A stretch of 32,000 nucleotides of DNA from Geotalea uraniireducens Rf4 (lineage in GTDB: Bacteria > Desulfobacterota > Desulfuromonadia > Geobacterales > Geobacteraceae): positions 1,980,001 through 2,012,000 of the forward strand of contig NC_009483.1 of NCBI RefSeq assembly GCF_000016745.1, read 5' to 3'. Below the pieces are notes generated by a model. It had not been told where the DNA came from, did no database searches, and worked only from the letters and a program-made list of their open reading frames with translations. Shown piece by piece: positions 1 to 32,000 of this stretch (within the stretch, counting starts at the first letter, position 1; each line of letters starts with the position of its first letter). The translations under genes were made by a program, and so were the position numbers.

Positions 1-644
1 TATCGGTGGCGCGTCTGGTCGGTGACCGGCAGGTGCCGATCCTTGGGGTAAATCTTGGCAGTCTCGGATTCCTGACCGAGATAACGCTTGGGGAGATGTA
101 CCCCGCGCTGGAGTGCTGCCTGCTGGGCGATTATGAGGTTTCCGAACGAATGATGCTGCGCGCTTCGATACTCCGCGACGATAAGGAGATCGAGGTGCAC
201 CAGGTATTGAACGACGTGGTGATAAACAAGGGGGCGATGGCGAGAATCGTCGATATGGAGACGGTGGTAGATGACCGCTATCTGACCACCTTCAAGGCCG
301 ACGGCCTGATAATTTCAACCCCTACCGGATCGACCGGCTACTCGCTTTCCGCAAACGGCCCCATTATCCACCCGGAACTGGATTGCCTGGTAATAACCCC
401 AATCTGTCCGCACACCCTCACCAACCGGCCGATCGTCGTTGCCAGCGATGCCCGGATCAGCATAACCATGCAGTCCCAGAACGAGGACATCTTTCTCACT
501 CTGGACGGACAGGTCGGCGTTAAATTGAAATACGGCGATACGATCCGCATCCGGCGGGCGGAGCACCGGACAAAGCTGGTCCGTTCCCGGAGCAAGGATT
601 ATTTCGAGGTGCTGCGGACCAAACTCAAGTGGGGAGAGCGGTAA
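1..644 (+). CDS. nadK: NAD(+) kinase, C-terminal part (5' end lies outside the window)
   Basis: ORF 6..644 is open to the window edge. GVNLGSLGFLTE and ADGLIISTPTGSTGYSLSANGPI are hallmark NAD kinase (PpnK) motifs. Confidence 0.9.
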   Translation, partial: SVARLVGDRQVPILGVNLGSLGFLTEITLGEMYPALECCLLGDYEVSERMMLRASILRDDKEIEVHQVLNDVVINKGAMARIVDMETVVDDRYLTTFKADGLIISTPTGSTGYSLSANGPIIHPELDCLVITPICPHTLTNRPIVVASDARISITMQSQNEDIFLTLDGQVGVKLKYGDTIRIRRAEHRTKLVRSRSKDYFEVLRTKLKWGER

Positions 645-650
645 AACCCA

Positions 651-722
651 GTTCTACGTTCTACGTTCTACGTTCTATGTTGAAACGTAGAACGTAGAAC
701 GTAGAACGTAGAACGTAGAACG
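651..722. repeat. Inverted arrays of tandem heptamers forming a ~28-30 bp hairpin/cruciform
   Basis: Read directly. (GTTCTAC)x3 plus GTTCTAT at 651-678, centre GTTGAAAC at 679-686, (GTAGAAC)x5 at 687-721. GTAGAAC is the reverse complement of GTTCTAC. The structure fills the spacer between the nadK stop (644) and the recN start (731). Confidence 0.95.
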
Positions 723-730
723 GATTTCAA

Positions 731-2392
731 ATGCTGACCGACCTTTCCATAAAAAATATCGCCATCATCGATACCCTTCATGTCTCCTTCCAGCCGGGGC
801 TCAACATCCTCACCGGCGAAACGGGGGCGGGAAAATCGATTATTATCGACGCGGTCAACCTGATTCTCGGCGGGCGGGCTTCCGCTGACCTGATCCGCAC
901 CGGCGCCGACGAAGGGGTGGTGGAGGCGATCTTCGATCTTTCCGCCCAGCCCGCGATCCTGACCGTGCTTGACGAGATGGGTGTCGAATGCGACGGCGAG
1001 CTCCTGGTAAAGCGGGTTGTCTCCCGCTCCGGCAAAAACCGCGTCTTCATCGGCGGAGGAATCTCCACCATCGCCATCCTGGCTGATCTCTCCCGGCGAT
1101 TGATCAATATCTACGGTCAGCATGAGGCCCAGACCCTGCTTCGAACCGAAAACCACCTGTTGCTTCTCGATGGCTACGGCGGCCTGTTGCAACTGCGCGA
1201 CGAGTATTCGGCCATCTTTGACGAATACCGGCGGGTCGCCGCTGAAATCAGGGGGCTGGAGGAAGGTGAGCGCGAAGCGGACCGCCGCCTGGATCTCCTC
1301 TCGTTTCAGTCCCATGAGATCGGCGCTGCGGCATTGGCAGCCGGCGAAGAGGAGGCGCTTCTGCAGGAGCGGCAACTTCTGAGCCATGCGGAAAAGCTCC
1401 TGCAGCACAGTCAGGAGGCTTTCACCGAACTTTACGGCGCGGACCATGCCGTCCTCGACCGGCTGGCCGAGGTGAAAAGACGGGTTGCTGAAGTGACCGC
1501 CGTTGACCCGTCAACAGGGAACCTTCTTGCTTCCATCGAAGCCGCCTCCATCCAACTGGAGGATGCAGCCCTTTCGCTCAGGGATTATGCGGCCAGGATA
1601 GAGGCCGATCCCCGACGCCTGCAGGTGGTGGAGGATCGACTGGAAATCATTCAGCGGCTGAAGAAAAAATATGCGCCGGCCGTTGAGGAGATCATCGCCT
1701 ACAAGGATGAGATCGACCGGGAAATAGAAGCGTTTCGCCGCCGAGAGGAGAGCCGGGACGGACTGGAAAAGCGACTCGCGGAACTGGAAGAGGCGCTGCG
1801 GGCCAAAGGGGAAGAGCTTTCCGGCAAAAGAAGCGAAGCGGCGCAGTTGCTCAAGGCGGCCATGGAGAAGGAGCTGTCCGAGCTGGCCATGAGGCATGCC
1901 TTGTTCGAGGTGACCTTTGAACGGCTTGTTGAGCCGAAAGCCTCCGGCCTGGAGCGCGTCGAGTTCCTCTTTTCTCCCAATCCGGGGGAGACGCCCAAGT
2001 CCCTGGCAAAGATCGCATCGGGCGGCGAGCTGTCCCGGCTGATGCTGGCATTGAAGCAGATCCACCCGGAAAGCGACGTGCCGACCCTGATATTCGATGA
2101 GGTGGACAGCGGTATTGGCGGGGCAACGTCGGCGCTGGTGGGAGAAAAACTGAAACGGGTCGCCCTCTGCCAGCAGGTCCTCTGCATCACCCATCTCCCC
2201 CAGGTGGCGGCCTATGCCGACCGGCACTTCAAGGTGGAGAAACAGGTCGAAGCCGGCCGTACCGTCACCTCTGCCATCCCGTTGGATGCTGATAAACGGG
2301 TGGCGGAGATGGCCAGGATGCTTGGTGGGGTGAAGATAACGGATACGACCCTGGAGCATGCCCGGGAGATGATTGAAGAAGCGCAAAGGTAG
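731..2392 (+). CDS. recN: DNA repair protein RecN (SMC-like ATPase)
   Basis: 553 aa. N-terminal Walker A LNILTGETGAGKSIIIDA, a long coiled-coil middle, a C-terminal signature ASGGELSRLMLALK and Walker B LIFDEVDSGIGG. Confidence 0.95.
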   Translation: MLTDLSIKNIAIIDTLHVSFQPGLNILTGETGAGKSIIIDAVNLILGGRASADLIRTGADEGVVEAIFDLSAQPAILTVLDEMGVECDGELLVKRVVSRSGKNRVFIGGGISTIAILADLSRRLINIYGQHEAQTLLRTENHLLLLDGYGGLLQLRDEYSAIFDEYRRVAAEIRGLEEGEREADRRLDLLSFQSHEIGAAALAAGEEEALLQERQLLSHAEKLLQHSQEAFTELYGADHAVLDRLAEVKRRVAEVTAVDPSTGNLLASIEAASIQLEDAALSLRDYAARIEADPRRLQVVEDRLEIIQRLKKKYAPAVEEIIAYKDEIDREIEAFRRREESRDGLEKRLAELEEALRAKGEELSGKRSEAAQLLKAAMEKELSELAMRHALFEVTFERLVEPKASGLERVEFLFSPNPGETPKSLAKIASGGELSRLMLALKQIHPESDVPTLIFDEVDSGIGGATSALVGEKLKRVALCQQVLCITHLPQVAAYADRHFKVEKQVEAGRTVTSAIPLDADKRVAEMARMLGGVKITDTTLEHAREMIEEAQR

Positions 2393-2438
2393 AGGACGTG
2401 TTTCAAACCCGTCCTATGGTAATCTGAAAGGAACAAAT

Positions 2439-2891
2439 ATGCTGCGCAAAGCCCAGATAAGTGATGTTAAGGATATTCAGAAGCTTTTGACATTTTTTGC
2501 CTCACGCGGCGACATGCTGTCCCGTTCCCTCTCCGAACTGTACGAGGCGATCCGCGACTTCTATATCGTTGAGGAGGAGGGGCGGCTGGTCGGCACGGCT
2601 GCGCTCCATATCGTCTGGGAAGACCTGGCCGAGGTCCGTTCCGTTGCCGTGGCCGAGGATGCGGGGAAAAAAGGGATCGGCACCCAGGTGGTGCAGGCCT
2701 GCATCGACGAGGCAAAGGAGCTGGGCCTGAAGCGGGTCTTCTGTCTCACCTACAAGCCGAACTTTTTCGCCAGGTTCGGCTTCCGTATCGTCGACAAGTC
2801 TGAACTTCCTCACAAGGTGTGGGGGGACTGCATGAAGTGCGTGAAGTTTCCGGACTGTGACGAGATAGCAATGATACTGGATCTGGATTGA
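2439..2891 (+). CDS. GNAT-family N-acetyltransferase (short N-acetylglutamate-synthase-like)
   Basis: ORF 2373..2891. I prefer the ATG at 2439 (MLRKAQISD...), which follows GAAAGGAAC, because the upstream extension overlaps the recN stop. The acetyl-CoA motif is VAVAEDAGKKGIGTQVV. Confidence 0.8.
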   Translation: MLRKAQISDVKDIQKLLTFFASRGDMLSRSLSELYEAIRDFYIVEEEGRLVGTAALHIVWEDLAEVRSVAVAEDAGKKGIGTQVVQACIDEAKELGLKRVFCLTYKPNFFARFGFRIVDKSELPHKVWGDCMKCVKFPDCDEIAMILDLD

Positions 2892-2961
2892 TTGTCTGTT
2901 CGGAAGGGGGCAATACCGCCCTTTGCAGGCAGGTCTGAAACCTGCCCCTACGAGGTTACTT

Positions 2962-4299
2962 ATGGATTTTCAACAAATCGCAGGAAACATCGAACGACTC
3001 CTTAAATCCCGTGTTCCGGACGGTTACGAGATCATGCTCGGCGCTTCCCGGAACCTTTCCATCGAGGTCAAGGATCAGCAGGTGGACACCTTCAAGTGTT
3101 CCGAGCCGGTGGGGGTGAGTGTCCGGGTGCTGAAGGCGCACGGCATGGGCTTTTCCTTTTCCACCAGCATGGATGATGCCGACCTTGTCAGAATGATCGA
3201 CAATGCGGTTATCGGCGCCGAGACCCAGACCCCCGATGAATTCAACGGTTTTCCACCCCCCCAGTCGTACCTGGATGTGTCCGGGATGTTCGATGCAGGA
3301 CTGGCGGCAGTCGGCGAAGAGGAAAAGATCGGCCGCGCCCTTGAGCTGGAGCGTCTGACACTGGCGGAGGACAGCCGCGTAAAACGTGTGCGTAAGAGCA
3401 CCTATGGCGAGTCGAGCTATGAGGTCTTCATTCGCAATTCACTGGGAGTCGAGGGGAGTTACCGCGGCACGTCGGTTTCCAGCAGCATTTCTGCCGTGGC
3501 AGAGGAAAACGGCGATTCCCAGATGGGGTGGGATTTCGGTTTCAGCAACCGTTTCAGCGGCGTTGACGTTGCGCTGATCGCAAGAACCGCGGCAGTCAAG
3601 GCAACGGGCCTGCTCGGGGCGCGAAACATTCCTACCCTCAGGTGTCCGGCGCTGCTTGACAACTATGTGGCCACGGAAATTCTCGAAGTGCTGGCCTCCT
3701 CCTTTCTTGCCGAAAACGTCCAGAAAGGGAAGTCGCTCTTGGCGGGGAAAACGGGGGAGCGTCTCTTTGCCGGCTGCCTGCGGATTGTCGATGACGGGCT
3801 CCTCCCCGGCGGCATGGCGACCACCCCCTTTGACGGCGAGGGGGTGCCGATGCAACGCACCCTCCTTGTAGAAGGGGGCGTTTTGCAGGGGTTGCTATAC
3901 AACAGTTACTGCGCCCGCAAGGATGGGGTTGCCTCGACCGGCAATGCGACGCGGAGCGGGGTCAAGAGTCCGCCGCACATGGGGGTGAGCAACTTCTTCA
4001 TCGAGAACGGCCTCACCCCTTTTGCCGAACTGTTGAAAGGAATCGACCAGGGGGTGCTCGTGACCTCCGTGATGGGGATGCATACCGCCAATCCCATATC
4101 CGGCGATTTTTCCGTAGGGGCGGCGGGGTTTTTCATCGAGAACGGAGTCGTGGCATATCCCATAAAAGGCATTGCCATTGCCGGTAATATCCTCGACCTG
4201 TTCCGCGACGTGGACGGGATAGCGGACGATCTGCGCTTTTTCGGTGCGGTCGGTTCTCCCGCTTTAAGGATTGCGGCGCTGGATGTGAGCGGAGAATAA
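2962..4299 (+). CDS. pmbA: TldD/PmbA-family protein, PmbA (TldE)-like; no HExxxH motif seen
   Basis: ORF 2923..4299. The ATG at 2962 (MDFQQIAGN...) follows GAGG at 2953-2956. Family-typical C-terminus ...GMHTANPISGDFSVGAAGFFIENG... Confidence 0.8.
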   Translation: MDFQQIAGNIERLLKSRVPDGYEIMLGASRNLSIEVKDQQVDTFKCSEPVGVSVRVLKAHGMGFSFSTSMDDADLVRMIDNAVIGAETQTPDEFNGFPPPQSYLDVSGMFDAGLAAVGEEEKIGRALELERLTLAEDSRVKRVRKSTYGESSYEVFIRNSLGVEGSYRGTSVSSSISAVAEENGDSQMGWDFGFSNRFSGVDVALIARTAAVKATGLLGARNIPTLRCPALLDNYVATEILEVLASSFLAENVQKGKSLLAGKTGERLFAGCLRIVDDGLLPGGMATTPFDGEGVPMQRTLLVEGGVLQGLLYNSYCARKDGVASTGNATRSGVKSPPHMGVSNFFIENGLTPFAELLKGIDQGVLVTSVMGMHTANPISGDFSVGAAGFFIENGVVAYPIKGIAIAGNILDLFRDVDGIADDLRFFGAVGSPALRIAALDVSGE

Positions 4300-4326
4300 A
4301 AAAATCCCCTTCGGGAAGGGGATTTG
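4296..4326. terminator. Bidirectional intrinsic terminator shared by convergent pmbA and arsR
   Basis: AAAAAA-ATCCCCTT-CGGG-AAGGGGAT-TTT. The 8-bp GC-rich stem (4304-4311 / 4316-4323) has an A-run upstream and T's downstream. Confidence 0.75.
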
Positions 4327-4349
4327 ATGGCGGGATATAATGGTATATT

Positions 4350-4625
4350 TCAGCAGAGTATTTCGATGAGTTTTTTCGCAAGGGGATGGACCACCGTGTA
4401 ATGAACTTCGACGCCATCCCGCTTTCCTTCGATGATCCCTTTATTCTTCAGCAGCGCCAGGTGCTGGGAAACAGTTGCTTGCGGCAATCCCAGGCATTCC
4501 CAGATATGCTTGACATTGCATTCCTTTGTGCAGAGGCCCGCTACTATCTTCAGTCTGACCGGGTGGCCGAGTACCTTTAATATCTCGGCTTCCTGATCAA
4601 AATTCTTGGTTTTGTCGAATTCCAC
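4350..4625 (-). CDS. ArsR/SmtB-family winged-helix transcriptional regulator
   Basis: 91 aa with a GTG start 5 nt after GGAGG. ILKVLGHPVRLKIVAGL...LGLPQATVSQHLALLKNKGII is the ArsR HTH signature. Confidence 0.85.
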   Translation of the reverse strand: MEFDKTKNFDQEAEILKVLGHPVRLKIVAGLCTKECNVKHIWECLGLPQATVSQHLALLKNKGIIEGKRDGVEVHYTVVHPLAKKLIEILC

Positions 4626-4664
4626 GATCCCTCCTGTACACTTGTACTAATAAATTATTGATAA

Positions 4665-4693
4665 TCTATATGGTCGAATTGCGCTTTTGTCAA
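4665..4693 (-). promoter_or_regulatory. Sigma70-like promoter for arsR, with palindromes between the -10 and the RBS
   Basis: The minus strand reads TTGACA (4693-4688), a 17-nt spacer, then TATAGA (4670-4665). Downstream lie the palindromes GTACA-CT-TGTAC (~4636-4647) and TTAT-TG-ATAA, which are plausible autoregulatory operators. Confidence 0.5.
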
Positions 4694-4707
4694 CAAAAAG
4701 CTGCATT

Positions 4708-5685
4708 TCAGCGGAACAGTTTTTTGCTGAAGTGGCAGGCACATAGGTGTGCCGGCTCATGTTCCTCCAGCGGGGGGGGCTCGCTGTGACAGATCTGTTC
4801 TGCATAGGGGCAGCGGGTATGAAAGGGACAGCCGGCCGGAGGGTTGATCGGCGAGGGCAAATCCCCCTGCAGAATGATCCGTTGTTTCAATACATCGGGG
4901 GCAACGCGGGGGATAGCTGACAGCAGCGCTTCCGTGTAGGGGTGAAGGTATCGGTCCAGCACGTCTTCCCGTGACCCGGTCTCGACGATTTTTCCCAGGT
5001 ACATGATGGCGATCCGGTCACTCAGGTGACGGATTACCGACAGGTCATGGGTAATGAAAAGGAATGAAAGGCCGTATTCCTTTTTCAGCTCCATGAGCAG
5101 GTTGATTATCTGGGCTTGAATGGAGAGATCAAGGGCGGAAACAGGTTCGTCGGCAATGAGCAGTTGCGGCGACACGGCAAGTGCCCTCGCGATGCCGATC
5201 CTCTGCCGCTGTCCGCCGGAAAACTCATGGGGATAGCGGTAAAATTGTTCTTCCGACAGGCCGATCTTGGCCATGAGGTCGATGACTTTTTCCCGTCTCT
5301 GCGCTCCGCCAGCAAGGCCGTGTATGGCAAATGGTTCGCCGATGATTTCGCCGACCCGCATGCGTGGATTGAGGGACGAGAACGGGTCCTGAAAAATCAT
5401 CTGTACGTCTTTTCTGAATGCGTTGCGCTCTTCCTTGCCCATCTCGCCTAGCGCTCTGCCGTGGTAACTGATAGTGCCGGCGGAGGGGGGCGTAAGCCCC
5501 ATGAGGAGCTTGCCCACGGTTGACTTGCCGCAACCCGATTCGCCAGCCAGTCCCAGTGTCTCCCCACGTTTGATGTGCAGATCCAGGCCATCAACGGCTT
5601 TTAATAGCAGATTCCTGGCGAATGGGCCGGATTTGACCGGGAAATATTTACGCAGTGCGCTGGTTTCAATAAGGGCATCGTTCAT
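4708..5685 (-). CDS. Oligopeptide/dipeptide-type ABC transporter ATP-binding protein (OppF/DppF-like)
   Basis: ORF 4708..5754. I prefer the ATG at 5685 ([11 protein letters not shown]...), which overlaps the upstream gene's TGA as ATGA. Walker [10 protein letters not shown], signature FSGGQRQR, Walker B LLIADEP. The tail is Cys-rich (CPFHTRCPYAEQIC...CACH). Confidence 0.85.
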   Translation of the reverse strand: MNDALIETSALRKYFPVKSGPFARNLLLKAVDGLDLHIKRGETLGLAGESGCGKSTVGKLLMGLTPPSAGTISYHGRALGEMGKEERNAFRKDVQMIFQDPFSSLNPRMRVGEIIGEPFAIHGLAGGAQRREKVIDLMAKIGLSEEQFYRYPHEFSGGQRQRIGIARALAVSPQLLIADEPVSALDLSIQAQIINLLMELKKEYGLSFLFITHDLSVIRHLSDRIAIMYLGKIVETGSREDVLDRYLHPYTEALLSAIPRVAPDVLKQRIILQGDLPSPINPPAGCPFHTRCPYAEQICHSEPPPLEEHEPAHLCACHFSKKLFR

Positions 5686-6644
5686 CGGAATTTCCAGCAG
5701 CGGACCAGGTGCCCGCTGCCGACCTCTTTCATTTCCGGCTGACTCTCCTTGCATTCCCAGCTTTTAACCGGACATCGATCGCAAAAACCGCAGCCGGGAA
5801 GCTGTTCAAGAAGGTTGGGGACAAAGCCGGGAATGGTTTTCAGCGGTTCACCAGGTCTCGAATTTTGGGGAAGAGAGTCGAGCAGTCCCTCGGTGTAAGG
5901 GTGGAGCGGATTGGCGAACAGTTCACGGGTCGGGGCGTATTCCACGATCTTGCCCGCATACATGATGGCTGTTTTGTGTGACCGCTCCGCCACGACGCCC
6001 AGATCGTGGGTTATCAGGATCAGTCCCATCCTGTTTTCGCTCTTGAGATGGTCGATGAGTTCCAGTATCTGTGCCTGGATGGTTACGTCGAGGGCAGTTG
6101 TCGGTTCATCGGCGATCAACAGCTGCGGCCGGCAGGCAAGGGACATGGCTATCATCACTCGCTGCCGCATGCCGCCGCTCATCTGGTGCGGGTAATCGTC
6201 AAATCTTCTCTCGGGAGAGGCAATGCCGACCTGTCTGAGAATTTCGATCCCCGCTTCCCGCGCTTCGCCGCGTGAAAGCTTACGGTGGAGGCGGAGACCT
6301 TCACAAACCTGGTTGCCGATGGAAAGCACGGGGTTAAGGGAGGTCATCGGCTCCTGAAAAATCATTGAAATTCGGTCGCCTCGCACCCGGCGCATCTCTT
6401 CTTCGCTGAGACGGAGCAGATCCACGCCGCCGAATATGATTTCTCCACCGGTAATTTCTCCGGGAGAGGCAATCAGGCGCATTATCGAGTAGGCGGTGAC
6501 ACTTTTCCCGCAGCCTGATTCGCCGACGATGGCAAGGGTTTCCCCTTCGTCCAGGGAAAAGTCGATGCCGTTAACGGCTTTCAGCGTTCCTTGCGGAAGC
6601 CGGAAATGGGTGGTGAGGTTTTTGACTTGAAGCAGAGTTGACAA
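5682..6644 (-). CDS. Oligopeptide/dipeptide-type ABC transporter ATP-binding protein (OppD/DppD-like)
   Basis: 320 aa with a TTG start. Walker [10 protein letters not shown], signature MSGGMRQR, Walker [13 protein letters not shown]. The C-terminal Cys motif is [14 protein letters not shown]. Confidence 0.85.
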
Positions 6645-6797
6645 TGCGCTAACCCCGGAAGTTGTCGGACATGGGCTGTCCGGTTAAAGGATTCATCCTT
6701 TTACCCTTGGCCTTTTGCCCTTAGCATGCTGTGGAAATCTTATACCACGATTTGGCGGGGGCGGCAAATCCTTTACTGTTTGAAATGGACAGGAGGG

Positions 6798-8876
6798 TCA
6801 GGCTCTGGCGTATGATGCTGCGACCCTGGGTGTCTTGGCTGGAGGCACGTGGGAGTTGTTGAGCAGCTCGATAAAATGAGGAACCAGTTCCGGGTCGAAT
6901 TGGCTTCCTGAGTTGTCACAGAGTTCTTTGATAGCCACTTCTACTGAAAGGGCCTTACGGTAGGGACGGTCGGATGTCATGGCATCAAATGCGTCGGCAA
7001 TGGCAAGGATGCGCGATTCCAATAAAAGCTCGGAGGCCGGGACGCTGTTGGGGTAACCTTGGCCGTCGTAACGCTCATGGTGCTGACCTATACAGAGTCT
7101 GACATCCTGAAGGAATTCGATCGGCTCCAGAATCTTCATGCCGATAGTCGGGTGCTGCTGGAGGTCGTTGATATCATCTGTTGTGAGCCTTCCCTCTTTA
7201 TGGAGCAGGGTCAGGTCTATGCCGATCTTGCCTATGTCGTGAAGTATGGCGGCCCGCTCGATGACTTTCAGTCTTTCCTGGGGAAGGTCCAGCTTCTTGG
7301 CCAGTTCCAGGCTGTAACGGGTAACTCGTTCCGAATGGCCGCGGGTATAACTATCACTTGCTTCTATGGCTGAAACAAGGGCCTGAATGGTGTTCAGGTA
7401 GGTTTTCTGCTGATCGTCGTAAAGTTTTGCGTTTTTGATGGCGATACTGGCCTGGGCGGCGATCGTGGTCAGCAGTTCAAGCTCTTCGTGGTTATAGGTG
7501 GTGTTGTCAAGCTTGTTCACCACGGTAATCGTGCCGATGATCTCATCTTTTGTTATCAGGGGGGCACAGATCAAGGTTTTCCGCTCGTAGCCGAGGGCGC
7601 TGAACGTGTCGAACTCGGGGGTCTGTTTTATGTCGACAATCAGCAACGGTTTGCAGTTCTCGATAACCCAGGTGGAGACGCTGGAAGGTTTCATGGGTAG
7701 TATCGTGCCTGAAGGTGAAATATTTTCATGGCCTATGAGGGTGGTTATGACGAGTTCCTGATGTTCCTGGTTATAGAGTATAATGTAGCCGATCTGGGCA
7801 TGGAGGGTTTCCATGGTTGTCTTGACGATCAGGTTGAAAAGATTGTCGATCTCCATTGTGGAATTTATTGCCAACCCCACTTTGTAGAGGGTTGAAAGTT
7901 TCGATACGGCTTTTTCCAGAGTGGTATTCTTGTCTTCCAGTTCACCGGCCAGGTCGGCGATCTTGTAGTTTGCCTCTTCTATCTCTTCGATCCGTTCTTC
8001 GAGAGTAACGTTCAAATTCTCGATTTCTTTGATCTGTTCTTCGAGTTTCTGATTCATCAGGTGTGTTTCTCGATGGTGCGACAGTTTTTCCTGTGCCCGA
8101 GCGAGTTCGCGTTCGTGATTTATGCTTGTGTCCATCATGTTCTTGAATTTTTCCACCATGCGGTTGAAGCTTTCGGCAAGGATGCTCATCTCGTTGCTGC
8201 TTGTTATCATGGTTCTTTTCTCGAAATTCCCCTTTTCCACCTCTTCCATGGTTGATATGAGCTTTCGTATCGGTTTGTCCACATAGAATATCAGGAAAAT
8301 GGAAACGATGAAGATAATCAGGGCTATGATAAGCGTCGTTGCTACGATGGTATTATGTCTTTCCTTGGCGATGAATCTGTCCATGTAGTTCATCGACAGT
8401 TCTATTTCAAGTATCCCCAGTACTTTTTTGGCCGGATTGTGACACTGGTGACAGACTGGTGAGTTCATTATGCGGCTGAAAGAATCGTATATTTTACCGT
8501 TGTTTTCCCGCTGGAATGTGGGCAGAACAGTTTTTTTGAGATCCAGTCGGTCATTTTCCGATATGAGTTGGCCGACTTCACTCCGGTCTGCAGAGTTGAG
8601 AATCTTGCCTGTCTCATCCAATATGCGCAAAGAGGAAATCAGCTCTTTTGATCTGATGCGGCTGAATATACTGCTGATTTCTTCCGAGTGACCGGAGCGC
8701 ATGGCGTCGTTGATGCTGCTCTTTACGGTTTCAGTCAGCACATTGGCATTATGGCTGGCCATCTCGTAGAGCATCTCCGTCTGATGCCGGTAATTGAGAA
8801 ATGCCGCAAGTGTAACGACAGCTACCAGGGTAATGGTAATGAGCCCTATGATTTTTATCTTCAGTGAATTAATCAT
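6798..8876 (-). CDS. Membrane-anchored sensor protein: TM, periplasmic domain with CXXCH, TM, HAMP, coiled coil, GAF, HD-GYP (c-di-GMP phosphodiesterase class)
   Basis: 692 aa. TM1 IIGLITITLVAVVTLAAFL and TM2 IVATTLIIALIIFIVSIFLIFYV. CHQCH is encoded at 8439-8453. The HD-GYP signature is AAILHDIGKIG ... HHERYDGQGYP. Confidence 0.85.
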   Translation of the reverse strand: MINSLKIKIIGLITITLVAVVTLAAFLNYRHQTEMLYEMASHNANVLTETVKSSINDAMRSGHSEEISSIFSRIRSKELISSLRILDETGKILNSADRSEVGQLISENDRLDLKKTVLPTFQRENNGKIYDSFSRIMNSPVCHQCHNPAKKVLGILEIELSMNYMDRFIAKERHNTIVATTLIIALIIFIVSIFLIFYVDKPIRKLISTMEEVEKGNFEKRTMITSSNEMSILAESFNRMVEKFKNMMDTSINHERELARAQEKLSHHRETHLMNQKLEEQIKEIENLNVTLEERIEEIEEANYKIADLAGELEDKNTTLEKAVSKLSTLYKVGLAINSTMEIDNLFNLIVKTTMETLHAQIGYIILYNQEHQELVITTLIGHENISPSGTILPMKPSSVSTWVIENCKPLLIVDIKQTPEFDTFSALGYERKTLICAPLITKDEIIGTITVVNKLDNTTYNHEELELLTTIAAQASIAIKNAKLYDDQQKTYLNTIQALVSAIEASDSYTRGHSERVTRYSLELAKKLDLPQERLKVIERAAILHDIGKIGIDLTLLHKEGRLTTDDINDLQQHPTIGMKILEPIEFLQDVRLCIGQHHERYDGQGYPNSVPASELLLESRILAIADAFDAMTSDRPYRKALSVEVAIKELCDNSGSQFDPELVPHFIELLNNSHVPPAKTPRVAASYARA

Positions 8877-9113
8877 TCAGTACCAGTCATGTAAATTAGA
8901 AGTCAAAAAATACTACTCAATATGGCCCACATTTTCAAGTTATTTAGCGGTTAATCTTGCCTAATACGGCATCGCTATTTAAGTGTAATTATTGATGTTT
9001 TTTAATTTAGATGTGGTTTTTCATCTGCTATTCCCCGTTCAGAGTCGATACTTTCCAGTGTATTCAGGGCGTCTAAACCGGCTTTACCAGGCTTGGTTCA
9101 GAACCTGAAAAGC

Positions 9114-9142
9114 TTGACAAGGTGACCGGCCGTACCTATGAT
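9114..9142 (+). promoter_or_regulatory. Candidate sigma70 promoter in the AT-rich spacer upstream of the spoIID-like gene
   Basis: TTGACA (9114-9119), a 17-nt spacer, then TATGAT (9137-9142). A 15-nt perfect palindrome TCTCATT-A-AATGAGA follows at 9173-9187. Confidence 0.4.
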
Positions 9143-9314
9143 AACCTATCAGTTAATAGTGAAAGTTACATTTCTCATTAAATGAGATAAGCAATTCGCT
9201 TGCCAATGATAGGGTTAAAAGCCTTTTGTTGGGCATATAAAATTATTGACTTTGCCCCGTGTTCTATGATTTTATCGTCAAGTTTTGATGGCTTGTATAA
9301 AGGTAGAGTATTAA

Positions 9315-10424
9315 TTGAAATTGCTTAGCGCCATAGTGTTATTGTGCATCCTAATCCCTGCTAGCGTGTTCGGTCTCGACATGCAGCCGGAGACGATAAG
9401 GGTGGCCGTGCTGAAGGGGGCGGAAAGCATAACACTGGAAGGTAACGGGCTGCTTTTGACGGACGGTAACGGTGAGCCGCTCAGATTTAGCTTTCCCCTG
9501 CAAATTAAAAAAAATAAAGACGGGTTGCTGGTCAATAACAGGAAAGTTCGTAGCCTGCGGGCAACGGCTCCAGCTTTCCTCCTCATCAACGGCAAGAGTT
9601 ATCGGGGCATAATAGAAGTTATGCCTGCTGACAAAGGCGTATTGGTTGTCGATGAACTTCCCCTTGAAGATTATCTGGTAGGTCTGATTAATTGTGAAAT
9701 ATCTTCCCAGTGGCCAATCGAGGCGGTAAAGGCCCAGGCTATAATTGCCAGGTCCTATGCCGTTTATCAGAAAGCAGCTCGGAAAAATGCCTTGTATCAC
9801 CTGGAGTCAAGTGTCATGGACCAGGTTTACGAGGGGTGCGACATGGAGGACAGCCGCGCAATCAGAGGGGTCAAGGAAACTGCCGGAGAAGTGCTTGTAT
9901 ACAATGGCGCCGTCATCCAGGCGTTCTATCACTCCAATTGCGGTGGTCATACGGAAGCGTCGGAAAATGTCTGGGGATTTGCTTTGCCTTACCTCTCCGG
10001 TGTTGACTGTAAATATTGCCTTACCTCACCTTCCGTCAAGTGGGAGCAGTCAATTTCACTGAAAAAACTCGAGTCGCAGCTGAGGAGCAGTGGTTATCCA
10101 GTTTCAGGCTTGAAGGATATCAAGCCGGGCAGCAGGAACAAAAGCGGCCGCTTGCAGGACCTGACGCTTGTCTCTGCAAAAGGGCGTAGCGTCATCAGCG
10201 CTGTGAACTTCCGCAAGACAATCGGCTATAGTGTCATCAAGAGCACAAATTTCGATGTGCGGATTTCCGGCGATGATGCACTGTTTTCTGGGGTAGGGTT
10301 CGGTCATGGCGTAGGTCTTTGTCAGTGGGGAGCAAAACAGCGGGCCAGCGACGGTTTTGATTATCGGGAGATACTTTTCTATTACTATCCAGGCACCAGG
10401 CTGGAAAAGATATCAACTGATTAG
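9315..10424 (+). CDS. SpoIID/LytB-domain protein (secreted; peptidoglycan-lytic or amidase-enhancer family)
   Basis: 369 aa with a TTG start and signal peptide [20 protein letters not shown]. Family-typical motifs are [10 protein letters not shown]...[10 protein letters not shown]...[11 protein letters not shown]...[11 protein letters not shown]. Confidence 0.85.
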
Positions 10425-10426
10425 GC

Positions 10427-12582
<2,156 letters not shown>

Positions 12583-12660
12583 GGGCGGTCCTTTATGGCC
12601 GCCCTGATTTCGGGCACCCACGTGGGTGCCTCTACAAATACTGTTTTTGGAGGTTGCAAA

Positions 12661-12981
12661 ATGTTAGGTTTGGCTTTCGCAATGGGTACACCTGCCGGGG
12701 GACAGGCTGCCGGTGGGCAGTCCGCTTTGATGAACCTGGTGCCGCTGGTCTTCATGTTCGCCATTTTTTATTTTCTCCTGATCCGTCCCCAGCAGAAAAA
12801 GGCCAAGGAGCATCGGGCACTGCTCGATACTCTGAAAAAAGGGGACATGGTCGTAACCGCCGGCGGTATGCACGGCAAGGTGACGTCTATTGATGAAAAT
12901 GTTGTTACCTTGGAGGTGGCGCCCGGGGTAAATATTAAAATCAATAAAGGATTTATTGCCAACCTGATGAAAAAAGATTAA
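12661..12981 (+). CDS. yajC: Preprotein translocase subunit YajC
   Basis: ORF 12595..12981. I prefer the ATG at 12661, preceded by GGAGG. It gives 106 aa with LVPLVFMFAIFYFLLIRPQQKKAKEH...GDMVVTAGGMHGKV. Confidence 0.9.
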   Translation: MLGLAFAMGTPAGGQAAGGQSALMNLVPLVFMFAIFYFLLIRPQQKKAKEHRALLDTLKKGDMVVTAGGMHGKVTSIDENVVTLEVAPGVNIKINKGFIANLMKKD

Positions 12982-13012
12982 GAGTTAATAATTAGCGAAA
13001 GGAGCTTCTTCC

Positions 13013-14614
13013 ATGACCAAGGGGTTTACCTGGCGTATCAGCCTGATTGTAGCGTTCCTTTTCATTTCATTCCTGTACTTGACACCGACCCTGGTTTCCC
13101 CGCTTCCTTCCTGGTGGAAAGGCTTTCTTCCCAAGGATAAGATCCATTTAGGGCTTGATTTACAGGGCGGCACCCATCTCGTTATGGAAGTCGAGACCCA
13201 GAAGGCGGTTGAAGGTTCGCTGGATCTGATCTCCACCGATCTGGAAGATACCCTCAATGCCCAGAATATCCGCTTCAAACGCGTCGCCAAGGTCGGCGGA
13301 GATCGCGTTCAGCTGGTGCTGTACGACAGGGGTTCGGCCGACAATGTCCAGAAGCTGGTGAAGAAAAAGTACCCGGACCTGGAACTGCTGCCGCTTTTCG
13401 ATGAAGGTGGCTTCGTCAACATGCAGCTCCGAATCAACGAGAAAGAGGCACAGGTCAGGAAAGACAAGGCCGTCCAGCAGGCTCTGGAAACCATCCGCAA
13501 CAGGATCGACCAGTTCGGCGTTTCTGAGCCGATTATTCAGCGGGAAGGGATCAGCCACATTGTCGTGCAGCTCCCCGGCATTAAGGACCCGAAACGTGCC
13601 ATTGAGTTGATCGGGAAAACTGCCAGGCTTGAATTCAAACTGGTGGACGAGAATGTGAATGCTGTAACAGCCACTCCGTCATCTATCCCCGAAGACGACG
13701 AAATTCTTGTGGAAAAGAAGACAGATCCGGCTACCGGCGCAGTTTCAGAGACCCCTCTTGTTGTAAAAAGAAAGGCGATGATAACCGGCGACCTCCTGAC
13801 CGATGCCCAGGTACGCATCGATTCACAGTACAATCAGCCGTATGTCGCCATTGAGTTCAATTCCACCGGTGCCAGGCTGTTTGACCAGGTAACGGCTGCC
13901 AATGTGGGCAAACGGTTTGCCATCGTTTTGGACAACAACATCTATTCGGCGCCGGTGATTCGCGAGCGGATCTCGGGTGGCAGTGCACAGATATCCGGTT
14001 CGTTCACCGAGAAGGAGGCGTCCGACCTGGGCATCGTACTGCGCGCCGGCTCCCTTCCCGCGCCGGTGAAGATAATCCAGAACGTTACCGTCGGTCCTTC
14101 CCTCGGCCAGGATTCCATCAACAAAGGGCTCATAGCCGGCCTGATCGGGGTTGCCCTGGTGGTCGTCTTTATGACTATCTACTACAAACTGTCCGGTCTG
14201 GTCGCCAATTTCGGCATGGTGCTCAACATCATTTTCCTCATGGGTTCGCTTTCGGCCCTGGGGGCTACGCTGACCCTTCCCGGCATTGCAGCTATCGTCC
14301 TTCTGATCGGCATGTCGGTTGACTCCAACGTTCTCATCTTTGAGCGAATCAGGGAGGAACTTCGGCTTGGCAAGACGCCGATGGCTTCCATCGACGCAGG
14401 ATACGACAAGGCGTTCCTTACCATTATGGACTCCCATGTGACCACGCTGATAACAGCTGCGGTGCTTTTCCAGTTCGGTACTGGTCCTGTAAAGGGTTTT
14501 GCCGTATCGTTGAGTCTTGGTATCATCATCAATCTATTCACCTCGCTTCTGGCTACCAGGGTGGTGTTCGACCTGTTCCTCGATCGCGTCAGGGTGAAGA
14601 GACTGAGTATATAA
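13013..14614 (+). CDS. secD: Protein translocase subunit SecD
   Basis: 533 aa. N-terminal TM, a large periplasmic domain (LGLDLQGGTHLVMEV) and a C-terminal six-TM RND-like block. Confidence 0.95.
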   Translation: MTKGFTWRISLIVAFLFISFLYLTPTLVSPLPSWWKGFLPKDKIHLGLDLQGGTHLVMEVETQKAVEGSLDLISTDLEDTLNAQNIRFKRVAKVGGDRVQLVLYDRGSADNVQKLVKKKYPDLELLPLFDEGGFVNMQLRINEKEAQVRKDKAVQQALETIRNRIDQFGVSEPIIQREGISHIVVQLPGIKDPKRAIELIGKTARLEFKLVDENVNAVTATPSSIPEDDEILVEKKTDPATGAVSETPLVVKRKAMITGDLLTDAQVRIDSQYNQPYVAIEFNSTGARLFDQVTAANVGKRFAIVLDNNIYSAPVIRERISGGSAQISGSFTEKEASDLGIVLRAGSLPAPVKIIQNVTVGPSLGQDSINKGLIAGLIGVALVVVFMTIYYKLSGLVANFGMVLNIIFLMGSLSALGATLTLPGIAAIVLLIGMSVDSNVLIFERIREELRLGKTPMASIDAGYDKAFLTIMDSHVTTLITAAVLFQFGTGPVKGFAVSLSLGIIINLFTSLLATRVVFDLFLDRVRVKRLSI

Positions 14615-14626
14615 AGGGGGGAACCA

Positions 14627-15535
14627 ATGGAACTGATCAGCAAAACCAAAATAGATTTCATCGGTATGAGAAAAATATCGTTTGCCGTTTCCGCCATTAT
14701 CTCAATCATCGGCATTATCGGCATCATCCAGATAGCCAGGGGCGCTGCCAACATGGGGATCGATTTCTCCGGCGGCACCGCCATGCAGCTTAAATTCACC
14801 GCGCCGATAACCACCGAAGAAGCGCGAAGAAGCCTGGCCAAAAACGGGGTTAAAGATGTGGACATGCAGGAGATCAAGGAAGGAAACAAGCTCCTGATCA
14901 AAATGCGTAAAACCACTCTGGCAACCGGCAAAGTTGCCGATAGTGTCCAGGATATCCTGAAAAAAGAGTTTCCGGCCAATCCCTATACCGTCGAAAGCTC
15001 GACGGAGATCGGTCCGTCAATCGGCGATAAGCTGCGCAAGGATACACTCATCGCCGTGGCCATTTCCATGCTGGGGATCATCCTCTATATAGCCTGGCGG
15101 TTTGACTTCAAATTTGGCGTCGGCGCCGTCGTCGCCACTATGCATGACGTGCTGGCAATCTTTGCCGTCTTCTTCGTGCTGAACAAGGAAGTGAATCTGC
15201 TCCTGATCACAGCAGTCCTGACCATTGCCGGTTATTCCCTTACCGATACCGTTGTGGTGTTTGACAGGATCAGGGAGAACCTGCACAAGAACATGAAGGA
15301 ATCTATGCCCACCGTATTCAACAAGAGCATCAACGAGGTTCTCTCCCGTACCATCATCACTTCGCTGACAACGTTTCTGGCCGCCACCTCCCTGTTCCTG
15401 TTCGGTGGCGATGTGATTCATGACTTTGCTTTTGCCCTGGTGGTCGGGGTAGTTGTCGGCACCTACTCATCGATCTTTGTCGCCAGCCCGATTGTTGCAC
15501 TCTGGGAGAAGGCGCCCGGCCAAATCAAAGCTTAA
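14627..15535 (+). CDS. secF: Protein translocase subunit SecF
   Basis: 302 aa. GIDFSGGT, AGYSLTDTVVVFDRIREN. It immediately follows secD. Confidence 0.95.
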   Translation: MELISKTKIDFIGMRKISFAVSAIISIIGIIGIIQIARGAANMGIDFSGGTAMQLKFTAPITTEEARRSLAKNGVKDVDMQEIKEGNKLLIKMRKTTLATGKVADSVQDILKKEFPANPYTVESSTEIGPSIGDKLRKDTLIAVAISMLGIILYIAWRFDFKFGVGAVVATMHDVLAIFAVFFVLNKEVNLLLITAVLTIAGYSLTDTVVVFDRIRENLHKNMKESMPTVFNKSINEVLSRTIITSLTTFLAATSLFLFGGDVIHDFAFALVVGVVVGTYSSIFVASPIVALWEKAPGQIKA

Positions 15536-15546
15536 GGAGGCTGCAC

Positions 15547-16110
15547 GTGAAAAAGGAAAGCATTCTTGGAGTAGTAGTCGCGCTGATTGTCGGCCTTTTG
15601 GGCGGCTACCTGATTTTCAGCGTCAGTGCAAAAAAGGAAACAGTTCCGGTCAGCGGAAGCCTGCCCCAAGGGACCGGGTCGCCGACCGATTATCAGCAGC
15701 GTATAGCCGAAGAGGAAAAAATTGTCGCCGGTGATCCGAAAAATCTCCAGGCATGGATTCAACTGGGGAACGATTATTTTGATACAGACCAATCAAAAAA
15801 AGCCGTAGATGCCTACTCCAAAGCGCTGGAGCTTGACCCCAACAACACTAACGTCTTGACCGATCAGGGTATCATGTACAGGAAAATCGGTTGGTTCGAC
15901 AAGGCGATTGCAAATTTCGAGAAGGCGCAGCAGATTGATCCGAAACATTTGCAGAGCCTTTACAACCTGGGTGTTATTTATGCCACCGACCTGAAACAGC
16001 CGGACAAGGCGTTGAAAGCCTGGAGCCGTTACCTTGAGCTTGACCCCACAAGTCCTACCGCACAGCAGATAAAGATGCAGATGGATCAGCTTAAAGCCAG
16101 TTCCAAGTAA
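15547..16110 (+). CDS. Membrane-anchored TPR-repeat protein
   Basis: 187 aa with a GTG start after AAGGAGG and an N-terminal TM (ILGVVVALIVGLLGGYLIF). About three TPR units follow (AWIQLGNDYF..., VLTDQGIMYRKIG..., LYNLGVIYA...). Confidence 0.75.
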   Translation: MKKESILGVVVALIVGLLGGYLIFSVSAKKETVPVSGSLPQGTGSPTDYQQRIAEEEKIVAGDPKNLQAWIQLGNDYFDTDQSKKAVDAYSKALELDPNNTNVLTDQGIMYRKIGWFDKAIANFEKAQQIDPKHLQSLYNLGVIYATDLKQPDKALKAWSRYLELDPTSPTAQQIKMQMDQLKASSK

Positions 16111-16127
16111 TTCGACTGATTGCTTGA

Positions 16128-16156
16128 AAAAACCCCGCTTAGGCGGGGTTTTTTTG
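16128..16156 (+). terminator. Intrinsic terminator after the queA-to-TPR gene string
   Basis: AACCCCGC-TTAG-GCGGGGTT followed by TTTTT (stem 16131-16138 / 16143-16150). It lies inside the 5' extension of the recJ ORF in the track, which argues for the later recJ start. Confidence 0.85.
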
Positions 16157-16225
16157 TGTTCAAGGCCCAACGTTCAGCGTAATAGCATTTTCAACAACGT
16201 GGAACCGATTTTCAAAGGAGTACGG

Positions 16226-17947
16226 ATGCAGCCGGTACATGAAAAACGCTGGAAAGTCAGGGATTGCGATCCGGTTGATGTCGAGCGGCTGGTTAAGGGC
16301 GGGGTGGCATCCCCACTGCTTGCCCGGTTGCTCGTCAACCGCGCCGTCATTGAACCCGCCGCTGCTTCCCGCTTTCTTACTTCGAGCCTTGCCCAGTTCC
16401 ATGATCCGTTTTTGCTGCTCGGCATGGAGCGGGCGGTGGATAGACTCGCAGCAGCCGTGAAAAAAGGGGAAAAGGTCTGCGTACACGGCGATTATGACGT
16501 TGACGGAATTACTTCGGTGGCGTTACTCCTTTCGTTTTTTCGCAGCATCGGTCTCGATGCCATTTATTACATCCCCGACCGACTGGTTGACGGTTACGGC
16601 CTTTCCGCCGATGGCGTTGCGCGGGCTGCCACCCTTGGTGCACAGGTCATGGTGACCGTCGACTGCGGTATTACCGCAGTGGCCGAGGCAACGCTCTGCA
16701 GTGCGGCGGGTATCGATCTGATCGTCACCGACCATCATATGCCTGGAGATTCCCTGCCCGAAGCCTATGCCGTCATTAATCCGCTTCAGCCCGGTTGTAC
16801 CTTTCCGTTCAAATCCCTTGCCGGAGTCGGTGTGGCTTTCAATCTGATGATTGCCTTGCGCAGCAGGCTCAGGGAGGAGGGGTTTTTTGCCGGCAAGGAA
16901 GAGCCGAATCTGCGGGAATATCTCGATCTGGTCGCCCTGGGGACTGTAGCCGATGTTGTGCCGCTGACCGATGAAAACCGGATTCTGGTGAAACACGGTC
17001 TCCGGGAGCTGACCAATTCACAGCGCCCGGGGGTGCAGGCTCTCAAGGATGTGGCGGGGGTAAACGGCGATGTGGGTTGCGGCGCGGTAGGCTTTCGCCT
17101 GGCGCCGAGGCTTAACGCGGCTGGACGGCTGGAGAACGCGGCTATGGGAGTCGAGCTTCTGCTCTGCGGTGATAGAAAAAAGGCAGAGCCGCTGGCAGCG
17201 GCCCTCGACGCCAGCAACGCCGAGCGTCAGGCGGTGGAGCGGGAAATTTTGAACGATGCCCTGGCAATGGTCAAGGAAACTCCAGCACTTCGCAACAGGA
17301 AAAGCATCGTTCTTGCCTCCGAGGCATGGCATCCCGGGGTGATCGGTATTGTCGCCTCCCGACTGGTTGACATGTTTCATCGTCCCACTATTCTTATTGC
17401 TTTAAAGGACGGCAACGGAAAAGGCTCCGGCCGCAGCATTGCAAACTTTCACCTGCATGACGCCCTCAATGTCTGCTTCGATCACCTGATCAAGTTCGGT
17501 GGGCATAAGCATGCCGCAGGTCTGAGCATTGCCGAGGAGACCCTTGAAGCATTCGTGGCAAGATTCGACGAGGTTGCCGCTGGTCTGCTCACTGCCGAGG
17601 ACCTTACCCCGTTACTGTTGATTGATGGGGAACTGGAAGCGTCAGAGATCACCAGCGAACTGGTGGATGGGCTGGAGACGATGAAGCCCTTTGGCATGGG
17701 CAATCCGGAGCCGGTTTTCCTGTTGCGGGACGCAGAGGTGAGCGACTGCCGAACTCTCAAGGAAACACACCTGAAGATGCGTCTTAATGCCGGCTGTCGA
17801 AGTTTCGATGCCATCGGTTTTTCTCTGGCGGGGAGGGCAGCGCAAGGAGACCGGCTTGATGTTGTCTTTACGCCTGCTATAAATGTCTGGAATGGAAGAA
17901 GCTCACTCCAGTTGACCATAAAAGATCTGCGCAAGGCAGGAGTGTAA
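16226..17947 (+). CDS. recJ: Single-stranded-DNA-specific exonuclease RecJ
   Basis: ORF 16124..17947. I prefer the ATG at 16226, after AAAGGAG. DHH motifs are VHGDYDVDGITS, TVDCGI and IVTDHH; the DHHA1 motif is GGHKHAAG. Confidence 0.93.
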   Translation: MQPVHEKRWKVRDCDPVDVERLVKGGVASPLLARLLVNRAVIEPAAASRFLTSSLAQFHDPFLLLGMERAVDRLAAAVKKGEKVCVHGDYDVDGITSVALLLSFFRSIGLDAIYYIPDRLVDGYGLSADGVARAATLGAQVMVTVDCGITAVAEATLCSAAGIDLIVTDHHMPGDSLPEAYAVINPLQPGCTFPFKSLAGVGVAFNLMIALRSRLREEGFFAGKEEPNLREYLDLVALGTVADVVPLTDENRILVKHGLRELTNSQRPGVQALKDVAGVNGDVGCGAVGFRLAPRLNAAGRLENAAMGVELLLCGDRKKAEPLAAALDASNAERQAVEREILNDALAMVKETPALRNRKSIVLASEAWHPGVIGIVASRLVDMFHRPTILIALKDGNGKGSGRSIANFHLHDALNVCFDHLIKFGGHKHAAGLSIAEETLEAFVARFDEVAAGLLTAEDLTPLLLIDGELEASEITSELVDGLETMKPFGMGNPEPVFLLRDAEVSDCRTLKETHLKMRLNAGCRSFDAIGFSLAGRAAQGDRLDVVFTPAINVWNGRSSLQLTIKDLRKAGV

Positions 17948-17949
17948 TC

Positions 17950-18849
17950 GTGCAAAGGACAGAGCGTTTTAATCGGGCCGACCGGGTAATCAAGATAGGG
18001 TTCTGGATCAATGGCTTATTGATGGTCATGAAGCTTCTGGCCGGTCATTTCGGCAATTCCGAGGCCGTCTTTGCCGACGGGGTGGAGAGCGCTTGCGATT
18101 TCGTTGCCATACTTTCGACCATCATCGCCCTCAATATCGGGCGTAAGCCGTTTGACGAAAAGCATCCCTATGGTCATGGCAAGGCAGAAAGCCTCTCCGC
18201 CATTCTCGTCTCGCTGGTCATTTTTTCAACCGGCGCAGGGATATTGTACAAGGCAGTGAAAACCATCATGGCCGGGGCCTATGAAGAACCCCAGCTGATC
18301 GCTGTTCTGGCGGCATTTGCGACTATTTTTATCAAGGAGTGGCTTTGCCGTTTTTCGCTCAAGGTGGGGGGGAGTCTCGGCAGCCCGGCTGTAATGGCCA
18401 TCGCCAAGGATCACCGCAAGGATGCCGTTACCTCGGTCGCCACCCTCATTGGCGTAACCGGCGCCTTTTTCGGCGTAAAGATCATGGATCCGCTGGCAGC
18501 GGGGCTCACCGCCTTTTTTATCTTCCATATCGGTTATGAAACTTTCAGGAGCGCCGCCCATGACCTGATGGACGGCCAACCCCCCCAGGAACTGTTGAAC
18601 TCCATAAGCATGCTGGCGGAAGGTGTCGACGGCGTGGAGCACGTCCACGAAATCAAGGGGCGCCGGTCCGGCCAGTACATGATCGTCGATCTGAAGCTGG
18701 ATATGGACCCGGAAATGACGGTCAAGCAGTCCCATGCCATTGCCACCGAGGTGAAGCGGCTCATTTTCGAGCGATTTCCCAACGTGGGGGACGTCATGAT
18801 CCACATCAACCCCCACGACGAGGAGCACGAGGATTTGATCCGGCTCTAG
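17950..18849 (+). CDS. Cation diffusion facilitator (CDF) family metal efflux transporter
   Basis: 299 aa with a GTG start 6 nt after AGGAG. Six TM segments, the HPYGHGKAE motif, and a C-terminal cytoplasmic domain (VHEIKGRRSGQYMIVDLKLD...). Confidence 0.85.
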   Translation: MQRTERFNRADRVIKIGFWINGLLMVMKLLAGHFGNSEAVFADGVESACDFVAILSTIIALNIGRKPFDEKHPYGHGKAESLSAILVSLVIFSTGAGILYKAVKTIMAGAYEEPQLIAVLAAFATIFIKEWLCRFSLKVGGSLGSPAVMAIAKDHRKDAVTSVATLIGVTGAFFGVKIMDPLAAGLTAFFIFHIGYETFRSAAHDLMDGQPPQELLNSISMLAEGVDGVEHVHEIKGRRSGQYMIVDLKLDMDPEMTVKQSHAIATEVKRLIFERFPNVGDVMIHINPHDEEHEDLIRL

Positions 18850-18888
18850 GCTCCTGGGGTGATTTCCGGTTTTGCCCCCCTTGACACA

Positions 18889-18926
18889 AGCCGCCGCTGC
18901 CCAAAACAGGCAGGGCGGTTTTTTTA
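18889..18926 (+). terminator. Intrinsic terminator after the CDF transporter gene
   Basis: GCCGCCGCTGCC-CAAAACA-GGCAGGGCGG followed by TTTTTTT. The stem is GC-rich and imperfect (one bulge). Confidence 0.7.
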
Positions 18927-19060
18927 TTGTCCCGTCCTCGCGGCAGCAGTAACAGCCGGATGTTCTTTTCGGTTGCGAAATACGGTGACGATGGGGTATT
19001 AAGGACGGGTAATTATGAACACATTGCGATGCCGTTATGCCGAGATAAGGATTCCTTAAA

Positions 19061-22000
19061 ATGAAACTACAGGTGCTTTCGCCAGCAAAATCCCTCAACA
19101 GGGCCTACCTCAAGCAGAGCCTCAAGCGGGACCAGATTGAGCTTTTTAAGGCTAATCTCTCCCGGCTCTTCGACAGAATCAACGAAAAAGAGTCGGAAGA
19201 AAATCTGAAAAACATCGTCTCCGACTTTCTCAAGGACACCTGGTACAAAAACGGCTATGAGGTTAACACCAAGGAGCGCGCCGACCTGGTCATTCACAAC
19301 GGCAAATCGGCTGCTGATACGGTGGGGGTCATCGTTGAGGTGAAACGTCCCGCCAACAGAAACGAGATGATCACCCCGGATCGCCCCAACACCAAGGCGC
19401 TGCATGAGCTGCTCCATTACTACATGCAGGAGCGTTTTATCAAGGACAACAAGGAGATCAGGCACCTCATTGTCTGCAACATCTTCGAGTGGTACATCTT
19501 CGATGCCGCCGACTTCGAGCGGTTTTTCTTCGGCAACGCAAAGCTTGTAAAGAGCTACAAGGACTGGAACGACGGGCTGCTGGTTGGGGCCAACACCGAC
19601 TGGTTCTATCAGGAAATCGCCAAGGATTTTATTGAAAAGAACCTCACCGAACTTCCCTGCACCTGCTTCGATCTGAAGGAGTTCGAGCGCATTGCCCGCA
19701 ATTCCGCCAAGACCGACGACAAAAAACTGATCAACCTCTACAAGATCCTTTCCCCGGCCCACCTGCTCAAGCAGCCCTTCGCCAACGACAGCAACTCGCT
19801 CAACAAGGAATTTTACGGCGAACTGCTCCATATCCTCGGCCTGGAAGAGGTCAGGGAGAAAGGGAAAAAACTCATCGGCCGCAAGCCTGTCGGGGCGCGT
19901 AACGACGAATCTCTCTTGGAAAATACCTTCAATCTCCTCAAATCCCGCCACCGGTTGAGCGCTATTGCCAATCCCGGGCAATTCGGCGTCAGCGAGGAAG
20001 AGCAGTACTTCAGCATCGCCCTGGAGTTGTGCATCACCTGGCTTAACCGCCTCTTGTTCCTCAAGCTCCTCGAAGGGCGGCTGATCGCCTATCACAAGGG
20101 AAACCGAGACCATGCCTTCCTCAACAGCAACCTGATCAGCGACTTCGACGAACTGAACGAGCTCTTCTTCGAGGTGCTGGCTGTCCGCATCGAAGAGCGT
20201 TCGGAATCGGTGCGGAAGAAATTCGGCAACATTCCCTACCTGAACAGTTCCCTCTTCGAGGAGAGCGACTTGGAAAGGACGACTATCCGCATCAATGAGC
20301 TGAAGAACCGGCTCGACCTTTCCATCTACTCCTCGACCGTCCTCAAGGACGGCAACGGCAGGCGGATCAGCGGCAGCAAGAGCACCCTCCACTACCTGTT
20401 CGAATTCCTCGACGCTTACGACTTCGCCACCGAGGGGAGCGCCGAGATCCAGGAGCAGAACAAGACCATCATTAACGCCTCGGTGCTGGGTCTGATCTTC
20501 GAGAAGATCAATGGATACAAGGACGGTTCCTTCTTCACCCCTGGTTTCATCACCATGTACATGTGCCGTGAAACCATCCGACGCGCCGTGCTGCAAAAGT
20601 TCAACGATAAATACGGCTGGACGTGCAAGGATTTTACAGAGTTGTACAACACCCTCGACAAGATTGGCACCAAAGAGGCCAACGAGGTTGTCAACAGCCT
20701 CAAGGTCTGCGACCCGGCCGTAGGAAGCGGTCACTTCCTCGTTTCTGCGCTGAATGAAATCATCTCCATCAAGTCTGACCTGGAAATCCTCGCCGATAAG
20801 GACGGCAAAAGGGTGCGCGGCAACGTCACCATAGAAAACGATGAGCTGATCATTACCCGCGACGACCAGATTTTCGCCTACGACTATATGGACGCTGAGT
20901 CCCAGCGGGTGCAGGAGACCCTCTTCCACGAAAAAGAGACCATCATCGAGAACTGTCTGTTCGGCGTGGACATCAACCCCAAGTCTGTCATGATCTGCCG
21001 CCTGCGGCTCTGGATCGAACTCTTGAAGAACGCCTATTACCGCCCCCCCTCTCCCCGACCCTCTCCCACCGGGGGAGAAGGGGTTATCCCCCCGCCCTTG
21101 ATGGGAGGGGGCAAGGGGGAGGGTGAAAAGCGGCAGTTGGAAACCCTCCCCAACATCGATATCAACATCAAGTGCGGCAACTCGCTGGTCAGCCGTTTCG
21201 CCCTTTCCGGCAATCCCAATATCCCACAAGTCAGCCGGAAGAAACTGAAAGAGCTGACCGACAAATACCGTGATCTGGTCTGGTCCTACAAGCAATCGCC
21301 CAGCAACAAGGTGCAACTGCGCAAGGCCATCGAAAACCTGAAGCACGATCTGGAGAGCTTCGCCCTCCCCAACGACAGGGACCTTGCGGCCCTGCGCAAA
21401 AAGGAAAACGAGCTGGCCCAGCTCGGATTTGCCTTTGACAAAAAAGGGACCGAGCAGCGACAAAAGCTCCTCTCCGAGGTAGGGGCGCTGAAAGAGCGCT
21501 TCGATGAAAAACAGCGCTCGGTCTACGCCAACGCCTTTGAATGGCGGCTGGAGTTTCCGGAGGTGTTGGATGCGGAAGGGGAGTTCGTCGGCTTCGATGC
21601 CATCATCGGCAACCCGCCCTATATCCGCCAGGAGGCGATCAAGGAGATGAAGCCGGCCCTGACTGAGATGTTCGGCAGTTTTTTCTGTGGCACGGCAGAT
21701 ATTTACACTTACTTCTACAAGACGGGCCTGGACGTGGCGAAGCCGGGTGCAACACTGTGTTACATCGCCCCTAACAAGTTCATGCGGGCCGGATACGGTA
21801 AAAACACACGCGAACTCCTGACCTCGCAAGCTAAGCCGCTCATGGTCCTAGATTTCGGTGATCTGCCTATTTTCGAGGAGGCTACTACATATCCGTCAAT
21901 TGTGATGGTGGAGAAGATGCAGGCCGTAGGGGCGAAGCAAGCTTCATCTGCTTCGCCCGCCTTTGGAGGCCGTGCCAGCAAGGGCGAAGCAGGTAAATCT

Positions 22001-22960
22001 TTTGCTTCGCCCCTACAGGAACCCCAATTCCTCGCCGCCACATTCACCAATGCGGACCAGTTGTCACGGTTCGACGAGGTGTTGCCGTCTATCGGCTTCA
22101 CCATGCCGGTATCGGCCCTTAGGTCTGAGGGGTGGACCCTCGAACGGCCGGAAGTGCTGGGGCTGATGGAGAAGCTGAGAAAGGCCGGGAAGCCGCTGGG
22201 TGAGTATGTGAATGATAAAATATACCGCGGTGTCCTAACCGGTTTAAACGAGGCTTTTGTCATCGATGAAGAGACAAATACAAAGTTGGTTGCTGAAGAC
22301 CCGCGGAGCGCGGAGATCATTAAACCTTGGCTGCGGGGGAAAGACATTTTCAAGTGGAAGACAAAGTGGGCGGGATTGTATGTGCTTTTCACCCGGAGAG
22401 GAACGGATATTGAACAATACCCGGCCATAAAACGCCATCTGGAACAATTCCGCGAAGATTTGGAACCAAAGACTTCGGACAACAATAAACGCGGCAGGAA
22501 ACCGGGACCGTATAAGTGGTTCGAAATACAGGACAACATTGCCTATTTTGAGGAATTTGATAAGGCAAAGATTCTTTGGCCTGGTATCAGTGCGGAGCTT
22601 ACTGTCTTTTCTCTCGATGAAGATGGCTATTTTGGCAATGACAACAATCAACTTATCATTTCCGGGGATCGTTGTTTGCTTGCTATTCTCAATTCAAAAC
22701 TGATGGGTTTTGTGTTGAAGCAAATCTGCGACAAGGTTCAAGGTGGGTTTTACCGACTTAAAATCATTTATATTGAACAACTCCCCATCCCACCCGCCAC
22801 CGACGCCCAGAAAGCCCCCATCATCGAGCTTGTCGAGAAAATCCTCGCCGATCCCGCCAGCTCCACCGTTCCGCAGTTTGAGGCGGAGATTGACCGGCTG
22901 GTGTATGAGCTGTACGGGCTGACAGAGGCGGAGATCGCGGTAGTGGAGGGGGCAGCATGA
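19061..22960 (+). CDS. Single-polypeptide type IIG/IIL restriction-modification enzyme (Eco57I/MmeI-like: N-terminal PD-(D/E)xK nuclease, N6-adenine methyltransferase, TaqI-like C-terminal specificity domain)
   Basis: 1299 aa. Nuclease-like motif ADLVIH...VIVEVKRP, SAM motif I VCDPAVGSGHFLV (~20700-20740), NIKCGNSLV, catalytic GNPPY (21608-21622), and C-terminal GVLTGLNEAFVIDEE...IIKPWLRGKDI. No separate M or S gene lies nearby. Confidence 0.85.
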   Translation: MKLQVLSPAKSLNRAYLKQSLKRDQIELFKANLSRLFDRINEKESEENLKNIVSDFLKDTWYKNGYEVNTKERADLVIHNGKSAADTVGVIVEVKRPANRNEMITPDRPNTKALHELLHYYMQERFIKDNKEIRHLIVCNIFEWYIFDAADFERFFFGNAKLVKSYKDWNDGLLVGANTDWFYQEIAKDFIEKNLTELPCTCFDLKEFERIARNSAKTDDKKLINLYKILSPAHLLKQPFANDSNSLNKEFYGELLHILGLEEVREKGKKLIGRKPVGARNDESLLENTFNLLKSRHRLSAIANPGQFGVSEEEQYFSIALELCITWLNRLLFLKLLEGRLIAYHKGNRDHAFLNSNLISDFDELNELFFEVLAVRIEERSESVRKKFGNIPYLNSSLFEESDLERTTIRINELKNRLDLSIYSSTVLKDGNGRRISGSKSTLHYLFEFLDAYDFATEGSAEIQEQNKTIINASVLGLIFEKINGYKDGSFFTPGFITMYMCRETIRRAVLQKFNDKYGWTCKDFTELYNTLDKIGTKEANEVVNSLKVCDPAVGSGHFLVSALNEIISIKSDLEILADKDGKRVRGNVTIENDELIITRDDQIFAYDYMDAESQRVQETLFHEKETIIENCLFGVDINPKSVMICRLRLWIELLKNAYYRPPSPRPSPTGGEGVIPPPLMGGGKGEGEKRQLETLPNIDINIKCGNSLVSRFALSGNPNIPQVSRKKLKELTDKYRDLVWSYKQSPSNKVQLRKAIENLKHDLESFALPNDRDLAALRKKENELAQLGFAFDKKGTEQRQKLLSEVGALKERFDEKQRSVYANAFEWRLEFPEVLDAEGEFVGFDAIIGNPPYIRQEAIKEMKPALTEMFGSFFCGTADIYTYFYKTGLDVAKPGATLCYIAPNKFMRAGYGKNTRELLTSQAKPLMVLDFGDLPIFEEATTYPSIVMVEKMQAVGAKQASSASPAFGGRASKGEAGKSFASPLQEPQFLAATFTNADQLSRFDEVLPSIGFTMPVSALRSEGWTLERPEVLGLMEKLRKAGKPLGEYVNDKIYRGVLTGLNEAFVIDEETNTKLVAEDPRSAEIIKPWLRGKDIFKWKTKWAGLYVLFTRRGTDIEQYPAIKRHLEQFREDLEPKTSDNNKRGRKPGPYKWFEIQDNIAYFEEFDKAKILWPGISAELTVFSLDEDGYFGNDNNQLIISGDRCLLAILNSKLMGFVLKQICDKVQGGFYRLKIIYIEQLPIPPATDAQKAPIIELVEKILADPASSTVPQFEAEIDRLVYELYGLTEAEIAVVEGAA
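21041..21127. repeat. GC-rich C-run/G-run palindromic element inserted in frame in the RM gene
   Basis: CCCTCTCCC-ACC-GGGGGAGAAGGGG (21059-21083) and CCCCCCGCCC-TTGAT-GGGAGGGGG (21088-21111) are imperfect hairpins. They are nested in an outer C-rich (21043-21056) / G-rich (21112-21124) pair. The translation is the low-complexity PPSPRPSPTGGEGVIPPPLMGGGKGEG. Confidence 0.7.
21926..22016. repeat. MITE-like nested inverted-repeat element inserted in frame in the RM gene
   Basis: The terminal inverted repeats are GTAGGGGCGAAGCA (21926-21939) and TGCTTCGCCCCTAC (22003-22016). The internal copies are TGCTTCGCCC (21949-21958) and GGGCGAAGCA (21982-21991). These give two 10-bp perfect hairpins. The translation is VGAKQASSASPAFGGRASKGEAGKSFASPLQ. 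Confidence 0.75.
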
Positions 22961-23238
22961 AGAGATGTTGCATGGAGTGCGCGCCGAGTATGGGAAGCAG
23001 ATTGTTGCTATACTGTCGCAACAATTGACTATCGACTACGGGGACAGCTTTTCTGAAAAAAACCTGCGCCGTATGATTCAGTTTGCCGAGGTTTTTCCGG
23101 ATGAACTAGATTGTCGTATCACTAATACGACAATTGAGCTGGTCACATTTCAAGGAGCTATTCCCTCTTGAAAAGCCTCTCCAACTGGAGTTCTACGCCG
23201 AGATGAAGAGGATAAATAGTGTCGAGTCCACACTTTGA
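22950..23238 (+). pseudogene. Decayed remnant of a DUF1016/YhcG-family (PDDEXK nuclease) gene: 5'-truncated, frameshifted, with a premature stop
   Basis: The frame of 22965 reads ...RAEYGKQIVAILSQQLTIDYGDSFSEKNLRRMIQFAEVFPDE. A different frame from 23110 reads IVVSLIRQLSWSHFKELFPLEKPLQLEFYAEMKRINSVESTL and stops at 23236-23238. Joined, the two pieces match my memory of the conserved N-terminal region of DUF1016 proteins. There is no nuclease domain downstream. Confidence 0.6.
23094..23133. repeat. Copy 1 of a ~38-nt repeat with a palindromic core
   Basis: TTTCCGGATGAACTAGATTGTCGTATCACTAATACGACAA. The core has 9-bp arms, TTGTCGTAT (23111-23119) and ATACGACAA (23125-23133). It lies inside the DUF1016 remnant at the frameshift point. 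Confidence 0.8.
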
Positions 23239-23388
23239 GAAAATGTGGCTTGGCTCTGAAGCATTGAATTTCACAATAACTTCTGTATACTGGCGGACAT
23301 TAATCAACAATCCGGCATACTTTACTGTAGAGGCACCTTGATCGGCCGGGAATAGTTCGGAGGTACGCGTCCATATGAGGTTATCTCG

Positions 23389-23724
23389 ATGATTGCCGTT
23401 ACGGAATCTCTTCTCAAGGAAATGGCTGAAAAAATAGTTGCAGCGGTGAATCCCCGGATGATCATCCTGTTCGGCTCCCATGCGCGGGGAACGGCCGGGC
23501 CTGATTCGGACCTCGATTTCATCGTTGTCGAGGATGGTCCCTTCGGTCCCGAGCGAAGCCGTCGCGCCGAGATGGTGAAACTGTGGCGACTGCTGCGAGA
23601 TGTCAGGGTTGCCAAGGACTTTCTGGTCTTTACCCCCGAAGAGGTGGAAAAGTGGCGGGATGCGCCGAACCATGTGGTATCCCATGCGTTGAGTGAAGGG
23701 CGGGTGCTGTATGAGCGCCATTGA
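23389..23724 (+). CDS. Minimal nucleotidyltransferase (MNT/MntA-like antitoxin-type protein)
   Basis: 111 aa. The Pol-beta-type NTase motif is LFGSHARGTAGPDSDLDF. It overlaps the downstream HEPN gene. Confidence 0.8.
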   Translation: MIAVTESLLKEMAEKIVAAVNPRMIILFGSHARGTAGPDSDLDFIVVEDGPFGPERSRRAEMVKLWRLLRDVRVAKDFLVFTPEEVEKWRDAPNHVVSHALSEGRVLYERH

Positions 23725-24103
23725 AAATGCCTCCATGCTCCTGGTCATGGCCACCAAGGATGTCAGGGCCATGCGGGCGCTGGCCGCCCCGGAATCGGTA
23801 GATGACGAGATCTTCGGTTTTCATGCGCATCAAGCGGTGGAAAAGACACTGAAGGCGTGGATAACGGTGGTCGGCGGGACGTATGGCAGGACTCATGACT
23901 TGAGTCAGCTTTTTGCTCTCCTGGCTGACCTTAGCTGTGATGTCCGGCGCTTCGAGGACTTGGATATGCTTAATCCATTTGCCGTTGAGTTGAGGTACGA
24001 GGCGCTTGACACCGGCGAGCCGAAACTTGACCGTCCTTTCTGCATAACCCGTGTTCAGGAGCTGTATGACCATGTCCGGCAGATTGTTGAACGAATGGCA
24101 TAG
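23711..24103 (+). CDS. HEPN-domain protein (HepT-like toxin-type partner of MNT)
   Basis: ORF 23693..24103. The ATG at 23711 (MSAIENASML...) overlaps the MNT gene by 14 nt. HEPN-like features are FHAHQAVEKTLKAWI, GRTHDLSQL and VELRYEA. Confidence 0.7.
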   Translation: MSAIENASMLLVMATKDVRAMRALAAPESVDDEIFGFHAHQAVEKTLKAWITVVGGTYGRTHDLSQLFALLADLSCDVRRFEDLDMLNPFAVELRYEALDTGEPKLDRPFCITRVQELYDHVRQIVERMA

Positions 24104-24216
24104 CACGCTCAGGAACGTCCCCTTTGCGCCTCCTCCAGAAGCCCCCTGAATCTTCCTTTTCTCACAGTATCAATTTCCTATTCATTGAGTCTGGCGTACT
24201 GGGGACACCCTCGTGA

Positions 24217-24254
24217 TTTACGGATAAAATAATGTCGTATCACTGATACGACAT
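24217..24254. repeat. Copy 2 of the ~38-nt repeat; perfect 23-nt palindrome
   Basis: TTTACGGATAAAATAATGTCGTATCACTGATACGACAT. The arms are ATGTCGTATCA (24232-24242) and TGATACGACAT (24244-24254) around C24243. About 32 of 37 aligned positions match copy 1, with one 2-nt gap. It lies 28 nt past the stop of the minus-strand gene 24282..25127 and could double as a weak terminator. Confidence 0.8.
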
Positions 24255-24281
24255 TTCATTTTGGGCACGGCTGCCGAAATA

Positions 24282-25127
24282 TCACGATGCGACGGGTATG
24301 ATGTCGCCGGCCAGGATTATCTTGTCCTCTTCCAGTGTGACGGCATGGGCGCTGTGCTCGATGAGGTCGTAGAGGTGGAGATATTTGGCCACTTCCGCCG
24401 GTTGATTCGTTTTTCTGCCGAAGTATTTTCCCGGTTGGCTGAAGACGTCGGTTACCACCCGGTCGTCGTAGATGGCGAAATCAAAGGAGCTGTTGGTATC
24501 CCGGTTGCTGATGTCGCTTGCCGACGGCAGTTCGTCTCGGAAGGCGATGCGCACGTCGATATTGTCGTTGTACTGGGCGAGGAGGACCTTCTGCACCTCC
24601 GGTTCGATGATTGCCTCGCGGTTGGCGACGAAGATGCGGGTGATTTTTGCGCCGCGCTCCAGGGCGCGCAGGTTTGCCTGGTAAAAATTGAGCAATACTC
24701 CTCGTGAATCCCATCCCGTCGTAAGAGGGTCCACCGCTTTTGTGTGGTGGACCGCCTGTTCCATCTGCTTTGCCCCCTCCAGGTAAAATTCGGTCTCATC
24801 CATCGGGATATACCCCTGTTGCAAGAGCGAGACCGTCCGCATCGTCGAAGCCATCAGTTCGTGTGCCTTGGTCTGACATTCCGGGTCGCTGATCCGGGCA
24901 ATGGCGAAGGTGACCTCGTGGGCATGATGATACTGGTCGAGCAGCCCTTCACGGGTCTTTTCTATCTCCTCCCGCACAAGGTAGGTGACGAGCGACAGGA
25001 GTATGCCTATGCCGAAGATGGTGTAGGCGGCTTCCGGATAATGGAGCACCCAATGAAAAAAGATGGCAAGCCCTGAGCCTGCGATAAATTCGATTAATAC
25101 TGCGATATTGTTGATCTTTTTATTCAT
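24282..25127 (-). CDS. Uncharacterised protein with two N-terminal TM helices and a ~210-aa soluble domain of unknown function
   Basis: ORF 24282..25196. I prefer the ATG at 25127 (MNKKINNIAVLIEF...), after GGAGG (25138-25142). The longer version would overlap the intrinsic terminator at 25170-25219. TM segments are IAVLIEFIAGSGLAIFFHWVL and AYTIFGIGILLSLVTYLV. I recognise no catalytic motif. Confidence 0.65.
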   Translation of the reverse strand: MNKKINNIAVLIEFIAGSGLAIFFHWVLHYPEAAYTIFGIGILLSLVTYLVREEIEKTREGLLDQYHHAHEVTFAIARISDPECQTKAHELMASTMRTVSLLQQGYIPMDETEFYLEGAKQMEQAVHHTKAVDPLTTGWDSRGVLLNFYQANLRALERGAKITRIFVANREAIIEPEVQKVLLAQYNDNIDVRIAFRDELPSASDISNRDTNSSFDFAIYDDRVVTDVFSQPGKYFGRKTNQPAEVAKYLHLYDLIEHSAHAVTLEEDKIILAGDIIPVAS

Positions 25128-25169
25128 GTTTGAGAATCCTCCAATAACTTTACAAGTTTTTTCGAACGC

Positions 25170-25219
25170 AAAAAAGCCGGGTCTCCGAATATCCATCTAG
25201 ATATTTCGGCGACCCGGCT
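25170..25219 (-). terminator. Intrinsic terminator (expression platform of the riboswitch; could also end htpG transcripts)
   Basis: The minus strand reads AGCCGGGUCGCCGAAAUAU-CUAGAUGG-AUAUUCGGAGACCCGGCU followed by UUUUUU. The stem is ~17 bp with one mismatch and one bulge. It sits 43 nt upstream of the ATG at 25127. Confidence 0.8.
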
Positions 25220-25290
25220 GTCTTCTTGAGACCCTGTAGGCTTTCCGTCCCATCCTCGCGGATGGTTTGGTATTATCGTTTATCTATCCG
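25201..25290 (-). promoter_or_regulatory. GEMM-I class cyclic-dinucleotide riboswitch aptamer (type 2, GYRA tetraloop; A at the G20-equivalent position)
   Basis: Minus-strand RNA 25290->25201 reads CGGAUAGAUAAACGAUAAUACCAAACCAUCCGCGAGGAUGGGACGGAAAGCCUACAGGGUCUCAAGAAGACAGCCGGGUCGCCGAAAUAU. As I recall it, V. cholerae Vc2 reads CACGCACAGGGCAAACCAUUCGAAAGAGUGGGACGCAAAGCC...AGCGGGGUUACCGA. Ours has CAAACC, the hairpin AUCC-GCGA-GGAU, GGGACGGAAAGCC, and AGCCGGGUCGCCGA. The closing pair covaries (Vc2 GC...GC, here CC...GG). Confidence 0.7.
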
Positions 25291-25312
25291 ACCTGCTCTG
25301 TAAGTTGCTCAA

Positions 25313-25341
25313 ACCATAATGCAGATACCGGCAAAAGTCAA
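25313..25341 (-). promoter_or_regulatory. Candidate sigma70 promoter driving the riboswitch leader
   Basis: The minus strand reads TTGACT (25341-25336), a 17-nt spacer, then TATGGT (25318-25313). This is ~20 nt upstream of the aptamer. Confidence 0.4.
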
Positions 25342-25433
25342 GTCCGGCGACTCATTAGGATGTTACAACCATGTAAACTTTTCATCAGGCCCCAGAGGCA
25401 TTAATACCCCCTAGGTTGCTCTGACGGCAAAGC

Positions 25434-27371
25434 TTACTTTTCCGCGGCTTTCACCATCAGTTCGGCAACGAGCCTCGTGAAGCGGAGCGGGTCGGGGACC
25501 GGCGATCCTTCGGTCAAAAGAGCCTGGTCGTAAAGCAGTCCGCAGTAATCGGCCAGCCGCGGGTTCTCCTTATCTTTTTCAAATATACTGCTCAGGACCT
25601 GCATGAGCGGATGGTCGGGGTTCAGTTCCAATACCCGTTTGGACTCAGGCACATCCTGGTTCATTGCCTTGAGGATCTTTTCCATGTTCGCATTCAGCCC
25701 GTATTCATCGGCAACCAGGCAGCAGGCGCTGTCGGTCAGACGGCTGGAAAAGCGCACTTCCTTTACCTTGTCCTTTAACTGTTCCTTGACGAAGTCGAGT
25801 ACCCCCTGATACTGCTTTTTGGCCTCTTCCTGCTTCGCTTCCTTCTCTTTCTTCTCTTCCGCGCTGTCAAGCTCCAGGTCCCCCCGGTCGACCGCGTGCA
25901 GTTTCTTGCCGTCGTAGTCGGTCAGGCTCTGCACTACCCACTCATCGACCGGGTCGGTCATGTATAGCACCTCGAATCCCTTTTTCCTGAAGATTTCCAG
26001 ATGCGGCGAGTTTTCCAGGGCGGAACGGGAGGCTCCGGTGATGTAGTAGATTTCCTTCTGCGCCTCCGGCATCCGTGCCACGTACTCTTTCAGCGAGATG
26101 TAGTTTCCGGCCTCGGTTTTCGAGCTTTCAAAGAGGATCAGTTCCTGGAGCTTTTCCTTGTTGGCATGGTCGAAATGCACCCCTTCCTTGAGCACCGGGC
26201 CAAATTCCTTGTAAAACTTCAGGTAATCTTCCGGCGTTTTTTCTTTTGTTTCCACAAGTGTTGACAGGATCTTGCCGACCAGGTTTTTCTCGATCCGCTT
26301 GATCTGGATGTCTTCCTGGAGGATTTCGCGGGAAACGTTGAGCGGCAGGTCGCTGGAATCCACCACACCCTTCATGAAGCGGAGGTAATCGGGGAGAAGC
26401 GCTTCGCAGTTGTCGGTGATGAAGACACGCTTCACATAGAGGTGCACACCCTTTTTATGGTCGCGCATGAACAGGTCAAAGGGCTTGTGGCTCGGGATAT
26501 AGATGAGGGCCTTGAATTCGCTGGTCCCTTCCGCCGAATAGTGGATGGTGCGAAACGGTTTGTCATAATCGTGGGAGATGTGCTTGTAGAACTCCTCGTA
26601 TTCCTCTTCGCTGATTTCGCTTTTGGCCCTGGTCCAGATCGCCTTCATGGAGTTGAGGGTTTCTTCGGTGGTCTTCTCGATGGTGCCCCCCCCCTCAATG
26701 ACCTCGCCGTCAACGCCTTTGGCCGGTTCGTCCCGCGTCACGTCCATGACGACCGGGTACTGCACATAATCGGAATATTTCTTGATGATGCTGCGGATCT
26801 TCCACTCATCGAGATATTCCTTCATCTCATCCTTCAGGTGGAGGGTAATGTCGGTGCCGCGGGTCTCCTTCTCGCAATCCTCGATGGTATAGCTGCCGTC
26901 GCCGGTCGATTCCCAGCGGCAGGCGGCATTTTTGTCCCCCGCCTTGCGGGTGATCAGGGTGACCTTGTCGGCAACCATGAACGAGGCGTAGAAACCGACG
27001 CCGAACTGGCCGATCAACTCGGGATTGTTCTGAACGTTTTTATCTTTGAGGTTCTCCATGAAGGCGCGGGTGCCTGAACGGGCAATGGTGCCGATGTTCT
27101 CTTCCACCTCGACCACGTTCATACCGATGCCGTTGTCGCGGATGGTGAGGGTGCCGGCAGTTTTGTCCGGTATCAGTTTGATCTTCCAATCGGTATTGCC
27201 TTCGAGGATATCCATGTTGGAATGGGATTCGAATTTGACCTTATCAATGGCGTCGGAAGCGTTGGAAACAAGCTCGCGCAGGAAGATGTCCTTGTTGGAG
27301 TAGAGTGAGTGGATCACCAGGTCGAGAAGCTGCTGCACTTCGGTTTCAAATTTTTTGGTGCTTTTGGTCAT
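25434..27371 (-). CDS. htpG: Molecular chaperone HtpG (Hsp90)
   Basis: ORF 25434..27401. I prefer the ATG at 27371 ([41 protein letters not shown]), after AAAGGAG. GHKL ATPase motifs are DNGIGM and GQFGVGFYS. Confidence 0.95.
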
Positions 27372-27761
27372 GTACTTTATTTCTCCTTTTGACGTAGTCA
27401 TTGATGGAACTTCAACAAACTAATCATTGTGGCGTGGTTTTGCAAGGTGCAATTTGCAGTTTGTTCGCAATGCTCCTGTTTGTTTGCGGTTTCCCGGGAG
27501 ATTTTGCATTACTGTTCCCGAAAAACCGGGTGCAGCGACGAGCCCGATTTCGGTGATCTGGCGATGAATTGATGCAATAGTGGACAAACATAATTTGGAA
27601 AACAAATTGATTCCCGTTGAATGTTTCATTTAATATATTTCATATACAAACTCTGGACATGTTTTGAATAATAATATACTGTTCTACATTTAAATTTACC
27701 GTGCTATTACAGTGGGTTAGTAAGTTATTTGTTTGTAAATAGCGGCTATCTTGCATCTGTT

Positions 27762-27790
27762 TTGAATCTAAGCTTGTACCATTCTGTAAT
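27762..27790 (+). promoter_or_regulatory. Candidate sigma70 promoter for the sensor kinase gene
   Basis: TTGAAT (27762-27767), a 17-nt spacer, then TGTAAT (27785-27790). This is ~40 nt upstream of the GTG at 27829, within a very AT-rich spacer. Confidence 0.3.
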
Positions 27791-27828
27791 TTATCAAATG
27801 TGTAATATGTAATCATGGAGTCCGGCAC

Positions 27829-30723
27829 GTGAAAATCCGTATCCGTCTCAAAACCGCACTCATTGTCAATTATATTCTTGTCGCCGTAATCCCTCTGCTG
27901 ATTATCGGCCTGATTTCCCTTCATTTCGAACGGCGGGACCTGCTGCGTGTTATTTCCGGCAAGAATATGCTGCTTGCCGAAACAGTGGCGGAGGAGGTCG
28001 ATACATTTCTCCAGGAGCCGTTGAACATGCTTCGCCAGGTGGGAGAGGTGACACATCGTGAGCGGTACTTGAAGGGGGCAGACTTCAACGTATTTATTGA
28101 TTCGATCGTAGCAACATACAGTTTTTTTGAATCTATCTATATTCTTGATGACAAGGGCCGTGCCGATCATGTCGGCCTGCTGCCCGGGATCAAGGGCCGC
28201 AAGGCGGAATATCTGGGGAAAGATATGGCGGGTGAGGAGTTTTACAAGACCGCCCGGCAGAAGAAAGGCCACTGGTGGACGAGTACCTCCTTGTCCCGGA
28301 TCAGCGGGGAGCCGTCTCTTACCCTTGCCGTTCCCGTCATTAACGGAATGGTGGTCGGCAACCTGAACCTCCGGGCGCTCGATAAGATTATCGCGCCGAT
28401 AAACAGGAGGAAGGGTATTTATGCATACATCGTCAACAGGGACGGGAGGGTAATCGCCCATCCGGACAGGACAAACGTGCTGCAGCAATTGAACGTTGCC
28501 GATCTGAACATCGTTAAGGCCGGACTTGCCGGCACCAATGGAACATATCGTTATTTTTTCAAGGGGGTGGAACGGCAGGGGAGCGTTGCGGTCGTTCGTG
28601 AAAGCGGCTGGCTGGTGGTTATCGCCCAGAACCTGGATGACACTCTGGCGCCGGTGAGAAGGATGGAGAAAATATTTCTGGCCGGACTCCTCGGATCGCT
28701 TCTCGTGGCATTATTCAACACGATCTGGAGTCTGGAGTTGTTGCTGAAACCGGTTTCGGCCCTGATAAACAGTACCCAGAAGATCGCTGTTGGAAATTAT
28801 GCCATAGATAATGAGCCGATCAATATCAAGGAGGTCGGTGAGCTGGCGGTTCATCTGCAATCCATGGCCGGGGCGGTCATGAGCCGCGAAGAGGCCCTGC
28901 GTGAGCAGAATGAAGAACTCTCCATGACCGAAGAGGAGCTGCGTCAGCAGGTGGATGAATATCTGAAGAGCCAGGATGAACTTCTCGAGACCAATCATGC
29001 TCTGGAGGCGTTATTTAAGGCCGCACCGCTGGCTATCATCGCCTTTGATGCAACCGGTAAGGTGAAAATGTGGAATCCCGCCGCCGAAAGGATCTTTGGT
29101 TGGGGACGAGACGAAGTTGTCGGCAATCTCTATCCGCTCATTCCTGATGGGAAAATGGACGAATTTCAGGCGTATCTCGACAGGGCGCTCGCCGGAGAGA
29201 CCCTTGCGGGCATCGAGCTGCGTCGCCAGAAGAAGAGTGGCTTGCCTATAGATATCTCTCTCGATGCAGCGCCATTGCATAACGCCAAGGGGGAAATTGC
29301 CGGCGTTATAGCGCTTCTGGCCGATATCGGCGAGCGAAAACAGGCAGAGAAGGCTCTTTGGGAAAGCGATAAACGATTTACCCTGTTCATGGACAATCTC
29401 CCAGCAAGGGCATACATGAAGGATGTCAACGGCCATTACATCTATGTTAATGAGACATTACGCCGCTACTTCGCCGAGCGAAAGATCGCCTGGTTTGGCA
29501 GGAGGGACGACGACATCTGGCCGGCCTCCACCGCAGCCCTGTTCAAGGAAAACGACCTTTTCGTGCTTGAGCAGAAGAGGGCTGTCCAGGTGATAGAGCC
29601 GGTTGTCGAGGATGACAGGCTGTCCTACTGGCTTAACAGCAAATTTCCGATTTTCAACGAGAACGGCGATTCCATCATCACCGCCGGTGTTACCGTCGAC
29701 ATAACGGAACGCAAGCAGGCGGAAGATGCGCTACAGGCGGAACGGGCGCGGCTGTTTTCCTTGTTACAGGGGCTCCCCGCCTATGTCTACCTCAAGGCGC
29801 AGGATCATACCGTCCGTTTTGCCAATAGCTATTTCCGCCAGAACTTTGGTGATCCGGAAGGTAAAAAATGCTACGATATCTTCCACGGAAATCACGGCCT
29901 TTGTTGCGAATGCCGGACGTTGCACTCGCTGGAAACGCAGACCACATGTAAATGGGAATGGACCGCCGGCACAGGCAGGACATACGAAGTCTATGATTAT
30001 CCTTTTACCGACAGTGACGGTTCCCCTCTAACGCTGGAGCTGGGGATCGACATCACGGAGCGGATCGCGGCAGAGGAGCAGACAAAGGCGTCTCTCAAGG
30101 AAAAAGAGGTGTTGCTGAAGGAAATCCACCATCGCGTCAAAAATAATCTCCAGGTCATCTCCAGCTTGCTCAATCTTCAATCCCGCCATATCCACGATCA
30201 GCGGGATGTGGATATGTTCATGGACAGTCAGAACCGCGTTAAATCCATGGCCCTTATCCATGAAAACCTCTATCAGACCAAGAACCTGGCGCGCATTGAT
30301 TTTGCAGGATACATCCGCAAACTTTCCGCGAATCTGTTCAGATCCTACGGAATCAACATCAATGCCGTTAATCTTAATCTCAACATAGCCGATGTCTCTC
30401 TTGGCATAGATACGGCTGTTCCATGCGGCCTGATGATCAACGAGCTGGTTTCCAACTCATTGAAACACGGATTCCCACAGGGTAGAAAAGGGTCAATCGA
30501 CATCGAATTGCTGACGGATTACGCCGGCAACCATACCCTGATCGTCAGGGATAATGGTGTCGGATTTCCGGCGGACCTGGATTTTCAATCAACTGAATCA
30601 CTTGGTCTGCAACTGGTAGGAACCTTGACCGAACAGATTGGCGGTAGTATTGTCCTTGACAGGGAAAACGGCACGGAATTCAGGATAAATTTCAAAGAAT
30701 TGAAATACAAGGAGCGGGTATAA
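27829..30723 (+). CDS. Sensor histidine kinase: TM, Cache-type periplasmic domain, TM, HAMP, coiled coil, three PAS domains, HisKA_2, HATPase_c
   Basis: 964 aa with a GTG start. The Cache-like part is YILDDKGR...GIYAYIVNRDGRVIAHPD. The PAS repeats are each followed by DI(T/G)ERKQAE. The H-box is EIHHRVKNNLQVISSLLNLQ (HisKA_2 type). ATPase motifs are NELVSNSLKHGFP and DNGVGFP. Confidence 0.9.
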   Translation: MKIRIRLKTALIVNYILVAVIPLLIIGLISLHFERRDLLRVISGKNMLLAETVAEEVDTFLQEPLNMLRQVGEVTHRERYLKGADFNVFIDSIVATYSFFESIYILDDKGRADHVGLLPGIKGRKAEYLGKDMAGEEFYKTARQKKGHWWTSTSLSRISGEPSLTLAVPVINGMVVGNLNLRALDKIIAPINRRKGIYAYIVNRDGRVIAHPDRTNVLQQLNVADLNIVKAGLAGTNGTYRYFFKGVERQGSVAVVRESGWLVVIAQNLDDTLAPVRRMEKIFLAGLLGSLLVALFNTIWSLELLLKPVSALINSTQKIAVGNYAIDNEPINIKEVGELAVHLQSMAGAVMSREEALREQNEELSMTEEELRQQVDEYLKSQDELLETNHALEALFKAAPLAIIAFDATGKVKMWNPAAERIFGWGRDEVVGNLYPLIPDGKMDEFQAYLDRALAGETLAGIELRRQKKSGLPIDISLDAAPLHNAKGEIAGVIALLADIGERKQAEKALWESDKRFTLFMDNLPARAYMKDVNGHYIYVNETLRRYFAERKIAWFGRRDDDIWPASTAALFKENDLFVLEQKRAVQVIEPVVEDDRLSYWLNSKFPIFNENGDSIITAGVTVDITERKQAEDALQAERARLFSLLQGLPAYVYLKAQDHTVRFANSYFRQNFGDPEGKKCYDIFHGNHGLCCECRTLHSLETQTTCKWEWTAGTGRTYEVYDYPFTDSDGSPLTLELGIDITERIAAEEQTKASLKEKEVLLKEIHHRVKNNLQVISSLLNLQSRHIHDQRDVDMFMDSQNRVKSMALIHENLYQTKNLARIDFAGYIRKLSANLFRSYGININAVNLNLNIADVSLGIDTAVPCGLMINELVSNSLKHGFPQGRKGSIDIELLTDYAGNHTLIVRDNGVGFPADLDFQSTESLGLQLVGTLTEQIGGSIVLDRENGTEFRINFKELKYKERV

Positions 30724-30843
30724 GATTGTGGCCTGTGTTTCCACCTTGGAAACGGCATATTCCCCGGTGATTTATTGTGTTGGAGAATGGCGTGTAAATG
30801 TGATTGGGTGTACATGTGATTGAATCGGTGCAGGGGGAGTTTT

Positions 30844-32000
30844 ATGGAGTCAGCAGTACACGGAGAAGAAGCGTCTTGTATGGACATGACCCTACAGGGC
30901 AAAATGATGGGATGTGAAGCATTTGATGACATGGAAACCTTGATGGACGAATCTTTTCCTACCAGGATACTGGTCGTCGAAGATGAAAGCATCGTAGCCA
31001 AGGATATACAGACTACTTTGCAGTCCCTCGGCTATTCGGTTCCTGCCGTTGTTTCTTCCGGGGAAGCGGCGATAGACAGGGCGGCTGTCTCCGACCTTGA
31101 TCTTGTGCTGATGGATATTGTCCTGAAGGGGGAGATGGATGGGGTAGAAGCTGCTGAACACATCTATGGAAACTTCAATATACCGGTTATCTATCTGACT
31201 GCTTATGCCGATGACCATACTTTGCGGCGTGCAAAAACGACTACCCCTTTCGGATACATACTTAAGCCGTTTGAAGAAAGAGAGCTGCAGACCGCCATCG
31301 AGATAGCACTATACCGGCACAAGATGGAGAATAAGCTAAAAAGGTCCGAGGCGGAATTACGCCATCAATTGGCAATAGAAAACATAATTGCCAATATCTC
31401 TGCAAAATTCATCAATCTGGGGACGGACGAAATCGAGGCCGGCATTAACCATGCCCTCCAGGCTGTCGGAGAATTTGCCGAAGTGGATCGTAGTTATGTT
31501 TTTACGATTTCAGACGATGGTACGATAATGAACAATTCCCACGAATGGTGTGCAGCAGGCATTGAGCCGCAAATGGATAACCTTCAAGGGATGTTGTTGG
31601 ACGAATTTACCTGCCTGGCAAGGAAACTGAAAAACTACGAGATAATTCACTTCCCGTCCATAGCCGCGTTTACCCCTGAAAACCATGCCGAATTCGAGTG
31701 TCTCCAAAAACAGGGGATCCAGTCGCTTATCATCGTCCCCATGGTCTGTCGTGGTGCTCTCTTCGGTTTTGTCGGTTTCGATTCGGTCCGCCGGGAAAAG
31801 ATGTGGCAGGAAAACGACATCACCCTGTTGAAGATGCTGGCGGAGATTTTTGCAAATACCCTCGACCGCAAGCGCGTGGAGGACGAGGTCGGTTGTCTGA
31901 ATGCGGAACTTGAGCAGAGGGTTGCAGAGCGGACGATGCAACTGGAAACTGCCAACAGGGAGCTTGAATCTTTCAGTTATTCCGTTTCCCACGATTTGCG
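30844..32000 (+). CDS. Hybrid response regulator/histidine kinase: REC, GAF, HisKA... (3' end outside the window)
   Basis: This gene is absent from the ORF track because it has no stop in the window. My translation from the ATG at 30844 (after GGGGGAG) reads MESAVHGEE...[15 protein letters not shown]...[14 protein letters not shown]...ILKPF (REC). It continues EVDRSYVF...[11 protein letters not shown] (GAF) and ends [13 protein letters not shown] (H-box). Later in-frame ATGs, for example 30943, are possible starts. Confidence 0.8.

Follow-up and report, generated by a model that had tools for sequence, protein, structure and literature searches.

The spacer described here lies near the start of a 32-kb stretch of the Geotalea uraniireducens Rf4 genome, which stretch is referred to below as the window; all positions are window positions and all features lie on the forward strand. 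Upstream of the spacer, the 3′ part of nadK (NAD kinase) occupies positions 6–644 and ends in a TAA stop codon at 642–644. The identity of this reading frame was established from a full-length orthologue on a metagenome contig (L122), which matches PF01513 and PF20143. Downstream, recN begins with an ATG at 731 and extends to 2392 (553 aa); homologues of the product are named RecN and it is 77% identical to RecN of Geotalea daltonii. Both genes belong to a co-directional string, nadK-recN-acetyltransferase-pmbA, with short spacers, and the same gene order was found at all of the 13 relatives' loci whose sequence extends far enough. In G. metallireducens the nadK stop codon overlaps the recN start codon (TAGTG) and, judging by these overlapping codons, the two genes are translationally coupled in that species. 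On sequence grounds nadK and recN behave as an operon-like pair in Geobacteraceae.

The 86 nt between the nadK stop codon and the recN ATG are largely filled by two opposed heptamer arrays which, together with the 8 nt at their center, make up 71 of the 86 nt. Following a left flank AACCCA (645–650), the left arm (651–678) is composed of three GTTCTAC units (651–671) and one GTTCTAT unit (672–678), as read from the sequence and as detected with Tandem Repeats Finder and a two-unit probe. The center, GTTGAAAC, spans 679–686. The right arm (687–721) contains five GTAGAAC units and is followed by a right flank, GGATTTCAA, at 722–730. This is the layout given in a preliminary description of the locus, the coordinates of which were right to the base. 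Tandem Repeats Finder reported a period of 7 for both arrays, with 4.4 copies and 95% matches at 651–681, and 5.6 copies and 100% matches at 684–722, the latter array starting with AAC at 684–686 of the center. The two-unit probe gave 7 matches across the 32-kb window, all of them in the spacer, where 0.08 were expected from shuffles and no shuffle reached 7; the unit GTTCTAC has one locus within the window. The spacer therefore holds at least three head-to-tail 7-nt units, above chance and between genes, as in a long simple-sequence repeat (LSSR), and the two arrays of the same unit lie adjacent on opposite strands (651–681 and 691–721; 97% complementary), as in an inverted pair. Because related versions of the spacer were found on independent metagenome contigs the structure is not an assembly artefact, and a Logan assembly with an identical RecN ends within the right arm, as such a repeat would lead one to expect.

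RNA folding of positions 642–733 predicted a 31-bp stem in which 651–681 pairs with 691–721 around a loop at 682–690, GTT at 679–681 of the center being part of the stem in the favored register, with the stem lengthened by pairing of CC 648–649 in the left flank with GG 722–723 in the right flank. The predicted energy was −53.8 kcal/mol (z = −12.7) and none of 200 shuffles equaled it, while the same region folded as DNA gave −33.9 kcal/mol (z = −10.3). The hairpin of about 30 bp, built from a microsatellite, that had been proposed in the preliminary description is thus what the folding program returned, and it is the largest inverted repeat of the 32-kb window. Because the arms are unequal in length there is a second register, shifted by 7 nt, which lies 1 kcal/mol above the minimum and accounts for approximately 22% of the sampled ensemble. 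The only Shine-Dalgarno-like triplet of the spacer is GGA at 722–724, its GG being base-paired in over 95% of the predicted ensemble. The earlier remark that recN lacks a clear Shine-Dalgarno sequence was correct to the extent that this one triplet is all there is, but recN genes of this clade have such a weak sequence whether or not they carry the element. No Rfam covariance model identified a family for the spacer, either in the window or at six orthologous loci. A simple consensus scan of the spacer found neither promoter-like nor terminator-like sites, and so recN mRNA would have to be transcribed through the element.

A very stable hairpin which begins 7 nt past a stop codon might act as a terminator or insulator, bringing the nadK transcript to an end and keeping recN separate, and arrays of this unit in other genomes are found more often between convergent than between divergent genes (21 versus 9, on crude gene calls). 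The stem, however, runs into GGATTTCAA without a U-tract, a point noted in the preliminary description and on which sequence reading and terminator scan agree, and the translational coupling of nadK and recN in G. metallireducens also speaks against separation of the two genes at this point. Termination here would silence recN, because the 9 nt from the stem to the ATG leave no room for a promoter. An intrinsic (Rho-independent) terminator was rejected for want of the U-tract, and we consider a terminator or insulator function as a whole very improbable.

Alleles of the spacer in related Geobacteraceae

Over 12.4 kb, two metagenome contigs of the same species (L122 and L123) share 98.7% identity with the window; four-fold degenerate sites of recN differ between these contigs and the window at a frequency of 0.027. 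Their spacer has nevertheless been remodelled. It contains two left units (GTTCTAA and GTTCTAG), a different center of 16 nt and, on the right side, four degenerate units of the GAAC type (TGCGAAC, TTTGAAC and two of GTAGAAC). The predicted RNA fold of this spacer, at −21.4 kcal/mol, is weaker than that of the window allele, and because an allele of the same species folds at only −21 kcal/mol a strong stem is evidently not required.

A contig from a sister lineage (L124, 86% RecN identity) has four units in each arm between the same flanks, the left flank AACCCA being unchanged, and nearly the same center. The left units are GTTCTAA, two of GTTCTAC and GTTCTAT, the right units GTAGAAC, ATGGAAC and two of ATAGAAC, and the predicted fold (−33.5 kcal/mol) carries a 1 × 1 mismatch at every seventh position. 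Alignment of the window and L124 spacers revealed 6 substitutions in 79 aligned nt and one 7-nt indel. Of the five substitutions in the arms, four lie where units join, among them C-to-T and G-to-A changes of the CG found there. Four-fold degenerate sites of recN differ between the same two sequences at 80 of 251 positions (0.319), and compared with these the spacer has diverged more slowly (P = 2e-7), by approximately four-fold. The non-repeat bases of the spacer counted separately gave 1 difference in 23 nt (P = 0.0017), and counting the two consensus units alone gave 1 difference in 14 sites (P = 0.035). Hairpin potential was found in all three alleles (window, L124 and L122/L123), with z scores from −3.9 to −12.7. 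The element is thus old, and either constrained or else homogenized by concerted evolution; the slow divergence of the arms could be due to concerted evolution instead of selection.

In other relatives the spacer is occupied differently. In lineages with 84% RecN identity (L125–127) and in G. daltonii the same spacer contains another long hairpin, of approximately 125–150 nt, and the folded spacers gave −52.8 and −54.6 kcal/mol. The spacer of contig L251 contains a truncated form of this second hairpin, and that of contig L252 has no obvious hairpin. In G. pickeringii the spacer is 58 nt with a 14-bp hairpin, and in Geobacter sp. DSM 9736 the nadK-recN spacer is 45 nt. From these comparisons an intergenic hairpin between nadK and recN is frequent in Geobacteraceae and not required; an obligatory hairpin was ruled out by the overlapping stop and start codons of G. 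metallireducens. A search of metagenomes with a 23-mer from the recN start yielded no further allele beyond a contig already known.

The length variation between strains that had been anticipated in the preliminary description is present, with units numbering 4/5 in the window, 4/4 in L124 and two plus about four degenerate ones in L122/L123. Differences in unit number between arms and between strains, together with two near-isoenergetic registers 7 nt apart, would be in keeping with a contingency locus, in which frequent gain or loss of units flips recN expression between states within a population. Arrays of 4–5 units are short for high rates of slippage, however, and the architecture of four units facing four or five has been stable over 32% neutral divergence. 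The lineage is a free-living one from sediment, and recN is not among the genes typically found as contingency loci. A contingency locus is, in our view, the most doubtful of the explanations considered here.

Heptamer arrays in other prokaryotic genomes

The preliminary description knew of no described element of this form. This claim is incorrect, because intergenic heptamer repeats, inverted pairs among them, have been published for G. bemidjiensis, G. metallireducens, Xanthomonas, Nostoc and Beggiatoaceae. Mrazek et al. (2007), as cited by MacGregor and by Rehm et al., found heptanucleotides to be the most abundant LSSRs of 5–11 nt in many prokaryotes and proposed polymerase slippage as their cause. 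For Geobacteraceae the repeats are described by Aklujkar et al. (2009, 2010). Table S6 for G. bemidjiensis lists [CAATTGA]n (R7001–7056), [AACGTTG]nAAC (R7058–7102) and [GGGGCTR]n, nearly all entered as "3′ of X / 5′ of Y" and often with two to four arrays per spacer, and for G. metallireducens the authors described paired tandem 7–9-mers on opposite strands at variable distance, which they suggested as possible IHF/HU sites. The present element comes from the same bacterial family and is alike in having head-to-tail 7-nt units, in lying between co-directional genes and in the presence of several or opposed arrays in one spacer; in a different frame its unit reads AACGTAG, one base apart from the AACGTTG of G. 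bemidjiensis. It is unlike them in that GTTCTAC/GTAGAAC is absent from the published unit lists, and in that its arms adjoin directly, so that the spacer is taken up by a hairpin with a near-perfect stem of 31 bp, with one copy within 32 kb. By its sequence, then, the spacer element is an intergenic heptanucleotide repeat, in inverted-pair form, of an already catalogued kind.

Comparable arrays in more distant bacteria differ in unit and arrangement. Rehm et al. (2015) reported 70–75 convergent, opposite-strand pairs of GGGAATC arrays per Xanthomonas genome, with array length varying between species and the single or paired type preserved. As with those repeats and with prokaryotic LSSRs generally, the opposite-strand arrays of the nadK-recN spacer are close together and intergenic, their length differs among relatives and slippage is the proposed origin. 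The Xanthomonas units, however, are G-rich and quadruplex-forming, whereas the present unit has no G run and is an analogue and not a member of that group; because it has no G-tract, only a duplex hairpin applies here. MacGregor (2015) described TAACTGA arrays located just 5′ of start codons without ribosome-binding sites in scattered phyla, Beggiatoaceae and cyanobacteria among them, and Pradhan et al. (bioRxiv 2022) found heptamer arrays in Nostoc that directly adjoin the start codons of recF and recO, with modest effects on a reporter when the arrays were deleted. The present arrays likewise end a few nt from a start codon without a good Shine-Dalgarno sequence and, as in Nostoc, are 5′ of a DNA-repair gene; like TAACTGA in Beggiatoaceae and cyanobacteria, the unit is scattered across phyla. 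The Beggiatoaceae and Nostoc arrays, in contrast, are mostly single, direct and proposed as single-stranded binding sites, whereas the present array is predicted to be in duplex with its inverted partner.

An exact scan for (GTTCTAC)x3 in one genome per prokaryotic species (596 Gb) returned at least 120 loci, whereas by our own arithmetic a 21-mer should turn up approximately 0.3 times by chance. Among the matches listed, about 29 of 120 were from Geobacterales, several of them from a single genome, with carriers including Geomonas oryzae, G. azotofigens, G. edaphica, G. silvestris, G. paludis, G. anaerohicana, Geobacter argillaceus and metagenome-assembled genomes, and about 26 were from Acidobacteriota. 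Other carriers were Syntrophorhabdaceae, Bacillota, Patescibacteria, Planctomycetota, Chloroflexota, Rhodothermales and ANME-1 archaea. There were often several loci per genome, with up to 18 units in an array, and across many phyla the loci adjoin unrelated genes. The preliminary description had foreseen less interest in the element should it turn out to be a generic dispersed repeat, and with at least 120 loci in many phyla beside unrelated neighbors this is how it turned out. On crude gene calls the arrays were mostly intergenic, with 55 between co-directional genes in addition to the convergent and divergent cases given above.

Within 8-kb regions around the GTTCTAC loci, 372 of 1057 tandem arrays had a period of 7. 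Of the period-7 arrays, 169 were located over 300 nt away from the seed array, their units were many and different, and single genomes held many different heptamer units. An inverted partner was found within 160 nt of 37 of 125 GTTCTAC arrays (approximately 30%) compared with 10 of 2242 random windows, and the order GTTCTAC…GTAGAAC was more frequent than the reverse (28 versus 9, P = 0.003). Over all loci examined, phage contigs included, there were 103 inverted pairs of heptamer arrays with assorted units. At some related loci (e.g., L030 and L001) one arm was expanded without the other.

The occurrence of GTTC and GAAC in every unit raised the question of a DNA-level operator array, at which LexA, a ribbon-helix-helix-type repressor or a nucleoid protein would control recN. 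GTTC/GAAC are half-sites of several LexA boxes, and contiguous heptads in both orientations are bound by the omega repressor of plasmid pSM19035. The LexA boxes GAAC-N4-GTTC, GTTC-N7-GTTC and, in Geobacter, GGTTN2CN4GN3ACC are not matched by the GTTC-N3-GTTC spacing of the arrays. A scan with the Geobacter consensus gave 10 matches where 7.2 were expected, and the one near-match at the spacer (722–739, one mismatch) is at chance frequency; on reading of the spacers, it is lost in L122 and G. daltonii. A perfect match at 5835–5852 falls inside an ABC-ATPase open reading frame. A LexA/SOS operator was rejected on the wrong half-site spacing and on the chance frequency of the Geobacter-box matches, which leaves the earlier suggestion of a protein-binding GTTC/GAAC array unsupported as far as LexA is concerned.

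The suggestion of IHF/HU binding to the paired repeats of G. metallireducens (Aklujkar et al.) would favor an operator array, as would the somewhat better conservation of GAAC (0.72–0.84) than of GTA (0.62–0.66) in the units flanking perfect arrays. Against it, the same arrays lie beside unrelated genes at no fewer than 120 loci, many different heptamer units are found within single genomes, and the GAAC core was not demonstrably special. Period-7 arrays with control cores were about equally common in viral contigs (GAAC at least 119, CAAG at least 120, GACA 99) and a cross-phylum family with a special GAAC core was rejected on this account; because the loci were selected on GTTCTAC and the control cores were equally common, we claim no special core. 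We also considered HutP- or TRAP-like binding of UAG-N4 repeats and rejected it, the UAGs being buried in the duplex and sister arrays having UAG-free units. An operator array of any kind appears very improbable to us.

The same survey bears on a neutral origin, in which slippage together with fold-back or template switching produced a palindromic microsatellite in a permissive spacer, without function, any effect on nadK or recN being incidental and tolerated. Period-7 arrays of arbitrary units are abundant, many of them in inverted pairs, viral contigs contain the control cores about as often as GAAC, and fold stability has no strand asymmetry (see below). Most relatives are without the element, and within one species it has been restructured into a weak allele (L122/L123). 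A neutral spacer would not, however, be expected to diverge approximately four-fold more slowly than four-fold degenerate sites, non-repeat flanks and loop included, as that of the window and L124 did, or to retain hairpin potential in three alleles. Bacterial genomes also tend to delete useless DNA, and yet these 86 nt persist. We regard a neutral by-product as quite possible, if somewhat less than probable.

A possible modulatory hairpin in the nadK-recN transcript

The reading we favor, tentatively and with a probability of about 45%, is that the element is a slippage-born palindromic heptamer repeat within the nadK-recN transcript, where it would form a hairpin that modulates recN and is dispensable. 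Each arm would grow, shrink and become homogenized by slipped-strand mispairing in steps of 7 nt, slippage being the generally accepted origin of repeats like these, and the arms would remain complementary through selection on the fold, through template switching inside the palindrome (our own suggestion) or through both. With recN transcribed through the element, the transcript would form the 31-bp hairpin of −54 kcal/mol, ending 9 nt before the AUG. Such a hairpin would sequester the GG of the sole Shine-Dalgarno-like GGA and could thereby hinder 30S loading at recN. The 31-bp duplex may in addition be open to cleavage by RNase III and impede 3′ exonucleases. These effects rest on established properties of the enzymes, and the predicted stem is longer than the approximately 20 bp looked for in an RNase III processing hairpin. 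The net effect would be to separate recN expression from that of nadK and to lower recN translation; how strongly it does so would depend on how many units there are and how perfect they are, both of which vary between strains. All of the RNA-level steps are inferred, and they would make the element modulatory and dispensable as opposed to a dedicated recN switch.

In how it would work, the hairpin can be likened to the REP/BIME elements and RNase III hairpins of other polycistronic messages. The E. coli malE-malF REP and the R sites of phage T7 are stem-loops in polycistronic mRNA which can protect the upstream message and be cleaved to uncouple cistrons. REPs are imperfect palindromes of 35–40 nt that are associated with RAYT transposases and are no microsatellites, whereas the present stem is a tandem repeat and not a REP consensus. 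A MITE was also considered and rejected, as no target-site duplication is seen in the flanks (AACCCA and GGATTT) and the alleles differ by whole units and not by presence or absence of a block.

The modulatory hairpin draws its support from the anatomy and fold, from the dispersed and already described kind of repeat to which the element belongs, from the variation between strains and the operon context, from the constraint on the spacer relative to L124 and from the fact that all three alleles still fold. It is weakened by the L122/L123 allele of the same species, with its fold of only −21 kcal/mol, and by relatives that manage without a spacer or with unrelated ones, in which either another hairpin or no strong fold is predicted. 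Conservation of the arms is possibly concerted evolution, the two consensus units giving the 1 difference in 14 sites mentioned above, and on crude gene calls arrays occur between tandem, convergent and divergent genes alike. The strand on which the pairs would act was also examined. Among 54 inverted heptamer pairs between co-directional genes, the sense strand folded better in 26 and the antisense strand in 28, which does not favor an effect in mRNA; selection on the RNA strand across these 54 pairs was rejected on this split and on the lack of a G-U versus A-C asymmetry. Unpaired arrays gave a sense-strand bias of 41 versus 22 (P = 0.02), which counted by locus became 28 versus 17 (P = 0.14), and with crude gene calls this bias is unproven.

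Taken alone, the element is one more intergenic heptamer repeat and changes little. What has been added is the recurrence of GTTCTAC in Geobacterales and Acidobacteriota, the finding that about a third of GTTCTAC arrays are self-complementary pairs, and an example in which such a pair has been held in an operon spacer at well under the neutral rate, yet has been remodelled within a species. It is conceivable, though we think it unlikely, that hairpins of opposed heptamer arrays form a widespread and under-described intergenic class in bacteria, archaea and phages with a common cause or function, and that the constraint at this locus reflects a real function in operon mRNA. If this were true, candidates for the common cause would be a replication or repair route that copies a slipped array in inverted form, or a shared factor that recognizes the structure. 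Heptamer repeats have been known since 2007, and the naturally occurring series of alleles in relatives that can be cultured (Geomonas, G. bemidjiensis) would allow a direct test of action in mRNA.

As a minor observation on unit composition, the units neighboring GTTCTAC arrays were often of the form NNNGAAC. One Bacillota contig carried sense-oriented (NNNGAAC)n arrays in each of the spacers on the contig.

The nadK-recN spacer in the window and in relatives

Sequence variation within the heptamer arrays of the nadK-recN spacer was not spread evenly over the unit. In the variant units found in the window (672-678) and in the sister lineage with 86% RecN identity (L124, 184-248) most differences fell at the unit junction, that is at the CG of TAC/GTT, and included C-to-T (GTTCTAT) and G-to-A (ATAGAAC) changes. 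Speculatively, deamination of the cytosine in this CG, if methylated or single-stranded, would account for such junction changes.

In more distantly related genomes, namely Geotalea daltonii (L249, 1354-1475), a lineage with 84% RecN identity (L125, 2827-2950) and a further relative (L251, 1424-1480), the same spacer contained another long hairpin, TTGCGTTGAAAAACGCCC...GGGCATTTTTGAACGCAAA, which encloses the palindrome GGCGTACCGATGTACGCC. This inner palindrome is similar to a family of sequences, GRCGTAGCGCTGCTACGCC, recorded for G. metallireducens. No matching family was returned for this hairpin by an Rfam search and zero copies of it were present in the 32-kb window. In contrast to the structured 86-nt spacer of the window, the nadK stop of G. 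metallireducens overlaps the recN start (TAGTG, L581 1499-1503), so that translation of nadK and recN is coupled in this species.

LexA-box matches

A near-match to the Geobacter LexA box, GGTTN2CN4GN3ACC, was located on the plus strand at 722-739 (GGATTTCAAATGCTGACC, one mismatch), where it overlaps the recN start codon. When the fetched spacers were read by eye this site was present in L124 and lost in both G. daltonii and L122, a metagenome contig 98.7% identical to the window. Over the whole window the pattern count was at chance level (10 observed, 7.2 expected). An exact match, GGTTTTCAGCGGTTCACC at 5835-5852, is probably a chance match, as this site falls within an ORF on the minus strand (5682-6644) that synteny with L122 identified as an ABC-transporter ATPase.

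Heptamer arrays in other genomes

In three Geobacterales genomes the GTTCTAC arrays adjoined versions of one related short sequence (GTGTTGAGTGCCACGACATCGTGG in L084, about 3478-3500; ATGTTGAGTACCACGACATCGT in L101, about 2500-2527; and, in L106 at 1-24, a version contained in the palindrome GTGCCACGACATCGTGGCAC), which suggests that some of these arrays are parts of a larger composite repeat. In a Bacillota genome (MAG044, JBFLWY010000002.1; L081 1-8000), a string of plus-strand genes, in which polysaccharide-synthesis genes are followed by ParE and three PIN toxin genes, had sense-oriented (NNNGAAC)n arrays in nearly all of its spacers. Several of these spacers also carried a second array, composed of CTTCGAAC-type units, together with a GGACC...GGTCC hairpin that is conserved among them. 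The arrangement is reminiscent of a gene-cassette array.

Phage contigs from IMG/VR (L129, L132, L210, L227, L236 and L245) each contained several inverted heptamer-array pairs, with units including TTGGAAA/AATTTCT, GTTCAAG/AACATTG and CAGTGAT/TCACTGA, and at least two GAAC-type pairs were situated directly upstream of a ribosome-binding site.

Other repeats and a riboswitch in the window

Rfam identified a c-di-GMP-I riboswitch aptamer (RF01051) on the minus strand at 25205-25281 (50.7 bits, gathering score 35). One arm of an inverted repeat (25170-25189/25205-25224) lies within this aptamer, and short tandem repeats were observed at 25758-25860.

Follow-up and report, generated by a model that had tools for sequence, protein, structure and literature searches.

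The closest known counterparts of the leader studied here are the GEMM-Ib riboswitch units of Geobacter, such as Gs1761 upstream of pgcA. In G. sulfurreducens the GacA/cGAMP-type regulon drives an envelope programme of surface attachment and extracellular electron transfer. The cGAMP (GacA) pathway governs electron transfer to metal oxides, and several riboswitch-controlled "hypothetical" genes are unexplained. The window analysed here, a 32,000-nt stretch of the Geotalea uraniireducens Rf4 chromosome, contains a gene of this kind (Table 1). Like the Geobacter GEMM-Ib units, its leader belongs to RF01051, carries an A at the G20-equivalent position, comes from the same organism clade and is predicted to be a transcriptional ON switch whose terminator shares sequence with the aptamer. 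Other GEMM-I units can also adjoin it: in the orthologous locus L042 a second one, driving a multihaem cytochrome, lies directly downstream. It differs from the known units in that the controlled gene encodes a predicted inner-membrane pseudo-PLD instead of a product related to cytochromes, pili or polysaccharides, and in that a few orthologous leaders have G20 and a divergent aptamer occurs in one clade.

Among PLD-fold proteins, Nuc (1byr), NucT (6ehi) and Zucchini/MitoPLD (4gel, 4ggk) have one domain per chain. In Zucchini/MitoPLD and in ClsA-type cardiolipin synthases an N-terminal membrane anchor precedes the PLD domain; it is a single TM helix in Zucchini/MitoPLD, while ClsA has two N-terminal TM helices and two HKD domains. 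The window protein resembles the first group in its predicted single-domain PLD fold (E ~1e-6, target TM at most 0.70), and it resembles ClsA in the pair of N-terminal TM helices that precede a putatively cytoplasmic PLD fold at the inner membrane. Unlike Nuc, NucT and Zucchini, it is devoid of HxK and GSxN, has two TM helices and a long stalk helix, and shows no detectable sequence similarity to them in Pfam PLDc or PDB sequence searches. Unlike ClsA, it has one apparently dead PLD-like domain, with no PLDc_N or PLDc_2 match. A PLD-like fold without functional HKD is also found in the TrmB/TrmBL2 effector domain, FAM83 DUF1669 and the MITD1 C-terminal domain, which use the dead fold to bind sugars, kinases or acidic membranes and not for catalysis. 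These proteins are, however, soluble, HTH- or MIT-fused and archaeal or eukaryotic, and have no sequence kinship to the window protein.

cGAMP also serves as a CBASS alarm signal, and the TM effectors of CBASS are likewise small membrane proteins tied to a cyclic dinucleotide. Their control is allosteric, whereas that of the window gene would be transcriptional, through a riboswitch; the gene also occupies a conserved core-genome position and has no cyclase partner among its annotated neighbours, no SAVED or beta-barrel sensor and no PADLOC match.

Table 1. Features of the riboswitch-controlled gene, in window coordinates.
Feature	Position	Strand	Basis or remark
Sigma-70-like promoter candidate, TTGACT-17-TATGGT	25313..25341	(-)	Consensus scan, 9/12 matches; ~30 nt upstream of aptamer
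GEMM-I (c-di-GMP-I clan) riboswitch aptamer	25205..25281	(-)	RF01051, 50.7 bits vs gathering score 35, E=2.9e-7
Putative expression platform: intrinsic terminator (GCCGGGUCGCCGAAAUAUC...GAUAUUCGGAGACCCGGC + U6)	25170..25218	(-)	Hairpin 25176-25218; 5' arm is the aptamer 3' strand
Shine-Dalgarno GGAGG	25138..25142	(-)	10 nt upstream of ATG 25127; direct sequence reading
CDS of 281-aa protein, stop codon included	24282..25127	(-)	Geotalea uraniireducens Rf4
N-terminal two-helix TM hairpin, aa ~6-28 and ~33-52	24972..25112	(-)	Hydropathy and AlphaFold model
Predicted cytoplasmic PLD-superfamily-fold domain, aa ~82-276	24300..24884	(-)	AlphaFold2, Foldseek; preceded by stalk helix aa 53-77
Degenerate HKD strand, aa 214-221 SFDFAIYD	24465..24488	(-)	His and Lys replaced, structural D221 kept
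Terminator-like hairpin AATGTCGTATCAGTGATACGACATT and T-rich tail	24231..24255	(-)	3' of stop codon

The transcription unit and its GEMM-I leader

The 281-aa reading frame picked out by the initial annotation is a real gene. Its product is identical to WP_011938627/ABQ25921, annotated as "hypothetical protein" of Geotalea uraniireducens Rf4, and has about 1000 homologues, nearly all 281-284 aa long, a family that has neither an annotated member nor a Pfam model matching any of its sequences. The gene is under strong purifying selection (dN/dS of 0.07-0.16 against orthologues). Orthologue N-termini begin with MNKK or MSIK, which matches the start at ATG 25127. A longer, 304-aa frame from ATG 25196 was rejected because this ATG lies inside the riboswitch terminator, and both the GGAGG sequence and the orthologue starts favour ATG 25127.

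As had been proposed, this gene is the only one downstream of the riboswitch: its stop codon is followed by a terminator-like hairpin, on which the next gene, HEPN, converges. That hairpin is inside an inserted segment (described below) and substitutes for an ancestral shared terminator that now adjoins czcD. The unit is monocistronic and self-contained, comprising a promoter, a GEMM-I aptamer, an overlapping terminator and a single gene. The promoter listed in Table 1 is a candidate found by pattern match, with no function implied.

The GEMM-I aptamer, also foreseen by the initial annotation, scored above the RF01051 gathering threshold, and on retesting with Rfam so did 20 of 20 orthologous leaders; L001 and L004 passed as well. 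In an alignment of 50 aptamers, which was fitted to the covariance model and leans towards the modelled structure, 96.5% of cells pair and compensatory (two-sided) changes occur in 5 pairs. The observed values were reached by none of 500 shuffles, and slid controls were only 32-49% paired. Folding of the RNA yielded the terminator hairpin (z-score of the region, -3.96), which has the strand GCCGGGUCGCC in common with the aptamer 3' strand. Of 42 orthologous leaders, 41 keep the overlapping hairpin and the U-run, and their 3' arms show compensatory changes. Because the ligand-bound aptamer and the terminator are mutually exclusive, the leader is predicted to be a transcriptional ON switch. With a cyclic dinucleotide bound, the aptamer would keep GCCGGGUCGCC, the terminator could not form and the gene would be transcribed. 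In G. sulfurreducens, expression of GEMM-Ib genes drops upon deletion of the cGAMP synthase gene gacA, which is ON-switch behaviour (PMC6456294).

The sequence of the window aptamer at the consensus G-GC is AAU-A-CC-AAACC, with an A in place of the unpaired consensus G that immediately precedes the first P1 pair on its 5' side. By a column mapping taken from the Vc2 sequence, this A is probably the equivalent of Vc2 G20 and Gs1761 A14. A change of G20 to A is the signature of GEMM-Ib, cGAMP-type aptamers (PMC6140456, PMC5888326), and most orthologous leaders have A at the equivalent position. With A at the specificity position, 3',3'-cGAMP is the most likely ligand and cross-binding of c-di-GMP is possible; since some A20 aptamers are bispecific (PMC6140456), selectivity between the two is not reliably readable from A20 alone.

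Among 85 orthologous loci, GEMM-I leaders (36 canonical and 6 divergent) are spread over the whole family tree and persist in front of orthologues with as little as 58% identity. On this tree the leader is placed as ancestral; one nested Syntrophales-like clade lost it. The gene family is among the most consistently riboswitch-linked in Geobacter relatives. The fallback reading of the initial annotation, an uncharacterised GEMM-I-regulated Geobacter gene, came out stronger than expected. Approximately 45% of the orthologues have no riboswitch, and the function of the protein is therefore independent of cyclic-dinucleotide control. For this riboswitch-less group, Rfam at E<=1 returned no other RNA element; alignment revealed a conserved upstream block, without obvious structure, in some of the loci. 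The reach of the survey differed between search methods, as a genome-contig scan with single-protein patterns found only 5 loci and an alignment-based metagenome scan reached 80.

Membrane hairpin and predicted PLD-superfamily domain

Hydropathy (windows aa 5-29 and 32-55) and the AlphaFold model (helices 3-26 and 31-77) agree on the two N-terminal TM helices described in the initial annotation. The HYPE loop of the hairpin is short and the N-terminus carries KK, which by the positive-inside rule places the soluble domain most probably in the cytoplasm. Column identity amounts to 0.81 for TM1 and 0.87 for TM2 vs. 0.76 for the soluble domain. The intramembrane residues E13 and H25 are conserved to at least 97% in 88 orthologues, and E13 is also present in 24 of 56 distant relatives. 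The hairpin is the most conserved segment of the protein and, judged by this conservation, appears to be functional.

For the soluble domain a usable AlphaFold2 model was obtained only from a diverse alignment (pLDDT 92.8, pTM 0.81); a run on 26 close orthologues gave a pLDDT of 51 and was discarded. Foldseek comparison of the model with the PDB returned 73 matches at E<=1e-3, mostly PLD-family structures, the best of them at E ~1e-6 to 1e-7 with a probability of 1.00. Nuc (1byr) was matched at E=1.1e-6 with a target TM of 0.70, and further matches included NucT, Zucchini, F13 and PLD3 as well as the non-catalytic TrmB, TrmBL2, FAM83 and MITD1. A structure search of BFVD revealed poxvirus F13-like PLDs. 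The PLD resemblance, a guess by inspection in the initial annotation, is raised by the model to the assignment of a predicted PLD-superfamily fold.

The HxK(x)4D(x)6GSxN motif is absent from the protein, and the strand concerned reads S214-F215-D216-FAIY-D221. In 56 diverse relatives there is no H or K at the HKD positions and no GSxN downstream, while D216 is present in 35/56, F217 in 37/56 and D221 in 45/56; in these column counts neither H nor K ranks among the commonest residues. An hhalign comparison, of low probability, with the Cls-like two-HKD PLD of L008 aligned HxK....D to S214-F215-D216....D221. The earlier description of a PLD-like domain without HKD was right as to the fold and the loss of His and Lys, but its F-D-F register was, by this alignment, off by one residue. 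As HxK and GSxN are absent, a covalent phospho-histidine mechanism is impossible, and the domain is predicted to be catalytically dead. The signature of the family, N..A..RGV.I.RIF(I/V) ... GI.V.I ... DF.I(F/Y)DD, was read from the alignment. Core-family members also have a basic loop, G233-K-Y-F-G-R-K-T240, invariant in this core alone. A Walker-A reading of GKYFGRKT was rejected, the spacing being GxxxGxKT and not GxxxxGKT.

The sequence of the window protein gave no match in Pfam, PADLOC, PHROGs or the PDB sequences. PLDc, PLDc_2 and PLDc_N were not matched at E<=10, nor were they among the top families of the 56 relatives. NCBIfam returned only a weak match to the PLD-like protein DrmC (E=0.065), and a profile of the 56 relatives searched against the PDB gave helical-repeat noise from the stalk region and an insignificant MitoPLD match (E=0.64). 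DUF6879 was found at E<=0.01 in 16 of the 56 distant 2-TM relatives, over the equivalent C-terminal domain, with P0180 alone above the gathering score (34.1 vs. 23.9 bits). The window protein and its close orthologues have no DUF6879 match, and their kinship to this family appears remote and transitive only. DUF6879 and the 2-TM relatives would thereby gain a structural identity as non-catalytic PLD folds. One distant relative has a weak DUF5753 match, another (P0249) is fused to a TIR domain, and YbaK fusions also occur among the relatives. P0180 and P0149 are on short contigs whose gene contexts are uninformative. Among the papers searched there was none on DUF6879, nor on GEMM-I together with PLD.

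Proposed role of the protein

On balance, and with somewhat better than even confidence, we favour a conserved member of a Desulfuromonadales cyclic-dinucleotide regulon that acts outside defence, tethered to the membrane, in binding or regulation and not as an enzyme. The two-helix hairpin with Glu13 and His25 would anchor the protein in the inner membrane, and the stalk helix and the single dead PLD-fold domain would be presented to the cytoplasm. The protein would work non-enzymatically, as known dead PLD folds do (effector binding in TrmB, scaffolding in FAM83, membrane binding in MITD1); the domain would be the site for a ligand or partner, and the conserved TM hairpin would contact a partner in the membrane. 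The role as a binding module is suggested by the likeness to other dead PLD folds and by the loss of HKD. Given the basic loop G233-T240, an anionic, phosphate-bearing ligand, perhaps the head group of a phospholipid, is a plausible if tentative candidate; this loop is invariant in the core family only, and a Cls-like PLD adjoins the gene in no more than two related loci that lack the riboswitch. From its leader we infer that the gene belongs to a chromosomal, GacA/cGAMP-type regulon of the Desulfuromonadales; a G. sulfurreducens orthologue is not named among the 120 best matches in either of two lists. The dead PLD fold, the topology and the ON-switch anatomy make the 281-aa gene a testable candidate in Geobacter signalling.

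A closely related possibility, overlapping the above and differing solely in what is bound, is a membrane-tethered small-molecule receptor, in which the dead PLD domain would sense a metabolite or a cyclic dinucleotide and signal through the Glu/His hairpin to a membrane complex. It would fit the TrmB and TrmBL2 effector domains among the best Foldseek matches, the conservation of the TM hairpin above that of the soluble domain, and the distant relatives with DUF6879 matches, one of them with a weak match to DUF5753; the DUF6879/DUF5753 proteins of actinomycetes are perhaps sensors too. Yet the neighbourhoods contain no conserved partner gene, and we regard such a receptor as rather unlikely.

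We consider it improbable that the protein is an active enzyme with a non-canonical site, i.e. a membrane-located PLD-fold phosphodiesterase or transferase that uses non-HxK residues and has phospholipids or nucleic acids as substrates. The fold does match Nuc, NucT, Zucchini and PLD3, the order of N-terminal anchor and PLD domain is that of Zucchini/MitoPLD and ClsA, and the core family has many invariant polar residues (D216, D221, K239, R164, N152, H70, S214). Moreover, the gene has an EEP phosphatase and a Cls-like PLD with two HKD motifs as neighbours in L008 and L014, two related loci without the riboswitch. Nevertheless, none of the 56 diverse relatives has the nucleophilic His, the Lys or a downstream GSxN; conservation in the wider family concerns fold-building residues (RGV.I.RIF, GI.V.I, the structural Asp) with no new polar cluster, and the closest structures include the established non-enzymes TrmB, TrmBL2, FAM83 and MITD1.

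A more specific scheme, which we hold to be quite improbable, would make the protein a dedicated output device of Desulfuromonadales cyclic-dinucleotide signalling. Induced by cGAMP, it would bind an anionic phospholipid or the dinucleotide through its PLD-like domain, and, with the Glu13/His25 hairpin, would gate a membrane complex or alter its activity, remodelling the inner membrane or proton flow for a particle-attached, extracellular-electron-transfer lifestyle. If this were true, the protein would exemplify a new class of pseudoenzyme effectors at the membrane, whose relatives (DUF6879, TIR and YbaK fusions) have been put to use in other signalling or conflict systems.

Genomic neighbourhood and the inserted segment

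By Pfam, the neighbours of the gene in Rf4 are those named in the initial annotation: a type IIG RM enzyme (Eco57I/MmeI_Mtase/TaqI_C), a nuclease pseudogene in the form of a 68-aa DUF1016_N stub, and an NTP_transf_2 plus HEPN (MNT/HEPN) pair. An antisense frame at 23158-23772, which overlaps MNT and has no Pfam match, was rejected. The whole RM/nuclease-stub/MNT-HEPN block, 5.36 kb at window 18925-24285, is an insertion. The related genomes L001, L016 and L017 lack it and have czcD immediately next to the gene, and a 99%-identical strain (L007) has different cargo at the insertion site. As far as the contigs reach, recJ and secF come next in L001 and L017, and secD in L001, which gives the conserved order htpG - gene - czcD - recJ - secDF. 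The defence-island context, offered earlier as a clue, fails on this comparison: the defence genes beside the riboswitch gene are a recent strain-specific insertion, uninformative on its function.

The riboswitch gene itself behaves as a core gene, its divergence between Geobacter genomes proceeding at the rate of the flanking core genes (in L001, 90% identity for the gene and 86-97% for the flanking core genes). Over the 85 orthologous loci the neighbours are diverse and mostly housekeeping, and PADLOC returned mainly generic cross-matches for them, such as HSP90/HATPase, OmpA/MotB and Cls-type PLD. A survey of homologues, suggested by the initial annotation, bore out an association with GEMM-I leaders (42 of the 85 loci) but not with defence genes. 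In a few other loci restriction or prophage genes lie within a few kb of the gene, as with a type ISP RM in L015 and prophage genes in L012. Among annotated neighbours there is no CD-NTase-like cyclase gene, and neither a SAVED nor a STING-type domain was found in the window protein.

The initial annotation had also put forward a second-messenger-gated membrane effector in a defence-island-like setting. As a defence or abortive-infection effector, such a protein would be induced by a cyclic-dinucleotide alarm and would harm the membrane or otherwise halt growth, blocking the spread of phages or plasmids. To this idea we give very little credence, even though cGAMP is a CBASS signal too, the 2-TM hairpin has a conserved intramembrane acidic residue, RM and MNT/HEPN genes adjoin the gene in Rf4, RM and prophage genes are near it in L015 and L012, and the distant relative P0249 carries a TIR domain; against it stand the strain-specific nature of the insertion, the housekeeping neighbours elsewhere, the lack of a PADLOC or PHROG match and of conserved defence linkage, the absence of the operonic CD-NTase and sensor domain of CBASS effectors, and the core-gene behaviour seen in dN/dS, divergence and stable synteny. 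The Geobacter GEMM-Ib regulon is, in addition, expressed during ordinary growth under the control of GacA (PMC6456294), with which a suicide effector is hard to reconcile. The locus carries a general caution, since inferring function from a neighbouring defence island did not hold here, and a comparison with one related genome suffices to reveal an insertion in a conserved housekeeping block.

One gene behind a cyclic-dinucleotide ON switch

Window 24282-25127(-) encodes a 281-AA protein whose sequence equals that of WP_011938627/ABQ25921 of Geotalea (Geobacter) uraniireducens Rf4, annotated as 'hypothetical protein'. A mechanical ORF list gave a 304-AA frame from ATG 25196, and that codon falls within the riboswitch terminator. 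ATG 25127 is preceded by GGAGG, 10 nt upstream, and the homologues are essentially all 281-284 AA long with MNKK or MSIK at the N-terminus; these three observations together show that the ORF was correctly delimited in the initial annotation. The sole Rfam family in the whole window is the c-di-GMP-I (GEMM-I) aptamer in front of this gene (see the table). As the 3′ strand of the aptamer is also the 5′ arm of the terminator hairpin, the ligand-bound aptamer and the terminator are mutually exclusive, which makes the element an ON switch. The proposal of a monocistronic unit was likewise borne out by a hairpin past the stop codon and a convergent next gene, and the switch drives this one gene.

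Coordinates of features in the window and at orthologous loci
Feature	Sequence	Position	Strand	Remark
Sigma-70-like hexamer pair	window	25313-25341		upstream of aptamer
GEMM-I aptamer	window	25205-25281	(-)	Rfam, 50.7 bits vs gathering score 35
Terminator hairpin GCCGGGUCGCCGAAAUAUC...GAUAUUCGGAGACCCGGC, then U6	window	25170-25218		strong fold, region z-score -3.96
Second hairpin, T-rich tail	window	24231-24255		after stop codon; next gene converges on it
Type IIG RM	window	19061-22960		insertion gene
DUF1016_N stub	window	22965-23171		insertion gene, 68 aa
MNT	window	23389-23724		insertion gene
HEPN	window	23693-24103		insertion gene
Divergent GEMM-I-like leader	L047	5846-5931
Divergent GEMM-I-like leader	L048	5845-5932
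Divergent GEMM-I-like leader	L050	5851-5935
Divergent GEMM-I-like leader	L054	1506-1586
Divergent GEMM-I-like leader	L066	1017-1097
Divergent GEMM-I-like leader	L067	5856-5936
G at position-20 equivalent	L080	1808-1894		RF01051 passed
G at position-20 equivalent	L073	4898-4983		RF01051 passed

In the Rfam alignment of the window aptamer an A replaces the unpaired consensus G just 5′ of the first P1 pair (AAU-A-CC-AAACC). Judged from the sequence of the reference aptamer Vc2, this column would be G20, the base that recognises the ligand's alpha nucleotide and is an adenine in cGAMP riboswitches (A14 in Gs1761; PMC6140456, PMC5888326). An A at this position assigns the aptamer to the GEMM-Ib type, and its ligand is probably cGAMP; since binding of both ligands is known for some A20 aptamers (PMC6140456), selectivity is not readable from the A20 base alone. 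GEMM-Ib genes of G. sulfurreducens are down-regulated on deletion of the cGAMP synthase GacA and up-regulated in an esnD mutant (PMC6456294), in agreement with the ON design of the window unit, which works like other Geobacter GEMM-Ib units and whose RNA agrees with them in the sequence and structure features compared. Divergently beside htpG (25434-27401, -) lies a gene (27829-30723, +) for a 964-AA dCache_1-PAS-PAS-HisKA_2-HATPase sensor kinase; in a study of cGAMP signalling in G. sulfurreducens, Cache-domain kinases, including GSU2388, were pointed out as candidates for regulating cGAMP levels.

Distribution of the riboswitch

A covariance model made from three aptamers was searched over 91 orthologous loci, and a leader was counted if it lay on the same strand, 60-300 nt from the start codon. 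Upstream sequence was too short to judge at six loci. The other 85 comprised 36 with a strong GEMM-I match, six with a divergent GEMM-I-like element (one GC-rich clade), four with a doubtful match and 39 with no upstream element. All 20 of the 20 strong cases retested scored above Rfam's own threshold. In the aptamer alignment 96.5% of cells were paired, with compensatory changes at five pairs, and a hairpin reusing the aptamer 3′ strand and followed by a U-run was present in 41 of 42 leaders; the 3′ arm of this terminator covaries with the aptamer strand. Position 20 is A in most leaders and G in a few, and the gene appears to be under cGAMP-type control in some lineages and c-di-GMP-type control in others.

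With the variant model RF03167, whose gathering score is 59, five of the six divergent leaders reached 26-38 bits and so stayed well under that threshold; the one at L047 had no Rfam match, and the RF01051 gathering score was reached by none of them. Conserved junction positions are altered in these leaders, yet the overlapping terminator is kept in 6/6, and they may represent a variant aptamer with altered specificity.

In a neighbour-joining tree the riboswitch-bearing genes (58-90% identity to the window protein) are spread across the whole family, and the riboswitch-less ones make up a single large clade nested next to the Geobacter sequences, together with a few isolated losses. Named members with a riboswitch are MAGs of Geobacter, Geobacteraceae, Desulfuromonadales and Pelobacteraceae; among those without one are MAGs of Syntrophus, Syntrophales and Syntrophaceae. 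This nesting suggests transfer with riboswitch loss, and on the simplest reading cyclic-dinucleotide control would be ancestral, the leader having been lost as the gene entered or diverged within Syntrophales-like lineages. Four riboswitch-less, Syntrophales-like loci (L005, L015, L014, L008) share a conserved block ~150 nt upstream (...CAGACTCAGATATAGCTGAACCGATATT.GC.GAGGACATTGT...), which matched nothing in Rfam and showed no obvious structure. At locus L042 (6961-7047, 7137-8582) the orthologue unit is immediately followed by another one, in which a second GEMM-I aptamer drives a gene for a multihaem cytochrome c, and at L094 (10903-11683, 6944-8314) four aptamers occur in 6 kb, adjoined by a HAMP-GGDEF gene. 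GGDEF proteins are neighbours in three riboswitch-bearing loci.

Neighbouring defence genes as an insertion

For the ancestral arrangement we compared the window with orthologous loci by tblastn and blastn. In the Geobacter sp. locus L001, whose protein is 90% identical, positions 1-1662 correspond to window 25943-24286 and 1690-5000 to window 18924-15633, so that the gap between the gene and czcD is only 27 nt, with the shared terminator inside. L016 and L017 have the same junction, with czcD directly after the gene. Beyond czcD, both L001 and L017 continue with recJ, a TPR gene and secF, and L001 also with secD; the L016 contig stops within czcD. Upstream of the gene htpG is found in L042, L055, L076 and L089, as in the window. 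The three junctions indicate that window 18925-24285 is a 5.36-kb insertion that has separated the stop codon from the ancestral terminator; this insertion is strain-specific, being absent from L001, L016 and L017. In the 99%-identical strain (L007) MNT/HEPN are kept, divergence begins at ~23246 and a SLFN_AlbA_2 gene stands in place of the RM gene. Defence genes thus turn over at a small hotspot here, flanked by two core genes that converge.

From this island context the initial annotation had proposed, as one of two readings, a signal-induced effector. For each locus the two closest ORFs to either side of the gene were pooled and scanned. Among 122 neighbour ORFs of riboswitch-bearing loci there were HSP90 (6), cation efflux (3), GGDEF (3) and RecJ (2) proteins, as well as FtsK, signal peptidase II and cytochromes; the 85 from riboswitch-less loci included acetyl-CoA hydrolase, OmpA, SAM synthetase and ribonucleotide reductase. 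PADLOC gave mainly generic cross-matches on the pooled ORFs (e.g. HATPase, MotB/OmpA, Cls-type PLD), and at a few loci genes for a type ISP RM or of a prophage lay close by. Of the two associations to be surveyed in homologues, that with GEMM-I leaders was found, but no conserved linkage to defence genes was seen across the surveyed loci. The window gene was negative in all defence-system tests applied. Among Geobacter genomes the divergence of the protein keeps pace with that of neighbouring genes (in L001, 90% identity vs 86-97% for czcD, recJ, the TPR gene, secF and secD), and the dN/dS of the gene is 0.07-0.16, values that speak for core-gene behaviour, unlike that of a defence effector. 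The gene is chromosomal and conserved, purifying selection on it is strong, and the defence-effector reading, which lacks support in the orthologous loci, is a clear example of defence-island context misleading.

Within the type IIG RM ORF, ~20990-21100 has Pro/Gly-rich low-complexity stretches (PPSPRPSPTGGEGVIPPPLMGGGKGEGEK) flanking an inverted repeat (CCCCCTCTCCCC/GGGGAGAAGGGG, 21045-21083) and has the look of a GC-rich palindromic repeat element inserted in frame; another Pro/Gly-rich stretch lies near AA 960. A 204-AA ORF antisense to MNT (23158-23772, -) had no Pfam match and is most likely a spurious shadow ORF.

Fold of the product and its possible role

Pfam, PADLOC, PHROGs and PDB sequence searches were all without match for the window protein, and NCBIfam gave a weak match to PLD-like DrmC (E=0.065). 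AlphaFold with 26 close orthologues yielded a poor model (pLDDT 51). A profile searched exhaustively against 1.8 billion representatives returned 197 relatives, many of them 250-300 AA long and likewise with two TM helices and a soluble domain, and with 56 of these aligned the model reached pLDDT 92.8 and pTM 0.81. The two N-terminal TM helices expected initially were supported by hydropathy (~AA 5-29 and 32-55) and by model helices 3-26 and 31-77, of which the second continues as a stalk; an alpha/beta domain covers residues 82-276. With MNKK at the N-terminus and a short HYPE loop between the helices, the positive-inside rule would place the remaining ~225 residues on the cytoplasmic side. 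Foldseek against PDB, run with the profile search as had been proposed, gave PLD superfamily matches throughout: bacterial PLD 7e0m (E=4.5e-7), Nuc 1byr (E=1.1e-6, target TM 0.70), NucT, Zucchini/MitoPLD, poxvirus F13, PLD3 and PLD4, and the non-catalytic folds TrmB, TrmBL2, FAM83 (DUF1669) and MITD1. Poxvirus F13-like proteins were also matched in a viral structure library.

The family signature, N..A..RGV.I.RIF(I/V) ... GI.V.I ... DF.I(F/Y)DD, reads as the PLD scaffold minus its catalytic residues. Profile alignment against a two-HKD PLD encoded next to the gene at L008, of low probability because the target was one sequence, set HxK....D against S214-F215-D216....D221; the PLD-like spacing without HKD noticed earlier was therefore correct, with its register off by one residue. 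His or Lys occurs at those columns in 0/56 diverse relatives, and the structural Asp (D221) is retained in 45. Pfam DUF6879 was matched over this domain by 16 of the 56, one above gathering score; as the window protein itself has no such match, it is only a remote relative of this uncharacterised family, on which no publication was found in the literature searched. The protein has the PLD fold but neither the defining HKD motif nor matches to Pfam PLD profiles, and so classing it with the phospholipases or nucleases would be inappropriate. The most fitting description is a PLD-fold pseudoenzyme with a remote relation to DUF6879; it is membrane-anchored and predicted to face the cytoplasm, lacks the catalytic His and Lys, and belongs to a new unannotated family of ~1000 sequences whose riboswitch class and fold superfamily are both known.

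Across 88 orthologues the TM hairpin is the best-conserved part of the protein (mean column identity 0.81 for TM1 and 0.87 for TM2, 0.76 for the PLD-like domain). Glu13 and His25, intramembrane residues of TM1 (AA 6-28, window 25044-25112), are kept in at least 97% of them, and Glu13 is found again in 24 of the 56 distant relatives. Such conservation above that of the soluble domain is unusual for a simple anchor and, with Glu13/His25, argues that the hairpin is more than that; probably it engages a partner or serves as a sensor within the membrane.

By analogy with TrmB, FAM83 and MITD1, the protein would work by binding and not by catalysis. A basic loop, G233-K-Y-F-G-R-K-T240, invariant in the core family and not kept in distant relatives, sits where GSxN would line the PLD pocket; its position suggests a phosphate-bearing ligand, e.g. 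a phospholipid head group, and the conserved Glu/His hairpin points to a partner in the membrane. We hold the regulatory and structural parts of this explanation with high confidence; the specific role, a non-enzymatic binding module in an envelope/electron-transfer programme, is offered tentatively, and the combination of regulation, structure and role has slightly better than even chances. Among the outputs of cyclic-dinucleotide signalling in metal-reducing bacteria, this gene is well defined and conserved, yet unexplained.

Among distant relatives, the helical and dead-PLD module is fused to TIR_2 and a YbaK-like tRNA_edit domain (P0249), to tRNA_edit alone (P0223, P0238) or to a calcineurin-like phosphoesterase (P0258), which hints at reuse of the wider superfamily in signalling or conflict systems.

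Follow-up and report, generated by a model that had tools for sequence, protein, structure and literature searches.

A probable cGAMP-type GEMM-I riboswitch in front of a PLD-like membrane protein gene of Geotalea uraniireducens

Introduction

GEMM-I riboswitches with a GYRA tetraloop and without a tetraloop receptor reportedly received the name 'type 2' from Sudarsan et al. in 2008, and Kellenberger et al., Nelson et al. and Ren et al. are said to have described the Geobacter GEMM-Ib elements as 3',3'-cGAMP riboswitches in 2015. We take Gs1761/pgcA of G. sulfurreducens and Gm0970 of G. metallireducens to be the representatives of this subclass. The receptor-less form with an overlapping terminator was already depicted in 2007, when ON logic was predicted for it and the Geobacter family was identified as the place where GEMM is most abundant (Weinberg 2007, Fig. 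2B, PMC1950547). GEMM-Ib is conserved in most Geobacter species and acts by anti-termination, and transcripts under its control drop after deletion of the cGAMP synthase GacA (PMC6456294). In G. sulfurreducens, 12–13 of 17 GEMM-I riboswitches bind cGAMP (PMC8835794).

Here we analyze a GEMM-I element on the minus strand of a 32-kb stretch of DNA from Geotalea (formerly Geobacter) uraniireducens; this whole stretch is referred to as the window, and coordinates are those of the window, with (-) and (+) for the strand. An earlier note, made from the letters of the sequence, had likened the element to Geobacter GEMM-Ib. As the host is itself Geotalea/Geobacter uraniireducens, this likeness goes beyond analogy: the element is a member of the same clade-specific subclass. 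Taken as a whole, our reading is that of a cyclic-dinucleotide riboswitch with GEMM-I fold, belonging to the A20 subclass of Geobacter (GEMM-Ib), that responds mainly to cGAMP and works as a transcriptional ON switch for the monocistronic gene of a membrane-anchored protein with a PLD-like fold. Judged from the sequence, we consider this combination probable.

The riboswitch class, the A20 signature and anti-termination are already known from the work of 2007 and 2015 and from Geobacter, and the locus is an ordinary example of them. What is mildly new is which protein family is regulated and how tightly it is linked to the aptamer across Geobacterales. The locus adds one gene, for a conserved PLD-like membrane protein without family annotation, to the presumed Geobacter-type cGAMP regulon, which governs contact-dependent metal-oxide respiration. 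Beyond correct annotation its significance is small.

The aptamer and its closest relatives

The whole window was scanned with cmscan against Rfam 15 at gathering thresholds. The sole match above its gathering score was RF01051 (c-di-GMP-I/GEMM-I) at 25205-25281 (-), which covers model positions 1-87 of 87 with 50.7 bits (gathering score 35) and an E-value of 2.9e-07. The GEMM-I match claimed in the earlier note is thus real and well above chance. Since the score exceeds the Rfam cut-off, NCBI's PGAP or any other Rfam-based pipeline should label such a match as a cyclic-di-GMP-I riboswitch. All of the motifs by which the aptamer had been recognized, namely CAAACC, the hairpin AUCC-GCGA-GGAU, GGGACGGAAAGCC, a short P3 hairpin and AGCCGGGUCGCCGA, were found in the minus-strand sequence.

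Around the Rfam core, the full aptamer extends over 25200-25285 (-) when the elongated P1 (GAUA...UAUC and CG/CG) is included. Its alignment to RF01051 reveals an AAA linker between two hairpins, the first of which contains a conserved ACG-type internal loop. P2, which corresponds to Weinberg's P1, occupies 25250-25265 (-) and consists of a six-pair stem, CCAUCC/GGAUGG, closed by a GCGA tetraloop at 25259-25256; among 46 distinct relatives, both partners change in four of its six pairs. P3, a short hairpin at 25211-25241 (-), reads GGGUCU/AGAC..CC; it has a loop of 5 nt and, close to its base, a UACA internal loop. Type 2 elements are distinguished by a GYRA tetraloop and by a second hairpin without the 11-nt receptor CCUAAG/UAUGG (PMC1950547). 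The loop found here is of the GYRA type, P3 has no 11-nt receptor and its 3' strand is devoid of UAUGG, so the earlier proposal of a type 2 GEMM-I element with a GCGA loop agrees with the published form. Compared with that form we see no difference in architecture; when it was described in 2007 (PMC1950547), the ligand had yet to be discovered.

Three known systems are instructive for comparison, of which this type 2 form is the first. The second is Vc2 of Vibrio cholerae, the archetype of RF01051, which is captured by the same Rfam model and shares the two-hairpin fold, the AAA linker and the contacts made by A47 and C92. It differs in having G at position 20, where A is present here, and in its GAAA tetraloop and P3 receptor, in contrast to the GCGA loop and the short receptor-less P3 of our element. 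The pairs beside position 20 also diverge: they are G-C then C-G in the Rfam consensus, C-G then C-G here and C-G then U-G in most relatives.

The third system is Geobacter GEMM-Ib. Our element comes from the same family (Geobacteraceae), adopts the GEMM-I fold, carries A20, keeps A47 and C92 and is built onto a terminator-based ON platform. In neighbouring loci, an aptamer of this type stands before a multihaem cytochrome gene, a typical GEMM-Ib target, whereas the gene regulated here encodes an uncharacterised PLD-like membrane protein and not a cytochrome, pilus or polysaccharide protein. If the A20 equivalent is numbered as A14 of Gs1761, the invariant A three positions before it, at 25274 (-), coincides with the ligand-contacting A11 (PMC5888326). 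In a full-text literature search, the aptamer core sequence returned no match.

Rfam also holds a second candidate family, RF03167 (c-di-GMP-I-GGC), whose members would have a different ligand specificity. In a 401-nt scan this model scored 52.3 bits, slightly above RF01051, which probably reflects the short P3 without receptor that both share. The score nevertheless stays below the RF03167 gathering score of 59, and a genuine member of the family, found at L059:5128-5206, reaches 60.4 bits. Moreover, the nucleotide matching Vc2 A47 is A and not the G that defines the RF03167 consensus, and A is likewise found where RF03167 keeps G20. We therefore rejected membership in RF03167; at the level of sequence this assignment is already refuted, and we leave it hardly any probability. 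The L059 member, which is unrelated to the A20 aptamers, has G at position 20. An A20 aptamer is found on the Geobacter contig that carries it, showing that different specificity variants of GEMM-I co-occur in one genome.

Ligand contacts and ligand preference

The base at position 20 takes part in reading the ligand (PMC6140456, PMC6456294). In the RF01051 model, Vc2 G20 is model position 11, an unpaired G on the 5' side of two closing pairs, which aligns with maximal posterior probability to an A at 25271 (-). The alignment to RF03167 puts the same A at the G20 position. Both models hence agree with the earlier note, which had proposed an A at this site. The residue corresponds to A14 of Gs1761 and would read the alpha base of the ligand. 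The A47 equivalent, the intercalating adenine, is the first A of the AAA linker at 25244 (-), where RF03167 has its defining G. The C92 equivalent, which would form a Watson-Crick pair with the beta guanine of the ligand, is located at 25209 (-); it is also paired in the terminator stem described below. Its placement follows from the structure line of RF03167, which sets an unpaired GC directly before the 3' strand of P1. In a 16-sequence alignment the A47 and C92 equivalents are invariant, and at the G20-equivalent column A is found in all 47 strong matches of the aptamer subfamily.

How position 20 selects the ligand has been worked out in related aptamers. G20 recognizes one guanine of the ligand by its Hoogsteen edge, and A14 of Gs1761 pairs with the adenine of cGAMP (PMC6140456). 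In the Gmet_0970 aptamer, the exchange A20G converts a cGAMP-selective into a c-di-GMP-selective riboswitch (PMC6456294), and Geobacter A20 aptamers prefer cGAMP by a factor of about 1200 to 1600 (PMC6456294; PMC8835794). By analogy with these aptamers, 3',3'-cGAMP is likely to be the main ligand of our element.

The same fold and the same ON switch would also be compatible with c-di-GMP as the physiological ligand, or with a bispecific GEMM-I aptamer that responds to both c-di-GMP and cGAMP. Rfam files the aptamer under c-di-GMP-I, and both Vc2 G20A and the natural A20 aptamer Cbe 1-2 bind both ligands through adenine protonation, so that A20 is necessary for cGAMP selectivity and not always sufficient (PMC6140456). 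Gs1761 itself discriminates only about 3-fold in one K+-free buffer, its measured selectivity being strongly dependent on construct and K+ (PMC6140456). In the Geobacter background, however, position 20 alone flips selectivity, as the A20G exchange in Gmet_0970 demonstrates (PMC6456294), and the preference reported for Geobacter A20 aptamers is large. In addition, A20 does not vary among 47 related aptamers belonging to several genera, a constancy that speaks for selection on this base. We regard a c-di-GMP or bispecific switch as unlikely but as deserving some weight, and favour cGAMP.

Conservation across relatives

One genome per species was scanned with an alignment of the downstream protein, which gave 70 loci, 62 of them with an intact gene start. 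In 39 of these 62 an aptamer is positioned 60-285 nt upstream of the gene start, and the full set of elements recurs: promoter, A20 aptamer, co-varying terminator and the gene for the 281-aa protein. These loci belong to Geobacteraceae, Desulfuromonadaceae, Pelobacteraceae, Geomonas, Oryzomonas and Geomobilimonas. Rfam likewise places RF01051 just upstream of the homologue in Geobacter-type loci. Among the 62 loci, the riboswitch is missing from all those of Syntrophales and Smithella and from some of Geobacteraceae; no other Rfam riboswitch was found upstream of the gene in the loci without aptamer.

A covariance model, R1, was built from 16 related aptamers and identified 47 strong matches with 81-112 bits, the aptamer of the window scoring 111.9 bits. 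The aptamer columns are 93% identical among the related loci. The stems bear the marks of a maintained structure: in 46 distinct aptamers 98.5% of the cells are paired and nine pairs change on both sides, compared to 1.8 in shuffles; in slid controls the paired fraction drops to 31-47%. The terminator is similarly maintained. A hairpin followed by a run of U5-9 and using the same 5' arm is present in 43 of 47 related leaders, and its 3' arms vary and compensate, for example GGGUC/GACCC versus GGGCC/GGCCC.

Several genomes of Geobacteraceae contain a second aptamer, about 90% identical and also with A20, just after the gene (L014:3960-4044, L015:3962-4046, L017:3960-4044 and L021:3976-4059), and in L006 two copies are arranged in tandem about 150 nt apart (3989-4073 and 4224-4308). 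The second aptamer of L014 precedes the gene of a multihaem cytochrome c that contains an fn3 domain. In Geobacter sp. AOG1, htpG is followed by the riboswitch, the PLD-like gene, another riboswitch of the same type and finally a multihaem cytochrome c with fn3 domain; the succession of htpG, riboswitch and gene is found in L014 as well. In the window, the position of the second aptamer is instead taken by a HEPN/nucleotidyltransferase gene pair on the opposite strand.

Promoter, terminator and switching mechanism

The riboswitch lies downstream of htpG (Hsp90 family; 25434-27401 (-)), which is context only and outside the switch. The intergenic gap had been put at 235 nt, which is wrong: from the htpG stop codon TAA (25436-25434 (-)) to the ATG at 25127 the spacer measures 306 nt. 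Within it, the promoter read by the earlier note is present, with the -35 box TTGACT at 25336-25341 (-) and, after a 17-nt spacer, the -10 box TATGGT at 25313-25318 (-), from which we infer a transcription start near 25306. Considered in the window alone, TTGACT-17-TATGGT (25341-25313) is at chance level, with one site found and 0.8 expected. In nearly all of the 39 related loci, the -35 sequence TTGAC(A/T) recurs at the equivalent distance and a TTGAC(A/T)-17-TAnnnT pair precedes the aptamer by 26-34 nt. The promoter reading is supported because this pair of boxes is kept at a fixed distance from the aptamer while the flanks diverge.

Further upstream, at 25361-25369 (-) and about 25 nt from the -35 box, a TGTAAC/GTTACA-like or TTGCAAC-like motif is found, which is sometimes repeated or inverted. 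Such a motif precedes the -35 box by about 15-29 nt in only 12 of the 39 loci, with equivalent positions in L002, L018, L020, L025, L030, L034, L043, L048, L058 and L068. It could be a transcription-factor operator in a subset of genomes.

An intrinsic terminator was revealed by folding at 25170-25219 (-). It comprises a hairpin at 25219-25175 and a U6 run at 25175-25170, in accordance with the hairpin and U6 described before. The hairpin has 19 pairs with two single-base interruptions, owing to which a simple terminator scanner missed it. Its folding energy of -30.5 kcal/mol corresponds to z = -6.3 relative to 200 dinucleotide shuffles, none of which folds as well. The 5' arm of the terminator (25219-25199) reuses the aptamer segment 25219-25200, an overlap of 20 nt made up of the P3 3' strand, the C92 equivalent and the P1 3' strand along with its conserved GAUA/UAUC extension. 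As terminator and aptamer compete for these 20 nt, the sequence points to ON-switch logic, just as the note had argued from the terminator arm being the 3' strand of the aptamer. The GGAGG and the ATG at 25127 that the note had listed are likewise present; this Shine-Dalgarno sequence, at 25138-25142 (-), precedes the start codon by 10 nt.

When the leader from about 25306 to 25165 is folded, the terminator is part of the minimum-energy structure, which reaches -52.4 kcal/mol; the best fold with the aptamer enforced reaches -30.4 kcal/mol. Termination would be the default state, because the terminator fold is far more stable than the aptamer-enforced one. By analogy with other kinetically controlled riboswitches we infer that the ligand would have to act during transcription. 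The following sequence of events can be proposed. Transcription would start about 20 nt upstream of the aptamer from the conserved sigma-70-type promoter, and P2 and P3 would form as the RNA emerges. The ligand, most likely 3',3'-cGAMP, would be clamped by A25271 at its alpha base, by the intercalating A25244 and by C25209 at its beta guanine. Once it is bound, P1 with its GAUA/UAUC extension should close and keep 25219-25200 in the aptamer, such that the terminator could not nucleate and RNA polymerase would read into the gene. Without ligand, the more stable terminator hairpin would form and transcription would stop at the U6 run.

Another explanation of the region would be that the hairpin and U6 run constitute the terminator or a 3' UTR element of htpG and that the aptamer match is a decayed, non-regulatory relic. 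No separate terminator was detected by the simple terminator scanner between htpG and the riboswitch promoter (25434 to 25341), and the promoter match alone is at chance level, both of which would fit such a scenario. Yet promoter, aptamer and terminator are kept as a unit before the homologous gene in 39 loci, including loci where the upstream neighbour is not htpG, and in several loci the unit also precedes a cytochrome gene. Aptamer columns that are 93% identical and stems that co-vary are equally at odds with decay. We consider an htpG terminator with a relic aptamer very improbable and retain the anti-termination switch. Transcripts that read through from htpG may also enter the switch, given that no terminator was detected between this gene and the promoter.

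The regulated gene and its product

The regulated gene at 24282-25127 (-) encodes a protein of 281 aa in which two N-terminal transmembrane helices are followed by a C-terminal domain of PLD-like fold. This product shares 100% identity with a hypothetical protein from Geotalea uraniireducens. The longest open reading frame is 24282-25196 (-) with 304 aa, whose ATG at 25196 lies inside the terminator hairpin. We discarded this start: the homologues have 281 aa and all begin with MNKK, and GGAGG precedes the ATG at 25127. Annotation by the longer frame would hide the terminator within the coding region.

The protein has more than 1000 homologues, the best 120 listed being 74-100% identical. Sequence searches against Pfam, PADLOC and PDB gave no significant match, and NCBIfam only a sub-threshold PLD-like hint. 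The AlphaFold model (pLDDT 68, pTM 0.58) has two N-terminal hydrophobic helices, which are supported by hydropathy, and a C-terminal alpha/beta domain. In a fold search this domain matched members of the PLD superfamily, namely NucT, Zucchini, the TrmBL2 C-terminal domain and PLD itself, with E-values around 1e-6 and TM-scores up to 0.70 on the target; the PLD-like assignment is made at the fold level from a model of moderate confidence. Because the HxK(x)4D motif is missing from all 43 homologues inspected, the modelled PLD-like domain is probably non-catalytic or of different chemistry.

In Smithellaceae (L009:2018-3846 and 482-1909), the homologous gene lacks a riboswitch and overlaps with the stop of a gene of the Exo_endo_phos family, and a cardiolipin-synthase-like PLDc_2 gene adjoins this pair on the opposite strand. 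This context hints at a role of the 281-aa family in lipid or phosphoester metabolism. One may go further and suppose that the protein is an unrecognised effector of the Geobacter cGAMP regulon acting on the cell envelope or on lipids, an idea that derives from the linkage of Syntrophales homologues to phosphatase/nuclease and cardiolipin-synthase-like genes, and that the aptamer subfamily with its extended P1 might differ in ligand preference from characterised GEMM-Ib. Taken together, we hold these two suppositions to be quite doubtful.

Genomic neighbourhood

No gene for a GacA-type Hypr GGDEF protein (cGAMP synthase) was found within the 32-kb window. A 692-aa HAMP-GAF-HD_5 protein with an HD-GYP-type domain is encoded at 6798-8876 (-), about 16 kb from the riboswitch. 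HD-GYP-type enzymes degrade c-di-GMP, and some in Vibrio degrade 3',3'-cGAMP. On the other side of htpG, a sensor histidine kinase of 964 aa with the architecture dCache-PAS-PAS-HisKA_2 is encoded on the opposite strand at 27829-30723 (+), starting about 430 nt beyond the htpG start codon.

At 23389-24103 (+), two overlapping genes code for a 111-aa nucleotidyltransferase (NTP_transf_2/Polbeta) and a 136-aa HEPN protein; they converge with the regulated gene and look like an MNT-HEPN toxin-antitoxin pair. They are joined by the gene for a 1299-aa protein at 19061-22960 (+), which contains DUF7149, DUF7814, Eco57I methylase and TaqI_C specificity domains and looks like a type IIG restriction-modification enzyme. 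Together, the HEPN/MNT pair and the type IIG-like enzyme point to a small defence island downstream of the gene under riboswitch control.
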